DNA from: Bacteroidales bacterium
Lineage (GTDB): Bacteria; Bacteroidota; Bacteroidia; Bacteroidales; UBA3824
Length of the DNA: 64,000 bases
Assembly (NCBI GenBank): GCA_045597465.1
Contig: JAZLKG010000035.1
Coordinates: 51,740-115,739, forward strand
Direction of reading: 5' to 3'
The position numbers were made by a program, and so were the translations under genes. The notes under the pieces are model-generated. The model was not told where the DNA came from. It did not search any database and saw nothing but the letters and a program-made list of their open reading frames with translations. This document shows positions 1 through 64,000 of this stretch, one piece after another; position 1 is the stretch's first letter; the number at the start of each line of letters is the position of its first letter.

Positions 1-895
1 ACAAAGCCTGATATGCCAAAGAAACTGAATCGATATTATAATCATTATTGTTGTTGACATAAGTATTTATCAAAGTCAATTTCTTATCGAGGGAGGCGGT
101 CATATCGTTGCGGAAAGACTCAATGAGATTTAAATAAAACAAATCCATCTTACCACTTGATCGGTAAACGAATCTATCATCGAGTTGTCCTGATACAGAA
201 TTTGGTCTCAACTGATCAATTTTATTTTGAAGTAGTTGAATTTCAGCTTGTTTGTTATAGCGAGAATAAAAAGATTTAAGTAAATACAGATTCTTCAAAT
301 TGGAGTCATCTATACGAGAAAGTTTAGTAAACTCTACTTCTGCATTTTTTAAGTCCCTGATACTCTCATAATCGCATGCAAGTGCGAATCCAAGTTCTTC
401 ATTGTAACCAAAAACATCAATCATTTTCTTAAGAACCTCAATTTTCTTTTTAGAAAAATGAAGATCGTCGCAAATTGTATAAAATAATAAATAATCGTCG
501 TAACTTGGATTTTCTGGAATCGACTTTTCATAATACTGAATAGCCATATCAGAATTTCCTGATACTTCATATAACTTAGCAAGCAAAAACGAATAAGACT
601 TGTTGCCAGGACAAAGGGAATAAGCCTTCTGGGCAAAATGAATAGCAGCACCAAAATCATCTTGAAGATGATAGATGCGGGCAAGCTGAAAACATGCAGC
701 GGAAGAATTGGGATTAATCTTTAAACATTTATTGAGGCAAGAAACAGCATGCTGATACTCACCTCTCAATATATGCACTCCGGATTGAGACAACAAATTA
801 CTAAACTCAACCTCTGGCGGAAGATTCTGGGCTACCGACGAGGAAGAGTTTAACGTGAAACAAAGTAAAAATAATATGACAATATTAAGTCTCAT
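1..895 (-). CDS. TPR-repeat secreted protein (N-terminus complete, C-terminal part runs off the window start)
   Basis: My own translation of the minus strand from ATG 895-893 stays open to position 1. It is absent from the ORF track because it is truncated. It has a signal-like N-terminus ([23 protein letters not shown]) followed by TPR-like repeats ([50 protein letters not shown]). The start overlaps the dut stop as ATGA. Confidence 0.6.
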
Positions 896-1323
896 ACACC
901 TGTATGTCCAAATCCTCCATCTGAACGAACAGTGTCAGACAAAGATTCAACTACTTGTAAATCAGCTTTTTCATATTTGGCTATAACCATCTGACAAATC
1001 CTATCACCTGAATGTACGGTGAAAACCTGATCTGAGAGATTCACGAGTATAACCTTAATCTCACCACGATAGTCAGCATCGATGGTGCCAGGAGAATTTA
1101 GAACTGTGATTCCAGACTTGATAGCAAGACCTGAGCGAGGACGAATCTGGGCCTCGTATTGTTCTGGCAATTCTATAAAAAGTCCTGTCGGAATCAAAAC
1201 TCTCTCCAAGGGTTTGATCTCGACATCAGAATCCAAATTTGCACATAAATCCATACCGGCCGAATATTCTGTTGAATATTTGGGCAATGGATTTTTGCTT
1301 TTATTTATAATGTTGACTATCAT
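892..1323 (-). CDS. dut: dUTP diphosphatase
   Basis: 143 aa with classic dUTPase motifs: [22 protein letters not shown] and the C-terminal SDGGFGHTG. Confidence 0.95.
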
Positions 1324-1386
1324 AATATTACCAAAAATTTAAGTAATTAATATGCAAATTATCACACATACAAAATTAAAGAAAAA

Positions 1387-2892
1387 TCATCGCTTTAGCA
1401 ATTTATTAATCAATTTTTTTGTTGGTTCAGCAAGTTTTTCAACTTTGAAGACAATCAACGCAAAACTTATGATTATCAATGTATTAATAGCAAGTTTAGG
1501 CATAAGGGACAAAGCATCGGCAAACTGCATGCATATATAGCAAACAGCAGCCAAAACCGTGAAGAGGATAATCCCCTTGAAATCATATTCACAAGGCAAA
1601 TACTTACGGCCCCATACAAATGTTATCAACAACATTACAGCATAACAGATAACATTGGCCCAGGCACATGTAATATAGCCAAAGATTGGGACAAAGATAA
1701 CATCTACTGCAATAGTAATGACACTGCCAATCAGGAATATGTAAATACCGTAAACTGTCTTGTTAGATAGCTTATACCAAAATGACTGAAGATAAACCAA
1801 ACCTACAAGAAGATGACCTATCAACAAAAGAGGCACAATATCCAAAGCCTCCCAATAACTTTCTGATATAAAATGTTTTACAATATCGATATAACCCATA
1901 ATTCCCAGGAAGATAAACAAACCAAAAATCAAAAGGTATTTGTTGATCTGGGCAAACATGGGATTAAAACCGGGAGTCCCTTTCTGAGAGAAGAAGAATG
2001 GATCGGCCGCATATCTGAAACATTGTATAAATAATGTCATAAGAACAGCTATTTTTGTATTTGCACCGTAGATACCTAAAACACTGCGGATGTACGAAGT
2101 AGAATCAGTTATCTCAACAGGAACTTTATAGAATTGCTCTATGGCTATTCTATCAAAAAACTCGTTGATCATTCCGGCCAATCCTGAAATTATCAATGGC
2201 AAAGAATATAAAAGCATACGTTTGAGAAGGCTGAAATCGAATGAGAATTTTAGCCTGATATATTCAGGAATAAAGAACAAGAGATTGATGAAAGACGCAA
2301 CCAAATTTGCTATGAATACATAACCTACACCAATCTCAGGATTGTAAATAGAGGCAAAAATCTCTGAATTTTCAGCCAATTTGGGAAGCCAGAGAATGAA
2401 AAACAAGTTGAGACCTATCTGAACGAAGATATTTATCAACTTGAAGATTGCAAACTTCATGGCCTTGTTTTGCTGACGGAGACGTGCAAATGGTATGGAG
2501 GTAAAAGCATCAAGACCAAGTATCAGCACGATATAAATCACATAATCGGAATGCCCGGCAAAATCGAGTGCATCAGCAATCTGAGAAGACAGGAAAACTC
2601 CTGCCAAAATAAACAACGAACTTGTGGTAAACAAGGAAGTTGAAGCTGTTGAGAAAACCTTGTCGGGATCTTTTTCAGTCTTGCTGAAATTGAAGAAACC
2701 AGTCTCCATACCATACGTGAGTAGAATCATGAGAAACGACACGTATGTATACATTACTACTACCACTCCATACTCCTCGGTTGCGAAGCAACGGGTGTAG
2801 AGCGGTACAAGAAAATAATTCAGTATACGGCCAACAATGGAACTGATACCATACACAACAGTTTGATTAGCAAGCTGTTTAAGTTTTCCCAT
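1387..2892 (-). CDS. Polysaccharide biosynthesis / oligosaccharide flippase family protein (MOP/Wzx-like)
   Basis: 501 aa and hydrophobic throughout, with roughly 12-14 TM segments. The N-terminus QTVVYGISSIVGRILNYFLVPLYTR is typical of MOP-superfamily polysaccharide exporters. Confidence 0.7.
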   Translation of the reverse strand: MGKLKQLANQTVVYGISSIVGRILNYFLVPLYTRCFATEEYGVVVVMYTYVSFLMILLTYGMETGFFNFSKTEKDPDKVFSTASTSLFTTSSLFILAGVFLSSQIADALDFAGHSDYVIYIVLILGLDAFTSIPFARLRQQNKAMKFAIFKLINIFVQIGLNLFFILWLPKLAENSEIFASIYNPEIGVGYVFIANLVASFINLLFFIPEYIRLKFSFDFSLLKRMLLYSLPLIISGLAGMINEFFDRIAIEQFYKVPVEITDSTSYIRSVLGIYGANTKIAVLMTLFIQCFRYAADPFFFSQKGTPGFNPMFAQINKYLLIFGLFIFLGIMGYIDIVKHFISESYWEALDIVPLLLIGHLLVGLVYLQSFWYKLSNKTVYGIYIFLIGSVITIAVDVIFVPIFGYITCAWANVICYAVMLLITFVWGRKYLPCEYDFKGIILFTVLAAVCYICMQFADALSLMPKLAINTLIIISFALIVFKVEKLAEPTKKLINKLLKR

Positions 2893-2966
2893 AAGTTTGA
2901 TGTTTAAAAAATTAAATACAAATGTACAAAACTAAAATCAAATAATGAAAAACACTTTAGATATCT

Positions 2967-4100
2967 CTAAACGAAAAACTCAGAAATGATATAGTCCGAA
3001 ATGTAAAAACCATCAAGGTTAAGGTTTACATAATCGCCATTAAATTCAAAATAATCAATTAAATCTCTACGGGAGAGATTTTTCTCAAAAGAAGGAAAAT
3101 AACTATGAAAATTTGTTTTTAAATAGGGAATATGCACACCCAAAGAAGTACGGAACCTCAGCATGATATACTCATTGTACAAATCGTCGGAAGAAAGCTG
3201 TTCTACTTCATCAAATGGCTGATGCTTATTGATTTGATCATGATATTGACTGATACCGCGTACATTCCATCCACGCTTACTGTCAAAATAGGAATGAGCC
3301 GATGGTCCAAATCCCAGGTATGGAACATTGTTCCAATAATTGGAGTTGTGACGTGAATGCATACCAGTTTTGCAATAGTTAGATATCTCATAGTGCTGAT
3401 ATCCAAGACTTTGCAACAAATGATGAATCTGCTGGAATTGAGAAAGGAAAAATTCATCATCCATCTTCCGGATCTTTCCATGACGGAGTTTCAGCATGAA
3501 AGGCGTATTATCCTCTATACCAAGGCTGTAGGCAGAAATATGAGGAACACCACGGGAGGCAAGAATGCGAAAACTTCTATCAATCTCGGACTCGGTAAGT
3601 ATCTCATAACCAAAGATATAATCAACAGAAAAATTTGAAAAAGCATACTTCTCGCATAGATCAAGATAACGGTAATTATCCAATACCGAATGATTGCGGC
3701 CAAGATATGCAAGTCCAGCATCATCCATAGCTTGAAAACCAGTGCTGAGGCGGTTGATAAAGCCGGAGGACCGCATATCAGCAAAATAAGAATCTGTAGC
3801 GTGCTCAGGGTTTATCTCTATTGTGCATTCAATATCAACAGCAAGATTGTATGAACGCGATATAGACTCGAATATCCGGCTAAGTGCTGATACCGGCAGA
3901 ATGGATGGAGTGCCACCGCCGAAATATACAGTCTCAATAGTCTGATTATTAAAAAGATAAGATTTTTCTTCCAATTCAGTGGTAATACTGTTTAGGAAAT
4001 TATCTATAAAAGCGTTATCTTTGCGAAACCTAACAGAGAAGAAGTCGCAATATCCGCATTTTTTCTCGCAAAAAGGTATATGAATATACAAACCGGCCAT
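2967..4100 (-). CDS. hemW: Radical SAM family heme chaperone / oxygen-independent coproporphyrinogen III oxidase-like protein
   Basis: The radical SAM CxxxCxxC motif (CEKKCGYCDF) follows directly after MAGLYIHIPFC, and the length and architecture match HemN/HemW. I trimmed the ORF-track start (4193) to ATG 4100-4098. Confidence 0.85.
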   Translation of the reverse strand: MAGLYIHIPFCEKKCGYCDFFSVRFRKDNAFIDNFLNSITTELEEKSYLFNNQTIETVYFGGGTPSILPVSALSRIFESISRSYNLAVDIECTIEINPEHATDSYFADMRSSGFINRLSTGFQAMDDAGLAYLGRNHSVLDNYRYLDLCEKYAFSNFSVDYIFGYEILTESEIDRSFRILASRGVPHISAYSLGIEDNTPFMLKLRHGKIRKMDDEFFLSQFQQIHHLLQSLGYQHYEISNYCKTGMHSRHNSNYWNNVPYLGFGPSAHSYFDSKRGWNVRGISQYHDQINKHQPFDEVEQLSSDDLYNEYIMLRFRTSLGVHIPYLKTNFHSYFPSFEKNLSRRDLIDYFEFNGDYVNLNLDGFYISDYIISEFFV

Positions 4101-4452
4101 GATGGAAAAAATTAAGCGTTTCAAATTCAGCATATTATGGTCAATAATAATGCTGATAGGCTGCACGGCAAAACTCGGCGACGAACTACCCAAAGAGCCA
4201 ATGATACCATATCAGGACAAGATTGTCCACTTTGCGATATTTGGAATCATGGGTTTCATAATGATCGCCGAAAAGAGGAAAACTGACTGTAATACTCTGA
4301 TAATATGCACATTATATGGCATACTGATAGAGATAATACAATCATTCCTGCCTTGGCGCAGCTTCGAGATCCTCGACATGGTGTTCGACTCATTGGGCGC
4401 TGTGGCAGGAATTATTGCAGCCAAGTATCTGCTTAAAAACAGAATTAACTGA
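4099..4452 (+). CDS. VanZ-like family membrane protein
   Basis: 117 aa with 3-4 TM helices and a DKIVHFAIFG motif of the VanZ-like type. Its ATG (4099-4101) overlaps the divergent hemW start codon; an alternative ATG lies at 4102. Confidence 0.6.
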   Translation: MMEKIKRFKFSILWSIIMLIGCTAKLGDELPKEPMIPYQDKIVHFAIFGIMGFIMIAEKRKTDCNTLIICTLYGILIEIIQSFLPWRSFEILDMVFDSLGAVAGIIAAKYLLKNRIN

Positions 4453-4459
4453 TAGAGAA

Positions 4460-4900
4460 TTACTTAACAGGCATTTTCTCTATACGGCGCTGATGACGGC
4501 CACCCTCGAACTCAGTATTGAGGAAAGCCTCAAGAATCTTGATGGCCTCGTCCTGAGAGATAAAGCGGGCAGGCATCGAAAGCACGTTGGCATTGTTGTG
4601 AGAACGGGCAAGACGCGAAATCTCCTCGTTCCAGCACAATGCTGCACGGATACCCTGATGCTTGTTGGCAGTCATGGAAATACCATTGCCAGAACCGCAG
4701 ATTGTAATGCCGTAAAAGTCGGGATCCTTCTCAACCTCGATGGCGAGTGGATGGGCATAATCGGCATAATCGCAGCTCTCTGAAGAGTTGGTGCCAAGAT
4801 CGGTAACATCGAAACCCTTCTTTACGAGGTAATCCTTCACGAAGAGTTTCAGCTCGTAGCCTGCGTGGTCGGAGGCCATAAACAATTTGGTGATTTTCAT
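4460..4900 (-). CDS. rpiB: Ribose-5-phosphate isomerase B
   Basis: 146 aa with RpiB/LacAB signatures ASDHAGYELK and CGSGNGISMTANK. Confidence 0.9.
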   Translation of the reverse strand: MKITKLFMASDHAGYELKLFVKDYLVKKGFDVTDLGTNSSESCDYADYAHPLAIEVEKDPDFYGITICGSGNGISMTANKHQGIRAALCWNEEISRLARSHNNANVLSMPARFISQDEAIKILEAFLNTEFEGGRHQRRIEKMPVK

Positions 4901-4939
4901 AATGTTGTAGTATATTTGTTGATAAAAAACTTTGCAAAT

Positions 4940-5457
4940 ACAGCATTGTGGATAACGAGGAAAACACCAGAAAACTCAAACTGTTGAAAATTAGAGTATT
5001 AGCGTAATTAACAAAGTGTAATCTACACTATCCATTATGTTAGTATTCAGTGAATTACAAAGGTTATAAACAAGGTTTGTTTATAACGCTGTTGAAAACT
5101 GTTGATAAAAGATATGGCAATGTTGATAATTTGGAAAACCCAAAAGATTATCCACAAAAGTCAAAAATTATACACAACATTTCAACAAGTTTTCCACAGA
5201 AAATCAAAATTCACACAAAAGCATGTTATTAACATGCAAAAGCATGAGCATTGACTGTTGATATGTTGATAACTTTCACAAACAACAGAGTATCAGCAAA
5301 TTGATATTCACATACATTGTTGAGAAAAGCATCAGCACTGTGGAAAACCCGATAGCAAAATTAAAGCAAAAAAAGTTATCCACAATATCAACAGGCAATA
5401 AAAATAATCATAAGATAAAAAAATAAAAAAAATTATAATTATAAAAATCCGGAAAAC
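4940..5457. other. Candidate chromosomal replication origin (DnaA-box cluster plus AT-rich tract)
   Basis: Perfect TTATCCACA boxes lie at 4947-4955(-), 5148-5156(+) and 5376-5384(+). One-mismatch boxes lie at 5100-5108, 5121-5129 and 5264-5272 (TTATCAACA, -), 5168-5176 (TTATACACA, +), 5190-5198 (+) and 5339-5347 (-) (both TTTTCCACA). A nearly pure A/T run follows at 5395-5450. Confidence 0.55.
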
Positions 5458-5458
5458 G

Positions 5459-6445
5459 ATGGAAAAGACTTTGAAACCCACCCTCAAGAACGGCCACATA
5501 GACATGCCGGTTCCAGAGGGAACCGACCTGAAGGCCGAGATTGCAAGAATGAAGAAAGAGAAAAACGCCGTGATACTGGCGCACTATTATACAACTGCCG
5601 AGGTGCAGGAGATAGCGGACTATACCGGCGACAGCCTTGGCCTCAGCCAGCAGGCAGCCAAGACCGATGCTGATATCATCCTGTTTGCAGGTGTGCATTT
5701 CATGGCTGAAACTGCCAAGATACTGTCTCCCAACAAGAAGGTGATAATTCCAGACCTGGCTACAAGCTGCTCGCTGGCAGACAGCGTTACCGAGCGCGCC
5801 CTGGCCGAATGCAAAAAGAAGTATCCGGACCATACCGTGATATCCTACGTAAACACCACTGCCGAGGTAAAAGCCCTCACCGACATTGTGGTAACCTCCA
5901 GCAACGCAATAAAGATAGTTAGCCAACTGCCTGAGGACGAGAAGATTATATTCGGTCCTGATAAAAACCTGGGCAATTATGTGAAAAAGGTTACCGGCCG
6001 CAGCAATATGGTTATCTGGGATGGCGGATGCCATGTACATGACCATTTCGACGCTGATGCCCTGCGCAGACTGAAGGCCGAGCATCCTAACGCCAAGGTG
6101 CTGGCCCATCCAGAGTGCAACGAGAGCATACTTGACCAGGCCGATGTGATAGGCGCTACATCCACATTGCTGAAGGCTACCTGTGATATGCCTGATACTG
6201 AGTTTATTGTGGCTACCGAACCTGGCATATTCTATGAGATGATGAAGCGCAATCCCGGCAAGACATACATTCCTGTGCCCAACGAGAATGGCCATCCATA
6301 CAATGTTTGTCAGAATATGAAGCGCAACAATCTTGTAAAGATCTACAACACACTTAAATACGAGTTTCCAGAGGTGGATGTGCCCGAGGCCCTCAGCTCC
6401 AAGGCCGTAAACTGCATCACCCGCATGATGGATATGAGCAAGTAA
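5459..6445 (+). CDS. nadA: Quinolinate synthase A
   Basis: 328 aa with NadA hallmarks (ILAHYYT, GVHFMAETAKIL, three-fold repeat architecture). Confidence 0.95.
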   Translation: MEKTLKPTLKNGHIDMPVPEGTDLKAEIARMKKEKNAVILAHYYTTAEVQEIADYTGDSLGLSQQAAKTDADIILFAGVHFMAETAKILSPNKKVIIPDLATSCSLADSVTERALAECKKKYPDHTVISYVNTTAEVKALTDIVVTSSNAIKIVSQLPEDEKIIFGPDKNLGNYVKKVTGRSNMVIWDGGCHVHDHFDADALRRLKAEHPNAKVLAHPECNESILDQADVIGATSTLLKATCDMPDTEFIVATEPGIFYEMMKRNPGKTYIPVPNENGHPYNVCQNMKRNNLVKIYNTLKYEFPEVDVPEALSSKAVNCITRMMDMSK

Positions 6446-6476
6446 TCAATCGTTTAATTATCAATTATACAGTAGT

Positions 6477-8024
6477 ATGAAGAAGGCATTTTTGGTGATG
6501 GTGGCCCTGATGCTTGCGGTAAGCGCGGGCATGGCTCAAAACCAGATAGTGGCCAATGGCTACAACAAGTTTCTGTATCCCGACGGCAGCGTATCCAGCG
6601 AAGGCACCCTGCGCGACGGCAAGCCAGACGGATTCTGGAAGACATATTATCCAAATGGAAAGCTGAAGTCGGCAGGCAAACGCACTAATTTCCTGCTTGA
6701 CAGCACTTGGATTTTCCTGGACGAGAGCGGCGATACTACCAGCCTTGTCAACTACATGTTTGGTAAGAAAAACGGATATTGCTTTGTGTATGAGACATAT
6801 ATCGACAGCATCAGCCACAATGTTATAAAAGCCAAGGAACTCTACCGCGAAGACAAGCGTCAGGGATATGCCTTCTATTACAAAAAAGGCCGTTTGGACA
6901 GCGAAATTCCCTTCAAGGACGATAGAAAACATGGCGAAGGGTATCAGTACGACAAAGATGGCACTATCGTCGCAATTCTGACCTATAAATACAACGATCT
7001 CGTGGACCGTACCATTATCAACAGAATTGACGAAAACGGGCTAAAACAGGGCGTTTTCCGCACTTTCTACCCCGATAAGAAGGTAAGGACCGAATGCTAT
7101 TACAAGGACGGCAAGCTAAACGGATATTTCCGCGAGTTCGACAACCGTGGAAAGGAAGTATCAGCCCTGAGATACATAGACGGCAATCTCCAAAACGAGA
7201 GCAAGAACCAGCTCGCCGCCGACAACTCCGCAGCCAAGGTCAAGATAGAATATAATGATAACGGAACCATCAAGAAATCAGGTGCTTACAAAGACAACAA
7301 GCCTGTGGGAGTACACCGTACATACAATGCCGACGGCAAGATAAACGGCGGACAGCTCTTCGACGACAACGGAGTAAAGGTGGCAGACGGAGTAACCGAC
7401 GGCCGTGGCCGCGAGCAGGGCAAGTGGACCATATACGACAGCACAGGAGCTGTGAGGGCCAAGGGGCAATACAAGAACGGCAAGCGCGAGGGACAGTGGT
7501 ATTTCTATTTTCCCGACGGCAAGACCGAGCAGGAGGGTGTCTACAAGGATGGTAAACCTGACGGCAAATGGATGTGGTATTTTGCCGATGGCAAAACACG
7601 CAGGGCCGAATCTTTCGTGAACGGCAAGGAGGACGGCCTCTACTATGAGCTTAGCAACGCAGGCGATACATTGAATGTGGGCGAGTACATCGAGGGCGAC
7701 AAGGACGGCACATGGAAATACATTACCGGCGATGCCCTGGTGGTGGAAAACTGGAAAGACGGCATTCAGCATGGCGACTACATTGTCTACAATCTGCCCG
7801 GAATGTCGGTCCGCACTGTCTCCAAATACCTGAATGGCAATCTGCACGGCAAGTTTGTGGAATATTATGACAATGGCAAGGTATATAGGGAAGGCACCTA
7901 CATGGGTGGCAACCAAAACGGCGTCTGGAAAATATATACCGAGGAGGGACTGGAAGAAACCACTCTGGAATACACTCAGGGCGAGATTTCCAAGGTGGAT
8001 GGCAAGGAAATGCCAAGGAAATAG
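6477..8024 (+). CDS. Secreted MORN-variant repeat protein (YwqK-type repeats)
   Basis: 515 aa with a signal peptide (MKKAFLVMVALMLAVSAGMAQ) and many tandem repeats of about 23 aa of the form G.W..YY.NGK....G.Y..GK..G.W. Confidence 0.7.
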   Translation: MKKAFLVMVALMLAVSAGMAQNQIVANGYNKFLYPDGSVSSEGTLRDGKPDGFWKTYYPNGKLKSAGKRTNFLLDSTWIFLDESGDTTSLVNYMFGKKNGYCFVYETYIDSISHNVIKAKELYREDKRQGYAFYYKKGRLDSEIPFKDDRKHGEGYQYDKDGTIVAILTYKYNDLVDRTIINRIDENGLKQGVFRTFYPDKKVRTECYYKDGKLNGYFREFDNRGKEVSALRYIDGNLQNESKNQLAADNSAAKVKIEYNDNGTIKKSGAYKDNKPVGVHRTYNADGKINGGQLFDDNGVKVADGVTDGRGREQGKWTIYDSTGAVRAKGQYKNGKREGQWYFYFPDGKTEQEGVYKDGKPDGKWMWYFADGKTRRAESFVNGKEDGLYYELSNAGDTLNVGEYIEGDKDGTWKYITGDALVVENWKDGIQHGDYIVYNLPGMSVRTVSKYLNGNLHGKFVEYYDNGKVYREGTYMGGNQNGVWKIYTEEGLEETTLEYTQGEISKVDGKEMPRK

Positions 8025-8072
8025 AGTTAGTAGTAGTTAGTTAGTCGATCGACTAACTAACTACTAACTACT
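8025..8072. terminator. 36-bp perfect palindrome between convergent genes (bidirectional terminator-like)
   Basis: Bases 8031-8066 (TAGTAGTTAGTTAGTCGA|TCGACTAACTAACTACTA) are perfectly self-complementary, and bulges extend the pairing to 8025-8072. There is no U-tract. Both flanking genes end in TAG at the palindrome edges. Confidence 0.45.
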
Positions 8073-8367
8073 ACTTACCCAAAGCCTTTTCTACGTTTTT
8101 GCGGATGGCGTCTTCTATGATGCCAGAGAAAGGCAGTGCGAAGAATGGGACTGATCCCTTTACTATTACATCTTTGTTGGTGACCTCTATGGTGCCGGCG
8201 AGCTTCATACCGTTGAACGAGCATGTGTATTTGCCCTGGTTGCCGCTCCATTCCTCCTTGAGGTCCTGTACCTTGTCGCCGTACTCGGCCTTTAGCTGGC
8301 TCATCATGTTCTGGGCCTTCTGAAATGCCTCTTCCTGTGCAAACTGGTGATTTACTTTTACTTCCAT
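8071..8367 (-). CDS. Small protein resembling the polyhydroxyalkanoic-acid-system family (PHA_gran_rgn-like)
   Basis: 98 aa. The pattern ..GTIEVTNKDVIVKGSVPFFALPFSGIIEDAIRKNVEKAL matches, from memory, the conserved core of that roughly 90-aa family. The family assignment is tentative. Confidence 0.55.
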   Translation of the reverse strand: MEVKVNHQFAQEEAFQKAQNMMSQLKAEYGDKVQDLKEEWSGNQGKYTCSFNGMKLAGTIEVTNKDVIVKGSVPFFALPFSGIIEDAIRKNVEKALGK

Positions 8368-8406
8368 TTTGTCTGTAGTTTTTTGTTGATATTATATTAC
8401 CAAAGG

Positions 8407-8414
8407 CAAATATA
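8407..8414 (-). promoter_or_regulatory. Bacteroidota -7 promoter box TATATTTG
   Basis: The reverse complement of CAAATATA is a perfect TAnnTTTG, about 40 nt upstream of the start at 8367. Confidence 0.5.
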
Positions 8415-8462
8415 GTTACAAATTGCATTCCTGCAAAAAATTTTTTTTGCCACTCTCCTACT

Positions 8463-9482
8463 CTATTGGAAATATTCGTCGACAAATGAAGCGAAATTCG
8501 TCAAACTCTCTTTGCTGATTCCGTATATGTAGTAGCTGATGTCGGGATAGCTCTTTATGAGTGTGTAATACAGAAACTCGTCCAGAAGGTCGTTTTGCAG
8601 CAGCGAGCAAAAGAAATCGAGGTAGAAGTCGGAATGTGTCCATTCGTCTCTGTTTTCATTGCACGTAGCCGATTCGCATATCTTAATGATGAGGTTTCTC
8701 GAGTTTTCTATAAAGCATTCCGCGTTATCCAGCAGATTCTCTGTATCAGCCTCACACTTTTGGGTATCGCTCAGGAAAGCCATTGCCCAGTAAAGCTGAA
8801 TGTCGGTATCGCTTGCAGTGGAATCGTTGTTGTAGATCACATCCTGCATAGCGTCGCGAACGTTGCGGTTTTGCGATATCAGTTGCTGTATCTTCCTTAC
8901 ACTCTGTTGGTTTGGCGATATCATCAGCTGAAAATAGTCAGACATAAGGCATTGGATGAAATGCCGTTGCTGAAGCTCGTACTGCGATATCAGGAAATGC
9001 GCCGCCCTGTTGAACGGGCCGCACTTTATGGTTTTGCAAAACTGTTTTCCTGTCATCACGCTGTTTCCCGGCATCTCGCTGTAAAGCATTGCAAGATATA
9101 GATTTATGTTGTAGTCGTTGGGAAATCTGGAAAGCAGACTGTTGTACAGGCTCTCCTCCTCCTCTACCCTGCCCTCCTGATGCAGCACAGTACCTTTCAC
9201 TATTGCCGCCTCGCGCGAGTAGTCACCCTTCATGTCCAGGCATTCCGACGAATATTTGCTGGCTTGTCTGTAGTTGCCAATTGCCAGATAGTTTTTGGCA
9301 AGGTTTAGGCATACAAGCTCCTTCATGTCGTTGGTGGAATACAGGTCGATGAGTTGTTTGTTGCTTTTCCCATATTCTTTTTCGGCCTGATACTGGAGCG
9401 CAATCTTTAGTTTTTCCTCCGCTGTCTGACTTTTGGCCTCCATAGAGAAAAAAATGACTAATAATAAAATAAATGCTCTCAT
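8463..9482 (-). CDS. Secreted TPR-like hypothetical protein
   Basis: 339 aa with a signal peptide (MRAFILLLVIFFSMEAKSQ) and TPR-like segments (LNLAKNYLAIGNYRQASKYSSECL). Its start overlaps the upstream HAD gene stop as ATGA. Confidence 0.6.
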   Translation of the reverse strand: MRAFILLLVIFFSMEAKSQTAEEKLKIALQYQAEKEYGKSNKQLIDLYSTNDMKELVCLNLAKNYLAIGNYRQASKYSSECLDMKGDYSREAAIVKGTVLHQEGRVEEEESLYNSLLSRFPNDYNINLYLAMLYSEMPGNSVMTGKQFCKTIKCGPFNRAAHFLISQYELQQRHFIQCLMSDYFQLMISPNQQSVRKIQQLISQNRNVRDAMQDVIYNNDSTASDTDIQLYWAMAFLSDTQKCEADTENLLDNAECFIENSRNLIIKICESATCNENRDEWTHSDFYLDFFCSLLQNDLLDEFLYYTLIKSYPDISYYIYGISKESLTNFASFVDEYFQ

Positions 9483-10090
9483 TTCAAGAATTTGTCTAAT
9501 GTTTCGTAAAGGTCCTCCTGATGCTCCAGTCTTATTGTTTGCAGGCCGGCTTGTCGGGCTCCTTCTATGTTGTCCATCCTGTCGTCAATGAAGACTGTCT
9601 CGCTTGGGCTGATTCCCGCGTCGGCTATCACCCATTGGAAACATTCCAGGTCGGGTTTTCTATAGTGTATCTCGTTGGAATAGTATATCTTGTCGAAAAG
9701 TCCCTTTCTCCACATGGCCATTGGCTCCAGGTATTCCACGTGTATCTGGTTGGTGTTGCTCAATACGAATAGTTTGTATCCATCATTTTTCAGCTTTTCC
9801 AGGAATGGATTGTTGTCCCCGGGGTATGATATTATCATCGCATTCCAGCATTCGTCGAAAGTCCTGCTGTCGATATCGAGTCCAAACATTGAGTTGAATC
9901 CATTTCGGAAGTCCTGTGGAGAGATTTTTCCAGTTTCGAAAAGCATGAACAATTCGCTTTCTACAAGTCTTATGTAACTTTGGTTAACATTCTGTAAACC
10001 ATTGTTTTGGAATCTATTCTTTGTTTCATCGTTATTAATTGGAAACAAAACACCGCCCAAGTCGAAAATTATATTTTTAATTTTTTTCAT
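9479..10090 (-). CDS. HAD-superfamily hydrolase (subfamily IA)
   Basis: HAD motif I (IIFDLGGVL), motif II (LSNT) and motif III/IV (FIDDRMDN). I trimmed the ORF-track start to ATG 10090-10088. Confidence 0.85.
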   Translation of the reverse strand: MKKIKNIIFDLGGVLFPINNDETKNRFQNNGLQNVNQSYIRLVESELFMLFETGKISPQDFRNGFNSMFGLDIDSRTFDECWNAMIISYPGDNNPFLEKLKNDGYKLFVLSNTNQIHVEYLEPMAMWRKGLFDKIYYSNEIHYRKPDLECFQWVIADAGISPSETVFIDDRMDNIEGARQAGLQTIRLEHQEDLYETLDKFLK

Positions 10091-10165
10091 AAAAAAGTGT
10101 TTAAAAAATTTTGTATTCCGAAAATTGTGTTTACCTTTGCATCGCAAAACGAAATCAAATTCGTC

Positions 10166-10239
10166 GGGCCCATAGCTCAGTTGGTTAGAGCACCTGACTC
10201 ATAATCAGGGAGTCCTAGGTTCAAGCCCTAGTGGGCCCA
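10166..10239 (+). tRNA. tRNA with anticodon CAT (elongator Met or lysidine-modified Ile2)
   Basis: A hand-folded 74-nt cloverleaf: acceptor GGGCCCA/TGGGCCC, D arm GCTC-AGTTGGTTA-GAGC, anticodon arm CCTGA-CTCATAA-TCAGG, T arm CTAGG-TTCAAGC-CCTAG, discriminator A. CCA is not encoded. Confidence 0.9.
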
Positions 10240-10245
10240 CTGGAG

Positions 10246-10279
10246 ATAGCTGCAAATCATATTTGCAGCTATTTTTTTA
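10246..10279 (+). terminator. Rho-independent terminator after the tRNA
   Basis: A 12-bp stem (ATAGCTGCAAAT / ATTTGCAGCTAT) with loop CAT, followed by T7. The T-run overlaps the dnaG stop codon. Confidence 0.7.
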
Positions 10280-12274
10280 TATTATGATAATCCTCTTAAG
10301 GTTTTGCGACAGAGCTTTCTCTACGTCTTTCAGTTGACGCACTCGCTCCATGATCTCCTTCAAATCCTCTGGCTTGCTGCTCTTTAGCTGTTCCAGAGTT
10401 TCCTTTGTGGCCAGCCTTATCACTTTTAGTTTGTAGCTGTTGATGGTTTTGGGTATATCGTTCCTGAAAGTGTCTTCGGGCATGTTGCATTTGGTTCCAC
10501 GCTTTTCCCAGAGAGCGCTCAGTGTGTCGCGTGGAATTGTAACCTCGCAAGCCAGTTCCCTGATCTGCTCGTCGGGATGATTCAGGAAATAGTTTGTGTC
10601 TATGGCCTCGCCGCTTTCCAGATGCGCTATGTACTCGTCGAATACTTTCTTGTATTTCAGGTTTTTGAGTTCCATATTCTCGTTCAGCAGCTCCGCGATT
10701 ATGTAAGTAGCCACGTTGATGGAGTTTACCTGTCCGGTAGCGGCATCAGTATAGCTCTCGAACTCCAGGTTACCGTAGTTTATCAGATAGCTGGCAATTT
10801 CTTTTTCCTCGATATCGGCGCTTATGCCGGTCACAAATGACGGCACAGCCACGCTCCCCTCTCCCATCAGCTCTGGAGGCATCATCATTTCGTCGGTAGG
10901 CTCTGCCGGAGTTGTGGCCTCGCCTGCCTGCACAATGCCCTGGCGGAACTTCTGTTTCATCTCCTCCTCGTGGTTTTTCTTGAGGGTTCGTCCGGTTTCC
11001 TGATACAGCGCATCTTCTTTTACATCGAGCAGCCTGCTGCACTCCTTTATGTAAACCGATCTTGTTACAGCATTCGAAATCTTTGATATAGAGTTAATTA
11101 TGCTGTTGATAACCTCGGCTTTCCTGAGGGGATCTTCGGCATCTTTCAGTAGGATTCTGGTCTTGAATTTTATGAAATCCTCCTCGTGTGCATCAATGTA
11201 TTCCTGAAGCTCTTGCGGAGTGTGGCTTCTCGCAAACGAGTCGGGGTCTTCGGGTTCCGGCAATAGCACCACTTTTACGTTTATGTCCTGCTCCAGTATC
11301 AGGTCGATACCTCTCAGCGAGGCCTTTATTCCAGCCCAGTCACCGTCGTATATTACAGTTAGATTGCTTGTAAAGCGCTTTATTACAGATATTTGACCCG
11401 GAGTCAGCGATGTTCCCGAGCTGGCCACGGTGTTGGTGACGCCCGACTGATGCATGCTTATCACATCGCAGTATCCCTCGCACAGGTAGCACTTGTCGCG
11501 CCTTACAATTTCATTTTTGGCCTGATATATACCATACAGGACATTGCTCTTGTGGTAAACTTCAGATTCAGGCGAGTTTACATACTTGGCCATCTTCTTG
11601 TCGTTCTGCATGATACGGCCGCCAAAGGCCACCACCTTGCCGGCAATGGAGTGTATTGGGAAAATCACCCGTCCACAAAAACGGTCGAACTTGTATCCAT
11701 CTTCTTTTACGATAGATAATCCCGTCTTTTCCAGGAACTTAAGTTTGTATCCCTTGCTAAGTGCTTCATTAGTAAGGGCCTGGCGGTTTTGTGGAGAATA
11801 TCCGAGCTGAAACTTCTTTATGGTTTCGTCGGTAAAGCCTCTGTGCTGAAAATATGTGAGAGCTATGGCCCGTCCTTCTTCGCTGTCAGTGAGCTGTTTG
11901 GAGAAGAATTCCGCTGCGAATTGGTTTACAATTCCCATACTCTCCCTCTCTTCGTGCTCTTCCTTCTCCTGCTCCGTAAACTCTTTTTCCTTTATGTGTA
12001 TGCCGTATTTCTTGGCCAGATATTTAAGAGCCTCGGGATAAGTCATGTTTTCGTGACGCATTACAAACGACACAGGGCTGCCGGCCGCTCCGCATCCAAA
12101 GCATTTGAAAATGTTTTTGGCGGGCGATACCGACATCGACGGCGTTTTCTCGTTGTGGAACGGACAACAGCCGATGTAGTTGGTTCCACGGCGTTTCAGC
12201 GTCATAAAATCCTGCACAACATCCAGGATTTGGGCCGTCTCAAGTATTTTCTGTACAGTTTGATTGTCTATCAT
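10277..12274 (-). CDS. dnaG: DNA primase
   Basis: 665 aa with a CHC2 zinc finger (CPFHNEKTPSMSV...CFGCG) and TOPRIM motifs (EGYCDVIS, DGDWAG). Confidence 0.95.
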   Translation of the reverse strand: MIDNQTVQKILETAQILDVVQDFMTLKRRGTNYIGCCPFHNEKTPSMSVSPAKNIFKCFGCGAAGSPVSFVMRHENMTYPEALKYLAKKYGIHIKEKEFTEQEKEEHEERESMGIVNQFAAEFFSKQLTDSEEGRAIALTYFQHRGFTDETIKKFQLGYSPQNRQALTNEALSKGYKLKFLEKTGLSIVKEDGYKFDRFCGRVIFPIHSIAGKVVAFGGRIMQNDKKMAKYVNSPESEVYHKSNVLYGIYQAKNEIVRRDKCYLCEGYCDVISMHQSGVTNTVASSGTSLTPGQISVIKRFTSNLTVIYDGDWAGIKASLRGIDLILEQDINVKVVLLPEPEDPDSFARSHTPQELQEYIDAHEEDFIKFKTRILLKDAEDPLRKAEVINSIINSISKISNAVTRSVYIKECSRLLDVKEDALYQETGRTLKKNHEEEMKQKFRQGIVQAGEATTPAEPTDEMMMPPELMGEGSVAVPSFVTGISADIEEKEIASYLINYGNLEFESYTDAATGQVNSINVATYIIAELLNENMELKNLKYKKVFDEYIAHLESGEAIDTNYFLNHPDEQIRELACEVTIPRDTLSALWEKRGTKCNMPEDTFRNDIPKTINSYKLKVIRLATKETLEQLKSSKPEDLKEIMERVRQLKDVEKALSQNLKRIIII

Positions 12275-12298
12275 AGCGTTTATGGCCTGTTTTCATTG

Positions 12299-12306
12299 CA
12301 AAAGTA
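12299..12306 (-). promoter_or_regulatory. -7 promoter box TACTTTTG for dnaG
   Basis: Perfect TAnnTTTG on the minus strand, 25 nt upstream of the dnaG ATG. Confidence 0.5.
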
Positions 12307-12365
12307 CAAAATAAAGATGCAAAAATTTTAAAAAAATTCTGATTTTTTATAAAAGAAATATTTCT

Positions 12366-12373
12366 TAATTTTG
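12366..12373 (+). promoter_or_regulatory. -7 promoter box TAATTTTG
   Basis: Perfect TAnnTTTG, 45 nt upstream of ATG 12418. Confidence 0.5.
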
Positions 12374-12417
12374 TAGCATCCAATGTTATTACGTACAATT
12401 AAGCAAATACAAGCCAA

Positions 12418-14646
12418 ATGAAGAAAGGTAAATACCTTAGGGGCACGAGGTTGAGCGACTCCCCCACCCTACAGACAGCTGTAGCCGATTTCCAATCGCC
12501 GTTGACGAAGGATAATGATGGATTTTTGAAGAAATGGCTTCCGATAATCCTGATTATCTTCTTAACCGGTTTTGTATATTCGTATAGTCTCGACAACGAC
12601 ACAACCAATTGGGACGATGATAAATATACAGATAATGAATTACTTAAATCAACCGACCAATCCACTATATCCAAGATGTTTGCATCCGACGATCCCGAGG
12701 AGTTGTATTTCATGGGCAACTACCACCCTCTTACGATGCTTTCTCTAAATCTGGATTATCAGAGGGCTGATATGAAACCCAACGGCAAGCCCTACCCTAT
12801 CGTGTTCATTATCACCAACATAGCTTTGCATTTGCTTTGTTGTTTCTTGATATACCTTGTATTTGCTCAGCTTTTTTCTAAGAAAATTTATCCTATAGTA
12901 ATAGCGCTATTGTTTGGTATACATACTTTGCATGTGGAATCTGTGACGTGGATATCAGAAAGAAAAGACGTTTTGTACACTATGTTTTATTTTCTGTCGC
13001 TATATTGTTACATTCTCTATAAACGGAAACTAAATGTAATGTTTTATATACTATCTCTTATAATATTCATTCTCAGTGCATTATCTAAGGGACAAGCAGT
13101 TTCGTTATCCATTACATTATTCCTGATTGATTACCTGATTAGCGAAGATTATCTAAATTGGAAAACACATCTCAATAAGATTCCTTTCCTCGCAATCTCG
13201 CTGGTCTTTGGCCTTATATCTATAAATGCTCAGGCGTCTTCCACAGCATTGGCCGAGACAGATCAGTACGAGCTTTATCAGAGGCTTGCTTTTGGTTCAA
13301 ATGGTTTCGTGCAATACATTCTCAGGTTTATCCTTCCGGTAAATCTGGCAAATCTTTATCCATATCCTGATATCATAAATCGCACAGTACCAGTTATTTA
13401 TTGGTTGTGCATACCTGTATTTGTGGCAGTTGTGCTGCTTAGTTTCTTTATCTATAAGAAAAACAAGCCTCTAACATTTGGTCTTCTGTTTTTTGTAGCC
13501 AATATAGCATTGCTTCTGCAGTTTATCCCTGTAGGTAGCGCGATGTATTCCGATCGATATATCTACATACCCAGTGTTGGACTTACAGTCTTGGTTGCTT
13601 ATCTTCTGGATTGGCTTATGGAGAAATACAGAAAAATGAGTACTGTATTTTACATAATATTTTCTATATATTCGTTACTTCTCTGTTATCTTACTATACA
13701 AAGGGAAAAAGTATGGCACGATTCAGGATCTTTGTGGAGCGATTGCCTTTCCAAATACCCTGAAGCTGTCATCGGATGGAACAATTTAGGCTCTTATAAC
13801 AACATGATTGCTGACTCTCTTTACAAGAAAACAGATGATAGCAAATTTATTGAATATAAGAAATCTGCCATAGATTGTTTTACCAACGGAATTAAATACA
13901 AACCCGACTATGTTCACTCGTTTTTCAATAGGGGACTGGCCAACAAGGATTTGTATGATCTTACACAAGATACGGTATATCTAAAAGCCGCACTTAGTGA
14001 TTACAACAATGCCATCAACTTCAACCTCAATTTTGCCCCGGCTTTTCAGAACCGCGCCCTCATCTATGATTTGCGCGTAGAGCAGTTTATGGGTCAGGGG
14101 ATGAGAGACTCGGCCAATTATTACACGAACCTGGCTCTCAGCGACTACAACCGCGCCATTGACCTCGATCCCAAACTGGTGGAGGTGTATATGAATCGTG
14201 GTACAACTTACGGAAAATCAGGCAATTTCGCCAAATCGATAGAGGATTTCAACACATTCCTGACGTATAAACCCAATACGGCTTCGCTGTATTCCAATAT
14301 GGGACTTGCCCATAACGGGCTGCATCAGTACGATATGGCGCTTCAGGATTTCCAGAAATCTATTGAGCTCGATCCCAATGCTGAAAGTGTTTATTACAAC
14401 AGGTCGCTAACATACAGAATATTAGGTGATTCGCTAAGGGATGCAAAATATTATCAGTTGGCTGTAGATGATATGACAAAATGCATTGAGCTGTCGCCCC
14501 GCAAGCCAATGTACTATTATTACCGCGGTGTATACAACAGGCTTATGAACAATAGGGGAGAGGCCTGCGACGATTTCAGTTCGGCATACAATATGAATTA
14601 TGAGCCTGCTAAGTATTTCATCGACAATTATTGCAATTCAAGATAA
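12418..14646 (+). CDS. Polytopic membrane protein with C-terminal TPR array (PMT_2/TMTC-like glycosyltransferase architecture)
   Basis: 742 aa. The N-terminal 430 aa or so contain about 11 TM helices and a WDDDKYTDN loop motif. The C-terminal 300 aa or so are TPR repeats (AFQNRALIY, YMNRGTTYGKSGNFAKSIEDF, and others). Confidence 0.65.
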   Translation: MKKGKYLRGTRLSDSPTLQTAVADFQSPLTKDNDGFLKKWLPIILIIFLTGFVYSYSLDNDTTNWDDDKYTDNELLKSTDQSTISKMFASDDPEELYFMGNYHPLTMLSLNLDYQRADMKPNGKPYPIVFIITNIALHLLCCFLIYLVFAQLFSKKIYPIVIALLFGIHTLHVESVTWISERKDVLYTMFYFLSLYCYILYKRKLNVMFYILSLIIFILSALSKGQAVSLSITLFLIDYLISEDYLNWKTHLNKIPFLAISLVFGLISINAQASSTALAETDQYELYQRLAFGSNGFVQYILRFILPVNLANLYPYPDIINRTVPVIYWLCIPVFVAVVLLSFFIYKKNKPLTFGLLFFVANIALLLQFIPVGSAMYSDRYIYIPSVGLTVLVAYLLDWLMEKYRKMSTVFYIIFSIYSLLLCYLTIQREKVWHDSGSLWSDCLSKYPEAVIGWNNLGSYNNMIADSLYKKTDDSKFIEYKKSAIDCFTNGIKYKPDYVHSFFNRGLANKDLYDLTQDTVYLKAALSDYNNAINFNLNFAPAFQNRALIYDLRVEQFMGQGMRDSANYYTNLALSDYNRAIDLDPKLVEVYMNRGTTYGKSGNFAKSIEDFNTFLTYKPNTASLYSNMGLAHNGLHQYDMALQDFQKSIELDPNAESVYYNRSLTYRILGDSLRDAKYYQLAVDDMTKCIELSPRKPMYYYYRGVYNRLMNNRGEACDDFSSAYNMNYEPAKYFIDNYCNSR

Positions 14647-14700
14647 ATGAATTGGAATTAATTTTTTGAAAAAAAATTTTGTTGGTAATAAATAATTTTC

Positions 14701-14708
14701 TATTTTTG
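14701..14708 (+). promoter_or_regulatory. -7 promoter box TATTTTTG
   Basis: Perfect TAnnTTTG, 27 nt upstream of the TTG start at 14735. Confidence 0.45.
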
Positions 14709-14734
14709 CCATAACAAACCAATGCGCCTCTGTT

Positions 14735-15682
14735 TTGAAAAGTATATTTACAATAGTTGCTCTTAATTGGTTGTTCATAAGTTGCCTTTTTGCACAGACC
14801 AAAGATACTTATGAAGGTCAGCTTGTAAATGTAACAGACAAGAACAATCTGAAGCAGGGATTATGGGTGTATTATTATGATACACTGCACACTAAGGTCT
14901 CCTGCAAGGGTAATTTCGTAAATGACAAAAGGGAAGGGGTTTGGACAACCTTTTACCGGACGGGAACTGTCAAGAGTACAATAACATACGTCAACAACAA
15001 AGAGTCTGGATATGTTAGATTCTATTACGAAGACGGTAAAATTTCGGAAGAAGGAACCTGGATAAACAACCATTGGGTAGGGGAGTACCGGTATTATCAT
15101 TCCTCTGGACAGCTTGCGTATGAGTGGAATCATGACGAAACTGGACGAAGAACCGGGCTTCAGCAGTATTATTATGACAATGGAAAGCTGATGGTTTCGG
15201 GTAACTGGGTGGCCGGTAGGGAAGAGGGTACAATCTCTCATTACTACGACAATGGTAAGTTGAAGAGCGAGAGTCAATGGAAAAACGGATATGCCGATGG
15301 TGTTATGAAGGAATACTACGCCGACGGTTCTGTTTTGGCCGAGAGAGTGTTCAACAATGGTGTGTATGACGCTGTGGCCTCCAGGATTTATCGCGATCAG
15401 CAAAAGATTGACAAACCCTCTGACATTATTGTTTCTCCTGCTGTGGGAGAACAGGATACAACCAATTACATTGTAATGCCTCAGGACCAGAGTCCAGAGC
15501 TGTTTACTGGTACGGGATTTCATAGATTCTATAATTCCAACAACCAGATCGACCGAGAGGGCAACTTTGTGAACGGTAATATGATAAGTGGTAAGAAGTA
15601 TTATTACAATGCCAACGGCAGGTTAGTACGTATAGCCATTTATGACAATGGCCGCATTGTTAATACAATCGATAAGGAATAG
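14735..15682 (+). CDS. Secreted MORN-variant repeat protein (second paralog type)
   Basis: 315 aa with an apparent TTG start, a signal peptide (MKSIFTIVALNWLFISCLFAQ) and repeats of the form G.W..YY..GK....G. Confidence 0.65.
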   Translation: MKSIFTIVALNWLFISCLFAQTKDTYEGQLVNVTDKNNLKQGLWVYYYDTLHTKVSCKGNFVNDKREGVWTTFYRTGTVKSTITYVNNKESGYVRFYYEDGKISEEGTWINNHWVGEYRYYHSSGQLAYEWNHDETGRRTGLQQYYYDNGKLMVSGNWVAGREEGTISHYYDNGKLKSESQWKNGYADGVMKEYYADGSVLAERVFNNGVYDAVASRIYRDQQKIDKPSDIIVSPAVGEQDTTNYIVMPQDQSPELFTGTGFHRFYNSNNQIDREGNFVNGNMISGKKYYYNANGRLVRIAIYDNGRIVNTIDKE

Positions 15683-15818
15683 ATGATTTTGATTTTAAGT
15701 TGTTATTTGTATTTGGCTGTCGGCGGGATTCGTTCCCGTCGGCAGTTTTTTTTGCATATGTGAAAATCTTTTATTATTATTGCATTTTGAAAAAAACGAA
15801 ACTTCATATTAGCACAAA

Positions 15819-17300
15819 ATGGATACAAACTTACTGGTTTACAATTCGTTGAGCAGAACGATGCAGAAATTCGAGCCTGTTAATCCGCCATACGTGGGAA
15901 TGTACGTATGCGGACCTACAGTATATGGCCCGGCTCATCTCGGCCATGCTCGTCCTGCTATTACATTTGACCTCATTTTCAGATATTTGAGATATCTTGG
16001 CTACAAGGTGAGATACGTAAGGAACATCACCGACGTTGGGCATCTGGAGCATGATGCCGATGAGGGTGACGACAAGATTGCAAAGAAGGCAACTCTCGAG
16101 AATCTGGAGCCTATGGAGGTAGTTCAGATGTATACCGAGGATTACCACAAGATTATGCGCCTTCTCAACGTGCTGCCTCCTTCCATTGAGCCTCATGCAT
16201 CAGGCCATATCATTGAGCAGCAGGCTCTTGTTCAGAAAATTCTTGACAATGGGTTTGCATACGAGAGCAATGGTTCGATATATTTCGATATAAAGAAGTA
16301 CGCTGAGAAATACCGCTACGGAAAACTGTCGGGTCGCAATGTGGACGATCTTCTGGAGAAGACACGTTCTCTCGACGGGCAGGACGAGAAACGCAATCAG
16401 TGTGATTTTGCTCTGTGGAAAAAGGCTTCGCCACGCCACATCATGCACTGGCCAAGCAAATGGAGTGAGGGTTTCCCTGGATGGCACTTGGAGTGTACTG
16501 CAATGAGTACCAAGTATTTGGGTGAGTATTTCGATATCCACGGCGGTGGCATCGACCTTCAGTTTCCTCATCATGAGTGCGAGATTGCGCAGGCTGTGGG
16601 CGCTCTCGGCCACGATTCTGTAAAATACTGGCTTCACAACAATATGATCACCATCAATGGCAAGAAGATGGGCAAGTCGCTCGGCAACGCCATGAGCCTT
16701 GAGCAGTTCTTTGCAGGCGATCATCCATTGCTGGAGCAGCCATATAGCCCTATGACAGTGAGATTCTTTGTGCTTCAGGCTCATTACCGCAGTACTCTCG
16801 ATTTCAGCAACGAGGCTTTGCAGGCATCAGAGAAGGGACTTGAGAAACTCATGAATGCCATAGAGTCGCTTAAGGGCATCAAGCCAGGCAATTCGTCCTC
16901 ATTCTCCGTTAAGGAGCTATCCGACAAGTGTTTCGATGCACTTAATCAGGATTTCAACACACCTGTGATGATATCGCATCTTTACGACGGTGTAAAACAC
17001 ATAAACCTGATGAAAGATGGCAAGGAAACCCTGACTGCCGAGGACCTCGATGCGTTGCGCAAGCTCTACAACGATACATGCTTCGAAATCATGGGCCTTA
17101 TGAGCAATTCTTCATCCGCCGACACAAAATCGGACAATAAGGAAGTGATTGGAAATCTGGTGGATATGATACAGCAGCTTAGAAAAAGCGCCAAGGCTGA
17201 CAAGAATTACGCATTATCTGACAAGCTCCGCGATGACCTGAAGGCCGCCGGTGTAAACATCAAAGATACCCGCGACGGCTACGAGTGGTCTTTGGAGTAA
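15819..17300 (+). CDS. cysS: Cysteine--tRNA ligase
   Basis: 493 aa with HIGH-type HLGHARP, KMSKS-type KMGKSLGN and the Zn-binding class I CysRS layout. Confidence 0.95.
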
Positions 17301-17320
17301 TTTTCAGCATATTGATACCT

Positions 17321-17357
17321 AAAAAGGCAGGTTCGTTATCAGAACCTGCCTTTTTTT
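17321..17357. terminator. Bidirectional rho-independent terminator
   Basis: AAAAAGGCAGGTTC-GTTATCA-GAACCTGCCTTTTT forms a 14-bp stem flanked by an A-run and a T-run, between the convergent cysS gene and the 17382 gene. Confidence 0.75.
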
Positions 17358-17381
17358 ATGTCTGCATTGCAATCTCAGCTG

Positions 17382-18149
17382 CTATTTCCTGAATGCGGGA
17401 GTGTTGATAAGTCCCGAATGCCTTACAATGTCGATTTTGGCGCTGCCAAGCACCAGGCTGCACTGGGCGCGGATGGGGATCTTGTTGTCGTCGGCCGATA
17501 TCCACATCTTCAGGGCGTCCTTGTCGGTAAACACGCCGCCTTTTTCCACCATCGGCACAAACTTGTAGCATTTTATCTTGCCTAGTTTGGAGATCTTGAC
17601 ATCCTCGGTGCAGATATATTTGAGCACCAGCGGCCAGTTTTCCTCACCAAAGAAAGTATTCAGCTTAATTGTCTGTCCGGCTGTCAGTTTCGATAAGTCC
17701 ATGGTCCTTATCTTGTAGCATGCGGCTATAATGTCGTAGCATTCGTCCAGAATGCTGTGCTCGCCAGAGTGCGAGCTGTTCACCTTGTGGTTTTCGTGGT
17801 CGAATTGGTAAGTGATATAGCGCTTGTATTCAGCACTTTCCCTAACATTCTTGAGAGCGTGACGGGGTAGGAGAGTGGTTTGGTCGCTCCAGGCCTCGTA
17901 GTCCTCCATTATGTGGTAGATCTTGTCGATAAGGCCCACTGTGTTGCCCTTTGCCACCAGGTGTATCAGATTCTCGCCGTTCTCTTCTACCTCGCTGGTC
18001 TGCATAGTCAGCTTGCCTCCGGTAACGAACGCATAATAGATCTCATAGTCTATCTTCTCGTTTTTGCCGATAGACACTCCTACCTGCGCCATGCAGTCAG
18101 CGCACAATATCAGAAGAAGCGCTGTCAGCGGCATAATTAATTTTCTCAT
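17382..18149 (-). CDS. Secreted hypothetical protein (DUF3108-like)
   Basis: 255 aa with a signal peptide (MRKLIMPLTALLLILCADCMAQ). The DUF3108 assignment is from memory of the family's appearance and has not been verified. Confidence 0.45.
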   Translation of the reverse strand: MRKLIMPLTALLLILCADCMAQVGVSIGKNEKIDYEIYYAFVTGGKLTMQTSEVEENGENLIHLVAKGNTVGLIDKIYHIMEDYEAWSDQTTLLPRHALKNVRESAEYKRYITYQFDHENHKVNSSHSGEHSILDECYDIIAACYKIRTMDLSKLTAGQTIKLNTFFGEENWPLVLKYICTEDVKISKLGKIKCYKFVPMVEKGGVFTDKDALKMWISADDNKIPIRAQCSLVLGSAKIDIVRHSGLINTPAFRK

Positions 18150-18156
18150 AGGCTGA

Positions 18157-18852
18157 TTAATTGGTTTTTAGCACGTTTTTCTTGCTTACCGTTGCCACAA
18201 AGTCCTTCAGGTAGAAAGGCTCGAAATATGCCACATCAACCCAATCGTTGTTGGCGAAGGCTTTGGCAGTAAGGGGAGCCATGTATGCCGCCGACGTTGT
18301 GATCTCGGGCATGAAAACCGCATTTTGGTTTTTAATAATATTGCTCATCTTTTGAGCGCCGTTGCCTACGAAAATCATCCTGCCCTTGGCCATGATGTCG
18401 GCGAAACTATCCTCTGTGATAATCTCGGCCAAACAATCACGAATCGGGCGATTCTCCATATCAAACAATTCGGAATATACCTCGTTGCGTCCAGCGTCTA
18501 TTGTGGCGCAGATTATGGCATCGGCCTCGTTTGTTCTATTAGATGCTTCCAGGGCCATGGCTTGAAGGGTGTCTATGGCCAAAAGTTTTATGCCGGCCTG
18601 ATACGCCATTCCCTTGCCTGTGCTTGTGCCTATGCGCAGTCCCGTGTATGAACCCGGTCCCTTGGATACTGCCACCCCTGCCAAGTCATCGACTTTTAGA
18701 TTGTTGGCCTTCAGCAGCTCTTGCACGTAGAGCGCTGTGGTTGAGGCGTGGTTTCTTGATTGGTTTTCGCGCTTGTCTATAACCTCGGCATCTCGGCTCA
18801 ATGCCACCGAGCATATATCGGTAGACGTCTCTATGTTGATGAAGTAGCTCAT
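18157..18852 (-). CDS. tsaB: tRNA threonylcarbamoyladenosine biosynthesis protein TsaB
   Basis: 231 aa. IETSTDICSVAL ... GPGSYTGLRIG is the characteristic TsaB/YeaZ signature. Confidence 0.9.
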   Translation of the reverse strand: MSYFINIETSTDICSVALSRDAEVIDKRENQSRNHASTTALYVQELLKANNLKVDDLAGVAVSKGPGSYTGLRIGTSTGKGMAYQAGIKLLAIDTLQAMALEASNRTNEADAIICATIDAGRNEVYSELFDMENRPIRDCLAEIITEDSFADIMAKGRMIFVGNGAQKMSNIIKNQNAVFMPEITTSAAYMAPLTAKAFANNDWVDVAYFEPFYLKDFVATVSKKNVLKTN

Positions 18853-18857
18853 GGTAA

Positions 18858-19898
18858 TTATTCCTCGTTTTCGTAATATATCTGATAAAATTTCATACCT
18901 GTCTCGGGATCAATGCCTTTCACGATCTTGCTATCGTCGCCGTGTATGTATATGTGGAAGTTTTTGTCGAGTTTCAGCACGCCTTTCATCTTGCTCTGCT
19001 GTTTTTTGGCAGCGTTGTTGCTTACTCCAAAATCGTCCTTGAACTCCACCTTCTTTTCCTCCGCGTATTGTTGCTGATACTCGTTGAATGCCTCTATCAC
19101 CTCGGGCTGCGAGAGCACGTTGTCCTCGAAGTCCTGCTTGTTGAAAGTCTCATTCTCCTTGAAGTAATTGGCTGATTTGTTGAGCATTGCAATCTGCTGA
19201 GGTTTCTCTACCTCGTGTTCCTCGTTGTATACCTCCTTTACGAAATCCTTGCAGAGCTCCATGTATTTCTGAGTCTGGTAGAAATCGTCTTTGCGCTGCT
19301 CTATACCCAGAAAATCGTTACGCCAATACTGGGCCTCCTGCTTGTTTACGGTGTCAATGATGTTTATCTTGTATCCAAACTCCTCCTCGGTGTTGTAGAT
19401 GAGGGCCGCCTTGTCTATCTTGTTCAGGTTGATTCCTTCCTCTATCTTGATATCGAAACCGTTGCTGCCGGGCCTTATCTGCAGAAAATCCTGTTTGGTC
19501 TCGCTCTTGAAGATGCCTATGGCGTCCACAAGCTCGCCATCCACCACCAGGTCGGCAAACTGCGCTATGTACAGGTCGCCCGATTTTATTTTGGGGTTGT
19601 TGCCGGCGTCGAAGAGCTTTGTAGCTATCTTCTTGCTCTCTTCCACCAGGTTTTCGGGGTCCTGGAAAATCATCTTGGCCGATGCGTACACCTCGTTGTA
19701 CTCCAGCCCGTCTTCGCAGCAGAAATTGTAGAATGCCTCCTCACCGAAATGGCCCAGGAAAAACTCCAGCAGCAGGTTGTTGATAGTGGAATCCACCGAC
19801 AGCTCCGTATTCGACAATACCAGCTCCTCCTCGCGCGCCTTGTTGCCTGTCTTGTGCAATACAACGCCTTGGAGGCTTACATTTGAGAAATCTAACAT
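18858..19898 (-). CDS. Nucleoid-associated protein (NdpA/YejK-like)
   Basis: 346 aa. The N-terminus VVLHKTGNKAREEELVLSNTELSVDSTINNLLLEFFLGHF matches the 37-kDa nucleoid-associated family pattern. Confidence 0.65.
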   Translation of the reverse strand: MLDFSNVSLQGVVLHKTGNKAREEELVLSNTELSVDSTINNLLLEFFLGHFGEEAFYNFCCEDGLEYNEVYASAKMIFQDPENLVEESKKIATKLFDAGNNPKIKSGDLYIAQFADLVVDGELVDAIGIFKSETKQDFLQIRPGSNGFDIKIEEGINLNKIDKAALIYNTEEEFGYKINIIDTVNKQEAQYWRNDFLGIEQRKDDFYQTQKYMELCKDFVKEVYNEEHEVEKPQQIAMLNKSANYFKENETFNKQDFEDNVLSQPEVIEAFNEYQQQYAEEKKVEFKDDFGVSNNAAKKQQSKMKGVLKLDKNFHIYIHGDDSKIVKGIDPETGMKFYQIYYENEE

Positions 19899-20068
19899 AG
19901 TGTTTGTACTTTTTTGTTCTATAATATGGCAAAGATAAATAATTTTGTGCCAATATCATTTAAAAATATCGTAAATATTTAATTGATTATTTTAACACTC
20001 ATAGGTAATCGCTTATGATTTTCTGAACTATCCATTATTATTTTATTCTTTAGTTGATACCTCTCAGC

Positions 20069-20269
20069 ATGCCATTATCACTTGTATTTGTTGCCGTCAT
20101 CGTGGTTCTGATTCTTTTATCAGATGAATGGGCGCATGCGAACGGCTATTCTCCATCCATCAGGCACCACTATTCGCCAAACAGGTGTTTTTTAGGCACG
20201 GATATTGCTGTAAATCAATCACAATATCAAATTTTTTTAGAAAATTTTGACGTTTTGATACTATCATAA
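20069..20269 (+). CDS. Possible small membrane protein
   Basis: 66 aa from the ATG, with one TM helix (PLSLVFVAVIVVLILL). It lies in a 417-bp intergenic region. I have no homology support. Confidence 0.2.
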   Translation: MPLSLVFVAVIVVLILLSDEWAHANGYSPSIRHHYSPNRCFLGTDIAVNQSQYQIFLENFDVLILS

Positions 20270-20315
20270 GAAAATATTATGTATCTTAGCGCTGGATTTT
20301 TTTGGAAAGCTAATT

Positions 20316-20711
20316 ATGGAAAGAATACAGATATCCCCAGAAAAAAACTCACCCAGGGTGGATTTCAACCCTGAGATTGGAGTTCTCACTTTTGAAGGAA
20401 AGTCGTTGATGGAAGACTCGGAGTCTTTCTATCTTCCGCTAGTGGATTGGATCATGAAATACGCCGAAGAGCCCCATGAGGGCACTGTGGTGGATTTCAA
20501 GTTCGACTATTTCAACACTTCCACATCCAAATGGCTTGTTACCATCACCAAGCAGCTGAAGGTGCTATACGACAAGGACCCTTCCACCGTGGTAAACTGG
20601 TATTGGCCAGATGATGATATCCTCGAGTATGGAGAGGTGATCACTGACCTCGTGGATATGCCTATAAACCTTATTGAGGTAGAAGAGGATCTGGAGGAGG
20701 AGGAGATTTAG
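20316..20711 (+). CDS. DUF1987 / SiaC-like small regulatory protein
   Basis: 131 aa. SPRVDFNPEIGVLTFEGKS..EDSESFYLPLVDWI...FDYFNTSTSKWL matches the DUF1987 pattern. The C-terminal tail is acidic. Confidence 0.7.
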   Translation: MERIQISPEKNSPRVDFNPEIGVLTFEGKSLMEDSESFYLPLVDWIMKYAEEPHEGTVVDFKFDYFNTSTSKWLVTITKQLKVLYDKDPSTVVNWYWPDDDILEYGEVITDLVDMPINLIEVEEDLEEEEI

Positions 20712-20820
20712 TTTTCCTTGTTCCCGAGGGTTTTTATATATCAAAAAAAGTTTGGGTGTGGAGTTCGCTTTGTAGATGATACAAGGTGAACCTTCACACT
20801 TTTTTTCATTTATTATCCCT

Positions 20821-22719
20821 ATGGTTACGAATACTTTACAATCTTTCATAGAAGCTTTGCGCGGTAGGGGAGACCTGAAAGTTTTTCCCGATTTCGTGGA
20901 CCCCGAGCTGGAGATTGCCGAGATAGCTGACAGGGAGATGAAACAGCCGGGCGGCGGCAAGGCTCTGCTTTTCGAGAACACAGGCACTGATTATCCGCTG
21001 CTCATCAACATGTACGGCAGCATGCGGCGAATTGCCGATGCCCTGTACTGCAACGACCCTGCCGAGAAATCCGAGCAGATGTACGACCTGTTCTCGAGAT
21101 TGTCGAAGCCGAAGACCTCTTTTATCGACAAGGTGAGGACCCTGCCCATGCTGGGCGACATTGCCTCGTATTTCCCAAAGACTGTGGGAGGCAGGGGCAA
21201 GTGTCAGGAGGTGGTAGACAAGGAGATAGACATCTTCTCACTGCCTGTGCTCAAGTGCTGGCCCTACGATGGCGGCAAATTCATCACCCTGCCCATGGTG
21301 AACACCGTAGATCCCGATACGGGAATCAGGAATGTGGGAATGTACCGCGTGCAGCTGCTCGATAAGCAGACCACTGCCATGCACTGGCACCTCCACAAGA
21401 CCGGGGCAAGGCATTACAATGCTTACAAGAAGCTGGGCAGGAAGATGCCGTGCGCCATTGTATTGGGCGGAGACCCAGTATATACATATTGCGCAACTGC
21501 GCCGCTTCCCGACGGCATCGACGAGTATCTATTGGCCGGATTCCTGAGGGGCAAGGCTGTAAGGCTGGTGAGCTGCATCAGCCAGCCCGAGATAAAAGTG
21601 CCAGAGGACGCCGATTTCGTCATAGAAGGATATCTGGACCCTGAGGAAGACCTCGTGTTGGAAGGTCCGTTTGGAGATCACACTGGTTTCTACTCACTTG
21701 CCGACTATTACCCGAAGTTCCACATCACATGCATCACCCACCGCTGCGACGCCGTCTATCCAGCCACTATTGTGGGTGTGCCGCCCATGGAGGATGCATA
21801 TATCTCGGTGGCCACGGAGAGGATCTTCAGGTTTCCGATACAGATGGCCTACGCACCCGAGATGCAGGACCTGCACATGCCGCCTCAGGGTGTGGAGCAC
21901 AACATAACTATTGTGAAGATGGACAGCCGCTTTCCGGCCAACGCCCTCAGGATGAAGAACGCCATGTGGGGCGCCGGGCAGATGATGTTCAACAAGATAC
22001 TGATGCTATACGCGGGAGATGCCGGCATCAGGGACTACAGGGAGCTGATGCGCGACGCCATGGCCAGATACATGCCAAACCGCGACACATACATAGACTG
22101 CAATGGAGTGAGCGACGTATTGGACCACAGCAGCCGCAATTTTGTGCGGGGAGGCAAGATTTGCCTGGACTGCACACAGGAGCGCGGCCAGGAGGCATGC
22201 GGGGCGGCATCGGCGCCATGTCCCGACAGCCAGGCCATCATGCGGAAATATCCTCAGATACAGGGTATCAACGATATCCTGTTAGGGGAGGGGATACCTG
22301 TGGTGTTTATATCAGTAAAGGAGAAGAAAACGATGCCCATGGCGCGGCTGCTGGAGGCTGTGGCCAGTGATGGGGCTCTGGGAGCCAAGATACTGGTGGC
22401 CCACGACGCCGGCCCCATAGCGGGAGACATAGGACTGTTGACATGGTATGCATCGGGCAATATAGACCCCGCCGCCGACTGCCGGGTGGTGGACAGCGGC
22501 CCTGGAGGCGTCCTTTGCGTGGACAGCACAGCCAAGACCCTGGAGGACGATGGTTTCCGCAGGCAATGGCCCGAAGTGGTCATGATGGATCCTGATACTA
22601 TCGCCAAGGTCGATTCCAGAAAAAATGATGAAAATATTGAAAATTTAACACCATCTCCTTCAATTATTTTGCAGAAATTGCGTTATAACCATGGGGCGGT
22701 GAAGTTTTTCAATTCATAA
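20821..22719 (+). CDS. UbiD-family (menaquinone biosynthesis type) decarboxylase
   Basis: The N-terminus LQSFIEALRGRGDLKVFPDFVDPELEIAEIADR...GKALLFEN and the core DGGKFITLPMV...MYRVQ are UbiD hallmarks. I trimmed the start to ATG 20821. Confidence 0.85.
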   Translation: MVTNTLQSFIEALRGRGDLKVFPDFVDPELEIAEIADREMKQPGGGKALLFENTGTDYPLLINMYGSMRRIADALYCNDPAEKSEQMYDLFSRLSKPKTSFIDKVRTLPMLGDIASYFPKTVGGRGKCQEVVDKEIDIFSLPVLKCWPYDGGKFITLPMVNTVDPDTGIRNVGMYRVQLLDKQTTAMHWHLHKTGARHYNAYKKLGRKMPCAIVLGGDPVYTYCATAPLPDGIDEYLLAGFLRGKAVRLVSCISQPEIKVPEDADFVIEGYLDPEEDLVLEGPFGDHTGFYSLADYYPKFHITCITHRCDAVYPATIVGVPPMEDAYISVATERIFRFPIQMAYAPEMQDLHMPPQGVEHNITIVKMDSRFPANALRMKNAMWGAGQMMFNKILMLYAGDAGIRDYRELMRDAMARYMPNRDTYIDCNGVSDVLDHSSRNFVRGGKICLDCTQERGQEACGAASAPCPDSQAIMRKYPQIQGINDILLGEGIPVVFISVKEKKTMPMARLLEAVASDGALGAKILVAHDAGPIAGDIGLLTWYASGNIDPAADCRVVDSGPGGVLCVDSTAKTLEDDGFRRQWPEVVMMDPDTIAKVDSRKNDENIENLTPSPSIILQKLRYNHGAVKFFNS

Positions 22720-22777
22720 TATTGTTTTTGCTGCAACTATTTTAATAGAAATATAAACCTTAAATATTGTAATAGAT

Positions 22778-23608
22778 ATGATAAAGCGTTATTTACTTAC
22801 AGCAGGACTTGCTGCGATGTTCGCATGTCAGTCCTTCGCTCAGGATGGGCCTGAGATGATAACTGTCCAGGGTGGCGCGTTCCTTATGGGCAACGACTAT
22901 GCCAGCGGCGTGGGCGGCCAGGGTTCCGACGAGGGTCCTCAGCACAAGGTGACTATCAGCTCGTTCAAGATGAGCAAGACAGAGGTTACCTTCGAGCTCT
23001 TCGACCAGTTTTGTGATGCCACAGGCCACCAGAGACCATCCGACGGCAAGAACGGCCGTGGAAAGAAGCCTGTTACTAATGTAAGTTGGGAGTCGGCTAT
23101 CAAGTTCTGCAACTGGATGTCGGACAACGAGCTTATTGACAAGTACTACATCATCCAGTCTGACAGCTCTGCATTCAAGGTTACCATCAACGAGAATTCC
23201 AAGGGCTACCGTCTTCCTACCGAGGCTGAGTGGGAGTATGCGGCACGCGGCGGTGAGAAGCGCGCCAAGTGGGCTTTCTCGGGCAGCAACGACTACAAGG
23301 AGGTGGCCTGGATGAAGACAAACTCTTCGCTTACTCCTCATGAGGTGGGCCTCAAGAAGCCAAACGACCTGGGTATCTACGATATGAGCGGCAATGTATG
23401 GGAGTGGTGCTGGGACTTCTACGACAAGTCTTACTACAAGAACTCGCCTGAGCAGGATCCTAAGGGCTCCGACAAGGGTACAGACCGTGTATACCGCGGC
23501 GGATGCTGGACTTCAAGCCAGGATGACCTGAGACTTACAGTACGTCAGCACAACACACAGAACATTCCTTCGGGCGGTGTTGGCATACGTCTGGTACAGA
23601 GCCTTTAG
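22778..23608 (+). CDS. Formylglycine-generating enzyme (SUMF1/FGE) family protein, secreted
   Basis: 276 aa with a signal peptide and FGE-sulfatase motifs (GYRLPTEAEWEYAARGG, NVWEWCWD, RGGCW). Confidence 0.85.
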   Translation: MIKRYLLTAGLAAMFACQSFAQDGPEMITVQGGAFLMGNDYASGVGGQGSDEGPQHKVTISSFKMSKTEVTFELFDQFCDATGHQRPSDGKNGRGKKPVTNVSWESAIKFCNWMSDNELIDKYYIIQSDSSAFKVTINENSKGYRLPTEAEWEYAARGGEKRAKWAFSGSNDYKEVAWMKTNSSLTPHEVGLKKPNDLGIYDMSGNVWEWCWDFYDKSYYKNSPEQDPKGSDKGTDRVYRGGCWTSSQDDLRLTVRQHNTQNIPSGGVGIRLVQSL

Positions 23609-23650
23609 TCATTAGCTTGGGTTCTGCCGATGGCAGTATCCCCATATAAC

Positions 23651-23690
23651 AAAAATGGCGGACCATCAATCACGATAGTCCGCCATTTTT
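23651..23690. terminator. Bidirectional rho-independent terminator
   Basis: AAAAATGGCGGAC ... GTCCGCCATTTTT forms a 13-bp stem with A/T-run flanks, between the convergent FGE and lspA genes. Confidence 0.7.
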
Positions 23691-23719
23691 TTGTCTTTTA
23701 GAGTGTTGGGTGCTGATGC

Positions 23720-24415
23720 CTACTTTACTTCTGATTGCTGCATCTGCTGCTTGTCCTCCTGCTTGTCGTTTTCGGAGTCTTCCTCGCCTTTGGGCAGGTA
23801 TTTCTTGTGGAATATCAGTATCAGGAACACACCGATGGTAACGGCAGCATCAGCCAGATTGAAAATCGGTCCAAAGAACTTGAACGACTCGCCGCCCACA
23901 AATGGCACCCATGCGGGCCATTCCGACTCTATGATGGGGATGTGTATCATGTCCACCACTTTGCCTTGCAGAAACGGCGCGTAACCGCCATCTGCGGGCA
24001 GGAATTCGGCCACGGCGTTTTCGGTGTATCCGGTGCCCGAGAATATCAGGCCGTAAAACATGCAGTCGATGAGGTTGCCAAGGGCTCCGGCCGCTATAAG
24101 CGCTATGCAGTACACGAATCCGGGATGGCTTTTGCTGTCGCGGCTCAGGCGTCGTATGTACCATATCATGGCTGCTATGGCCACTATGCGGAATATCGAC
24201 AGGGCCAGTTTGCCGCCTGTGCCGGGAAGCATCCAGCCGAATGCCATGCCGGGGTTTTCAGTGAACAGTAGTTGAAACCAGCTGATGCCCCAGCCCCAGT
24301 GTGTGGCACTGCTCTCGCCGATATACATGTGGGTCTTCACCCATATTTTAAGTGCCTGGTCCAACACTATCACTATGGCCATTATTATAGCCGATTTCTT
24401 TAGTATAGCATTCAT
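23720..24415 (-). CDS. lspA: Lipoprotein signal peptidase II
   Basis: 231 aa with 4 TM helices, the FNLADAAV motif, and an unusual Lys/Glu/Gln-rich C-terminal tail of about 40 aa. Confidence 0.9.
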   Translation of the reverse strand: MNAILKKSAIIMAIVIVLDQALKIWVKTHMYIGESSATHWGWGISWFQLLFTENPGMAFGWMLPGTGGKLALSIFRIVAIAAMIWYIRRLSRDSKSHPGFVYCIALIAAGALGNLIDCMFYGLIFSGTGYTENAVAEFLPADGGYAPFLQGKVVDMIHIPIIESEWPAWVPFVGGESFKFFGPIFNLADAAVTIGVFLILIFHKKYLPKGEEDSENDKQEDKQQMQQSEVK

Positions 24416-24466
24416 ATTTGCGTTTGTTTCTTTGTTTATTCTTGATTGTAGCCTGCTGTTTTGTTG

Positions 24467-24832
24467 TTATCTATTCATCTTGGATTCCACGCTTAGTGTG
24501 GCGTGGGGCACAGCCATCAGCCTTCCCTTGGGTATCAGTTTGCCCGTGATGCGGTCGATGCCGTAAGTGCCGTTTTTTATCCTTATGAGAGCGTTGCGCA
24601 GGTTGATGATGTACTTCTCCATGCGTCCGGCCATTATCGAGATGTTTTCGATGCTCTGATGCTCCTGTGCATTCTCCTGGTCGGCTGTATTGTCGATGTG
24701 CATGCCATCGTTGTCTTTCAGCTGATCGGTGTAATATTTGTACGACTTTTCAGCCTGGTCGAGTTTCTGCAGTATCAGGATTCTGAATTCCTCCAGCTCC
24801 TCGTCTGTGTAACGTGTCTTTTCTTCAGACAT
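24467..24832 (-). CDS. DksA/TraR-family regulator lacking the Cys4 zinc finger
   Basis: 121 aa with an acidic coiled-coil N-terminal part, then IKNGTYGIDRITGKLIPKGRLMAVPHATLSVES, where the four canonical Cys positions are T, I, L and E. It sits in the conserved ileS-dksA-lspA arrangement. Confidence 0.65.
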   Translation of the reverse strand: MSEEKTRYTDEELEEFRILILQKLDQAEKSYKYYTDQLKDNDGMHIDNTADQENAQEHQSIENISIMAGRMEKYIINLRNALIRIKNGTYGIDRITGKLIPKGRLMAVPHATLSVESKMNR

Positions 24833-25004
24833 AATCCAATTTTAAATTAAGTTGTAAAAAAAAATGTAGTAGCAAAAAAAGTCAATAGAGGTCTGATGCT
24901 TGGTTGTATGATGAAAAAAACAAAAAGTAGTCAGCAGAAAGCAGTGGGGTAGGGGAGAAGCCCCTTGCTACCAACTACTCTCTACTAACTACTTTATATT
25001 AACG

Positions 25005-28000
25005 TTAGATTTTGCTGATTCTTATGCTTGTCTTCACGTTCTCGTCGATCTCGGTCTCAAGTACGTTGTCGCCGCTTAGGCTGGCGACTACTTCCAGACT
25101 TTGTGTGAGAGTCTGTGAGCAGATGTAATCCTTGAAATCTGCGAGGGCGCCCTTTATCTGGTCGAGAGCAACGATCTCTACCTTTATCTTGTCGGTAACG
25201 TCGAAACCTGAATCCTTTCTGATGTTCTGGATACGGTTGATGAGCTCGCGTGCGTAACCCTCGTTGATGAGCTCTGGTGTGAGGTTGATGTCGAGCGCAA
25301 CTGTTACCTTGCCCTCGTTGGCAACCAGACGGCCTGGGATGTCCTCGCTGGTGATCTCGGTCTCTGTAGTCAGGATGTTTACAATTGTACCATCCAAGTT
25401 GATGTCGATAGAGCCCTTGGCCTCAAACTCCTGAATCTGCTCCTGAGAGAGGTTTGCAAGCTGCTCTGCCACAGCCTTCATCTGCTTTCCGAGCTTGCGG
25501 CCCAGCTGCTTGAAGTCGGCTTTCACTCTCTTGGTGAGGATGCCTGCTGTCTCGTGGAGATACTCAAGTTCCTTGACATTTACCTCGGTGAGAACCAGTT
25601 TCTTAATGGCCTCCAGTTGAAGTTCCATATCAGCATCCAGAATTGGAATCATGATCTTCTGCAATGGCTGGCGAACCTTTAGGGAAGCCTTTCTTCTGAG
25701 GGCGAGAACCATCGAGCTTACCTTCTGTGCGAGGTCCATTCTTTCCTCGAGTTTCTGGTCAATTGCGCTTGCATCAAATACAGGATAGTTGGCAATGTGT
25801 ACAGATGTATTGCATTTTCCAGTCACGTTGTTTAAATCTCTAAACAGTCTGTCAGAGTAGAAAGGAGCGATAGGAGCCATCAGCTGAGCCACTTTCTCGA
25901 GGCAGGTGTAGAGTGTCTGATATGCTGAGAGCTTGTCGTCGTTCATCTCGCCACCCCAGAAACGCTTGCGGTTCAATCTTACATACCAGTTAGAGAGGTT
26001 CTCAGTTACGAAGTCCTGAATCATACGGCCGGCCTTTGTCATATCGTAGGCTGCGAAACACTCGTCCACATTCTTGATGAGGCTGTTGAGGAGCGAGAGA
26101 ATCCAGCGGTCGATCTCTGGACGCTTGCTCATCTCGAGGTCCTTCTCGGTGTATGTGAAGCCGTCCACGTTGGCGTAGAGGGCAAAGAAGCTGTATGTGT
26201 TGTACAATGTGCCGAAGAACTTGCGCTTAATCTCGTCAACGCCCTCGAGGTCAAACTTGAGGTTCTCCCAAGGTGAAGCGTTGGTGAGCATGTACCATCT
26301 TACAGGGTCGGCGCCATACTTCTCTATTGTTGAGAATGGCTCTACAGAGTTGCCTCTCGACTTTGACATTTTCTCGCCCTTCTTGTCGAGCACCAAGCCG
26401 TTTGATACAACGTTCTTGAAGCAAACCTGGTCGAACACCATTGTAGATATTGCGTGGAGTGTGAAGAACCATCCGCGTGTCTGGTCAACGCCCTCGGCGA
26501 TAAAGTCGGCTGGGTAAGTCTTCTTGAAGTACTCAACATTCTCGAATGGGTAGTGGAGCTGTGCGTAAGGCATTGCTCCTGAATCGAACCATACGTCGAT
26601 AAGATCTGGCTCGCGACGCATTGGCTTGCCGCTCTCAGATACCAGGATTACCTGGTCGATGAATGGCTTGTGAGGATCGAGCTTGGCGTAATTCTCCTTG
26701 CTGTAATCGCCCACAACGAAATCCTTGTAAGGATTCTCCTTCATGAAGCCCTTCTCGATAGACTTGTTGATGCCGTTGATGAGCTCCTCGAACGATCCGA
26801 TGCAAACCTCCTCGCTGCCGTCCTCGGTTCTCCAGATTGGGAGAGGAGTGCCCCAGTAGCGTGAGCGTGAGAGGTTCCAGTCGATGAGGTTCTCCAGCCA
26901 CTGACCAAAACGGCCCGATCCTGTTGTAGGAGGCTGCCAGTTGATGGTCTTATTGAGCTCGATGAGGCGGTCCTTAACGGCTGTGGTCTTGATGAACCAT
27001 GAATCCAATGGGTAATAGAGGATAGGCATGTTGGTACGCCAGCAGTGTGGGTAGCTGTGGGTAACCTTCTCGCTGCGGAAGAGCTTGCCAGTCTTCTTGA
27101 GCTCTACCACGATATCCACGTCGAGGTCGGTAACGCCGTCGTAAGCCTTCTTAACGAACTTGCCCGAGAACTCGCCGAGACCGTCAACGAGGCGGCCGGT
27201 CTTATCAACCAATGTGAGCGAGCCGATGCCGTTCTGCTTGGCAACCTTGAAGTCGTCGGCACCAAACGAAGGAGCTATGTGTACGATACCAGCACCGTCG
27301 GTTGTGGTTACAAAGTCGCCGGTGATTACACGGAATGCGTCGCCGTCGGTAGGCTGCTTGTAAGGGAGGAGCTGCTCGTAGCGGATGCCAGCGAGGTCAG
27401 CGCCCTTCATCTCCATTACGATAGAGTAGGGGAGGTCCTTGCTTCCGGCCTTGTACTCAGCGAAATCGCCGTTCAGGAACTTCTCGTTGAAATAGTTCTT
27501 TACGAGGTCCTTGGCCATTACGATGCTGATAGGCGCGCCGGTATGTGGATTCAGAGTCTTAATCTTTACGTAGTCGATCTTTGGACCCACGCAGAGAGCC
27601 ACGTTGCTGAAGAGTGTCCATGGAGTGGTGGTCCAGGCCATAAGGCGGAGGTCTTCGTCAGCCGATTCGAACAGCTTTGCAGCCTGCTCGGTGTTGTTGA
27701 TGGCCTTGAAGAGCACTGTGGCTGTGGTATCCTTGGTGTCGCGGTAGCAGCCTGGCATATTGAGCTCGTGGGAGCTGAGGCCGGTACCAGCGGCTGGAGA
27801 GTATGGCTGTACTGTGTATCCCTTGTAGAGCAGGCCCTTGTTATAGAGCTGCTTCAGAAGCCACCAGAGTGTCTCGATGAAGTCAGATGTGTAGGTGATG
27901 TATGGGTTCTTCATATCCACCCAGTAACCGATCTTCTCGGTGATGTCTTCCCACTCGGCGGTAAACTGCATTACATTGCTGCGGCACTTCTTGTTGTAGT

Positions 28001-28349
28001 CCTCTACAGAGATGTCCTTGCCGATGTTTTCCTTTGTGATGCCGAGTTCCTTCTCAACGCCAAGCTCCACTGGAAGGCCGTGGGTGTCCCAGCCTGCCTT
28101 TCTGTGTACGAGGTAGCCCTTGGCTGTCTTGTATCTGAGGACAGAGTCCTTGATGGTACGTGCAAGCACGTGGTGGATTCCTGGTTTGCCGTTGGCTGAA
28201 GGAGGACCTTCGTAGAAGACGAAGGCAGGTGCTCCCTCTCTGGTCTTGAGGCTCTGCTCAAAGGTGCGCTCATCTTGCCACTGCTGGAGTATCTCTTTGT
28301 TGATATCCGACAAGTTGAACTGCTTGTATTCAGCGAATTTCTTTGCCAT
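25005..28349 (-). CDS. ileS: Isoleucine--tRNA ligase
   Basis: 1114 aa with HIGH-type GKPGIHHVLAR, KMSKS (EKMSKSRGN) and the CP1 editing insertion. Confidence 0.97.
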   Translation of the reverse strand: MAKKFAEYKQFNLSDINKEILQQWQDERTFEQSLKTREGAPAFVFYEGPPSANGKPGIHHVLARTIKDSVLRYKTAKGYLVHRKAGWDTHGLPVELGVEKELGITKENIGKDISVEDYNKKCRSNVMQFTAEWEDITEKIGYWVDMKNPYITYTSDFIETLWWLLKQLYNKGLLYKGYTVQPYSPAAGTGLSSHELNMPGCYRDTKDTTATVLFKAINNTEQAAKLFESADEDLRLMAWTTTPWTLFSNVALCVGPKIDYVKIKTLNPHTGAPISIVMAKDLVKNYFNEKFLNGDFAEYKAGSKDLPYSIVMEMKGADLAGIRYEQLLPYKQPTDGDAFRVITGDFVTTTDGAGIVHIAPSFGADDFKVAKQNGIGSLTLVDKTGRLVDGLGEFSGKFVKKAYDGVTDLDVDIVVELKKTGKLFRSEKVTHSYPHCWRTNMPILYYPLDSWFIKTTAVKDRLIELNKTINWQPPTTGSGRFGQWLENLIDWNLSRSRYWGTPLPIWRTEDGSEEVCIGSFEELINGINKSIEKGFMKENPYKDFVVGDYSKENYAKLDPHKPFIDQVILVSESGKPMRREPDLIDVWFDSGAMPYAQLHYPFENVEYFKKTYPADFIAEGVDQTRGWFFTLHAISTMVFDQVCFKNVVSNGLVLDKKGEKMSKSRGNSVEPFSTIEKYGADPVRWYMLTNASPWENLKFDLEGVDEIKRKFFGTLYNTYSFFALYANVDGFTYTEKDLEMSKRPEIDRWILSLLNSLIKNVDECFAAYDMTKAGRMIQDFVTENLSNWYVRLNRKRFWGGEMNDDKLSAYQTLYTCLEKVAQLMAPIAPFYSDRLFRDLNNVTGKCNTSVHIANYPVFDASAIDQKLEERMDLAQKVSSMVLALRRKASLKVRQPLQKIMIPILDADMELQLEAIKKLVLTEVNVKELEYLHETAGILTKRVKADFKQLGRKLGKQMKAVAEQLANLSQEQIQEFEAKGSIDINLDGTIVNILTTETEITSEDIPGRLVANEGKVTVALDINLTPELINEGYARELINRIQNIRKDSGFDVTDKIKVEIVALDQIKGALADFKDYICSQTLTQSLEVVASLSGDNVLETEIDENVKTSIRISKI

Positions 28350-28588
28350 AATATATATTTGTATAAAAGTTTTTTATTTCAAATTAGGTATAGTATTCCT
28401 AACAAACCGCAAAATTAATAATTTAAGTTGAAAAACCGAAAAATATTTTTTGGAGAGGGTGATTTAATTTATATTCTCTATCAGTATTGTCTTCAGCAGT
28501 TCCTTGTTCATAGTGTCTTTTCAGATTTATTCTATCCAATTAATTGGACAATTTCTCCCGATTTTATCCTTAAAAATCCAAATTTTCT

Positions 28589-28663
28589 CTCTCCAATGTT
28601 AAATTATACTAATTAATCCCCCAAAATTTTGCCTTGTATTTTATTTTTTTGAATTTTGTCGCG
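28589..28663 (+). repeat. Conserved 5' flank of the BspA-like cassette (copy 1)
   Basis: This block of about 71 nt (CCAATGTTAA...AAAATTTTGCCTTGTATTTTATTTTTTTGAATTTTGTCGCG) recurs at 31537-31612. The last 42 nt are about 85 percent identical by hand alignment. Confidence 0.7.
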
Positions 28664-28700
28664 TATAATAATTGCAAATTATTTAATTAACATTATAACT

Positions 28701-29636
28701 ATGATAAAAAAATCATTATTGGGCATTTTGATGCTCTCAGTTTTGCTGATAGGGGCAGATTCGTGTGGTGAGAGGGACGAAGCCGAGCCTCTGAGTCCGA
28801 ATCCAGGGATCGATCAGGTCTATGGGTTGCAGGTAAGATCTGTAGATTTAGACTTTTACAATACTATACCCGAATCTGCCACAAAGATAGTCTTTGATTA
28901 CAAACGTAATGTAGATGTAACAGACATGACGTGTAGTACTGTGTTGGGAGGGGCTGTAGGCATATATAATTCCGGTACGGAATACTATGTTCTCTCCAAT
29001 TACAACGACGAGATTATGATGAAAGGCAGTCTCTCGATAATGTTTTCTGGATATCGCGCTCTGAAAAGTATAGAATTCAATAATTTCAATACTGAGAATG
29101 TGTTTGAGATGCAGGCTATGTTCTCTGGTTGCTCTTCATTGACTAACCTTGATCTGTCAAGGTTCAATACTGAGAACGTGCTCAATATGCAGGCTATGTT
29201 CGATGGCTGTTCTTCCTTGACAAGCCTTGATCTGTCAACTTTCAATACAGAGAAAGTAGCTAACATGTCTTCTATGTTCTCTGACTGCTCTTCATTGACT
29301 AACATTGATTTGTCAACTTTCAATACTGAAAATGTGACTGATATGAACTGGATGTTCTATGATTGTAAATCCTTGACTGACCTTGATTTGTCAAGTTTCA
29401 ACACAGCTAATGTGACTTCTATGTATCGCACGTTCGATGGCTGTTCGTCTTTGAAAACCATTTATGCAGGCAACAAATTTACAACAGATTTTCCAAGAGA
29501 AATTTTCATCTCCTGTCCCAATCTCGTTGGTGGTCAAGGTACAGAATTCTCATCTTCCAACCCTAACGACAATACCTACGCCCGCATCGATGATCCTGCC
29601 AACGGCAAGCCCGGTTACTTCACTCTGAAGAAATAA
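28701..29636 (+). CDS. BspA-family leucine-rich-repeat (DUF285-type) surface lipoprotein
   Basis: It has a lipoprotein signal (MIKKSLLGILMLSVLLIGADSC) and six or more tandem repeats of the form LDLS.FNTENV..M..MF..CSSLT. I trimmed the TTG start at 28656 to ATG 28701. Confidence 0.8.
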   Translation: MIKKSLLGILMLSVLLIGADSCGERDEAEPLSPNPGIDQVYGLQVRSVDLDFYNTIPESATKIVFDYKRNVDVTDMTCSTVLGGAVGIYNSGTEYYVLSNYNDEIMMKGSLSIMFSGYRALKSIEFNNFNTENVFEMQAMFSGCSSLTNLDLSRFNTENVLNMQAMFDGCSSLTSLDLSTFNTEKVANMSSMFSDCSSLTNIDLSTFNTENVTDMNWMFYDCKSLTDLDLSSFNTANVTSMYRTFDGCSSLKTIYAGNKFTTDFPREIFISCPNLVGGQGTEFSSSNPNDNTYARIDDPANGKPGYFTLKK

Positions 29637-29670
29637 CCCTCGCAGATGCTGCAACCCCTTAATAACACCA

Positions 29671-29716
29671 ACGGCCCGCTGGGAATAGCAAGATTTCCGG
29701 CGGGCCGTTTTTTTTA
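29671..29716 (+). terminator. Rho-independent terminator (cassette 3' flank, copy 1)
   Basis: ACGGCCCGC...GCGGGCCGT stem followed by T8. It is homologous to 33500-33543. Confidence 0.75.
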
Positions 29717-29719
29717 CCT

Positions 29720-29776
29720 AAAATCCTTGGAAATGTGTAAAAATCCGCTTGCAAAATCCTTGGAAATGTGTAAATT
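29720..29776 (+). repeat. Two direct repeats of AAAATCCTTGGAAATGTGTAAA, 33 bp apart
   Basis: Identical 22-mers start at 29720 and 29753. A third, partial copy follows the second cassette terminator at about 33546-33562. Confidence 0.85.
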
Positions 29777-29781
29777 TTTGA

Positions 29782-29884
29782 TTTTAGGAATATGAAACGT
29801 AAAGTATATCAGCGGCTTGTGAAATAAGGCATAAATTATATGTCATCATTGCTGTAGAGACGTGGCCTTGCCGCGTCTCGGATA
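29782..29884 (+). pseudogene. Ghost of an AAA-ATPase gene 3' end plus its downstream hairpin
   Basis: 29851-29884 (GCTGTAGAGACGTGGCCTTGCCGCGTCTCGGATA) repeats 31481-31514 with 33 of 34 identical, including the TAG stop. The upstream sequence TATATGTCATCATTGCTGTAG parallels TATATGGCCTTTATGCTGTAG at the real gene end. Similarity further upstream is weak. Confidence 0.45.
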
Positions 29885-29904
29885 TGCAAATCTTCGCTTT
29901 TTTA

Positions 29905-29950
29905 TCCAATTTTTTGTACAAATATCGCAATTTTTATACAAAAAATTGGA
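29905..29950. repeat. 14-bp perfect inverted repeat
   Basis: TCCAATTTTTTGTA (29905-29918) pairs with TACAAAAAATTGGA (29937-29950) across an 18-nt loop. Confidence 0.7.
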
Positions 29951-29960
29951 CAGTAAATCC

Positions 29961-30136
29961 AAAAGTCCCTTGGAAAATGTGGGAAATTTATTGAAAAGTC
30001 CCTTGAAAAATGTGTGGAAAACAAATTAATTTCTACATTTGCAATCGAAAGTCATTGGGAAAATGTGGGGAATTCGGCAAAAAGTCCCTTGGAAAATGTG
30101 GGATTTGCCGAAAAGTCCCTTGGAAAATGTGTTTGG
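29961..30136 (+). repeat. Phased direct-repeat array (5 copies of AAAAGTCCCTTGGAAAATGTGGG-like units) immediately upstream of the ATPase gene
   Basis: Copies start near 29961, 29994, 30047, 30080 and 30111. Spacing measured at the GTC anchor is 33, 53, 33 and 31 bp. The last copy ends 22 nt before ATG 30159. Confidence 0.85.
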
Positions 30137-30158
30137 AAACTCGTAAAGCGTTGATAAT

Positions 30159-31487
30159 ATGTATAAAAGGAAGATTGAGGAAATTCTGAAGAAGTGGAAG
30201 GCAAATAGCAACAGGTTTCCGCTGGTGATAAAAGGATGTCGCCAGTGCGGAAAAACATTCTCTGTTGTAAACTTTGCACGCAGTAATTACAAGAATGTTG
30301 TCTATATGGATTTCTTCAACAATCCAGAGTACAAGGAGATTTTCAATGGATCTTTGGATGTTGACAGGATTTGTCTCCGTATATCATCGCTTGTGCCTGG
30401 GGTCAGGATTGTGGCAAACGAGACCTGTTTCGTCTTTGACGAGATTCAGGATTGCCCAAAGGCCAGGATGTCGCTGAAATTCTTCAAGATTGACGGCCGT
30501 TATGATGTCATCTGCACGGGTTCGCTCCTTGGTGTGAATGGCTACAGGTCTTCCAATATGAATAAAGACGACGAGAACACACCTTTGCCTGTTGGTTACG
30601 AGACCATCATAGATATGTATCCGATGGATTTTGAGGAATGGCTCTGGGCCAACGGTATCAGTAAGCCTACTCTCGATTACCTGAGAGATTGTTTCGATAG
30701 TAAAGAGCCTGTGGATGAGGCTATTCACAATCGTATGCGTCAACTGATGCTTCAATATGTGATAGTGGGAGGCATGCCGCGCGCCGTAAATGCCTTTTTC
30801 GAGACCAACAATTATCAGGAAGTTCAGATAGTGCAGCGGGGCATTGTGGATGAGTACAAGAGCGATATGATAAAATATGCGCCATCTCAGGACAAGCCTC
30901 GCATACGTGAGTGTTTCGAGTCGATACCCAAGCAGCTGAGCCGGGAGAACAAGAAATTCTCTTATTCAGTGGTACGTGCAGGCGGACGTGGGCGCGATTA
31001 CGTTGGCAGTCTTCAGTGGATAGAGGATGCCGGCATCATACGCCGCTGTTACAATCTGGAAATCACCGAATTGCCTTTGGACGGCAATGCCATTTACGAT
31101 CAGTTTAAGGTATATATGGCCGATACCGGTTTGTTTGTGAGCATGCTGGAGGAAGGCACGGCCTGGGCCATCGAGCAGGGAAACCTATTGAGCTACAAGG
31201 GAGCTATTTTCGAGAACCTTGTGGCTGATATCCTTGGCAAGGCGGGGCGCAAGCTGTATTATTTCCGCAAGGATTCAGGATTGGAGGTTGATTTTGTGAT
31301 AAGATACTGCGACAAATGCACCTTGCTGGAATGCAAGGCATCGTCGGGCAATATCAAATCCGCCAAAACCATCCTCCAGCATCCCGAGAAATACCATGTT
31401 TACGACGCCATGAAATTAGGAGATTACAATATCGGCCATACCGGTCAGTTTGTTACATTGCCGATATATATGGCCTTTATGCTGTAG
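30159..31487 (+). CDS. AAA+ ATPase (AAA_14/DUF4143-type) with a C-terminal PD-(D/E)xK-like motif
   Basis: 442 aa with Walker A (GCRQCGKT), Walker B (CFVFDEIQ) and a C-terminal GLEVDFVI...LLECKAS (D..ExK pattern). Confidence 0.8.
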   Translation: MYKRKIEEILKKWKANSNRFPLVIKGCRQCGKTFSVVNFARSNYKNVVYMDFFNNPEYKEIFNGSLDVDRICLRISSLVPGVRIVANETCFVFDEIQDCPKARMSLKFFKIDGRYDVICTGSLLGVNGYRSSNMNKDDENTPLPVGYETIIDMYPMDFEEWLWANGISKPTLDYLRDCFDSKEPVDEAIHNRMRQLMLQYVIVGGMPRAVNAFFETNNYQEVQIVQRGIVDEYKSDMIKYAPSQDKPRIRECFESIPKQLSRENKKFSYSVVRAGGRGRDYVGSLQWIEDAGIIRRCYNLEITELPLDGNAIYDQFKVYMADTGLFVSMLEEGTAWAIEQGNLLSYKGAIFENLVADILGKAGRKLYYFRKDSGLEVDFVIRYCDKCTLLECKASSGNIKSAKTILQHPEKYHVYDAMKLGDYNIGHTGQFVTLPIYMAFML

Positions 31488-31514
31488 AGACGTGGCCTTG
31501 CCACGTCTCGGATA
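31481..31514 (+). repeat. 34-bp direct repeat with a 9-bp-stem hairpin (copy 2), overlapping the ATPase stop codon
   Basis: In GCTGTAGAGACGTGGCCTTGCCACGTCTCGGATA, GAGACGTGG pairs with CCACGTCTC. It lies exactly 1630 bp downstream of copy 1. Confidence 0.8.
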
Positions 31515-31536
31515 CATGCGCCCCCCTGCCTTCCCC

Positions 31537-31612
31537 CCTCCCCAATATTAATTTTTTCTAAACAATCTCATCAAAATTTTGGCCTGTCATTTTTTTTTTG
31601 AATTTTGTCCCG
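31537..31612 (+). repeat. Conserved 5' flank of the BspA-like cassette (copy 2)
   Basis: CCAATATTAA...AAAATTTTGGCCTGTCATTTTTTTTTTGAATTTTGTCCCG. See 28589-28663. Confidence 0.7.
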
Positions 31613-31641
31613 AATTTATAACATTAATCCTTTAACACATT

Positions 31642-31785
31642 ATGACAGAACCAATAGAAAAAGTAGAGCTTGCTATCTACGAGGCGGCTGAGATGGAGAT
31701 CGTAGAGGTGGATAATACCGATGTAATCTGTACTTCGGGAGGTTTCCTGGAGGACGAGGGAAATGGCGCAGATGCCGAATGGTAA
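31642..31785 (+). CDS. Possible 47-aa acidic peptide
   Basis: My own translation: MTEPIEKVELAIYEAAEMEIVEVDNTDVICTSGGFLEDEGNGADAEW. It is too short for the ORF track, lies between the conserved cassette 5' flank and the lipoprotein gene, and has no homology support. Confidence 0.2.
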   Translation: MTEPIEKVELAIYEAAEMEIVEVDNTDVICTSGGFLEDEGNGADAEW

Positions 31786-31860
31786 TATCAGCACCTATCC
31801 CAAGACACTTAACAGAATAGTAAATTAACAAGCAGAAAAAAATCCCAAAAGCAGAAAAAC

Positions 31861-33471
31861 ATGAAAAAACATTCAATATTGGCCGTGGCAATGATATCGG
31901 CCATGCTCATGGGCGCGGTATCGTGCGGTAGCGACGGCGACGAGGCCCTTGTGGAGCCAGCTGATGCGCCTGTTATAGAAGACAACACCCCAGCCAAGAA
32001 GGCAATGACTTTCAAGGCCGGAAGCGAGGGCGCCGACAAGTCGCTCCAGAAGACCGCCTACACTGACGGCCTCAAGATGATTTGGTTATCAGCTGATAAC
32101 TTCTCAATATTCCCGGCAAATACGGATGAAAACGCCGAGTACACACTTACCTCGGGCGAAGGCACCAACAGCTGTGAGATTTCAGGAACTTCCGCCGAGG
32201 CTGACGACTACTTCGCAATGTATCCATACAACGGCAATGCCGCCTACTCAGAGGGCAAGTTTGCCGGAATAGAAATTCCTGCCATTCAGGAAGTGTCGGC
32301 AGGTCAGTTTGACCCCAAGGCTGATATTCTTGTAGGCTACAGCACCAAGAACGATATGTCGTTCCAATTCCGTCATATAGGTTCCAAATTGGGAGTTACT
32401 GTTCCTATCGATGGTGTTAAATCGATTGAGATTTCATGCTCTGAGATTATTTCCGGTTTTGTAGATGTATCTATGGACGCCAATCCAGACGCAATACCGG
32501 CCGTAACAAGAATAACGGACGAATGCAATACTATCACTCTCATTTGTGAAGATCCAGAAGGTTTCGTGAAGGGCAATACATATTATGCCACTGTAATCCC
32601 AACAAGCAATCCTTCGTCGCTCAAGCTTACATTCTATACTGATGATGACAAAAAGGAGGGAATGTACTTCAACGGCAAAATTGCCATTATGGAGCGCAAC
32701 ATGCGCAATATGGCCGCGCCTCCTGTCAGCAAGGGAAAAATCCTCTGTACTTTGGAAAGTCTCAACAAGAAAGAACACTTCCCTAATAACGCTACAAAGA
32801 TAGTGTTCGGATACAAGAAGGATTATGAGGATGTATTAGACTTGAAAAACCCTGCTGATACTTGGGGTAGTATCGAATTCTACAACAATGGTTCTGAGTA
32901 TTACATTCTGTCTGATAATGAGATCTGCCTGAATGGTAGTTTGTTTGTTAACGGGCTGGGTATGTTTCATAGCTATGGTGTAACAGATATTATCCTGACT
33001 AATTTCAATACCGAGAACGTTACGGATATGACTGATATGTTCTATTTTTGTATCAATTTGACTGAACTCGATCTTTCAGGTTTCAATACCGGGAATGTTA
33101 CGGATATGACTAATATGTTTTCTGATTGTTATGCCTTGACCAATCTTAATATTACCAGTTTCGACACAAGGAATGTAGAATCTATGTCTTGTATGTTTAC
33201 TTCTTGCGAAAATTTGACCACACTTGATCTTTCAAGTTTTGACACTGAGAATGTATGGGATATGACCGGTATGTTTGCGGATTGTTCTTTATTGCAAAAT
33301 ATTTATGTCAGCACAGATTTCGTTGTTAGTGACTGGTGTGAAAGTCGAGATATGTTTAATTATTGCGAAAATCTTCCGGGTTACTGGGACAGTTGGGATC
33401 CTATTACAGGTGATTTTATTACAGATAAGACTATGGCCTATATCGGTGGCTACTTCACACAGAAACCTTAA
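31861..33471 (+). CDS. BspA-family LRR (DUF285-type) surface lipoprotein with an extra N-terminal domain
   Basis: 536 aa with a lipoprotein signal (MKKHSILAVAMISAMLMGAVSC), an N-terminal domain of about 280 aa with no repeats, then LDLS.FNT.NV.DMT.MF repeats. Confidence 0.8.
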   Translation: MKKHSILAVAMISAMLMGAVSCGSDGDEALVEPADAPVIEDNTPAKKAMTFKAGSEGADKSLQKTAYTDGLKMIWLSADNFSIFPANTDENAEYTLTSGEGTNSCEISGTSAEADDYFAMYPYNGNAAYSEGKFAGIEIPAIQEVSAGQFDPKADILVGYSTKNDMSFQFRHIGSKLGVTVPIDGVKSIEISCSEIISGFVDVSMDANPDAIPAVTRITDECNTITLICEDPEGFVKGNTYYATVIPTSNPSSLKLTFYTDDDKKEGMYFNGKIAIMERNMRNMAAPPVSKGKILCTLESLNKKEHFPNNATKIVFGYKKDYEDVLDLKNPADTWGSIEFYNNGSEYYILSDNEICLNGSLFVNGLGMFHSYGVTDIILTNFNTENVTDMTDMFYFCINLTELDLSGFNTGNVTDMTNMFSDCYALTNLNITSFDTRNVESMSCMFTSCENLTTLDLSSFDTENVWDMTGMFADCSLLQNIYVSTDFVVSDWCESRDMFNYCENLPGYWDSWDPITGDFITDKTMAYIGGYFTQKP

Positions 33472-33499
33472 TTCTATCATATAGAATTTTTATAAGCAT

Positions 33500-33543
33500 A
33501 CGGCCCGCCGGGAACACCAAACTCCCGGCGGGCCGTTTTTTTT
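33500..33543 (+). terminator. Rho-independent terminator (cassette 3' flank, copy 2)
   Basis: 14-bp perfect stem ACGGCCCGCCGGGA / TCCCGGCGGGCCGT followed by T8. Confidence 0.8.
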
Positions 33544-33624
33544 ACCAAAATCCTTGGAAACTTCCGCCTTATTTTGGCATTTTCTTTGCAATGTAAATTT
33601 CAAACTACAAAAATCCAAGGAAAA

Positions 33625-34497
33625 ATGTTTTTGAGTCTCTATAATCAGAAATTGAAGGTTTTTTTGGCTGATACCACTGGAGATGTGGAAGGCATCAGAA
33701 CCAATCTGGGCACCGTACTCAGGAAGGCGGGCATAGAGGTGGTGTATCCCGACAACAATGCCAACGATGTGTCGGTGGACCGTGCCCTGATGCTTGGCTG
33801 CAACTGCTCGGTGCATGTGTTGGGCGCGCTCGATATATACAACGGGGACGGCGCCGGATACCTTACAGCTGCCGGCGAGCACTACAGGATGGCCCAGCAG
33901 GCTGCCAAGGACAGTTTCAAGGTCTTCCTCTGGAATCCGTCGGGGCTCATCAACTCCAGGAATATGTATGTGAACTCGCTGAGGCGCGATATCGTGGAAA
34001 ACACCATATACAGCGGATGCACATCTCCGATAGTGTTTGTGGAAGACCTCAGGAGCATAATGACCGAGAAACCCACCGCGAGCCAGAATCTAAGCAATGC
34101 TGATATCTTCTTCATATACAACGATCTGGACCGCGAGTCGGCCTCTGATGTGCTATCCATGCTTCAGGACCTCCACAAGGTGGCCTCGCTTTCGGTAAAC
34201 ATGAGCAGCAACACCGACTATTCGGAATTCATAAGCAGCCAGCTCAGGGTATGCCGCATAGGCGTAATCTACAGCGACTACGCCTCCGACTGGTCGCTCC
34301 CCTTTGCGCGTCAGCTCTGGAAGGACAACGGGGGACAGTCGTCGCAGGTAAGGCTGTACATGGCCGCCAACGCCGACCACTCCAAGCCCGAAGACATATC
34401 ACAGCTGAAGGGCTTTATGGAATACACCATCGCCGACAAGGCGCTTATTCCGTTGGATATCAAGATATTTTTCGACAAGGTAACACAAAAGCAATAA
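33625..34497 (+). CDS. Cytoplasmic protein with two tandem TIR-like (Rossmannoid) domains
   Basis: 290 aa from ATG 33625; the track's TTG start at 33574 was trimmed. Each half opens with a TIR-type beta-strand/acidic motif: LKVFLADTTGDVEGIRTNLGTVLRKAGIEVVYPD and ADIFFIYNDLDRESASDVLSMLQD. The fold assignment is an inference from motifs only. Confidence 0.5.
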   Translation: MFLSLYNQKLKVFLADTTGDVEGIRTNLGTVLRKAGIEVVYPDNNANDVSVDRALMLGCNCSVHVLGALDIYNGDGAGYLTAAGEHYRMAQQAAKDSFKVFLWNPSGLINSRNMYVNSLRRDIVENTIYSGCTSPIVFVEDLRSIMTEKPTASQNLSNADIFFIYNDLDRESASDVLSMLQDLHKVASLSVNMSSNTDYSEFISSQLRVCRIGVIYSDYASDWSLPFARQLWKDNGGQSSQVRLYMAANADHSKPEDISQLKGFMEYTIADKALIPLDIKIFFDKVTQKQ

Positions 34498-34501
34498 CCC
34501 T

Positions 34502-37500
34502 ATGACAACACGCATTTGCCCATATCCAGGCCTGAGGCCTTTTACTGAGGAAGAGTCGGTCTTCTTCAAGGGCCGCGATATGCACATACGTCAGATAGTT
34601 AAGCTATTGGAAAACAACAAGATGGCTTTTATCACCGGTGCGTCTGGCGATGGCAAGTCATCCATGGTGTATGCCGGTGTGGTTCCGTATATTAGGGCCG
34701 GTTACTTCAAGTCAAGGTACAATGGCTGGCTGATAGCCGACTTCAAGCCTCAGAAAAACCCGCTGATGTCGCTGTCGGAATCGCTGGCAGGGCAGCTTGG
34801 CATGGATGTAAGCAAGTGCTGCGGCGAGCTTGGCTACGGCTTCTCCTCGCTGGTGGACCTCTACAAGGAGTCGCCATGCTATGTTACCGACGGCCCCGAC
34901 CAGAGCAACCGTGGCAAAAACCTGCTCATCATAGCCGACCAGTTCGAGGAGGTGTTCACCAATTTCGAGAATTTCGACCAGGGGCATCCCTCCGATGCCT
35001 GCTACACTGCCGTAAACCTGCTGCTGGAGACCATCAGGATATCCATCGTGGAGGACCTGCCCGTGTATGTGATATTCACAATGCGCAGCGACTTCATATC
35101 GCAGTGCACATTCTTCAAGAATCTGCCGGAATACATAGCCTACTCGCAGTTTTTTGTGCCGCAGCTGAAGCGCACCGAAATCCGCCAGGTGATAGAGGAG
35201 CCCGCGCTGATGGCCGGCGGCAAGATATCGCCACGCCTCATAGAGGTGATAATCAACAACATGGGGTCCGGTTTCGACCAGCTGCCTGTGCTTCAGCATG
35301 CCCTGAACCTTCTGTGGCGCATGGCCGACAACGGCGGCGTGGAGATGGACCTGATACATCTGGCCAAGATAGCAGGCATCAGCAGCGAAATGCTCTCGCC
35401 CGACGACAGGGGTGAGTTTGAGCGCTGGTTCCGCAACCTGCCGGAATACCACCACAAGTATTACGAGAGGCCCGACCTCAACAATGTGCTGAATGCCCAC
35501 GCGGGAATACTCTACGAGAGCGCCTACGACTATTTCATGCAGAACAGCGACTGGGCCGAGAAATCCATAACCCCCGACGAGAGCAAGGAGATTATAGAGA
35601 CCGTATTCAAGAGCCTCACCAAGATAGACAACAACCGCCCCGTGCGCAACAGGTGCACCCTGAGCGAGATTACGGGCATCATCAACAAGCCCAACATCAC
35701 CAACGCCACGGTGTGTGGAGTAATCAACATTTTCCGCACGCCGGAAAACTCGCTCATAAAGCCGTTCTCCGTGCCGGGACGCACCGACACGCAGTACATC
35801 TCCGGCGACACCGTGCTCGATGTAACCCACGAGGCCCTCATCCGTAACTGGAAACTGCTGGCCGAATGGGACATAGAGGAGGTCACCGATATGAAAGACT
35901 ATCACGACCTGAACGCCCAGATGCAGCTGTGGATCAACAACGACAGAAACGCGTCCTATCTGCTCAACAGCGGAAGCTACACATACTTCAACCAGTGGTT
36001 CAACCGCAGCAACCCAAATCCATCGCTGTTCCTGAAATACGACAGCAGCATGCTGCCCGTGCGCCAGAAGATAAAGAACGCCCAGAGCAAGTACGAGAAC
36101 TATGTGGATTTCCTGGAAACCTCGTATCAGGCCATACTTGCAAAGGAGCGTCAGGTGAAACGCCGCATCCGCATACTCATATACGGACTCCTGGCCTTTG
36201 TGATTTCCCTATCGGCCTTCACATACTGGGCCATGAAGGAGAAGGACAACGCCGAAAACCAGCAGCGCATTGCCGAGGAGCAGAAACTGGAGGCCAACCG
36301 GCAGCGCGAGGAGGCCGACCGGCAGAAACAGGCGGCCCTGGATGCCAACGTGATAGCACAGCAGGAGCGCGATACCGCCCGCATAATGGCCGGAAGGGCG
36401 CTCGAGGCCCAGCGCAGGAGCGAGAGGGCCAGCTACCTGGCCATCAAGAACTATCAGGAGGCGCTCAACCAGCAGCGCATAGCCGAGGAGCAGCGCATGA
36501 TTGCCGATTCGCAGCGCACCATTGCCGAAAACGACCGCTTGCAGCTGAGGCATCAGATGAGGCTTACCGACTCGGCAAACGCACAGAGCGCAAAATACAA
36601 CAGGATGGCCATGAGCAACCTCCTGGCCATGAAGGCAAAGGGACAGTACGACGACAAGCTGCTTAACCTGAGGCTTGCGCTTACCGCATACAACTTCAAG
36701 AAAGACAATGCTGTAGACAAGATGCCAGAAATTTACGATGCCGCCCTTTTCGCACTGGGCCAAAACAAGATGCTCGATGTGATAAAGCCGGGCAGCGGCA
36801 AGCTGATGTCATTCGCCATAGGCGACGACAACGAGATTGTGTGCATCAACCAGAACGCACAGGTATACACCTACGCCCTCCAGGAGAACAACAAGCTGAA
36901 GGAGAAATCCAAGATCACCAAATATGTGACCAAGCTGCCCATACGCAACGCCGTGTTTGTGGACGCGCTCAATGTGATATATTCCACCGCCGACCACAAC
37001 TCCTATCTCCTGAACGTGAAATCCAATGTGAGGCTGAAGCTCAGCTCCCAGGGCGACCTGGTGCAGAGCGCCCACACAACCCTGGACGCCAAGTACATGG
37101 TGATAGCGTATCAGTCGGGTAGGGTGGTGGTATTGAACGCCAAGGAGCCCGACGACAGGATAGTGCAGTCCATCAACCTGAAATCCAGGCTTGTGGGCAT
37201 GTGCTGCTCGCCAAACTCCACCGATGCCTACATCCTCACCCAGAAGGGCGAGTTCATAAAATGGAGTTTCGTGGAAAACCGTCAGAAGACCATTTTCGTG
37301 GAAAAGGAGCACACTCCATCGTGCATAGTGTCCATACCGGACCGCAGGCAGCTGGCCATCTGTTTTGCCGACGGCACCATACAGTTTGTGGACACCAAGA
37401 CCGACACCCTGGAGGAAGTGATACTGGGCAGCCATTCGGGACTGGCCGACGCCGTATACGACACCAACACAGGACTGCTGATGGTCTCTGGCGTGGGAAA

Positions 37501-37759
37501 GCTTATCTCCATCATAGACGTAAGGAAACTCTACGACAAGCCGTTGCTCATAGAGGAGCATGCGCTCAACCGCAGCGACATCGTCTGCATGGAGTTTACC
37601 GAAACAGGGGATGGCATACTGGCCCTTACCGCCGACAACACTCTCAGGTATTTCTCGCTGGACCTCAATACATACATACAGCGCATAGAGCAGAAGTATC
37701 TGAAACCACTTAACGAAGACGAGCAGCAGCTGATACTGGGCCGCGACATGTACAATTAA
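34502..37759 (+). CDS. Transmembrane novel-STAND NTPase with coiled coil and seven-blade beta-propeller-like C-terminus
   Basis: 1085 aa with the N-terminal signature CPYPGLRPFTEEESVFFKGR, Walker A (GASGDGKSS), a Walker B-like LLIIADQFEE, one TM helix (RRIRILIYGLLAFVISLSAFTYWAM, nt about 36173-36235), a Q/R/E-rich coiled coil with NQQRIAEEQ twice, and seven blade-like repeats of about 45 aa (nt about 36800-37700). Confidence 0.75.
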   Translation: MTTRICPYPGLRPFTEEESVFFKGRDMHIRQIVKLLENNKMAFITGASGDGKSSMVYAGVVPYIRAGYFKSRYNGWLIADFKPQKNPLMSLSESLAGQLGMDVSKCCGELGYGFSSLVDLYKESPCYVTDGPDQSNRGKNLLIIADQFEEVFTNFENFDQGHPSDACYTAVNLLLETIRISIVEDLPVYVIFTMRSDFISQCTFFKNLPEYIAYSQFFVPQLKRTEIRQVIEEPALMAGGKISPRLIEVIINNMGSGFDQLPVLQHALNLLWRMADNGGVEMDLIHLAKIAGISSEMLSPDDRGEFERWFRNLPEYHHKYYERPDLNNVLNAHAGILYESAYDYFMQNSDWAEKSITPDESKEIIETVFKSLTKIDNNRPVRNRCTLSEITGIINKPNITNATVCGVINIFRTPENSLIKPFSVPGRTDTQYISGDTVLDVTHEALIRNWKLLAEWDIEEVTDMKDYHDLNAQMQLWINNDRNASYLLNSGSYTYFNQWFNRSNPNPSLFLKYDSSMLPVRQKIKNAQSKYENYVDFLETSYQAILAKERQVKRRIRILIYGLLAFVISLSAFTYWAMKEKDNAENQQRIAEEQKLEANRQREEADRQKQAALDANVIAQQERDTARIMAGRALEAQRRSERASYLAIKNYQEALNQQRIAEEQRMIADSQRTIAENDRLQLRHQMRLTDSANAQSAKYNRMAMSNLLAMKAKGQYDDKLLNLRLALTAYNFKKDNAVDKMPEIYDAALFALGQNKMLDVIKPGSGKLMSFAIGDDNEIVCINQNAQVYTYALQENNKLKEKSKITKYVTKLPIRNAVFVDALNVIYSTADHNSYLLNVKSNVRLKLSSQGDLVQSAHTTLDAKYMVIAYQSGRVVVLNAKEPDDRIVQSINLKSRLVGMCCSPNSTDAYILTQKGEFIKWSFVENRQKTIFVEKEHTPSCIVSIPDRRQLAICFADGTIQFVDTKTDTLEEVILGSHSGLADAVYDTNTGLLMVSGVGKLISIIDVRKLYDKPLLIEEHALNRSDIVCMEFTETGDGILALTADNTLRYFSLDLNTYIQRIEQKYLKPLNEDEQQLILGRDMYN

Positions 37760-37776
37760 TACCAACAACAGAAGCC

Positions 37777-38940
37777 ATGCTTACATACATATTAATATCA
37801 GTGATAGCTATACTTGCCGTATCGGTGGTATACCTCCTTGTGGCGCGCAACCGCATCGTGAGGCGCGCCACCGACCGCGTGCACAGCCGCTACGAGAAAG
37901 AGATAGCCGACCAGGGCTACGAGATCAAGCGGTTGAACTACCTCTATCAGGAGCTCAAGGAAACCGCAAGATATGGCAGCCAGGTGCAGGACGGCAAGTT
38001 TCAGGATAGTGACATAAAGGGTGCCGAGGACCTGATACTGGCACAGAAACGCCTGGCCGCAGAGAAAGAGGACATGGCCCAGCGCAACCGCAAGCTGTGG
38101 GACATGTCGATACAGATACAGAAAGACCGCACACGCATACAGCTGCTGAAAAACGAGCTGGAGCTCAAGCACAAGAACGTGACCGACTCCATAGCCTACG
38201 CCAGGCGAATACAGGATGCCGTATTGCCGAGGGTGGATATCCTCTCTGATGCTTTCGCCGACCATTTCCTCTTCTGGAGGCCCAAGGAGACTGTCTCGGG
38301 CGATTTTTACTGGATGAAACGCGATGGCGACATGGTGGCATTCTGCGTGGCCGACTGCACTGGCCATGGAGTGCCTGGAGCGTTCATGAGCATGATGGGG
38401 GTAACATTCCTGAACGAGGTGTGCTCCCATGTGGGCGTTGACACCAAGCCTTCCGATGTGCTGGAGAAGCTTAGGCAGCTGGTGATAGACACCCTGAAGC
38501 AGGACAACTCGAATCCCATGGAGCCCAAGGACGGCATGGACCTGGCGTTCTGCATCCTGAACCTGAAGACCCGCGTGCTGAGATTCTCGGGCGCCAACAA
38601 TCCCCTCTATCTGGTGCGCGACGCGCAGATTACGGAATACAAGGCCGTGAAATGCCCAATAGGACTATATCCCAAGATAAAGCCATTCGAGACCGTGGAG
38701 CTGCAGACACAGCCGGGCGACTATCTCTATATGTTTTCGGATGGATTTGCCGATCAGTTCAATGGAGCTACCGGCAAGAAGGTTACCTACGGACGCTTCC
38801 GCAACCTGCTCTGCGATATCAACCGCGAGACCTGCGTGGCCTGTGAGCAGCAGCAGCGCCTCGACAAGTTTCTGCTCGACTGGCGTGCCGATTTCATCCA
38901 GATGGACGATGTGCTGATAGGCGGCTTCAGGGTGAAATAG
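37777..38940 (+). CDS. Membrane-anchored PP2C/SpoIIE-family protein phosphatase
   Basis: 387 aa with an N-terminal TM helix (LTYILISVIAILAVSVVYLLVA) followed by RNRIVRR, a coiled coil, then PP2C/SpoIIE motifs (SIAYARRIQDAVLP, SGDFYW, DCTGHGVPGAFMSM, FSDGFADQ). Confidence 0.85.
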   Translation: MLTYILISVIAILAVSVVYLLVARNRIVRRATDRVHSRYEKEIADQGYEIKRLNYLYQELKETARYGSQVQDGKFQDSDIKGAEDLILAQKRLAAEKEDMAQRNRKLWDMSIQIQKDRTRIQLLKNELELKHKNVTDSIAYARRIQDAVLPRVDILSDAFADHFLFWRPKETVSGDFYWMKRDGDMVAFCVADCTGHGVPGAFMSMMGVTFLNEVCSHVGVDTKPSDVLEKLRQLVIDTLKQDNSNPMEPKDGMDLAFCILNLKTRVLRFSGANNPLYLVRDAQITEYKAVKCPIGLYPKIKPFETVELQTQPGDYLYMFSDGFADQFNGATGKKVTYGRFRNLLCDINRETCVACEQQQRLDKFLLDWRADFIQMDDVLIGGFRVK

Positions 38941-39016
38941 GGCCTGAAACCAAAAAAAATTGCGGCGATAATGAAAAAAATATCAAAATCATAAAAAAAA
39001 TACAAAAAAAATAACT

Positions 39017-39024
39017 TATCTTTG
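39017..39024 (+). promoter_or_regulatory. -7 promoter box TATCTTTG for efp
   Basis: Perfect TAnnTTTG, 43 nt upstream of ATG 39067. Confidence 0.5.
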
Positions 39025-39066
39025 TCGCTTGAACAATTATAAACATTATAAAATACATTAAGATTA

Positions 39067-39645
39067 ATGGCAACAACAGCAGATTTGAAAAACGGCCTCT
39101 GTATCAATTTCAACAATGACATTTATACAGTAGTAAGCTTCCAGCATGTAAAGCCTGGCAAGGGTCCAGCTTTCGTACGCACACGTCTCAAGAGCCTTAC
39201 CAACGGCCGCGTGCTCGAGAACACTTTCTCGGCAGGTCACGAGATCGATATCACAAAGATTATCCGTCGTCCATTCTCTTTCCTCTACGAGGAAGGCGAT
39301 GACTACGTATTCATGCAGCAGGAGACATTCGAGCAGATCAACGTTCCAAAGTCCAATATCGAGAACTGGGACCTCTTCCAGGATGGTCAGTACGTAGAGA
39401 TCGTTATCCAGGAGGAGACTGGCAATATCCTTACAGTGGAGCTTCCTCCATTCGTAGTATCAGAGGTAATCTACTCTGAGCCAGGTGTAAAGGGCAACAC
39501 AGCCACCAACACACTCAAGCCTGCCACCATAGCTTCTGCCACAAAGAGCGAGGGCGCCGAGGTGCGTGTTCCTCTCTTCATCAACCAGGGCGACAAGATC
39601 AAGGTTGATACCCGCGACAGATCATACGTGGAAAGAGCCAACTAA
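39067..39645 (+). CDS. efp: Elongation factor P
   Basis: 192 aa. DLKNGLCINFNNDIYTVVSFQHVKPGKGPAFVRTRLKSL is the EF-P domain I signature. Confidence 0.95.
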   Translation: MATTADLKNGLCINFNNDIYTVVSFQHVKPGKGPAFVRTRLKSLTNGRVLENTFSAGHEIDITKIIRRPFSFLYEEGDDYVFMQQETFEQINVPKSNIENWDLFQDGQYVEIVIQEETGNILTVELPPFVVSEVIYSEPGVKGNTATNTLKPATIASATKSEGAEVRVPLFINQGDKIKVDTRDRSYVERAN

Positions 39646-39704
39646 CATGCCTTATTGATGGGCGGCCCCAAGGGGTTTCCCTCACAAAAAATTCTCAGAT
39701 ATTC

Positions 39705-39727
39705 TTGCCGGATATATTGTCCGGCAA
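39705..39727 (+). terminator. Possible efp terminator hairpin
   Basis: TTGCCGGA-TATATTG-TCCGGCAA. T-runs begin only about 10 nt downstream, so this is weak. Confidence 0.35.
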
Positions 39728-39782
39728 CAGTATCTGGTTTTTGTTTTTATTTTTTTTCTAATTTTTTTAATATCCTGATGCC

Positions 39783-41024
39783 ATGGTGGATGGGTCACAG
39801 ACAAATATCTCAAGATTGAAGTTCTCCAACTTTAAGTTGAAGACTCTGCTCGATATTACCGAGGCTATTATCAGCAACTCTACTGTGGACAAGCTTTTGG
39901 CTCAGTATCAGGATCTTCTGGAGAATCAGCTTAATATTCACAAGATTCTCATCTACATATTCCAGGGCGACAGGTGGGAAATCATCATCAAGACTGGTGT
40001 AAGCCCTCAGGATTATCAGAACATAGTTCCCGAGAGCGATTTCCGCGACATTTCAGATATTACGATCACCTATTCGTCGGCCCTCTTCAGGAGTTTCGAT
40101 TACGTGATTCCGGTTCTTAAGGACGGGCACCCGTTCGCCTACGTCCTCATAGGCGATCTCGACGACGTTACAGAGGGCATGGCCCCTTCCATCAAGCACC
40201 TGAATTTTGTGCAGACCTTGTCCAATATCATAATAGTATCGGTGGAGAACCACCGCCTGCTGGAGGAGAACATGCGTCAGGAGCGTTTCAAGAAGGAGCT
40301 CGAGATGGCATCAAGGATGCAGAACATGCTTATCCCAAAGGCCGACCTCTTCTGTGGCGATCCCAATGTTACGGTAGTGCCATTCTATCTGCCTCATTAC
40401 GAGGTGGGCGGCGATTATTACGATTTCGACTATCTTAGCGACCACGAGATGTTTTTCTGCATTGCCGATGTGTCGGGCAAGGGAATGTCGGCGGCAATAC
40501 TCATGAGCAATTTCCAGGCCAGCCTAAAGGCGCTCTTTGTTTCCGAGATGGATCTTCCTACTTTGGTGTCGCGACTCAACAGCATTGTGGTGCGCAACAG
40601 CGATGGCGACAGGTTCATTACCCTTTTTATTGGCCGCTACGATTTCAACACCCACATCCTCAGGTACATAAACGCGGGCCACAATGCGCCGTATCTCTAC
40701 AATTACAATACCGGCGAGATGCAGACCCTTAGGCGCGGGTGCACGGGCATAGGCATGCTCGACGAGTTTCTTGTGCCTCCACAGGAGGGCATTGTGGAGC
40801 TGCGCGACAACAGCAAGCTTATCTGTTTTACCGATGGAGTGGTGGAGATGGAGCGCGACGGCATTCCTGATTTCGGCGATAATGTGGTTCAGCAGTGCAC
40901 CGCATCGCCTCAGAACGTTGACGACACTATCCACAACCTGCTCAAGACACTCGACATCCAGCGTTCCAACCATTCCGTGAGAGATGATGTCACCCTTCTT
41001 GGAATAGATTTCCACATATCATAA
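39783..41024 (+). CDS. SpoIIE/PP2C-family phosphatase with an N-terminal GAF-like sensor region
   Basis: 413 aa. The N-terminal region of about 170 aa is assigned as GAF-like by inference only. It is followed by MASRMQNMLIP, GGDYYDF, DVSGKGMSAAILMSNF and FTDGVVE. Confidence 0.75.
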   Translation: MVDGSQTNISRLKFSNFKLKTLLDITEAIISNSTVDKLLAQYQDLLENQLNIHKILIYIFQGDRWEIIIKTGVSPQDYQNIVPESDFRDISDITITYSSALFRSFDYVIPVLKDGHPFAYVLIGDLDDVTEGMAPSIKHLNFVQTLSNIIIVSVENHRLLEENMRQERFKKELEMASRMQNMLIPKADLFCGDPNVTVVPFYLPHYEVGGDYYDFDYLSDHEMFFCIADVSGKGMSAAILMSNFQASLKALFVSEMDLPTLVSRLNSIVVRNSDGDRFITLFIGRYDFNTHILRYINAGHNAPYLYNYNTGEMQTLRRGCTGIGMLDEFLVPPQEGIVELRDNSKLICFTDGVVEMERDGIPDFGDNVVQQCTASPQNVDDTIHNLLKTLDIQRSNHSVRDDVTLLGIDFHIS

Positions 41025-41043
41025 TCATTCTGCAATATTGATT

Positions 41044-43182
41044 TCAGTACCACCTCATCGCCTGCAGGCCGTCGCCGTATGCGAATGCGCCATCGCGCGC
41101 CACGTAGTGGGTGGCTATGTTGTTGGACGATAGTTCCTTCTCGCGTTTTTCCACAAACCATGCCGTGTTTGATGAGTCGAAAATCACTTCCTGGGCCCCG
41201 AACACATTCTCGGCCTCGTATGGCGTTATATATGTATTGTTTGATATTATCAGGTAGTCCACTTGGTATTTCCCGTTATACATTGCGTTTATCTGGTTGT
41301 TGTTGTTCAGTATCATGAAACTCTTGCCGTTTATCTCGAAATACCTGTCTTTAAGGCTTTGCATGCTGTCCGTCCTTATGTTGCTGATATTGCCGGCTCC
41401 ATATAGGGCCGATATTCCGGAGGTGAGGTTGCGCGAGTTTCTGTCCAGGGAATCAGCGTTGGTGTATATGCTTAGGTTGCTGCCGGAATAAATTGTGTAT
41501 AATGCCGTTTTATTTTTGTTATAGATAATGAGCTGGCTGTTAATATTCCGGACGTATGTAGTTAACACATTACTTGAGATGAATGCTATCACTGCTGCCA
41601 GTGCCGCCTTCAGGTATGCAGTCTTTCTGTAATGCAGCCACAGCAGCATCAGCACTATGGATGCGTATAGCACTATGGCCGCAATATTGGTGATGTATAT
41701 GTCCCTGATGCTGGATATTGGCAGATTCTCTATGCCTGATACAGTGGATGTAAGGGTCTTTAGGAAGAATCCGAGCAACTCGGTCACCCATTCGCACAGG
41801 CTTGTGCTTATGACGCTGGATATCAGTAATATGATGGCCAAAATCATTATTATGTAGCTTAGAGGGATTACCGCTATGTTGGTAATGAGGAAATACACGG
41901 GCCATATACGGAATGTCCTGATACTCAGTACTCCTGTGCCTAACTGTGCGGCCAGCGATACCATCACTATTCCCAATACGCCAGTCTTTAGCCAGTTGGC
42001 TCCCTTGTGTATCAGGTTGCCTGGGGTTGGCTTATCTTCGGGTTTCAGCCTTTCCATTAACGGCATGCACGTTATTATTGATATCACGGCAAGATAGCTG
42101 AGCAGGAATCCCACATTGAATATCAGCATTGGATTTATGAGCAGCAGTATCAGGGCCGATGCCGCCACGGTGTTGTATGTGGAAGATGGCCGCCTGAGCA
42201 TCTGAGAGAATGAGAGCAGGCTGAACATCAGGGCCGACCTGCACACGCTGCTGCTTAATCCCGTGATGGCGGCAAACAGCCACAGTGTTGCTATTATTAT
42301 GGCTCCCTTGAAAATACGCGATTTCAGCCCATTGTTCAGGAAGGACAACAGTGCGCTCGTTATCAGCATTATGATGCCTGTATGGAGTCCTGATACGGCC
42401 AGAATGTGCATTGCGCCGCTGGTTTGGAAAGAGGCTACGGTCTCGTCGTCCAGGTCGTTCTTGTAGCCCAGTGTAAGGGCCTCCAGCACGGCGAGCTCCC
42501 TGCCTGATATTCCCGACTTGCGGTATATGTCTATCAGCCGCTCCCGTATTCTGTAGCCAATTTGTCTGATGCCGTTTCTGTATCCTTGTTTCAGCAGTCT
42601 GAAGTCGCTGTTTTTGATATATGCCTGACAATAGATGCCTTGCATGCCGCAGTGTTTTGCATAGTCGAATTCAAGGGGATTCCCGGAGTTGGTGATATAC
42701 CTGATCTCCGATACAAAACCTATCAGGTCGCCGTATTTTGGTATGTTGTTGGAAGAGTCTTTTTCGAAATAGGCTATTATCCTGTCGCTGTGTTGGTTCA
42801 TCAGCTCTACAGTAGCCTTGTATGATTTGGGTTTCTCCTCGGGAGGCGATGCTATCACTCCGTATTTAATTCCGTCGTTTATCTGTTGGAGGTCGGGACA
42901 TTCTGTCCTGTGGTATGCGGTTATGAGAATGGCTGCCGATATCCACAGGCCGGCAAACGAGAGTCCGTTCATGAAGTTTATCCTGTGGTCGGTTTTCATG
43001 CGGCGGCTCCATGTCGCGTATGCCATCATTGCGGAGAATATGCCTGTCATCACAATTCCCGTTGTAGCGGATATGCTGGCTGTTTCGCCGAGTATGATGC
43101 CTATTATGTAGAATATCAGGATTTTTATCAGCAGGAAATTGTTGATGTCCTCTATCAGGCTCCTGGGCTTGTTGTTCTCCAC
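41044..43182 (-). CDS. comEC: ComEC/Rec2-family DNA internalization channel protein
   Basis: 712 aa and polytopic. The competence-domain core (SGAMHILAVSGLHTGIIM) is typical of ComEC. Confidence 0.85.
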   Translation of the reverse strand: MENNKPRSLIEDINNFLLIKILIFYIIGIILGETASISATTGIVMTGIFSAMMAYATWSRRMKTDHRINFMNGLSFAGLWISAAILITAYHRTECPDLQQINDGIKYGVIASPPEEKPKSYKATVELMNQHSDRIIAYFEKDSSNNIPKYGDLIGFVSEIRYITNSGNPLEFDYAKHCGMQGIYCQAYIKNSDFRLLKQGYRNGIRQIGYRIRERLIDIYRKSGISGRELAVLEALTLGYKNDLDDETVASFQTSGAMHILAVSGLHTGIIMLITSALLSFLNNGLKSRIFKGAIIIATLWLFAAITGLSSSVCRSALMFSLLSFSQMLRRPSSTYNTVAASALILLLINPMLIFNVGFLLSYLAVISIITCMPLMERLKPEDKPTPGNLIHKGANWLKTGVLGIVMVSLAAQLGTGVLSIRTFRIWPVYFLITNIAVIPLSYIIMILAIILLISSVISTSLCEWVTELLGFFLKTLTSTVSGIENLPISSIRDIYITNIAAIVLYASIVLMLLWLHYRKTAYLKAALAAVIAFISSNVLTTYVRNINSQLIIYNKNKTALYTIYSGSNLSIYTNADSLDRNSRNLTSGISALYGAGNISNIRTDSMQSLKDRYFEINGKSFMILNNNNQINAMYNGKYQVDYLIISNNTYITPYEAENVFGAQEVIFDSSNTAWFVEKREKELSSNNIATHYVARDGAFAYGDGLQAMRWY

Positions 43183-43222
43183 TTTTCAGATTAATAAAAA
43201 AGATATCGCCTTTAGGTTGCGT

Positions 43223-43867
43223 TTATTGGTTTTCCAAATACTCATCCTCGTCTTGATACGCTCCATCCTCGGATATTGCAGTTGCGCCTCCCGCGCCCCT
43301 GTTGCAGTATTGCGAAACCCATTTGGGGTCACACATGTCCTTCAGCAGCAGGAAACACATGTCGCCATAGCAAAGGTCCTGAACCTTGTGTATTCCGTAT
43401 TTGCCCAATACTGCAAACTGTTCCTCGCTTGGCAGAATCTCGCTGTCCTCGTTGTTGGCCCAGCCTGGATCAGGCTTGCCTTTTTTCTGATACGGATACT
43501 CTCTGTACCTTAGTTTCCAGAGGTTGCATACAATGTTTGGGTCTTTTATTCCATAGCTCTCAAACAGGTTTTTGCCGAATGGATTGGCCTTGCACCTGAT
43601 TTTCCCCATAGCCCTGTATACAAAACCGTCCATGGTCAATTGGGTGAATTTCAGCTTTTTCTCGAATGTTACATGAATCTCGTAGAAACGCACCAAGTCA
43701 TTGTTGGAGCCTACCAGAAGCCTGAAACCCAGGAAGTCGGTCTCGTCGTCGTCGGGTTCAGATTTCTTTTCTCCATACTCGTCCACCTCGGTAAATCCGT
43801 CTTCGTATTGCGCGTAGCTGATTACCGAAAGCAGCATCATAAATATAAGGATGGCTGTTTTCTTCAT
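43223..43867 (-). CDS. Secreted hypothetical protein
   Basis: 214 aa with a signal peptide (MKKTAILIFMMLLSVISYAQ) and several Cys and Trp residues. I do not recognise a family. It sits 40 nt from each minus-strand neighbour. Confidence 0.55.
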   Translation of the reverse strand: MKKTAILIFMMLLSVISYAQYEDGFTEVDEYGEKKSEPDDDETDFLGFRLLVGSNNDLVRFYEIHVTFEKKLKFTQLTMDGFVYRAMGKIRCKANPFGKNLFESYGIKDPNIVCNLWKLRYREYPYQKKGKPDPGWANNEDSEILPSEEQFAVLGKYGIHKVQDLCYGDMCFLLLKDMCDPKWVSQYCNRGAGGATAISEDGAYQDEDEYLENQ

Positions 43868-43907
43868 GTATTACTTGGCTTGCAATTTATATTGTTTGCT
43901 GACTTCC

Positions 43908-46631
43908 TTACGACAGGCCATGGCTCTTGAACATCTGCACGAAGTTGTTGTCGAGCAGGCTCTTGTATGTAATCATCCAGGATTTCACAAACGATATTAT
44001 CTTGATGAGGGATATGGTCTCGCCCTCGGCGTATGAAGCCCTGTTTGCCTGCAATGTGCTTATAAACACATCGTGGCTCTGTTTGATTTCATCGTATTTG
44101 CCGAAGTTGAAGTCCTTCATATACTTGTCCTCGAAACCGAAGTGGTATCCCGAGTAGTCGATAAGCTCGTCGATGGCCTCCAACACGTTTTTGGCCATTG
44201 ATTTTTTCTTGAACTCTGCATACAGCTTGTTCATGCACTCTACCCATTTGCGAGCCTGAGAGTCTATGATGTTGAGTCCTGTCTTGTAGTCTTCGAAATT
44301 CAGCAGGGTGTATTCATGCTCGAATCCGGGGAGCTCTATCTTGTTTTTCACCAGGAGACCTTCCAGAAGCTCGGTCTTGTTTTCCAGTTCGAATCTCGAT
44401 ATCAGCATCTCCTCCTCGAAGCCCTTGCTCTTGTTGCGCTCCAGCATCAGGTTTGTGAGGTCGTTCAGTACAAATGTGTACAATACCTTGGTGTTGAAGA
44501 TGTTGGCTGTTATGGAGAGCCAGAATTTTATAATCTCGCCCTTCTTGTTGTTCACCTTTATCTCGCGGCCCTTGGTATTCACGATGTTGCCATATTCCGC
44601 CTGCAGGGCCTTAGCCATCTCGTTTTCCTTGGTCTCGAAGCCCAGGATGTTGTATATGCTGCGTCCGAGCACCTCGGCCGACTTGTATCCAAGCAGGCTT
44701 ATGAACAGCTCGTTTACATACTGTATTGTGCCGTCGTCTGTTGTAGTAACGATGGCTGCGGATATAATATTGTAGAGATTCTGCTCGTAATTTTCTCTTT
44801 CCATTACAAGTTTGTTCGACGAGTTGTACTTGCTCTTCAGGTTCTCTATCTCATTGTCCTGAAGCGCAGCCTGTTGCTCAAGGGTCCTGTTTATGGCTTC
44901 CATCTCCTTGAGCTCTCTGTAGAACTCTTCCTCGCGCTTTATGGAGTCTTCCTGGGCGGTCTGCATCTCCTCGATTGTCTGACGCATCTCCTCCTCCTGG
45001 TCTTTCATCTGCTGCGCCTGCTCTTTTGACTGATGCAGCAGGTCGGCCGTACGGGTGTTGATACGTGCGGTCTGCAGTGTTGCGGCTATGGACTCGGCAA
45101 TTTTCTGTACAAGCTCTATCTCATACTGTTTCATCTCGTTGAACGATGCGATCTCTATCACACCCAGGATTTCGTCCTCTATTTTCAGGGGCACGATGAG
45201 TAGGGATTTTGGATTTGCCGATCCTATGCCCGATTCTATCTCTATGTAGTCGTCGGGTATGTCGGTAAGGTAGATAGTGTATTTCTCCTGGGCGCACGAG
45301 CCTACGAGACCCTCGCCGAGGTGTATTTTTTTCTTGATGAATTTCTTTCTGTTGTATGCGTATGCCGAGAGCAGCTCCAGGTATACATCGTTTGGATCCT
45401 GATCCTGATAGAAGAAAATGCCGCCCTGGTTGGCCTTGATGTATTTCACAAGGTTCACCATTATGTCGTCGGCCAGCTCTGACACGTTTTCGGTGTGGTG
45501 GCGCAGAATCTCGGCAAACAGTGCCTGTCCCTCTGTGGTCCAGTTGCGCTGTATATCCTCGCTCTGACGCTTGGCTGCCTCCTTGTTGGCGTTTTCGAGT
45601 GACTTGCGCATGTTGAGCAGCGAGTTGCCAAGTACGTCCTTGTCGGAAAGTGGCTGATACGATGTCTTGAAGTCTCCCTGTCCAATGGCGTGGGCAAACT
45701 CCGATGTCTTCTGCAATCCTATGGTAAGCTGCTCTATAGATGCGGCGGTCATACCTACCTCGTCGTTGTACACCTCGTCCTCGAATTCTGGCAACTCACC
45801 CTCGCTGAGACGCTTGGCGTATTTCATGAGTTTCTCGAGCGGTTTTACGATGAGGCTGGATATGTATATCGACAGCAGCATCGATACTGCTATGCCTATC
45901 AGCATGAATATGATGAGGGTCCTGATATTGCTACCCGATATTGTGGCCGAATTTGCCATGCTCTGGTTTATCAGAGTGTTGGATTTCTGCTCCAGCAGCG
46001 ACAATACCTTGTCTACCTCGTTGTTTATCTTGGTTATCTTCTGATAATGCTTTTTCTGGTCGTTCTTCAGCTCCTTTATGTATTCAGCCGATTGCATTTC
46101 CAGTTTCTCCTTCGGCATCGTGTTGTCTCCGGACAGGTTTTCCGAGTTTCTCTTTTCCAGATTGTTTTTCAGGGCCTCGGGATTCACAAGTTTCATCTGG
46201 ATATCGTAAATCTCGTGGTAGCTGCTTACAAACTCGTTTATCTCACGCTCCACCATCTGAATGGTGTCGCGGAGGTTGTGGCGCAGTATGGGGTCCACTT
46301 TCTTGTTGGCGGCAAATTTCTTAACGCCCTTTATTACGTCGTCCAGCTTGTCGTTGTATTCCTTGTACTCCTTGCGCAGGGTTTTGAGTTCCTTGTCGTT
46401 TTTGGCCAAGCTCAAATTACGCAGCACGTTCATATCCTTGGCCAGCAGATACTTTATCTGCGCAGCCGTGGAGTTCATGTCCTTGGCAAACTTTATCAGC
46501 TCGTTGGTCTGATTCACGTTTTCCAGAGAGTTGTATTGGAATATGCCCAGCAAGAAGAAGATCGCGGTTACCATGAAGAAACCCACGATTATCTTGCTCC
46601 TTATGCTCAAGTTATATATTAATTGTCTCAT
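43908..46631 (-). CDS. Membrane sensor protein: helical N-terminal sensor, TM, HAMP, GAF, coiled coil, PAS and a hemerythrin-like C-terminus; no recognisable output domain
   Basis: 907 aa with two TM segments (residues about 14-34 and 245-265), a HAMP-like SLIVKPLEKLMKYAKRLSEGEL, a GAF-like core (GEGLVGSCAQEKYTIYLTDIP...LLIVPLKIEDEILGVIEIASF), PAS-like TTTDDGTIQYVNELFISLLGYKSAEVLG, and a C-terminal region aligned by eye to bacteriohemerythrin. Confidence 0.65.
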   Translation of the reverse strand: MRQLIYNLSIRSKIIVGFFMVTAIFFLLGIFQYNSLENVNQTNELIKFAKDMNSTAAQIKYLLAKDMNVLRNLSLAKNDKELKTLRKEYKEYNDKLDDVIKGVKKFAANKKVDPILRHNLRDTIQMVEREINEFVSSYHEIYDIQMKLVNPEALKNNLEKRNSENLSGDNTMPKEKLEMQSAEYIKELKNDQKKHYQKITKINNEVDKVLSLLEQKSNTLINQSMANSATISGSNIRTLIIFMLIGIAVSMLLSIYISSLIVKPLEKLMKYAKRLSEGELPEFEDEVYNDEVGMTAASIEQLTIGLQKTSEFAHAIGQGDFKTSYQPLSDKDVLGNSLLNMRKSLENANKEAAKRQSEDIQRNWTTEGQALFAEILRHHTENVSELADDIMVNLVKYIKANQGGIFFYQDQDPNDVYLELLSAYAYNRKKFIKKKIHLGEGLVGSCAQEKYTIYLTDIPDDYIEIESGIGSANPKSLLIVPLKIEDEILGVIEIASFNEMKQYEIELVQKIAESIAATLQTARINTRTADLLHQSKEQAQQMKDQEEEMRQTIEEMQTAQEDSIKREEEFYRELKEMEAINRTLEQQAALQDNEIENLKSKYNSSNKLVMERENYEQNLYNIISAAIVTTTDDGTIQYVNELFISLLGYKSAEVLGRSIYNILGFETKENEMAKALQAEYGNIVNTKGREIKVNNKKGEIIKFWLSITANIFNTKVLYTFVLNDLTNLMLERNKSKGFEEEMLISRFELENKTELLEGLLVKNKIELPGFEHEYTLLNFEDYKTGLNIIDSQARKWVECMNKLYAEFKKKSMAKNVLEAIDELIDYSGYHFGFEDKYMKDFNFGKYDEIKQSHDVFISTLQANRASYAEGETISLIKIISFVKSWMITYKSLLDNNFVQMFKSHGLS

Positions 46632-46699
46632 TTTCTATAAGATTTTCTTATTTTCCAATCAAACAGCGTACCGCTTTTTATGTTTTTTGTATCAGGCTC

Positions 46700-47656
46700 T
46701 TAAAAAATAGCCTTGGCCACCTCGCGGACGTTCTCGGTGCGCCCTACCGAGAAGTAGTGGACCACCGGCACTCCGTGCGCCACAAGCTCGCGGCTCTGGG
46801 CTATGCACCATTCTATGCCTATCTGGTAGATGGCCTTGTCGTCTTTGGCCTTCATCACCTCCTTTACCAGCGGAGTTGGAAGGTCTATGTTGAACACCTG
46901 CGGAATCACCTGAAGGTCCCTGAGCTTTCCCAGAGGCTTTATAGCCGGAATTATAGGCACGTTTATGCCGGCCGCCCTGCAACGTTTCTCCCATTCGAAG
47001 AATTTCTGGTTGTCGAAAAACATTTGTGTAACAATGAATTCGGCGCCCGCGTCTATCTTCTTCTTCAGGTACTCCATGTCGATTTCGGCATTGGGCGATT
47101 CTATGTGTTTCTCCGGATATCCGGCCACTCCACATGAGAAATCTGTGCAGTCGGTGTTTTTCAGTTCCTTGTCCAGGTAAATTCCCTGGTTCAGATCCAT
47201 TATCTGCTTTATAAGGCCGTCGGTGTGCTCATGTCCATCGGGCTCGGGTATAAAGTATTTCTGGCCTGATACTGCATCTCCTCTCAGGGCCAGAATGTTC
47301 TGTACGCCAAGGAAGTTGAGGTCTATCAGAATATTCTCGATGGCCTGCTTGCTCATGCCGCCACATATCAGGTGTGGAACTGTGTTCACATTCGGATAGC
47401 GGTTTTTGATGGCCGCTGCCAACGCCACTGTTCCCGGACGCTTGCGGACTACCTTCTTCTGCAGGAGATTGTTCTCCAGGGGACTGTAGACTGTCTCGTC
47501 CTGATGATATGTGATATTTATATTCAATGGATTGAACTCCGCGAGAAGGTCCAGCTTCTCATAGAGACTATCCAGGTTGTGTCCTTTCAATGGTGGCACT
47601 ATCTCGAAAGAGAACAGTGTCTTGTCGGTATTTTTAAGTGTTTCCGCAATCTTCAT
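46700..47656 (-). CDS. metF: Methylenetetrahydrofolate reductase
   Basis: LFSFEIVPPLKG, NITYHQDE and the TIM-barrel MTHFR layout. I trimmed the start to ATG 47656-47654. Confidence 0.9.
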   Translation of the reverse strand: MKIAETLKNTDKTLFSFEIVPPLKGHNLDSLYEKLDLLAEFNPLNINITYHQDETVYSPLENNLLQKKVVRKRPGTVALAAAIKNRYPNVNTVPHLICGGMSKQAIENILIDLNFLGVQNILALRGDAVSGQKYFIPEPDGHEHTDGLIKQIMDLNQGIYLDKELKNTDCTDFSCGVAGYPEKHIESPNAEIDMEYLKKKIDAGAEFIVTQMFFDNQKFFEWEKRCRAAGINVPIIPAIKPLGKLRDLQVIPQVFNIDLPTPLVKEVMKAKDDKAIYQIGIEWCIAQSRELVAHGVPVVHYFSVGRTENVREVAKAIF

Positions 47657-47791
47657 TTTTCTATACAATTTATCAAATACAAAGGTGTAAATTTTTTTTG
47701 ATAAAAAAAGCGTATTGGGCAAAAAAATAAGTATTTTTCTAAAAAAATATCAGTAGCTTAAAAAAATTTTGAAGATGTTGGGTTTTTTGAA

Positions 47792-47799
47792 TAATTTTG
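47792..47799 (+). promoter_or_regulatory. -7 promoter box TAATTTTG for asnA
   Basis: Perfect TAnnTTTG, 37 nt upstream of ATG 47836. Confidence 0.5.
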
Positions 47800-47835
47800 G
47801 AACTGACAAATTTGAAAAATAAAACACAAAATAAA

Positions 47836-48873
47836 ATGGGTACATTATTAAAACCAATCAACTACAAGCCATTGCTCGATCTTCAGCAGACAGAGCTGGC
47901 TATCAAGAAAGTAAAGGACTTCTTCGAGTCAACATTGAGCGCCGAGCTTCAGCTCCGCCGAGTAACAGCTCCTCTCTTCGTACTGAAGGGTCAGGGCATC
48001 AACGACGACCTCAACGGCATCGAGCGTCCTGTAACATTCCCTATCAAGGATTTCAACGAGCAGAAGGCCGAGGTTGTACACTCGCTCGCCAAGTGGAAAC
48101 GCCTCACTCTCGCCAACTATAGCATTCCAGCAGGTTTTGGCCTCTACACCGATATGAACGCCATCCGTCCTGACGAGGAGTTGGACAATCTCCACTCTCT
48201 CTACGTAGACCAGTGGGACTGGGAGCGCACCATCACTCCAGAGAACCGCAACATCGACTTCCTGAAGGATATTGTAAAGCGCATCTACTCAGCTCTCCTG
48301 AAGACCGAGTACATCGTTTACGAATCGTTCCCACAGATAAAGCCAACTCTTCCAAAGGAGATCACATTCATCTCTGCCGAGGAGCTCTGCAAGAAATATC
48401 CTACCCTTACAAGCAAGGAGCGTGAGGACAAGGCGGCCAAGGAGTTTGGCGCAGTATTCATCATGGGTATAGGTGGCAAGCTCTCCGACGGCAAGAAGCA
48501 CGACGGCCGCGCTGCCGACTACGACGACTGGTCGACACCAAACTCAGAGGGCTTCAACGGCCTCAACGGTGATATCGTCCTCTGGAACGACGTTCTCCAG
48601 CGTTCATTCGAGATTTCATCGATGGGTGTGCGTGTAGACAAGACAGCTCTTCTCCGTCAGCTCGAGATCGAGAACCAGAACGAGCGCAAGGAGCTCTACT
48701 TCCACAAGCGCCTCCTCGACGGAACATTGCCAGAATCAATCGGTGGCGGTATCGGTCAGAGCCGTCTCTGCATGTACTTCCTCAAGAAAGCCCACATCGG
48801 CGAGATTCAGTGCTCTCTCTGGAGCGACGAGATGCGTGCCGAGTGCGCAGCAGCAAACATTCCGCTGATCTGA
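47836..48873 (+). CDS. asnA: Aspartate--ammonia ligase
   Basis: The AsnA family signature runs throughout (LQLRRVTAPLFV, YVDQWDWE, GGGIGQSRLCMY). I trimmed the start from TTG 47797 to ATG 47836. Confidence 0.92.
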   Translation: MGTLLKPINYKPLLDLQQTELAIKKVKDFFESTLSAELQLRRVTAPLFVLKGQGINDDLNGIERPVTFPIKDFNEQKAEVVHSLAKWKRLTLANYSIPAGFGLYTDMNAIRPDEELDNLHSLYVDQWDWERTITPENRNIDFLKDIVKRIYSALLKTEYIVYESFPQIKPTLPKEITFISAEELCKKYPTLTSKEREDKAAKEFGAVFIMGIGGKLSDGKKHDGRAADYDDWSTPNSEGFNGLNGDIVLWNDVLQRSFEISSMGVRVDKTALLRQLEIENQNERKELYFHKRLLDGTLPESIGGGIGQSRLCMYFLKKAHIGEIQCSLWSDEMRAECAAANIPLI

Positions 48874-48904
48874 TTTTGGGATAGCCATAAATGGATATAT
48901 TATT

Positions 48905-48936
48905 AGACACAGCCTGGCGGCTGTGTCTTTTTTTTA
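48905..48936 (+). terminator. Rho-independent terminator after asnA
   Basis: AGACACAGCC-TGGC-GGCTGTGTCT followed by T7. Confidence 0.75.
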
Positions 48937-49000
48937 TCCAAAAATGAAAAGAATTTTTAAGAATGAAAAGAATTATTTTATAACTTTGAAAGTTGTTCTT

Positions 49001-49024
49001 AAAAGACACGAAGTGTCTTTTTTT
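49001..49024 (+). terminator. Second terminator-like hairpin
   Basis: AAAAGACAC-GAA-GTGTCTTTT followed by further T residues. It lies immediately before the left inverted repeat of the GxxExxY cassette. Confidence 0.5.
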
Positions 49025-49030
49025 GATTGA

Positions 49031-49562
49031 ACACGAATTACCATAAATTATCACGAATTATCATAAATTTTTTTATATGAACGATTTTAAGAAATATGAA
49101 GATATTGTCTATCAGATAATAGGAGCTGCTATGTATGTTCACACGGAAATGGGATGGGGACTTCTGGAACCATTATACAATGAGTGTCTTCATTTGGAAT
49201 TGCTTGATAGAGGTGTGGAAAACTCTTCTGAGGTGGATCTGCCTTGTTATTTCAAGAATCATAAATTGGCTAAGTCTTATAGAATGGATATTGTAGTTGG
49301 GAGCGATATTTGCGTTGAGTTGAAATCAGTACAGGATCTTGTTTCAGAACATAGAGCCCAACTTTTTAATTATCTGCGGTTAACAAAGAAGCCTATTGGT
49401 TTGTTGATTAACTTTGGAAGGAAAAAATTGCAGGGAGAAAGGTATGGTTACAATAGTGAAACGAATGAATGTATTTTGTTAGATAAAAATATGAATATTG
49501 TAAACAATGAATTATATATTAATTATTGATGATAATTCGTGGTAATTTATGGTAATTCGTGT
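49031..49562. mobile_element. 532-bp cassette: GxxExxY gene bracketed by 34-bp inverted repeats
   Basis: IR-L is 49031-49064 (ACACGAATTACCATAAATTATCACGAATTATCAT). The reverse complement of IR-R (49529-49562) matches it at 33 of 34 positions. Each IR is itself two tandem CACGAATTAYCATAAATT units. Mobility is an inference. Confidence 0.45.
49077..49529 (+). CDS. GxxExxY protein (PDDEXK_3-type predicted nuclease)
   Basis: 150 aa with GWGLLEPLY (the GxxExxY motif) and YRMDIVVGSDICVELKSV (the D..ExK motif). Confidence 0.8.
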   Translation: MNDFKKYEDIVYQIIGAAMYVHTEMGWGLLEPLYNECLHLELLDRGVENSSEVDLPCYFKNHKLAKSYRMDIVVGSDICVELKSVQDLVSEHRAQLFNYLRLTKKPIGLLINFGRKKLQGERYGYNSETNECILLDKNMNIVNNELYINY

Positions 49563-49609
49563 AAAAAAAAAGTGGGCGAAGCCCACTAAACCTTGATTTT
49601 GTGTAGAAT

Positions 49610-50203
49610 ATGGAAGCATTTTTTCAGTTAGAAAAGTTCCCGGAGGCGGGATGTGATGAGGCTGGACGTGGTTGTCTGGCTGGTCCGGTGGTGGCCGGAG
49701 CGGTGATTTTTCCGCAGGATTACTTCAACCAAAAGATCAACGACAGCAAGCAACTGTCTGAGAAAAAGCGCTTTGAACTGCGTGACGAAATTATCCGCGA
49801 TGCCATATCGTACGGCATAGGAATCTGCACCAACGAGGAGATAGACCGTATGAATATCCTCCAGGCTTCGCTCACCGCGATGCATCGTGCGCTTGATCAG
49901 CTGCATCAGAGACCCGAATTTATAATAATAGACGGCAACAAATGGCGCGATTATAACAGCATACCTTTTCAGACAGTTGTGAAGGGTGATTCAAAGTATC
50001 TCTCCATAGCCGCGGCCTCCATACTTGCCAAGACCTACAGGGACGAGATGATTGTGGAAGCATCAGAACAATACCCTATGTACAACTGGGCCAAGAACAA
50101 AGGCTACCCAACCAAGGACCACCGCATGGCAATTCTGGAATACGGCGTGTGTCCGCTCCACAGGCTCACTTACGGCCCTTGTCAGCCGCGTCTTGACTTA
50201 TAA
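49610..50203 (+). CDS. rnhB: Ribonuclease HII
   Basis: 197 aa with GCDEAGRGCLAGPVVAGAV and DSKQLS motifs. Confidence 0.95.
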   Translation: MEAFFQLEKFPEAGCDEAGRGCLAGPVVAGAVIFPQDYFNQKINDSKQLSEKKRFELRDEIIRDAISYGIGICTNEEIDRMNILQASLTAMHRALDQLHQRPEFIIIDGNKWRDYNSIPFQTVVKGDSKYLSIAAASILAKTYRDEMIVEASEQYPMYNWAKNKGYPTKDHRMAILEYGVCPLHRLTYGPCQPRLDL

Positions 50204-50283
50204 AATTTACAGTTGTAATTTGTAAACAAGCATAATTAAATGCAAAATTAACAAAAATAAACCTTCTGATACACAAAAAATTA

Positions 50284-50320
50284 AGGGGCGACGTTGCAAA
50301 CAACGCCGCCCCTGTGTTTT
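50284..50320 (+). terminator. Terminator-like hairpin after rnhB
   Basis: AGGGGCGACGTTG-CAAA-CAACGCCGCCCCT forms a 13-bp stem with one mismatch, followed by GTGTTTT. Confidence 0.55.
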
Positions 50321-50348
50321 ATGCGGATTTTTTTTTTACAATATTTTT

Positions 50349-50846
50349 TTACTGATTTACGAATTTCTCGATATCCATTCCGATGCCTTCCTTGATTATC
50401 TCGAGACCTTCCTTGTATTCATCGCCGTAATCTCTGATACCATCCTGGTGATCGGACTTGATTATGTTGTAGTACATGTTGTCTACCTTGTCGCCAGGCT
50501 TCAGCCACTCGTTCATCAGTCTCAAGGCTGGGATAAGGGCGTACTGCTTGCCGTTCAGCTTCTTGGCCTCATGGATATAGTTGAGACGTCCGGTAAGGTA
50601 TATGAGGTCCTCGCCTTTGTAGAGTTCTTTGGCGTTTGTACCGTTTTCCATCGATTCGTCTACGGCGTTGCTGGCCAGTTCAAGGTTTTCTACGCAAACC
50701 GAGACAAAGCTGTCTACCTGCTGCTGGTTCATGCTGTCTATCATCACTCCGTTTTTGAGTGTCTCTGGTGGGAATGTGCATGCAGATTGGGCTATAATTG
50801 CCACAAAAGCCGACATTGCCACTACCATCATAATGATTTTTTTCAT
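50349..50846 (-). CDS. Hypothetical lipoprotein
   Basis: 165 aa with a signal sequence and Cys (MKKIIMMVVAMSAFVAIIAQSAC). I do not recognise a family. Confidence 0.5.
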   Translation of the reverse strand: MKKIIMMVVAMSAFVAIIAQSACTFPPETLKNGVMIDSMNQQQVDSFVSVCVENLELASNAVDESMENGTNAKELYKGEDLIYLTGRLNYIHEAKKLNGKQYALIPALRLMNEWLKPGDKVDNMYYNIIKSDHQDGIRDYGDEYKEGLEIIKEGIGMDIEKFVNQ

Positions 50847-50941
50847 AATTGTGTGTGTTTATGTGTGTTGATATAATTATTTTGACGCAAAAATAATAAA
50901 AAAATGTAATATCAGTATTATTTTTCCTGATTAAATTAATA

Positions 50942-50975
50942 ATGCGGATTCATAACCGCAGATTTTGCGGTTAAG
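50942..50975 (+). repeat. Ghost copy of the Fic gene 3' end plus hairpin
   Basis: ATGCGGATTCATAACCGCAGATTTTGCGGTTAAG matches 52133-52166 at 32 of 34 positions. Only the inner 8-9 bp stem is retained. Confidence 0.75.
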
Positions 50976-50994
50976 AATAATTCAATTATCTTTG
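50964..50994 (+). promoter_or_regulatory. Bacteroidota promoter for fic (-33 TTTG, 19-nt spacer, -7 TATCTTTG)
   Basis: TTTG lies at 50964-50967 and TATCTTTG at 50987-50994, with the ATG at 51013. The -33 element sits inside the ghost hairpin. Confidence 0.55.
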
Positions 50995-51012
50995 CAAACA
51001 AAAATTATTGCT

Positions 51013-52146
51013 ATGTATATCCACGAATTGAAAGATTGGCCATATTTCTATTGGGACAAGGACTCTGTAGGTGCTTATCAGCTGAGGGTGTCCCGTGAGG
51101 CCTCGTATCTATATGGCAAACTCAGTTCAATAGGTTTTCAGGGACAGTTGCAGGCGGTTGTTGAGAGTATCACATACGATGTAATGTGCTCGTCGGAGAT
51201 AGAGGGCGTGCACCTCAACAACAGTCAGGTGCGCTCGTCGATAGCACGTAAACTTGGTGCTGTGATAAATGATTTTGCCGAGCCGTCGCATTATATTGAC
51301 GGCATTGTGGAGATGATGCTTGATTCCACTACCAATTATAATAGTGAGTTGACCTCGGAGCGATTGTTTGGTTGGCATTCCTGTCTTTTTCCTAACGGCC
51401 GCAGTGGATACTCGCTGATAGATGTTGCAAAATATCGCACTGGTGCAATGCGTGTGGTATCAGGAAATTATGGCCGGGAGAGAGTTCATTATGTGGCTCC
51501 TGATGCTGATAGGATAGGAGAGGAGATGAGGCTGTTTTTCAGTTGGTTCAATTCCAGTTCAGTAACACGTGATTATGTGAAATCCGCCATTGCCCATTTG
51601 TGGTTTGTCTGCATTCATCCTTTCGACGATGGCAACGGACGCATAGGCCGAGCCATTGCTGATATGGCCTTGCAACAGGCCGACGATAGCAAGATGAGAT
51701 TTTTCAGCGTATCTCAACAGATAAACGCCGACAAGAAACATTATTACGATATCCTGGAGCGTACTCAGAGTAAGAAATCGCTTGATATTACCGAGTGGCT
51801 GATATGGTATCTCGAATGTATTGGAAATGCAATCAAGAATGCCGAGCGAAACTATCAAATGGTGGTGGATAAGTCGGCATTCTGGCAAAACCACAGTCAG
51901 ACCGAATTGTCGGCCCGTCAGTGTGACGTTATCAATATCTATCTTGATGGCTATATTGGAAAGCTGACGGCCAAAAACTGGGCAAAACTCTCCAAAGTGT
52001 CGCTCGATACAGCCTCGCGCGATATCAAGGATCTTGTCAGCAAAAACATTCTGACACCCAACACCAACCAGGCCCGTAATGTGAATTATGCATTGATTAT
52101 TGGCAATGGAAGAAAACTGGATTTCCTCTCTGATGCGGATTTATAA
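51013..52146 (+). CDS. Fic family protein (DUF4172-type N-terminus)
   Basis: It has the Fic motif HPFDDGNGRIGRAI, and the N-terminus YIHELKDWPYFYWD is typical of the DUF4172-Fic architecture. I trimmed the start to ATG 51013. Confidence 0.9.
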   Translation: MYIHELKDWPYFYWDKDSVGAYQLRVSREASYLYGKLSSIGFQGQLQAVVESITYDVMCSSEIEGVHLNNSQVRSSIARKLGAVINDFAEPSHYIDGIVEMMLDSTTNYNSELTSERLFGWHSCLFPNGRSGYSLIDVAKYRTGAMRVVSGNYGRERVHYVAPDADRIGEEMRLFFSWFNSSSVTRDYVKSAIAHLWFVCIHPFDDGNGRIGRAIADMALQQADDSKMRFFSVSQQINADKKHYYDILERTQSKKSLDITEWLIWYLECIGNAIKNAERNYQMVVDKSAFWQNHSQTELSARQCDVINIYLDGYIGKLTAKNWAKLSKVSLDTASRDIKDLVSKNILTPNTNQARNVNYALIIGNGRKLDFLSDADL

Positions 52147-52173
52147 CCGCAGATTTTGCGGTTATGAATCCGC
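52133..52173 (+). repeat. 17-bp-stem hairpin overlapping the Fic stop codon
   Basis: GCGGATTTATAACCGCA-GATTT-TGCGGTTATGAATCCGC at 52135-52173, with one U-G position. A related ACCGCAGACTTTGCGGTTAAGG lies at 58924-58945. Confidence 0.75.
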
Positions 52174-52180
52174 AAAATCA

Positions 52181-52256
52181 GGAATTTTGTGAAAAAATGG
52201 CAGAAAATGGCTGGAATTTTGTGAAAATTTAGGCTAAAAGTATTGGAATTTTGTGA
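52181..52256 (+). repeat. Three direct repeats of GGAATTTTGTGA phased at exactly 32 bp
   Basis: Copies start at 52181, 52213 and 52245. Confidence 0.8.
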
Positions 52257-52356
52257 TTTTTAAAACATTATATTGGTATGGCACAACTACTTAGACGAAA
52301 ATAGATGATGATCTAAAATTTCGGTCTCAGGACGGCCGAAAATAAAGAAAAATGAT

Positions 52357-52364
52357 TACCTTTG
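52357..52364 (+). promoter_or_regulatory. -7 promoter box TACCTTTG
   Basis: Perfect TAnnTTTG, 63 nt upstream of ATG 52427. Confidence 0.4.
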
Positions 52365-52426
52365 TGATTGATGACCGCGAATGATAGAATGTGGCATTTA
52401 TGTATAACCAATACACTGAGTAAGAT

Positions 52427-53173
52427 ATGGAATATTCAGATGATTTTGTTAAACTTATCAAACGCCTCAGTGCAAATACTGACGAGCATTTACAATTTAT
52501 TGGCTTCGGGAATCCCAACTCAAAGATTTTGTTTGTAGGAAAAGAATGTGGCGATGATTCTGACAGTTCCAATGAGAAAGACTACAATAAACAGAATCTC
52601 TCACACTGGAAAAAGAACATTAGTGAGTCTCCACTTCCTATTGACATTTGGTACCCAAATCATAACGAAGTTTTTAATCCTGAATATCCCTACAATGGAA
52701 TGCCGATGAAAAAACTATCAGGAGGTCACACTTGGCGCAATTACCAAAAGATAGTTGATGGCATTACATGTGAATGCAGTTCGGAGTTTGTCGATTTTTA
52801 CAAGTATGCATTTGCTACAGAGCTAAACTCGGTTGTAAGAAAATACAGTAAATATAGCATCGAAGCAAGAGACTCCATAGAAAAAAGAGCACAGCATCTT
52901 TTGTGCGACCCATTCTATAAGAACTTTCCTATTACAATTGTTGGTTGTGGCGGTTATCTTAATCGATACAATATCAATTTAGAAAAAGTCTTTGGTGTTA
53001 GGTGGGAAGGACGTACTATTGAAATAACCAACTCCAATGACAAGAAAATTGGGTGGATAAATGTCCATTATGCTGATGGGAGGATATTGATACATACAAG
53101 ACAATTGTCTATGTGTTCTGGTAAATTGATTAATGAAATTATAGAGTTATGTAAGCCTTTTTACTCTATATAG
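52427..53173 (+). CDS. Hypothetical protein (remote uracil-DNA-glycosylase-superfamily-like motifs)
   Basis: 248 aa. KILFVGKECGDD resembles UDG motif A (VGEAPG) and ILIHTRQLS resembles motif B (HPS). The resemblance is weak. Confidence 0.5.
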   Translation: MEYSDDFVKLIKRLSANTDEHLQFIGFGNPNSKILFVGKECGDDSDSSNEKDYNKQNLSHWKKNISESPLPIDIWYPNHNEVFNPEYPYNGMPMKKLSGGHTWRNYQKIVDGITCECSSEFVDFYKYAFATELNSVVRKYSKYSIEARDSIEKRAQHLLCDPFYKNFPITIVGCGGYLNRYNINLEKVFGVRWEGRTIEITNSNDKKIGWINVHYADGRILIHTRQLSMCSGKLINEIIELCKPFYSI

Positions 53174-53191
53174 CTATTAAATCACTTTTTC

Positions 53192-53233
53192 AACAGGGTT
53201 GTGCATTCCTTTTGCATTACCCTGTTTTTATTT
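53192..53233 (+). terminator. Rho-independent terminator
   Basis: AACAGGGT ... ACCCTGTT stem followed by TTTTTATTTT. Confidence 0.6.
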
Positions 53234-53510
53234 TGCCTCATAAAAGAAGAAAAGGGGTTCTTATAAAAATCATTGTATCATAACTCATAATAGATTATAG
53301 AAAACAGAGTTCCCCATTGTAACTAGCTTCTACACTTTCCCGTATTTCCTGACTTTTCTGCTAAAGCGGTGGATAGGAGAGAGGATATTAAAAGAGGAGA
53401 GTGAGCAATCTGAATAATTACTATATTACAAAAAGTTTGCTATAATCAGCGCTAAGTGTTTTTTTTGGTGTCCACTTTTTCAGGCTGGTACAAAAAAAAA
53501 CAAACTATTT

Positions 53511-53594
53511 CGGAAAAAATGTATTTTTCTGCTTGCGATTTTACGGAAAAAATGTATTTTTGTGCTATCGTAAATATGGAATAAATGTAATTTG
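53511..53594 (+). repeat. Three direct repeats of CGGAAAAAATGTATTTTT phased at exactly 33 bp, ending at the ATPase start codon
   Basis: Copies start at 53511 and 53544 (identical 18-mers) and at 53577 (TGGAATAAATGTAATTTG). The ATG is at 53597. Confidence 0.85.
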
Positions 53595-53596
53595 CT

Positions 53597-54970
53597 ATGC
53601 TTAAAAGAAAGATAACCAATAGGATAGAAGAATTTTTGAAGTCAGGAGCAAAAAAGATGCTTATTATTGATGGAGCGCGTCAGATAGGCAAATCTTTTAT
53701 TATACGTCACGTTGGAAAAAAAATGTTTTCAAATTATATTGAAATCAATATGGAACGTGACAAGCAAAACGACCGTGCTTTTGCTCAGGCTAAGACTTTG
53801 GATTCTTTTTATTTGGCTTTGAGTTCTATTGCAGGCCAAAAAATGAAAGATAGAAATAATACTCTGGTATTTATTGATGAGATTCAAGCTTATCCTCATT
53901 TGCTCACTTTGGCAAAGTTTTTAGTGGAAGACAACAAGTTCACTTACATTGCAAGTGGATCTTTGCTGGGTGTCACTTTGCAAAGTACGCAATCTATTCC
54001 TGTTGGGTATATTGAGCGAGAACAAATGTATCCGCTTGATTTCGAGGAATTTCTTTGGGCCAATAATGTAGGTGAATTGGTGATTGAAAAGATGCGGGAC
54101 TTGTTCAAAAAGGCTATTGTAGATAGGCAATACGAAAGTCTGGATTCTGCATTGAACCAAAAAATATTGGACTTGTTCCGTCGTTATCTTTTGGTCGGAG
54201 GTTTGCCTGAGGCTGTTAATACATACATTGAGAGCCATAATATCGTGAAGGTACGCACTGTTCAAAATAGTGTATTGCAGATGTATGCACTTGATGCCGC
54301 CAAATATGAGCAAGAGTCGTCGCGGAAGCTTAAGATACAGAGAATTTATCAGATGATTCCTTCTAATCTTGAAAATCACAAAAAGCGTGTGGTTGTAAAA
54401 GATATAGAAGGAAAGGTTGGCAAACGAACGAGTGATTATCAGGATGAGTTTGATTATCTTGTATCTTCAGGCATTGCTTTGGAGGTGGATGCGGTAAGTC
54501 AGCCTGTTTATCCATTGATACAGAATGCAGGTAAAAATCTATTGAAGTTGTATATAAATGATGTTGGATTGTTCACAAATATTCTTTACAAAGAGAATAT
54601 CAGATCTGTAATTGATGATATTTGTAGTGTGAATTTGGGTGCTGTATATGAGACTGCTGTTGCCCAAGAGCTCAAGGCTCACGGATTTGGCTTGTTTTAT
54701 TATGACAACAAGAAGGTAGGTGAAGTGGACTATCTTATTGATGATGCTGATACTCTGTCTCCATTGCCTATAGAAGTAAAGTCGGGCAGAGACTATACTA
54801 TCCATAGTGCATTAAGTAAATTTATGAAAGTTCCTACTTATAACATAAAACGGGCTTGTGTCCTCTCTAACGAAGCCTCTATTTATGAATCGGATGGCAT
54901 TGTATATATGCCTATATACAATGTTATGTTTTTCAAACCTAATATGAGGGATGTGATTTTGGAGTTTTAA
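53597..54970 (+). CDS. AAA+ ATPase (AAA_14/DUF4143-type) with a C-terminal PD-(D/E)xK-like motif
   Basis: 457 aa with Walker A (GARQIGKS), Walker B (LVFIDEIQ) and a C-terminal GEVDYLID...LPIEVKSG. Confidence 0.85.
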   Translation: MLKRKITNRIEEFLKSGAKKMLIIDGARQIGKSFIIRHVGKKMFSNYIEINMERDKQNDRAFAQAKTLDSFYLALSSIAGQKMKDRNNTLVFIDEIQAYPHLLTLAKFLVEDNKFTYIASGSLLGVTLQSTQSIPVGYIEREQMYPLDFEEFLWANNVGELVIEKMRDLFKKAIVDRQYESLDSALNQKILDLFRRYLLVGGLPEAVNTYIESHNIVKVRTVQNSVLQMYALDAAKYEQESSRKLKIQRIYQMIPSNLENHKKRVVVKDIEGKVGKRTSDYQDEFDYLVSSGIALEVDAVSQPVYPLIQNAGKNLLKLYINDVGLFTNILYKENIRSVIDDICSVNLGAVYETAVAQELKAHGFGLFYYDNKKVGEVDYLIDDADTLSPLPIEVKSGRDYTIHSALSKFMKVPTYNIKRACVLSNEASIYESDGIVYMPIYNVMFFKPNMRDVILEF

Positions 54971-54971
54971 C

Positions 54972-55044
54972 AAAAAAACTGCGTTATATTCTGCAAAATG
55001 TCCTTTTTTTTGATAGATTTTGCAGAATATAACGCAGTTTTTTT
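54972..55044. repeat. 73-nt palindromic element A (28-bp perfect stem)
   Basis: AAAAAAACTGCGTTATATTCTGCAAAAT (54972-54999) pairs with ATTTTGCAGAATATAACGCAGTTTTTTT (55017-55044) across the 17-nt loop GTCCTTTTTTTTGATAG. The shape is that of a bidirectional terminator. Confidence 0.85.
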
Positions 55045-55065
55045 GTAAGGGGAAGAGGCGTCCTT

Positions 55066-55650
55066 TTATTTCTTCTCAATGATTGCGATGGCGAGTTTGC
55101 CGAACAGCATTGCTATGCGGTCCTCTATTCGGTCTTCTGAAGTACCATTGAATCTGTGTATGTTGAGAGAGCAGATTGTCTTCTTGTTTTTAAGGTCAGT
55201 GATGTCGATTGTGCCTGTTATTATCATTCGGCTCTTGTCTTCGGTTACCTGTTCCTTGTTGGCTATTCTGCGGCCAAGATTCTTTACCCATTTGGTTGAT
55301 TTTGCAACACCTTGCTCTACTGTTGATAGAGATTGCTCTATGTTCTTTACGTTGAAAACGATGCTGTATTGCGCATTGTTGCCAATCTTCAGGTCGTCGG
55401 AGGCTATGTTGAATGCCGATCTGAATGCCTGCATCGATAGGTTTGCCCTATTGCTGTAATCGTTGCCACACCAGGTCTTGAAGTTCTCGAACTCGTTGAT
55501 GGTGGCGTTGTCGAGTTTTATCTCTATTGAGGCGGTTGACTTTTCCGAAAGGAACTTTAGATCTCCGCTTTTTATCGATATCTCGTCTATCTGAGCGAAC
55601 GACGAGAGCGATGTTAGTATCGCTATTAGTATTAATGTGATTTTTCTCAT
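55066..55650 (-). CDS. Secreted hypothetical protein
   Basis: 194 aa with a signal peptide (MRKITLILIAILTSLSSFAQ). I do not recognise a family. Confidence 0.55.
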   Translation of the reverse strand: MRKITLILIAILTSLSSFAQIDEISIKSGDLKFLSEKSTASIEIKLDNATINEFENFKTWCGNDYSNRANLSMQAFRSAFNIASDDLKIGNNAQYSIVFNVKNIEQSLSTVEQGVAKSTKWVKNLGRRIANKEQVTEDKSRMIITGTIDITDLKNKKTICSLNIHRFNGTSEDRIEDRIAMLFGKLAIAIIEKK

Positions 55651-55680
55651 TTCTTTGTATATGTTGGATGGTTGTGTTTA

Positions 55681-56664
55681 TTACTTTTTGCGGGCACCCC
55701 AGTCAAGTCCTATGGTTAATAGGATAGTGCTATTGTTCGTTGTTGATTGACTTTCTGATTTGGCTTGATATCTATTGCCACCACTTGTTACTTTATCCCC
55801 AGTAAATGATGTATGTTCGTATCTTAAGGCAAAATTCCAGTGTGATACTCTGTATCCTAATGCTGGAGAGATGTAGAATGATGCTTTGCCTGCGGATGTA
55901 GATATTTCTACTCCCGTTCTTAATTCTGCAAATAGATTGGATTTTTCTTCGGAAGATGGAATCTCGCATCGCAAGTCGGTGAAAATAGGAATATTGGCAT
56001 TGATGTCAGTGTTACCCTGAATTTCATTATGAGCTATGCCCAAAATAACACCGCTTCCTAATCCTGCGAAAAAAGTTTCTCCAAGTTGTTTCCCATAAGT
56101 AATATATGAAATGGGACACCATGCGTTGCTTGAGCTTGAACTTTCGTTTGTGTTTTTTCCTGTAGTTGTTGTTGTGTTGACGGTTGAGCTTGTATAGCCG
56201 CCTCCCAACTCAAAGAAGCCTCTCCATCCTTTGCGGATATCCGTCTCTATGGATGATGATGAGGCAGGGGACTTTGCCTTGGGTGCAGGTTCCGATTGGG
56301 CGTAGTCCTTCTCCTTGGGTTGCTTTGGTTCTTTCTCTATGGTGATGTACTTCTTGGTAAGGAACTTGTCGAGTTTCTCGTTGCCTGAAGGCTCAAGTTC
56401 TTTGCTTGGTTTGGGTGTGGTGGATGAGGCGGTCTGTGCAGGTGCGGACACTTCTTCTTTGGTGATCTTGGCTACCTCGCTCATCTTGTATACAAACAAG
56501 GAGCCGTCGGCAGTCTGTATCTTGAGGCTCTCGTTGGGCACCTGCTCGATGATTACGCCCTTGATTACGCTTCCATTTTTCAGATGGACAACCTCTTTGT
56601 AGTTCTGAGCAAAGATAGTGGCCGAGGTTGCGAGCGCAACTATCAGTAGTAGTAGTTTTTTCAT
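55681..56664 (-). CDS. Probable outer-membrane beta-barrel protein with N-terminal globular domain and low-complexity linker
   Basis: 327 aa with a signal peptide, an N-terminal KEVVHLKNGSVIKGVIIEQVP domain, a P/S/K/E-rich linker, and a C-terminal half with alternating-hydrophobic strands (FFELGGGY, FYISPALGYRV, ILLTIGLDWG). Confidence 0.55.
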   Translation of the reverse strand: MKKLLLLIVALATSATIFAQNYKEVVHLKNGSVIKGVIIEQVPNESLKIQTADGSLFVYKMSEVAKITKEEVSAPAQTASSTTPKPSKELEPSGNEKLDKFLTKKYITIEKEPKQPKEKDYAQSEPAPKAKSPASSSSIETDIRKGWRGFFELGGGYTSSTVNTTTTTGKNTNESSSSSNAWCPISYITYGKQLGETFFAGLGSGVILGIAHNEIQGNTDINANIPIFTDLRCEIPSSEEKSNLFAELRTGVEISTSAGKASFYISPALGYRVSHWNFALRYEHTSFTGDKVTSGGNRYQAKSESQSTTNNSTILLTIGLDWGARKK

Positions 56665-56741
56665 TGTGGTAATAATTTAAGTGATTTCAGTAATCCGTGT
56701 TTTACCGACAAGTGAAAAATCTGTTTCCTAGTTTTGGGGGT

Positions 56742-56892
56742 GTCAGGGCACAAAAAATGCGTGCGCCTGACTTTACCAATCTTCTAGGTCCTAGGATAAC
56801 CCGTACTCACGATAAGTCATGCCCACGCAAAAGCGCAGGCATTCACTGACTTATTCGAAGTGAGTACAATTGAATTTCCTAGGTTCAGAAGA
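56742..56892 (-). ncRNA. Candidate structured 5' leader or small RNA
   Basis: Hairpin 56742-56771 is GTCAGGGCAC...GTGCGCCTGAC. A three-segment hairpin at 56803-56867 pairs GTACTCAC/GTGAGTAC, ATAAGTCA/TGACTTAT, TGCC/GGCA and CGC-AAAA-GCG. It is enclosed by TCTTC(56780)/GAAGA(56888) and CCTAGG palindromes. The strand was assigned from the promoter at 56970-57000. Confidence 0.3.
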
Positions 56893-56969
56893 ATCACCGA
56901 ATAAATAGCAAATGCTAATTTATATATGTCGTTTATGTCTTGTTGTCCAATTGTGGCTGTTCAACTTTG

Positions 56970-57000
56970 CAAATATAGAAATTTTTATGTGAACGGCAAA
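56970..57000 (-). promoter_or_regulatory. Bacteroidota promoter (-33 TTTG, 19-nt spacer, -7 TATATTTG) on the minus strand
   Basis: The reverse complement of 56970-56977 is TATATTTG and of 56997-57000 is TTTG. This predicts a leader of about 300 nt before ATG 56664. Confidence 0.5.
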
Positions 57001-57019
57001 GGATAATGAGAGAAATTTT

Positions 57020-58444
57020 TTATCCAAACAAATCCTCTGTTGTAACCACGTTTTGTATGATGTCGGCGTTTGGGGTGCGTTTTAGGCCTTTGGTGGTTAC
57101 TAAGACTATGTGAATCGCTTTGTCGGGGCCGGCAAACTCTGAGAGACGGAGTATGCGGTTCTGAATCCTTGAATATTCCTCGTCGTCAAGTTCGTATGTA
57201 TCAGAATAATATTTCATCTCGCAAATGTCGATTACGTCGTCGTCGCGGTCGATGAGTAGGTCTATTTGAACGCCTTTCTCGTTGGTATTAAGTTTGTTTT
57301 TGGAGTAACGCCACGAATACTCGCTGCTGAGGACTCCGCCAATACTTAACGCACGTTTTATTTGGTTTACGTGTATCAGGCATACTCTCTCGAAGGCAAG
57401 TCCGCACCAAACGTTTTTTATTTGCGAATTTAGGTTGCGCGACCAGAATTGATGGTCTTTCCTCTCGTTTTCTGCTATAAATTTGAAGTAGAACAATGTA
57501 TAGAAGTCAACAAGCTGAAAAACAGTGCCTTTGGTCTTGTTGCCAAGTTGATTGTAACTGCGGATAAATCCACAATGCTCCAAGTCTTCCAATATTGTGG
57601 TCAAGTTTCCGTTGTTGTGTGCTCCAATATTATCAACTATTTCATCTCGGGTCATTCCTATTTTTTTCTTGCCTAATGCTGTTACCACGTCGATATAGTT
57701 TTCAGGAGAGCGGAAGAGGGACGAATACAGTTCATCAAATTCCCGTTTTAGTGGCGCGTCTTCCGCAAAAAACATTTGGTCGATGTTCTGAGGCATTCCA
57801 AGTTCGCGTTTCATAAACGACCAATAGAATGGCACTCCGCCAATTATCATATAAGTCTCGAGAATCTGTTTTTTCGACATTCCCAGTTTTCTGTCTTGTG
57901 CGTATTGCTGACATTCGTTGAGGGTAAATTGTTGCAGATGAATGCGATGAGTGATACGGTTGTGGAGCCCGCCGTGATTTTTGATTACCTTGTTTATTAT
58001 CCACGAGGTGGCACTGCCGCATATCACCAGAACTATGTCCTTTCTTGCTGATGCCCAGCCATTCCAGAAAAATTCCAAAGCGGGAAGGAATTCCGAGCGT
58101 TTGGTGTCCATCCAAGGCATTTCGTCTATAAAGATTACTTTCTTGGGCTCGTTGGAATTTCTGATTAAATCTTTGAGTAAATCAAATGCGTCGATCCAGT
58201 TTTTGGGAGTTGCCCTTACTTTCATGCCATAGTCAGAAAGTGACGATTTCCAAGCCAAGAGTTGCTGCTTGAAATCGGAGTTGGCAAGACCAGAGTGCTG
58301 AAAAGTGAATTTGTTGTTGAAGAATTCTCTTATAAGGAAAGTTTTTCCAACACGTCTGCGCCCGTAAACTGCCACAAACTCAGAGTATTGCGAGTTTACT
58401 GCCTCTTGAAGTTCCGCCATTTCTTTTTTTCTTCCGATAATCAT
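57020..58444 (-). CDS. AAA ATPase (archaeal-ATPase/DUF234-like) with a C-terminal PD-(D/E)xK-like motif
   Basis: 474 aa with Walker A (GRRRVGKT), Walker B (VIFIDEMPW) and a C-terminal VQIDLLIDRDDDVIDICEMKYY. Confidence 0.8.
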   Translation of the reverse strand: MIIGRKKEMAELQEAVNSQYSEFVAVYGRRRVGKTFLIREFFNNKFTFQHSGLANSDFKQQLLAWKSSLSDYGMKVRATPKNWIDAFDLLKDLIRNSNEPKKVIFIDEMPWMDTKRSEFLPALEFFWNGWASARKDIVLVICGSATSWIINKVIKNHGGLHNRITHRIHLQQFTLNECQQYAQDRKLGMSKKQILETYMIIGGVPFYWSFMKRELGMPQNIDQMFFAEDAPLKREFDELYSSLFRSPENYIDVVTALGKKKIGMTRDEIVDNIGAHNNGNLTTILEDLEHCGFIRSYNQLGNKTKGTVFQLVDFYTLFYFKFIAENERKDHQFWSRNLNSQIKNVWCGLAFERVCLIHVNQIKRALSIGGVLSSEYSWRYSKNKLNTNEKGVQIDLLIDRDDDVIDICEMKYYSDTYELDDEEYSRIQNRILRLSEFAGPDKAIHIVLVTTKGLKRTPNADIIQNVVTTEDLFG

Positions 58445-58484
58445 AGCCTTGGATTTTTAATTGATTTCACGGAGCAAAGATAAT

Positions 58485-58555
58485 AAAAAACTGCGTTATA
58501 TTCGGCTAAATGTTTCTTTTTTTTAGAGATTTAGCCAAATATAACGCAGTTTTTT
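58485..58555. repeat. 71-nt palindromic element B (27-bp stem, one mismatch)
   Basis: AAAAAACTGCGTTATATTCGGCTAAAT (58485-58511) pairs with ATTTAGCCAAATATAACGCAGTTTTTT (58529-58555) across the loop GTTTCTTTTTTTTAGAG. It has the same outer arms and orientation as element A. Confidence 0.85.
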
Positions 58556-58592
58556 ATTTATTGAGTGCGTATTAAGTGACCGTGTTTGTTAG

Positions 58593-58859
58593 CTACCAAA
58601 ATATATTGTTGACCATAAAGTCTACTCCTCCTCTTGTTTGGTTATGGTCTCTGGTGAATCTTACAGTTTGTTTCTTGGCTTTGTTTGGGAAGTGTTTTTT
58701 CTTGGCTTCGTTGAATACTGATAATCCAGCACCCCACTGATTGTAATATTCTGTACCACTTACATTGTAGGTGTTTCTCTCCACAACAATGTTGGCTTCT
58801 TGGTTTTGGATGTAATTGAAGAAATATTTTCGGCCATTAATACGTAATTCAATCCGCAT
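58593..58859 (-). CDS. Small hypothetical protein, possibly a gene remnant
   Basis: 88 aa from the ATG. The frame stays open a further 19 codons upstream with no start codon. I do not recognise a family. Confidence 0.3.
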   Translation of the reverse strand: MRIELRINGRKYFFNYIQNQEANIVVERNTYNVSGTEYYNQWGAGLSVFNEAKKKHFPNKAKKQTVRFTRDHNQTRGGVDFMVNNIFW

Positions 58860-58951
58860 ATCTTCAGGAAGGTAGGTTTGGTATTCTAACTTTCCAGAGT
58901 TTGAAGTTAACCCCTAAAGTTGGACCGCAGACTTTGCGGTTAAGGAAAAGT

Positions 58952-60055
58952 TTACAACAGTTTTCTCAAATCCTCCTCGTTGGGTAACGCTTTCTTGAAA
59001 TTCTCTGGCATATCTTTGGTGGTGCTGTATGTTGATACGGTCATTGGTTTTGAGTAATCTCTTAGTGCGAATTCTATTACCGTTTTCTTTGCCTCTTTGC
59101 AAAGTATTATTCCTATTGACGGATTTTCGTGCTCCTTTTTCACAGACTTGTCCAAAGCGCTTAGATACATGCTCAATTGTCCAAGGTATGCGGGCTTGAA
59201 TTTACCAGTCTTCAGCTCAATAGCCACCAGACAGTTGAGGTCGCGGTTGAAGAATAGCAAATCAATGAAATATTCCTCGTCTTCCACCATTACCCTGTAT
59301 TGGTTTCTTATGAAGAGGAAGTCATCGCCGAATTGCTCGATGAATTTTCTTATGTTGTTTACAATTTCGTTTTCCAGTACAGCCTCGTCGATATCCTCGT
59401 CGTCTTCGCCCAGAGGTTCCACATTAATGAACTGCAGCAGATAGTTGTCCTTGAATGCCTTAACAGCCTTTACTGCCATTTTTTGAGATGATATTGTCTG
59501 CTTGAAATTGTTTGCTGGCTGATGCTGGGAATATAGGCCTGACTTAATGTAGTCACGGAGGGTATATTTGTTCCAAGCGTTTTTAACAGCCTCGGTGATG
59601 TAGTAAAATCGTTCCTGCAGGTTCTTGCACAATGAGAATATCTGCACGTGATGTGAGAATGGCAATTGCACAAAATATGCCCAATCAAATTCGCCAACCG
59701 CCGGTTGGCGAATTTGAGAAAGAAGATGCTTTTCGTCAATGCCTTCAGACTCAATTTGTTGATGGGCTTCTATAAGTGAATTCCATTCCTCATAAAACTG
59801 ACGCATATATTTAATCATGCTTTCAGAATAACCCGTCAGACCTGGCATTTCTTTTTGTAGTTGTTCTGATATCATGCGGATTGCGCCCTTGCCCCAATAT
59901 CCGTTGCGGGAGTTCTTGGATACAAAGTTTCCTATTCCGTAATAAAGGGAAAGCATCTCTCTATTAACAGACATTACAGCCTTGTACTGACTGCGTTGTA
60001 TAGCCTCCTTAATCGTCTTGACGGCGTTTGTGTATTTTTCTTCTATGGCTTCCAT
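58952..60055 (-). CDS. PDDEXK nuclease domain protein (YhcG/DUF1016 family)
   Basis: It has a DUF1016-type N-terminus (REMLSLYYGIGNFVS) and the nuclease core YFIDLLFFNRDLNCLVAIELKTGKFKPAYLGQLSMYL. I trimmed the start to ATG 60055. Confidence 0.85.
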   Translation of the reverse strand: MEAIEEKYTNAVKTIKEAIQRSQYKAVMSVNREMLSLYYGIGNFVSKNSRNGYWGKGAIRMISEQLQKEMPGLTGYSESMIKYMRQFYEEWNSLIEAHQQIESEGIDEKHLLSQIRQPAVGEFDWAYFVQLPFSHHVQIFSLCKNLQERFYYITEAVKNAWNKYTLRDYIKSGLYSQHQPANNFKQTISSQKMAVKAVKAFKDNYLLQFINVEPLGEDDEDIDEAVLENEIVNNIRKFIEQFGDDFLFIRNQYRVMVEDEEYFIDLLFFNRDLNCLVAIELKTGKFKPAYLGQLSMYLSALDKSVKKEHENPSIGIILCKEAKKTVIEFALRDYSKPMTVSTYSTTKDMPENFKKALPNEEDLRKLL

Positions 60056-60081
60056 TAAGGTTGTGTATTGATTTATTTTTG

Positions 60082-60089
60082 CAAATATA
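60082..60089 (-). promoter_or_regulatory. -7 promoter box TATATTTG for the YhcG-like gene
   Basis: Perfect TAnnTTTG on the minus strand, 27 nt upstream of ATG 60055. Confidence 0.5.
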
Positions 60090-60091
60090 AC

Positions 60092-60132
60092 AAAAAAAAG
60101 TCCCGGCAAAGTCATTTGTCGGGACTTTTTTT
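60092..60132 (-). terminator. Rho-independent terminator after tyrS (bidirectional shape)
   Basis: A8-GTCCCG ... CGGGAC-T7, with a 14-nt loop. Confidence 0.75.
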
Positions 60133-60152
60133 GTTATATCAGCGTGAGCAAG

Positions 60153-61451
60153 TTACTCTGCCTTGATGATGAACCAGTTTTTCTTGCCTTTCTTTACGAG
60201 GATGTATTTGCCGTCGAGGAGGGCGTCGGCGTTGATGATGGCCTTCTCGTCGGATACTTTCTCGAGATTGATGGCTATGGCGTTTTCCTTTACAGAGCGG
60301 CGAGCCTCAGACTTTGATGCAAGGCACTGTGTCTTGTCAGCCAACAAATCCAGCAATCCGATACCTGCCGAAAGCTCTGCCTTCGAGATGTTGAACTGTG
60401 GAACGCCAGCGAATACCGACATGAATGTGGCCTCGTCCAAAGCGAGAAGCTGATCCTTGGTGCCCTTGCCGAAGAGTATCTGTGATGCTGATACGGCAGT
60501 GTTGTAGGCCTGCTCGCCGTGTACCATGATGGTGATGTGCTTGGCGAGTACGCTCTGAAGCTGACGGCGGCCTGGATCCTGCTTGTGCTCTGCGATGAGA
60601 TTCTCAATCTCCACGTGAGAGAGCAAAGTATATATCTTAATGTATCTCTCAGCGTCCTCGTCGGATGTGTTCATCCAGAACTGGTAGAACTCGTATGGCG
60701 AAGTGAGCTTTGGATCGAGCCAGATGTTGCCCTTCTCGGTCTTGCCGAACTTGGTGCCGTCGGCCTTCTTGATGAGAGGACATGTGAGACCGAAAGCCTC
60801 AGCCTCCTGACCATCGATACGGCGGATGAGCTCGGTACCTGTTGTGATGTTTCCCCACTGATCCGCACCACCCATCTGGAGCTTGCAGTTCATATTCTTG
60901 CGGAGGTAGTAGAAGTCGTAACCCTGCATGAGCTGGTAAGAGAACTCTGTGAAGCTCATTCCCTCTCTTGACTCAGAAGAGAAACGCTTCTTTACTGAAT
61001 CCTTGGCCATCATGTAGTTTACGGTGATGTGCTTGCCGATGTCGCGGATAAAGTTGATGAAAGAGAAATCCTTCATCCAGTCGTAGTTGTCCACGAGAAC
61101 AGCCTTGTTGGGAGCGTCGCTCTCAAAATCGAGGAACTTTGCCAGCTGTGCCTTGATGCAGGCCTTGTTGTGGTTGAGGGTTTCCTCGTTGAGGAGGTTG
61201 CGCTCGGCTGATTTTCCCGATGGGTCGCCCACCATACCTGTGGCGCCGCCTACGAGGGCTATCGGCTTGTGGCCGGCCATCTGGAAATGCTTCAATATCA
61301 TGATAGATACGAGGTGACCTATGTGCAGTGAGTCTGCTGTAGGGTCGATACCTACGTAAGCTGTGGTCATCTCCTTGGCGAGCTGCTCTTCTGTTCCAGG
61401 CATCATGTCCTGAATCATGCCACGCCATTTAAGATCGTCGATAAAATTCAT
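60153..61451 (-). CDS. tyrS: Tyrosine--tRNA ligase
   Basis: 432 aa with HIGH (DSLHIGHLV), KMSKS-type KFGKTEKG and a C-terminal S4-like domain. Confidence 0.95.
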
Positions 61452-61472
61452 CGTTTTACATTTAGTATTATT

Positions 61473-61563
61473 ATGGAACGCGGATTACGCTGATCTGGCG
61501 GATTGGCGCTGTTTTATAAAAAATCTGCGAAAATCCGCACAATCTGTGTCATCTGCGTTCCAT
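61473..61563 (-). promoter_or_regulatory. Structured pheS-tyrS spacer with alternative pairing options
   Basis: A 9-bp long-range pair joins ATGGAACGC (61473-61481) and GCGTTCCAT (61555-61563). One AATCCGC (61532-61538) faces two GCGGATT copies (61480-61486, 61498-61504). On the minus strand there is a weak hairpin-plus-U6 (UGCGGAUUUUCGCAGAUUUUUU). Confidence 0.35.
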
Positions 61564-61576
61564 TCTATGCAATTAT

Positions 61577-62590
61577 TTAGTATTTAAAGCGTGAAAGGAA
61601 CTTCATATCGTTCTCGAAGAACATACGGATGTCGGTTACGCCGTAGCGGAGCATTGCTGTACGCTCGATACCCATGCCGAATGCGAATCCTGAGTAAACC
61701 TCAGGGTCGATGCCGCAGTTGCGGAGCACGTTGGGGTGTACCATGCCGCAGCCCAAAACCTCAAGCCAGCCTGTGCCCTTGCATATCGCGCAGCCCTTGC
61801 CACCGCAGATAGAGCAGCTTACGTCCATCTCGGCCGATGGCTCGGTGAATGGGAAGTATGATGGGCGGAGACGGATCTCGGTCTTCTCGCCGTAAAACTC
61901 CTTGGCGAAATACATAAGAGTCTGCTTAAGGTCGGCGAAAGACACGTTCTTGTCGATATACAAGCCCTCCACCTGGTGGAAAATACAGTGTGAGCGGGCT
62001 GATACTGCCTCATTTCTGAAAACCCTGCCTGGCACGAGCACGCGGATAGGAGGCTGCTGCTTCTCCATTACACGAACCTGACCGCCTGATGTGTGTGTGC
62101 GGAGCAGGAGGTCGGGATTGGTCTCCACGAAGAAAGTATCCTGCATATCGCGTGCTGGATGCTCTGGTGGGAAGTTGAGGGCGGTGAAGTTGTGGTAATC
62201 GTCCTCTATCTCCTGACCCTCGGCCACTGTGAAGCCCAGGCGTGAGAATATCTCGATAATCTCGTTCTTGACCATTGTGATAGGGTGGTGGCTGCCGAGA
62301 TTGTAGTTGGGGCCAGGGAGAGTGATGTCGAGGTCGTTTGGCTTCTGGGCCTCGTCCTCAAATTTCTCCTGAGCCTCCTTCAACTTGGCCTCTACTGCCT
62401 GCTTCAGTGAGTTGATCTTCTGACCATACTCCTTCTTCTGGGCTGGCTCCACCTTCTTGAACTCAGCGAAAATGTCGTTGAGGATACCCTTCTTTGAGAG
62501 GAATTTCAAGCGGAGCTCCTCGGCCTTCTCCTTGGTGTCGGCCTGGAATTTCTCTACCTCCTCGATGAATTCTTTAATTTTCTCAATCAT
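61577..62590 (-). CDS. pheS: Phenylalanine--tRNA ligase alpha subunit
   Basis: 337 aa with class II motifs (FPPEHPARDMQDTFF, GRVFRNE, GFAFGMGIERTAML). Confidence 0.95.
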   Translation of the reverse strand: MIEKIKEFIEEVEKFQADTKEKAEELRLKFLSKKGILNDIFAEFKKVEPAQKKEYGQKINSLKQAVEAKLKEAQEKFEDEAQKPNDLDITLPGPNYNLGSHHPITMVKNEIIEIFSRLGFTVAEGQEIEDDYHNFTALNFPPEHPARDMQDTFFVETNPDLLLRTHTSGGQVRVMEKQQPPIRVLVPGRVFRNEAVSARSHCIFHQVEGLYIDKNVSFADLKQTLMYFAKEFYGEKTEIRLRPSYFPFTEPSAEMDVSCSICGGKGCAICKGTGWLEVLGCGMVHPNVLRNCGIDPEVYSGFAFGMGIERTAMLRYGVTDIRMFFENDMKFLSRFKY

Positions 62591-62600
62591 AACAATTATA

Positions 62601-62675
62601 AGTGATTGAAGTGATTGAAGTGGTGGAAGTGTTGAAGCATATCTGTCACTTCAACATTTCTACATTTCAATCACT
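62601..62675 (-). promoter_or_regulatory. Hairpin with a duplicated arm upstream of pheS
   Basis: Tandem GTGATTGAA units (62602-62610, 62611-62619) can each pair with TTCAATCAC (62666-62674). The inner helix pairs GAAGTGTTGAAG (62626-62637) with CTTCAACATTTC (62649-62660). Confidence 0.35.
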
Positions 62676-62680
62676 TGGAA

Positions 62681-63403
62681 TTATTCTATTGCAGTTGCCT
62701 TAATGATCTTGATGTCTTCCTTTGGACGGTCGGCGCCATCCTTCTGGGCTGAGGCTATCATGTCCACTACTTCCATGCCGTCAACAACCTCGCCGAAAAC
62801 AGTGTACTGAGCGTCGAGAGTAGGAGCGCCGCCAATCTCCTCGTAGGTCTTTAGCTGCTCGTCGCTGAACTCGAAACCGTATCTGGAGTAGGCCTTCAGC
62901 TGAGAAGCAGGGGTCTTCTGTCCGTGAACGATGTAGAACTGGGATCCTGAGCTGCGGCGCATTGGGTTGCCCTGGTCGCCGGTGCGGGCTGCGGCAATGG
63001 CGCCACGCTTGTGGAAGTGGTTGGGGATGATTTCAGCTGGCAATGTGTAGCCTGGGCCGCCAGAGCCGAGTCTTTCGCCTGGAGCAGCTGTCTTGCTGTC
63101 GGGGTCTCCGCCCTGAATCATGAATCCTTCTATTACGCGGTGAAAAAGCATTCCGTCGTAGTATCCTTCCTTTGTCAACTTTACGAAGTTGTTGCTGTGT
63201 ACTGGGGTATCATTGTAGAGTTCGATCTTGATGTTACCCTTTGTGGTTTCTAATAATATCATAGTGTTTTTAGTATTTTGCTGAGTATCAGTGTTTGCTG
63301 ATATTTCTGTCTTATCAGCATTCTTCTCCTTTTTCTTGCCCTTCTGAGCCATTGTAAGCTGGCATACGAGGAGCAGAAGCATCAGTGTGAGTATCTTTTT
63401 CAT
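62681..63403 (-). CDS. Peptidylprolyl isomerase (cyclophilin type), secreted
   Basis: It has a signal peptide (MKKILTLMLLLLVCQLTMAQ) and a cyclophilin core (FHRVIEGFMIQGGDP, GSQFYIV). An alternative start lies at 63415. Confidence 0.9.
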   Translation of the reverse strand: MKKILTLMLLLLVCQLTMAQKGKKKEKNADKTEISANTDTQQNTKNTMILLETTKGNIKIELYNDTPVHSNNFVKLTKEGYYDGMLFHRVIEGFMIQGGDPDSKTAAPGERLGSGGPGYTLPAEIIPNHFHKRGAIAAARTGDQGNPMRRSSGSQFYIVHGQKTPASQLKAYSRYGFEFSDEQLKTYEEIGGAPTLDAQYTVFGEVVDGMEVVDMIASAQKDGADRPKEDIKIIKATAIE

Positions 63404-63955
63404 ATCTGTGTACATTTTTCAACTTGCAAATATAAGAAAGATTTTGGGATTTATTTGCAAAAATATCGTTTTTTATTAAAATGAAATCTAATTGGAAAAT
63501 TTTTAAACGAGAAAACAAGCACTGTAATTCATTACTGACACTTTGGGTGCTTAGAAAACGGCCAAAAACAAGTTTTGACCGAAAACGCCTAATGCAGAAA
63601 AACAAAACATAGAAAACCATAGAAAGTTTGTTTTCTCCCGTTTTGTTTTCTGCGTTTAAGCATTTTGAGGTTATGACAATAACCGGTTTTCTGCGCTCCA
63701 AATCAGATATAATGTATTTGAGCGCGTTTTCTTGTTATAATAAGTGCTTAAGTTGGGTTGTTGATGACTGGGAAATTTTCTCAGCATTGCTGAGAAAATT
63801 TGCTTATTTTTCAGCTGAAAAAAATATTTTGAAAAAACGGCTAAAGTTTGCAAAAGTTTGAATATCTTTGACGGCTACTTTCTGCGCCGATACTTACTAT
63901 GTAAGTATCAGCGCAGATGTAAAGGAAAATAAATAAATCAATCACCCAAATAAAA

Positions 63956-64000
63956 ATGGAAAAAAGTAATTTAATGAAGTTGCTGATCTCCACTGTTATC
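63956..64000 (+). CDS. Possible start of a gene running off the window end
   Basis: Only 15 codons are visible (MEKSNLMKLLISTVI), preceded by an A-rich region. This is not enough sequence to judge. Confidence 0.25.
   Translation, partial: MEKSNLMKLLISTVI

Follow-up and report, generated by a model that had tools for sequence, protein, structure and literature searches.

The 558-bp spacer between rpiB and nadA, at positions 4901-5458 of the 64-kb stretch of DNA analysed here (the window), is very probably the chromosomal oriC of an uncultured rumen or gut Bacteroidales bacterium. This reading is based on an excess of DnaA boxes, purifying selection specific to these boxes, the instability of an adjoining AT tract, the order of the elements and a positional match to predicted origins. 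By analogy, we infer that DnaA would bind, DNA would unwind and the origin would fire within 4901-5458. A preliminary description of the same DNA had proposed a candidate oriC at this place, and the proposal is supported by the box-specific conservation, the unwinding-type layout, the position shared with DoriC origins and the divergence of the flanking genes.

The spacer has a GC content of 28%, and the genes diverge from it; towards rpiB, eight of the nine genes further out are oriented away from it. The naming of rpiB, nadA and dnaG as neighbours in the preliminary description is borne out by their coordinates and by NCBIfam matches, and its remark that dnaA is absent from the window agrees with a Pfam scan in which none of the 10 window ORFs of 387-536 aa matched DnaA. 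In regard to close relatives, an identical RpiB is encoded on four contigs (L081-L084, two from NCBI MAGs and two from Logan assemblies), which share the rpiB/spacer/nadA arrangement and are about 86% identical to the window at the DNA level. An exact-protein look-up gave no identical record for NadA or for a 501-aa protein. A yak-omasum Bacteroidales MAG (L001), with a NadA 78% identical, carries the same spacer upstream of nadA and, on its left side, an ORF with the size and orientation of rpiB (putative rpiB). The features of the window are given below, together with the state of the boxes in these relatives.

4460-4900, minus strand: rpiB, left flank of the spacer, transcribed away from it (NCBIfam ribose-5-phosphate isomerase B, E = 1.7e-53)
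4917-4925, minus strand: DnaA box TTATCAACA, one mismatch; not conserved in L081
4947-4955, minus strand: DnaA box TTATCCACA, perfect; identical in L081-L083, TGTTGATAA in L001
5100-5108, minus strand: DnaA box TTATCAACA, one mismatch; conserved in L081, aligned with TGTGGATAG in L001
5121-5129, minus strand: DnaA box TTATCAACA, one mismatch; 21 nt from the 5100 box, aligned with a perfect TGTGGATAA in L001
5148-5156, plus strand: DnaA box TTATCCACA, perfect; conserved in L081-L083, not in L001
5168-5176, plus strand: DnaA box TTATACACA, one mismatch; aligned with TAATCCACA in L001
5190-5198, plus strand: DnaA box TTTTCCACA, one mismatch; identical in L081-L083
5264-5272, minus strand: DnaA box TTATCAACA, one mismatch; adjoins a two-mismatch box at 5256-5264
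5339-5347, minus strand: DnaA box TTTTCCACA, one mismatch; identical in L081-L083
5376-5384, plus strand: DnaA box TTATCCACA, perfect; upstream box of the tandem pair facing the AT tract, aligned with GTTTCCACA in L001
5385-5393, plus strand: DnaA box ATATCAACA, two mismatches; abuts the 5376-5384 box, aligned with CTATTCACA in L001
5394-5396: GGC patch between the box pair and the AT tract; gcc, ccc or GGC in relatives
5397-5448: AT tract, candidate DNA unwinding element; 52 nt, 96% A+T (37 A, 13 T)
5398-5412, minus strand: putative degenerate DnaA-trio stretch; top strand ATA AAA ATA ATC ATA, bottom strand 3'-TAT TTT TAT TAG TAT-5'
5459-6445, plus strand: nadA, right flank of the spacer, transcribed away from it (NCBIfam quinolinate synthase NadA, E = 1.9e-128)
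10277-12274, minus strand: dnaG, annotated in the window
37777-38940 and 39783-41024: SpoIIE-type phosphatase genes, next after a 1085-aa ORF

In the spacer, 10 boxes deviate from the consensus by one mismatch at most; three are perfect TTATCCACA copies and seven have a single mismatch. With up to two mismatches the number rises to 21, on both strands and spread across 480 bp. In 5000 dinucleotide-preserving shuffles of 4901-5458 itself (28% GC), which served as the null model, the corresponding values were 0.24 +/- 0.48 (maximum 4) for up to one mismatch, 0.007 for perfect copies and 2.9 when two mismatches are allowed. Elsewhere in the window no 558-nt stretch contains more than three boxes, and there is no second cluster. 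The three perfect boxes all lie where the preliminary description had placed them, but its six one-mismatch boxes have to be raised to seven, the additional one (4917-4925) being located just left of its start coordinate. The variant it had seen repeated at 5100, 5121 and 5264 is TTATCAACA at all three places and recurs at 4917. Two-mismatch copies reported at 4982 and 5090 were found again, while the one reported at 5257 in fact occupies 5256-5264. Its estimate of about 0.1 boxes per 500 bp under uniform base composition is arithmetically right, and the enrichment it deduced is upheld by the shuffles. Part of the array is regularly organized: the three plus-strand boxes at 5148, 5168 and 5190 follow each other at 20 and 22 nt, and together with the minus-strand boxes at 5100 and 5121 they build two opposed blocks with boxes 20-22 nt apart, or about two helical turns.

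Comparison with relatives separates the boxes from the sequence between them. Box positions are 94% identical between the window and L081, whereas other spacer positions are 74% identical (Fisher p = 8e-6), and the AT tract, with 93% identity, differs from these other positions in the same way. Likewise, against L001 the box positions retain 79% identity and the other spacer positions 47% (p = 3e-7). At several places where the window has TTATCAACA, relatives show the canonical TTATCCACA, and the 5264 box reads TGTGGATA or AGTGGATAA there, nearer to the consensus. A 15-nt block at the 5190 box, AACAAGTTTTCCACA, is identical in L001, and in L081-L083 the flank of this box has a single base change (AACACG). 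Among the relatives with 86% identity there is hardly any variation in the final ~120 nt, which extend from the TGTGGAAAA box at 5339 and include the pair, GGC and the AT tract. Boxes and AT tract are thus under strong purifying selection, while the intervening spacer drifts. In the middle of the spacer, at 5221-5237, there is also a palindrome with a 7-bp stem, GCATGTTAATAACATGC, and after it a minus-strand T run; this segment is not kept in the 86% relatives.

The right end of the array is composed, in order, of TTATCCACA, ATATCAACA, GGC and the AT tract, which starts 3 nt after the same-orientation box pair. No other 50-mer in the 64 kb is richer in A+T, and none is thermodynamically less stable. 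The CAGGC patch of the preliminary description is present at 5392-5396. The almost pure A/T tract following it, which had been given as about 55 nt at 5395-5450, is delimited here to the 52 nt of 5397-5448, and the 6-nt period of TAA applies to three copies only (5399, 5405, 5411), the rest being located at 5416, 5424, 5436 and 5442. Such an arrangement agrees in order and orientation with the BUS of Bacillus subtilis oriC (DnaA-box#6/#7 plus DnaA-trios; Richardson 2016; PMC8287927), in which a stronger upstream box is followed by a weaker tandem box, a GC-rich spacer and an AT-rich region. In the window, the boxes are a TTATCCACA without mismatches and a weaker tandem ATATCAACA with two, both on the plus strand, and both ways of scoring put position 5376 first among the BUS-like sites of the window. 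One of the two is an ad hoc score that serves for ranking within the window only and that in many other loci picked opposite-strand boxes of the same origin region. If trios begin at 5398, the box-to-trio spacer (5385-5397) measures 13 nt, where the BUS definition allows up to 16 bp, and this length, counted from the first box up to the first candidate trio, is also the commonest one reported for BUS spacers (PMC8287927).

The putative trios themselves are less regular than those of B. subtilis. Four of the five triplets of 5398-5412 fit the pattern and the run is interrupted (ATA AAA ATA ATC ATA). A strict rule of at least three consecutive trios, with a spacer of 1-6 nt after the box pair, did not fire at 5376, and three consecutive trios appear only from 5404, at 19 nt from the first box and 10 nt from the second. 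The rule was relaxed after this failure to at least three of four trios with a box spacing of 9+8 or 9+9, and in this form, with at least three of the first four trios fitting, the stretch passes. The putative DnaA-trio element is degenerate in the lineage of the window. A further difference from B. subtilis oriC is that the candidate is not located between dnaA and dnaN.

Box density alone cannot distinguish DnaA-box clusters of the B. subtilis type from origins, and this counts in favour of a reading in which the spacer is a non-origin cluster that titrates or modulates DnaA, as datA and DARS do in Escherichia coli or as in B. subtilis, with the true origin elsewhere, e.g. beside dnaA. We regard this reading as improbable. 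Like the window's cluster, datA, DARS and the B. subtilis clusters are located away from dnaA, but none of them has an unwinding element beside it or initiates replication, whereas the least stable tract of the window abuts the box pair. No titration site is known in which a same-orientation box pair adjoins a GC patch together with the region's least stable tract, and this combination is found here. Furthermore, other Bacteroidota carry canonical TAATAGTAATAG trio repeats with BUS spacing at the same position. The completeness of the module, with boxes and unwinding element together, also counts against the possibility of a secondary, relic or bipartite-partner origin, in which a second DnaA-box region would be present elsewhere, as in split origins. 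With 64 kb of the genome in view there is room for such a region, but the strong purifying selection on boxes and AT tract speaks against a relic or a partial structure, and this scenario is given hardly any weight.

As for catalogued origins, BUS sequences derived from DoriC-predicted origins are listed in a supplement by Pelliciari et al. 2021 (PMC8287927), and the DoriC origins used as reference are thus predictions themselves. The BUS of Chitinophaga pinensis DSM 2588 (ORI93020100) matches the module found upstream of nadA in the Chitinophaga loci L034 and L046 in 30 of 32 bases, and that of Pedobacter heparinus (ORI93030264) matches in 25 of 30 within the nadA-upstream spacer of another P. 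heparinus strain (L075). The listed BUS of P. heparinus DSM 2366 lies at ~9757 of L075 on the minus, i.e. opposite, strand, and a better-looking module facing nadA is present about 150 nt away, at ~9870-9900 on the plus strand, where TTATACACAGTATCCACAcgCTAATAAACAATAG precedes an AT tract. It is accordingly possible that the published automatic choice fell on a wrong site within the right origin. A 25-mer from the BUS of Prevotella ruminicola 23 (ORI93030288) was found in 40 rumen metagenome contigs, and in all 35 of those with at least 200 nt downstream, nadA follows on the same strand at ~60-95 nt. Upstream, these contigs hold 4.8 boxes per 680 bp, compared with 0.42/kb elsewhere. Since these BUS strings fall upstream of nadA, the element of the window is the positional counterpart of the DoriC oriC in three genera, among them that of a cultured rumen Prevotella, a coincidence that a titration cluster would have to account for. 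No meaningful match in the loci set was obtained with the BUS strings of P. denticola, P. intermedia 17, B. helcogenes, C. hutchinsonii, P. gingivalis and D. fermentans, but these species are absent from it and their strings therefore carry no inference. The one Bacteroidetes origin verified experimentally is that of Cytophaga hutchinsonii (PMC3531139); no link between it and nadA was found in the loci compared, which do not include this species.

One close counterpart, the P. ruminicola 23 oriC predicted in DoriC, also belongs to a rumen Bacteroidales with an excess of DnaA boxes upstream, and it shares with the window the tandem pair, the short GC patch and the AT-rich tract directly upstream of nadA, on the nadA strand. 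Differences exist as well: the window has more boxes (10 vs ~4.8 per 680 bp), its box spacing is 9+9 instead of 9+8, the top strand of its AT tract is A-rich where that of P. ruminicola is T-rich, and its trios are less regular. The left neighbour is rpiB in the window, while P. ruminicola-type loci gave no rpiB match. The nadA-linked origins of Chitinophagales and Sphingobacteriales (e.g. ORI93020100) occupy the same place upstream of nadA and have the same overall module, but they differ from the window in a near-invariant CTAATAGTAATAG trio block and a 9+8 box spacing, and the similarity between Chitinophagales and window sequences is below profile detection.

The preliminary description had implied that an origin without dnaA nearby would be odd. 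This proved unfounded, as the oriC of Bacteroidetes is commonly located far from dnaA, and in Prevotella a GC-skew transition is found at a box cluster away from dnaA (Prevotella intermedia genome paper, PMC4755523). Such transitions also weaken the titration reading.

The association with nadA was followed in 80 nadA loci (L001-L080) taken from species-representative genomes. In the 800 bp upstream of nadA, DnaA boxes have a density of 2.66/kb, compared with 0.37/kb elsewhere in these loci. A recurring module, typically located within locus positions 9300-10000, ends 10-70 nt before the nadA ATG. It begins with a box close to the consensus and a weaker tandem one (nATTCACA or ATTAACA), after which come a GC patch, repeats of the TAATAGTAATAG type and an AT-rich tract. 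On the complementary strand these repeats read 3'-GAT TAT CAT TAT-5', which is the DnaA-trio pattern with a central A and GAT as first trio, and the spacing agrees with the 10-13 nt described for BUS (PMC8287927). A 23-mer consensus, ATTAACACCCCTAATAGTAATAG, was found with up to 5 mismatches in 25 loci; in each of them it shares the strand of nadA and lies 70-215 nt upstream. A rule-based detector combining box pair, spacer, trios and AT tract recognized the module within 300 nt upstream of nadA in 32 of the 80 loci, compared with 0.5 expected from the background rate, and by eye the module is visible in more nadA loci than these strict rules return. An nhmmer profile built from 25 Chitinophagales-type modules strongly matched 27 loci but not the window, and L001 was reached only at E of about 8; being too lineage-specific, the profile is unfit as a homology test.

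In the window, the nadA ATG is found 10 nt past the end of the AT tract (5448-5459), and the rpiB ATG 16 nt from a DnaA box, so both promoters must sit in the spacer. Across loci, the distance of the nadA start codon from the AT tract ranges from the 10 nt of the window to ~70 nt, with similar situations in L025, L051, L061, L069 and others. With the start codon so near, the nadA promoter would lie inside the origin, and transcription would cross the unwinding element or start in it. Alternatively, the spacer could be a DnaA-controlled divergent promoter region for nadA and/or rpiB and have nothing to do with replication, although the two roles could coexist. Besides the necessary presence of both promoters, this would fit the tight linkage to nadA conserved across the phylum and a certain enrichment of sigma-70-like matches in the spacer (7 vs 2.8 +/- 1.9 expected). 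However, to our knowledge, DnaA-regulated promoters carry far fewer boxes than the 21 found here over 480 bp on both strands. Boxes and module are also absent upstream of nadA in the loci of cyanobacteria, Rhodothermales and most Saprospiraceae, and for this reason boxes are not a general property of nadA promoters. The combination of trios, GC patch and box pair is, in addition, a feature of origins (PMC8287927), and a purely regulatory role is considered very unlikely. Other explanations of the spacer found no foothold: an Rfam scan of 4700-5700 gave no match at E up to 1, and a riboswitch or sRNA was consequently dropped, while the blastn search of PLSDB returned no match to the spacer and thus no sign of a plasmid origin.

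Nucleotide skew leaves the titration reading some support, as no GC-skew sign change was found at the spacer in the genome of the window, where the left arm is short and has few genes. Over the 59 kb of the right arm, strand balancing gives a GC skew of +0.024 for all positions and +0.035 for third codon positions, and such positive values fit the plus strand as the leading strand in the rightward direction. After correction for gene strand, the skew of the left arm is between ~0 and +0.03, in estimates covering only 5-15 kb (5 kb in the window, 10 kb in L081) with very few genes, all on one strand. Raw GC skew differs significantly between the left and right sides of nadA in 57 loci, a difference confounded by gene strand. 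Pooled over 43 module-bearing loci, the skew is -0.014 on the left and +0.035 on the right, with 23 of 30 in the expected direction, but controls without the module differ similarly, and because this left-right difference persists in control loci even when strand-balanced, the pooled skew is counted as weak. A separate pattern is seen in the AT skew of the top strand, which is +0.12 to +0.21 over positions 1-8000, across genes on both strands, and has reversed to -0.18 to -0.24 by 8-12 kb; this reversal has no simple fit to gene orientation and does not occur at the box cluster.

All three alternatives are less likely than a chromosomal oriC. Each of them would have to explain why an unwinding-type module is present and why it coincides with catalogued origins. 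In regard to the mechanism by which the proposed oriC could act, DnaA would occupy an array of about 10-21 boxes, and the tandem pair TTATCCACA-ATATCAACA (5376-5393) would position a DnaA-ATP oligomer. This oligomer could then spread over the GGC patch onto one strand of 5397-5448 and open it, after which the replicative helicase would be loaded.

Other parts of the window show their own peculiarities. A stretch of low GC content (35-43%) at ~49000-60200, about 45 kb from the candidate origin, harbours two AAA_14/DUF4143 ATPase genes (one more is present at 30159-31487), a Fic/DOC gene (50965-52146), an ATPase_2 gene (57020-58444) and a YhcG-type PDDEXK nuclease gene (58952-60115), and looks like an accessory or defence-type island. 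The region 34502-41024 has, in turn, a high GC content (54-55%) and comprises the 1085-aa ORF followed by the two SpoIIE-type phosphatase genes.

Since an oriC far from dnaA is the norm in the phylum, the origin proposed here is an ordinary addition to a known type. Its placement in an uncultured rumen Bacteroidales helps the estimation of growth rates from metagenome coverage, the orientation of assemblies and the construction of shuttle vectors. The phylum-wide linkage between nadA and the origin may be seen as a useful by-product that might merit a brief comparative account: a large part of the Bacteroidota have their origin marked by nadA, which is a modest practical gain without conceptual surprise. 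The Ori-Finder 2022 table of indicator genes contains neither nadA nor a Bacteroidetes entry, and in the literature on nadA or quinolinate synthase and oriC no paper was found tying nadA to a Bacteroidetes origin. It is conceivable, though rather doubtful, that the juxtaposition of origin and nadA is an ancestral and so far undescribed feature of the whole phylum, spanning Bacteroidales, Chitinophagales and Sphingobacteriales, with nadA transcribed from inside or across the origin. If true, nadA would become a practical origin indicator for thousands of draft Bacteroidota genomes, and transcription of a gene for NAD biosynthesis could possibly be mechanically coupled to the opening of the origin.

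Follow-up and report, generated by a model that had tools for sequence, protein, structure and literature searches.

A palindromic repeat at gene-module borders in a variable genomic island of uncultured Bacteroidales

Known palindromic repeats and cassette islands

Repeated extragenic palindromes, the REP/BIME elements of enterobacteria and the REPINs, lie at gene 3′ ends, between tandem or convergent genes. Their proposed or shown roles are those of terminators, mRNA stabilizers and hot spots of recombination or insertion; for REP elements, termination and stabilization are described between both tandem and convergent genes (bioRxiv 10.64898/2026.03.23.713779). The repeat family described here, of about 75 nt (about 71–77 nt) and named junction element E, resembles them in these respects. 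REPs are GC-rich, with hundreds of copies dispersed over the genome, ~35-nt stems that include mismatches and a link to RAYT transposases, whereas E has few copies in one island, is AT-rich, and has a near-perfect 30-bp stem, flush A- and T-runs, and no RAYT nearby. The Correia repeat enclosed elements (CREE) of Neisseria share with E the short length (71–73 bp in the shortest forms), inverted ends and RNA hairpins; they affect expression of neighboring genes, and rearrangements and deletions concentrate at them (PMC2649163). However, CREE occur in 100–250 dispersed copies, create promoters and IHF sites, and leave filled and empty sites, none of which is seen for E.

Bidirectional intrinsic (Rho-independent) terminators, in which a hairpin stands between an A-run and a T-run at convergent genes or before a promoter, have a similar shape. 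Their stems evolve by compensatory switches with G·U intermediates (PMC5381666). The usual terminator has a 5–14 bp stem and a 3–8 nt loop and is specific to its gene, whereas E has a 30-bp stem, a 17-nt loop and low GC, and unrelated genes are followed by one and the same E sequence.

The minimal mobile elements (MMEs) of Neisseria are differing whole-gene cassettes between two conserved genes; they carry no mobility genes, and the definition quoted in PMC3082526 ascribes their exchange to homologous recombination. The locus described here has the same plan, with rnhB and tyrS as the conserved pair. MME crossovers are placed in the conserved flanking genes, whereas here internal repeated hairpins (E and others named hp2, hp4 and rep3) also mark joints, which suggests that single modules are reshuffled within the island. 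In integron cassette arrays, likewise, each small gene unit carries an imperfect palindrome (attC) at its 3′ end, with conserved outer and variable inner parts and recombinant sites that are hybrids of two parents, and chromosomal arrays often carry defense genes. The island differs in having no IntI, attI or Pc. E is best read as a REP-like repeat within an MME-type island.

Structure and distribution of the element

The window (the whole 64-kb stretch of DNA that was analyzed) contains a hypervariable island with a GC content of 33–44%, versus 47–52% in the flanking core (Table 1). The conserved genes at its edges, rnhB and tyrS, enclose eight island architectures. Island genes encode Fic, AAA_14/DUF4143, ATPase_2 and YhcG proteins, and additionally AbiEii in relatives; most modules match PADLOC defense or defense-candidate models (PDC-S01, PDC-S27, PDC-S02, SoFic). 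The 194-aa and 327-aa proteins have no above-threshold family match.

Table 1. Features of the island and of the two element copies in the window
Feature	Position	Strand	Remarks
Hypervariable low-GC island	50204–60152		Bounded by rnhB (49610–50203) and tyrS (60153–61451)
AAA_14 + DUF4143 ATPase gene	53597–54970	+	PADLOC candidate PDC-S01
Junction element, copy A	54970–55046		Perfect 30-bp palindrome, 17-nt T-rich loop
Two-gene module, 194-aa + 327-aa proteins	55066–56664	−	Signal-peptide-like N-termini
Structured leader + promoter region of 327-aa gene	56665–57015	−	Homology limits
ATPase_2 (PF01637) gene	57020–58444	−	PADLOC candidate PDC-S27
TATCTTTG, match to promoter motif TAnnTTTG	58475–58482	−	Read from sequence
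Junction element, copy B	58482–58558		30-bp stem with one mismatch, 17-nt loop
3′ remnant of 433-aa gene	58559–58901	−	88-aa ORF 58593–58859
YhcG/DUF1016 PD-(D/E)XK nuclease gene	58952–60115	−	PADLOC candidate PDC-S02

E consists of an A-run, an invariant outer arm (ACTGCGTTATATT), a 9-nt inner arm, a 17-nt T-rich loop, the mirror arm and a T-run, with a GC content of about 27%. The inner arm has two variants; the inner stem is CTGCAAAAT/ATTTTGCAG in copy A and CGGCTAAAT/ATTTAGCC(A) in copy B. Arms of 30 nt each were located by the repeat finder at 54970–54999 and 55017–55046 in copy A (100% complementary) and at 58482–58511 and 58529–58558 in copy B (97% complementary). The sole mismatch in copy B is C·A on the plus strand, and G·U on the minus strand. 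For each copy, either strand folds at −37.5 to −41.5 kcal/mol, compared with about −7 to −11 kcal/mol for dinucleotide shuffles (z = −10.8 to −12.8; 0 of 200 equal the real fold). The 13-mer arm occurs exactly four times in the window, each time inside A or B, and there is no third copy of the element there.

Copy A, with its A-run at the left and T-run at the right, lies between the convergent AAA_14 and 194-aa genes, and the AAA_14/DUF4143 stop codon overlaps its first base. Copy B is flanked by the 3′ end of the gene remnant on one side and by the ATPase_2 promoter on the other. The initial annotation had described paired hairpins at these places, shaped like bidirectional terminators and near-identical in the same orientation except for the inner stem. 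This description holds: the stems are slightly longer than it gave, A and B share 86% identity over 71 nt as members of a single repeat family, and strong folds on both strands are flanked by the A-run and T-run. It had also correctly placed ATPase genes beside A and B, with two genes for surface-type proteins between them.

Mapping in relatives, which that annotation had proposed, adds nine copies (seven full and two truncated), and all 11 (nine full) are inside the rnhB–tyrS island. A search with nhmmer of 243 kb from 15 loci confined E to the tyrS–rnhB interval, in one orientation relative to tyrS and at one to three copies per genome fragment; neither the remaining 54 kb of the window nor some 180 kb of extra-island sequence from relatives contains it. 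The genomes compared were assembled from metagenomes and are partly of the same lineages, so these copies represent few independent events. When 185,579 species genomes were scanned for exact matches to both arms, only two sister MAG contigs matched. Among metagenome contigs, a search with one arm gave 13 chance matches, none with the palindrome, and no E was found in viral contigs, plasmids or phages. E is a rare, lineage-specific repeat of a narrow clade of uncultured Bacteroidales.

E might be a small non-autonomous element (MITE, REPIN or Correia-like) that moves into intergenic A/T runs by means of a transposase or RAYT whose gene lies elsewhere in the genome. In size, near-perfect inverted arms and short spacer it is similar to REPINs and to Correia elements of the shortest kind (PMC2649163); each genome has several copies, and terminal inverted repeats typically have conserved outer arms around a variable centre. 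We consider this origin very unlikely, given the few copies in a single island and in one orientation. In addition, no pair of loci differs by E alone (whole modules differ each time), and there is no recognizable target-site duplication. About 44 major ORFs scanned across the 64 kb (selected from a list of ORFs of at least 150 aa, plus smaller island ORFs) include no integrase, transposase or RAYT.

Module exchange at the element

All nine full copies sit 0–85 nt past the stop codon of a gene reading towards them, in two cases with a second short hairpin between gene and E. Both truncated copies (L018 6279–6321; L019 near 12226–12263, reverse strand) are downstream of the YhcG gene. The 11 copies have five left-flank and eight right-flank classes in ten combinations, and identical left flanks meet unrelated right flanks, with the switch inside E. 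Across E, the AAA_14/DUF4143 3′ end (left-flank class LA, common to the window, L017 and L018) meets three right flanks that are unrelated to one another. Between L018 and L002, 96% identity extends for 1.6 kb, ends at the loop T-run and gives way to unrelated sequence. Judged by this comparison of relatives, modules are exchanged at E.

The 3.4-kb block between A and B varies among relatives, a possibility raised in the initial annotation. In L017 the ATPase_2 gene (4117–5660, 97% identical in DNA to that of the window) alone fills the 1.5 kb between two E copies, and in L018 the 194-aa/327-aa pair is at a different place in the island. The 3′ end of this pair (window; L018 7747–9330) is joined every time to an A-type right arm, and that of the 433-aa gene, intact in L002 (2396–3697) and only a remnant in the window, every time to a B-type right arm. 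The YhcG gene is 98% identical in DNA to L018 6365–7563, which is flanked by one truncated and one hybrid E copy. Some module joints lack E. At the 327-aa leader, homology to L018 stops at ~57033 and homology to the L017 ATPase_2 module starts at 57016, and homology of the 433-aa remnant breaks at 58901/58902; neither joint has an E copy. Other joints in the island have different hairpins (hp2, hp4, rep3) or none.

Two full copies are hybrids, B-left/A-right at L018 7637–7714 and A-left/B-right at L002 2285–2359, and both carry the right flank that matches their own right arm. These are exactly the hybrids expected if E were an attC-like or attP × attB-like site, cut in or next to the loop by a recombinase encoded elsewhere, so that modules excise as one-E circles and integrate at another E, leaving hybrid arms at both new junctions. 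Such site-specific cassette recombination would also fit the constant orientation, the resemblance of the small defense-type modules to chromosomal-integron cassettes, and the shared stopping point, the loop T-run, of the L018/L002 homology and both truncated copies. Right-arm type always tracks the right flank and left-arm type tracks the left flank save in one class; this agreement of arm with flank (10 of 11 cases) would fit a central crossover and homologous exchange equally well. We regard the cassette mechanism as unlikely for several reasons. A tyrosine or serine recombinase was found neither among the ORFs scanned in the window nor in the island flanks of relatives. Hallmarks of attC are missing, since the core sites have the reversed order GTT...AAC rather than RYYYAAC...GTTRRRY and there are no extrahelical bases. 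Each module has a promoter of its own, one module runs in the opposite direction, and the other joints have different hairpins or none.

Detectable switch points are spread over E rather than fixed at one site, which also speaks against the cassette mechanism, as does the L017 copy listed first below. They fall in the outer left arm or A-run (L017 3991–4070, where a pure B element is joined to the AAA_14 flank), between inner left arm and loop (L019), in the T-run (L002a, with T11), between loop and inner right arm (L018c), and in the outer right arm (L018a, L017_2). Because this stretch of 70-odd bases stands at several module borders, each time in one orientation, E is a place of module exchange. 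Some switches fall between the two arms and give uncompensated hybrids. Exchange would proceed by RecA-type homologous recombination of the ordinary kind, or by gene conversion, on this short portable homology, probably after DNA uptake from relatives. On balance, we lean towards E having two roles: that of a long, AT-rich intrinsic terminator or insulator, working in both directions where modules end on their 3′ side, and that of a portable homology for module shuffling.

Stem variants and the predicted RNA-level role

At the two variable stem pairs, the nine full copies comprise five B-type, two A-type and two unpaired. The A-type copies are window A and its L018 orthologue and count as one event because they are syntenic. 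The initial annotation had argued from compensated differences for selection on the hairpin, and the compensatory pattern had been set beforehand as a test; the two hybrids among the nine full copies break it, with an uncompensated inner stem, and the argument is unsupported in that form. The hybrids fold at −25 to −28 kcal/mol via the invariant outer stem and keep 19–20 bp beside the U-run, therefore inner-stem pairing is dispensable for a hairpin at that position. The A/B differences are those of one palindromic repeat with two variants, between which recombination takes place inside the element. A difficulty for the terminator-and-homology reading is that each variant is perfectly self-complementary, which would need selection or arm-to-arm conversion.

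Transcripts of E from either strand would form a long hairpin followed directly by 6–7 U, and from this shape and position we predict Rho-independent termination. The modules at whose 3′ ends E lies are self-contained, have their own promoters and comprise mostly candidate phage-defense genes. Copy A would separate convergent genes, and copy B would shield the ATPase_2 promoter from upstream read-through. Against a terminator stand the stem, loop and GC content, all far from canonical, and a simple terminator scan did not call E. Core genes nearby use short GC-rich hairpins (50284–50313, 49571–49587 and the tyrS terminator).

A perfect duplex of 28–30 bp would be a substrate for RNase III, so processing or stabilization may be the real role at the RNA level. 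That E is chiefly an RNase III processing site or 3′-end stabilizer, setting the half-life of module transcripts, seems improbable. The duplex is longer than termination requires, the hybrids retain 19–20 bp of it, and REPs stabilize upstream mRNA; however, on either strand the stem is directly followed by a U-run, which is the signature of termination, and processing could coexist with termination instead of replacing it. The only recurrent mismatch occurs in six of six B-type right arms and is G·U on the strand mostly transcribed across those copies. It agrees with processing and is a remaining weak hint of constraint at the RNA level.

It is quite unlikely that E is functionless intergenic DNA, copied along with modules in duplications or exchanges and kept palindromic by arm-to-arm templated repair rather than by selection. 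The narrow clade, the few copies, the persistence of uncompensated hybrids and truncated copies, and the joints that lack E would be consistent with this. On the other side, 21 of 28 stem pairs are invariant, 92% of stem-pair cells are paired across genomes whose flanking genes differ by 2–12% in DNA, and copies are always right past stop codons with flush U-runs.

A terminator-then-promoter layout also recurs. The motif TAnnTTTG is the Bacteroidetes −7 promoter motif. At copy B, its match adjoins the base of the element 30 nt upstream of the ATPase_2 start codon, which is itself 38 nt from the element. The layout at L002 3728–3760 is similar, and a TAnnTTTG box directly follows E both at copy B and at L002 3756–3836.

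Structure and distribution of element E

The initial annotation had described two hairpins in the window whose inner arms differ in a compensated way; both hairpins and these inner-arm differences are present in the sequence as described. The two copies, A and B, belong to a palindromic junction element of about 75 nt, here called E, and are direct repeats with 86% identity across 71 nt. The sole mismatch in B is C.A on the plus strand and G.U on the minus strand. Read as RNA from either strand, A and B fold at -37.5 to -41.5 kcal/mol, versus about -7 to -11 kcal/mol for dinucleotide shuffles (z = -10.8 to -12.8), none of which folds as well. In A and B alike, each strand has 6-7 T directly abutting the stem, and this flush T-run is kept in 9/9 full copies of E. 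The 13-mer arm ACTGCGTTATATT has four exact matches in the 64 kb, all within A and B, and the two-arm signature of E is ACTGCGTTATATT...AATATAACGCAGT. Rfam 15 contains no family that matches E at its gathering score, and a relaxed search returned only sub-threshold models of the miRNA-precursor type (e.g., 36.7 bits against a gathering score of 72); we therefore reject E as a known RNA family.

Both copies lie in a hypervariable island between rnhB and tyrS, with 33-44% GC versus 47-52% in the flanks. The surroundings are chromosomal and rich in housekeeping genes (several aminoacyl-tRNA synthetases, dnaG, efp, nadA, and others). The island contains a Fic gene, a 248-aa gene, and an AAA_14/DUF4143 ATPase gene followed by element A, then 194-aa and 327-aa genes, an ATPase_2 gene, element B, an 88-aa ORF, and a YhcG/DUF1016 nuclease gene; the AAA_14 gene is oriented opposite to the other modules (self-contained gene units). 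Four island proteins match PADLOC families: the AAA_14 ATPase (PDC-S01, E = 6e-173), the ATPase_2 protein (PDC-S27, E = 1e-199), YhcG (PDC-S02, E = 8e-119), and the Fic protein (SoFic). These are candidate defence families, not proven ones. The 433-aa gene of which the 88-aa ORF region is a remnant is intact in L002 (2396-3697), a locus from a relative. Homology breaks at 58901/58902, the start of the YhcG module, and that module joint has no E. The leader of the 327-aa gene (56665-56960, minus strand) folds very strongly (-89.3 kcal/mol, z = -7.0), lies inside a 2-kb stretch about 88% identical to L018, and has no Rfam match.

An exact scan with the two-arm pattern across 185,579 species, one genome each, found E on 2 contigs only, both from Bacteroidales MAGs (L001 and L002). 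These are sister MAGs, and a genome-wide REP-like family is rejected on this result. A relaxed single-arm pattern had no matches in viral contigs and matched 13 places in metagenome contigs, all of them lone arms without a partner and therefore chance matches. Searched as a whole, the 3.7-kb block matched nothing in plasmid or phage collections. The nearest named genus for TyrRS is Draconibacterium, at only ~71% identity, and all closer matches are labelled "MAG: Bacteroidales bacterium".

Exact-protein look-ups with the YhcG, TyrRS, RNase HII, and AAA_14 representative of the window found nothing, and further islands were obtained through cluster members of the AAA_14 and TyrRS proteins (TyrRS cluster at least 90% identity). 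These come from close relatives (L017, L018, which is a longer piece of the L001 contig, and L019-L027) and the more distant L028. A profile search over 243 kb of loci, the window included, found nine further copies of E in distinct architectures besides the two in the window. All copies are within the rnhB-tyrS island and have the same orientation relative to tyrS. E is absent from L026, L027, L028, and L016, an AAA_14 paralogue locus. The paralogue in L016 is 82% identical and has no such hairpin after it, so we reject a tie between E and the AAA_14 ATPase family. In L028, whose tyrS product is 87% identical, the island is missing along with E.

Coordinates of E copies, island genes, and other repeats in the window and in loci from relatives
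Feature	Locus	Position	Remarks
rnhB	window	49610-50203	conserved gene at one island edge
AAA_14/DUF4143 ATPase gene	window	53597-54970	plus strand
Element A arms	window	54970-54999/55017-55046	30 nt, 100% complementary, 17 nt apart (repeat finder)
194-aa and 327-aa protein genes	window		minus strand; signal-peptide-like N-termini
ATPase_2 gene	window	57020-58444	minus strand
Element B arms	window	58482-58511/58529-58558	30 nt, 97% complementary, 17 nt apart (repeat finder)
88-aa ORF region beside element B	window	58559-58901	3' remnant of 433-aa gene, family unknown
tyrS	window	60153-61451	conserved gene at other island edge
E copies	L018	4591-4673; 6279-6321; 7637-7714	6279-6321 left arm and loop only
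E copies	L002	2285-2359; 3756-3836	
E copies	L017	3991-4070; 5580-5657	
E copy	L022-L025		one
E copy	L019-L021		one, truncated
Hairpin downstream of tyrS	window, L019		gene-specific GC hairpin
Hairpin downstream of tyrS	L018, L002, L026		hp4
Hairpin downstream of tyrS	L017		E
Hairpin downstream of tyrS	L027		another GC-rich hairpin
Second repeat, ATGCGGATTCATAACCGCAGATTTTGCGGTTAAGAAT	window	50942-50978; 52133-52174; 58924-58949	
Second repeat, ATGCGGATTCATAACCGCAGATTTTGCGGTTAAGAAT	L027	11361-11377; 12552-12568	
hp2	L018	6160-6255; 7557-7612	
hp2	L002	2165-2258	
hp2	L017	2390-2482	
hp2	L019	about 12290-12370	
hp2	L022	5943-5987	
hp2 half copy	window	53425-53457	upstream of AAA_14 gene; sole hp2 trace kept in window
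hp4	L018	9746-9775; 11276-11305	
hp4	L002	3874-3903; 5396-5425	
hp4	L017	4075-4103	
hp4	L026	5300-5329; 6830-6859	

Predicted role in transcription

Each of the nine full copies comes 0-85 nt after the stop codon of a gene that reads towards it; the two truncated copies are downstream of YhcG. Copy A sits between convergent genes. Copy B and the copy at L002 3756-3836 are directly followed by a TAnnTTTG box, the Bacteroidetes -7 promoter consensus, and then by the next gene. From this layout we predict that E is most likely a bidirectional intrinsic terminator or insulator.

E shares with intrinsic terminators the stable hairpin, the flush U-run, and the place just 3' of a gene transcribed towards it, but it is not canonical in size or composition: it has a 30-bp stem, a 17-nt loop, and a GC content of ~27%, whereas a canonical terminator has a short GC-rich stem and a loop of 3-8 nt. 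A consensus terminator scan did not report E, and the neighbouring core genes have short GC-rich hairpins instead. The site 3' of tyrS (window 60100-60150, minus strand) carries four different hairpins among relatives, one of them E, which argues that E is interchangeable in function with ordinary terminators. Its 28-30-bp duplex may be an RNase III substrate too. If this reading is true, E would be a ready-made and very strong candidate bidirectional insulator for Bacteroidales genetics.

REP and Correia elements are precedents for terminator, stabiliser, and RNase III roles and for rearrangement hot spots (bioRxiv 10.64898/2026.03.23.713779; PMC2649163). E resembles a REP-type repeated palindromic terminator. 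In the DNA covered here it differs from REP/REPIN families in copy number: these have many dispersed copies, whereas the 64 kb hold 2 copies of E in a single island, and 243 kb of window plus relatives contain no copy elsewhere. REP/REPIN families also have a cognate RAYT (Y1 transposase) gene, and no such gene was seen among the window ORFs. We found nothing specific in the literature on such a Bacteroidales repeat, nor on DUF4143 genes in defence. E appears to be a new, narrowly distributed repeated extragenic palindromic terminator at the module joints of a mostly candidate-defence island.

Reassortment of arms, flanks, and modules

The inner arms of E occur in two variants, named A-type and B-type after the window copies, and two copies in relatives combine them. 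In the copy at L018 7637-7714, a B-type left arm and loop are combined with an A-type right arm; next comes the orthologue of the 194-aa gene, the gene found after A in the window. In the copy at L002 2285-2359, an A-type left arm is combined with a B-type right arm, and the next gene is the 433-aa one in its intact form; in the window, B is followed by the 3' remnant of this gene. The two "compensated" positions are mismatched in either hybrid, and folding (-25 to -28 kcal/mol) relies on an invariant 19-20-bp outer stem beside the U-run; a truncated copy has no significant fold (z = -1.7). All comparison sequences are metagenome assemblies, with only about six independent E-bearing architectures. 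The contigs that carry the hybrids have k141 names, indicating that assembly ended at a k-mer of 141; as the 71-nt repeat is shorter than this, chimeric joining at E would be unlikely.

In an alignment of the nine full copies, 21/28 stem pairs are invariant, and the two variable inner pairs are B-type in five copies, A-type in two, and unpaired in two. Because the two A-type copies, window A and L018a, are syntenic orthologues, they are counted as one event. The C.A pair (G.U on the minus strand) occurs in 6/6 B-type right arms. The covariation score reached 1/500 in the shuffle control, a value which rests on one haplotype and, by the tool's own caveat, is within the range of unstructured related sequences; since L028 has neither island nor E, it supplies no diverged copies for a real covariation test. 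The initial annotation had taken the compensated differences as evidence of selection on the hairpin and had called for a covariation check, which proved negative. We suggest that the pattern reflects two recombining repeat variants and not demonstrated selection on pairing. Terminators are known to undergo compensatory evolution via G.U intermediates (PMC5381666), so some RNA-level constraint would be compatible with both the A/B difference and the conserved G.U, but the hybrids show that it is weak for the inner stem. Compensated differences in two copies of a palindromic repeat do not alone evidence selection on RNA pairing, because relatives can hold the same arms in mixed, unpaired combinations.

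The sequences joined by E also vary. The 200-nt flanks of the 11 copies fall into 5 left and 8 right classes, in 10 combinations. Through E, three unrelated right flanks are linked to the AAA_14 3' end, and the ATPase_2 promoter flank, the hp2 + ATPase_2' flank, and the hp2 + YhcG flank (hp2 is another palindrome family) have two partners each. Between L018 and L002, 96% identity extends for 1.6 kb as far as the loop T-run, past which the two are unrelated. In L017, two elements enclose ATPase_2 alone (97% identical to that of the window), the second of them directly before tyrS; in L018, a 194-aa/322-aa pair is between YhcG and an AbiEii module. The block bracketed by A and B, which the initial annotation had singled out for comparison between strains, is thus variable, and this part of its interpretation is borne out along with the observation itself, while the argument for selection is not. 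A simple inversion or deletion of the 3.4-kb A-B block is rejected, as relatives have different module sets and not an inverted or cleanly deleted block.

Informative positions for locating the switch from one type to the other are in the inner arms and loop only. In this small sample the detectable switch points are not at a single site. The switch is left of the inner left arm in L017 3991-4070, where the AAA_14 flank adjoins an element that is B-type throughout. In L019 it falls after the inner left arm and before the loop; in L002a it is within the T-run, which is T11 there; in L018c it is somewhere from the loop to base five of the right arm; and in L018a and L017_2 it is right of the inner right arm. 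L018b has a mixed left arm, CGGCAAAAT. This scatter is more consistent with homologous exchange, or with gene conversion across a short stretch of shared sequence, than with a recombinase acting at one site. A central crossover is a possible reading because the sample is small and arm type matches its own flank in 10/11 cases, with which it is compatible.

A further reading would make E (perhaps with the repeated hairpins hp2, hp4, and rep3) the recombination site of an undescribed Bacteroidales cassette-exchange system that assembles and reshuffles single-gene defence modules, with crossover in the T-rich loop of the folded palindrome and a recombinase encoded elsewhere in the genome. If true, this would amount to a functional counterpart of integrons that lacks a neighbouring integrase, but we consider it improbable. 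Recombinant attC sites are hybrids of the parental sites, as are the copies at L018 7637-7714 and L002 2285-2359. An attC site has R'' (RYYYAAC) at its 5' end, R' (GTTRRRY) at its 3' end, and extrahelical bases in the stem. E has the core order ...GCGTTATAT...ATATAACGC..., in which GTT precedes AAC and each deviates from the consensus at one base; compared with attC the core sites are reversed, and the stem has at most one mismatch and no bulges or extrahelical bases. The adjacent intI, attI, common promoter, and promoterless co-oriented cassettes of an integron are also missing from the window, where the island modules have their own TAnnTTTG boxes and the AAA_14 gene is oppositely oriented. 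No integrase, transposase, or RAYT domain is encoded in the ~44 major ORFs scanned across the window, or in the islands of relatives. On the DNA scanned, and with the attC core order wrong as well, an integron or other recombinase-driven system is rejected as the probable reading.

Insertion of E as a MITE or Correia-like element would leave filled and empty sites that differ by E alone, with a target-site duplication; no such pair occurs in the eight island architectures, which differ by whole modules throughout. As an island, the locus matches the minimal mobile element, in which the whole-gene cassettes between two conserved genes differ from strain to strain (PMC3082526). Here rnhB and tyrS flank eight different gene sets, no mobility genes are seen in the window, and homologous recombination is suggested by the scattered switch points only; the repeated hairpins at the internal module joints are an extra feature. 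If exchange between repeats is the correct reading, this small clade would be a clean natural example of defence-island rebuilding, in which modules (promoter, gene, and strong hairpin) would be exchanged at short repeated palindromes without mobile-element machinery.

Other repeats in the window and relatives

A second repeat, ATGCGGATTCATAACCGCAGATTTTGCGGTTAAGAAT, contains alternative small hairpins and brackets the Fic gene both in the window and in L027, whose island is distant and minimal. The arrangement parallels the bracketing by E, with a different repeat, and a third copy of ATGCGGATTCATAACCGCAGATTTTGCGGTTAAGAAT is after YhcG. The third palindrome family, hp2, has the form TTAGCGCTGATTATAGC...GGTATAATCAGCGCTAA followed by a T-run and is ~25 nt left of E in relatives, where an extra half copy permits alternative pairings. 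A fourth family of repeated hairpins, hp4 (GTTACGG...CCGTAAC with A and T runs), follows the 3' ends of the tyrS, AbiEii, and ATPase_2 genes of relatives and is absent from the window. As in E, the outer arms of hp4 are conserved and the inner arms variable.

Three direct repeats of ~18 nt (GGAAWAAATGTAWTTTT) are found just upstream of the AAA_14/DUF4143 gene (window 53500-53596) and also upstream of the 82%-identical paralogue at another locus of a relative (L016 9930-10005). Their role may be that of an operator or promoter array for the gene family. Inverted repeats of 47 nt (87% complementary; 49022-49068 and 49525-49571) surround a PDDEXK_3 gene (49077-49529) between asnA and rnhB, a gene that has the same place in L027 and is not there in L019, L022, and L026. 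The first AAA_14/DUF4143 gene of the window (30159-31487) is another repeat-flanked ATPase module: it is bracketed by a 48-nt direct repeat (29837-29884/31467-31514, 88% identical) and an outer 38-nt direct repeat (29696-29733/33524-33561), between two DUF285 genes with 78-nt periodic repeats.
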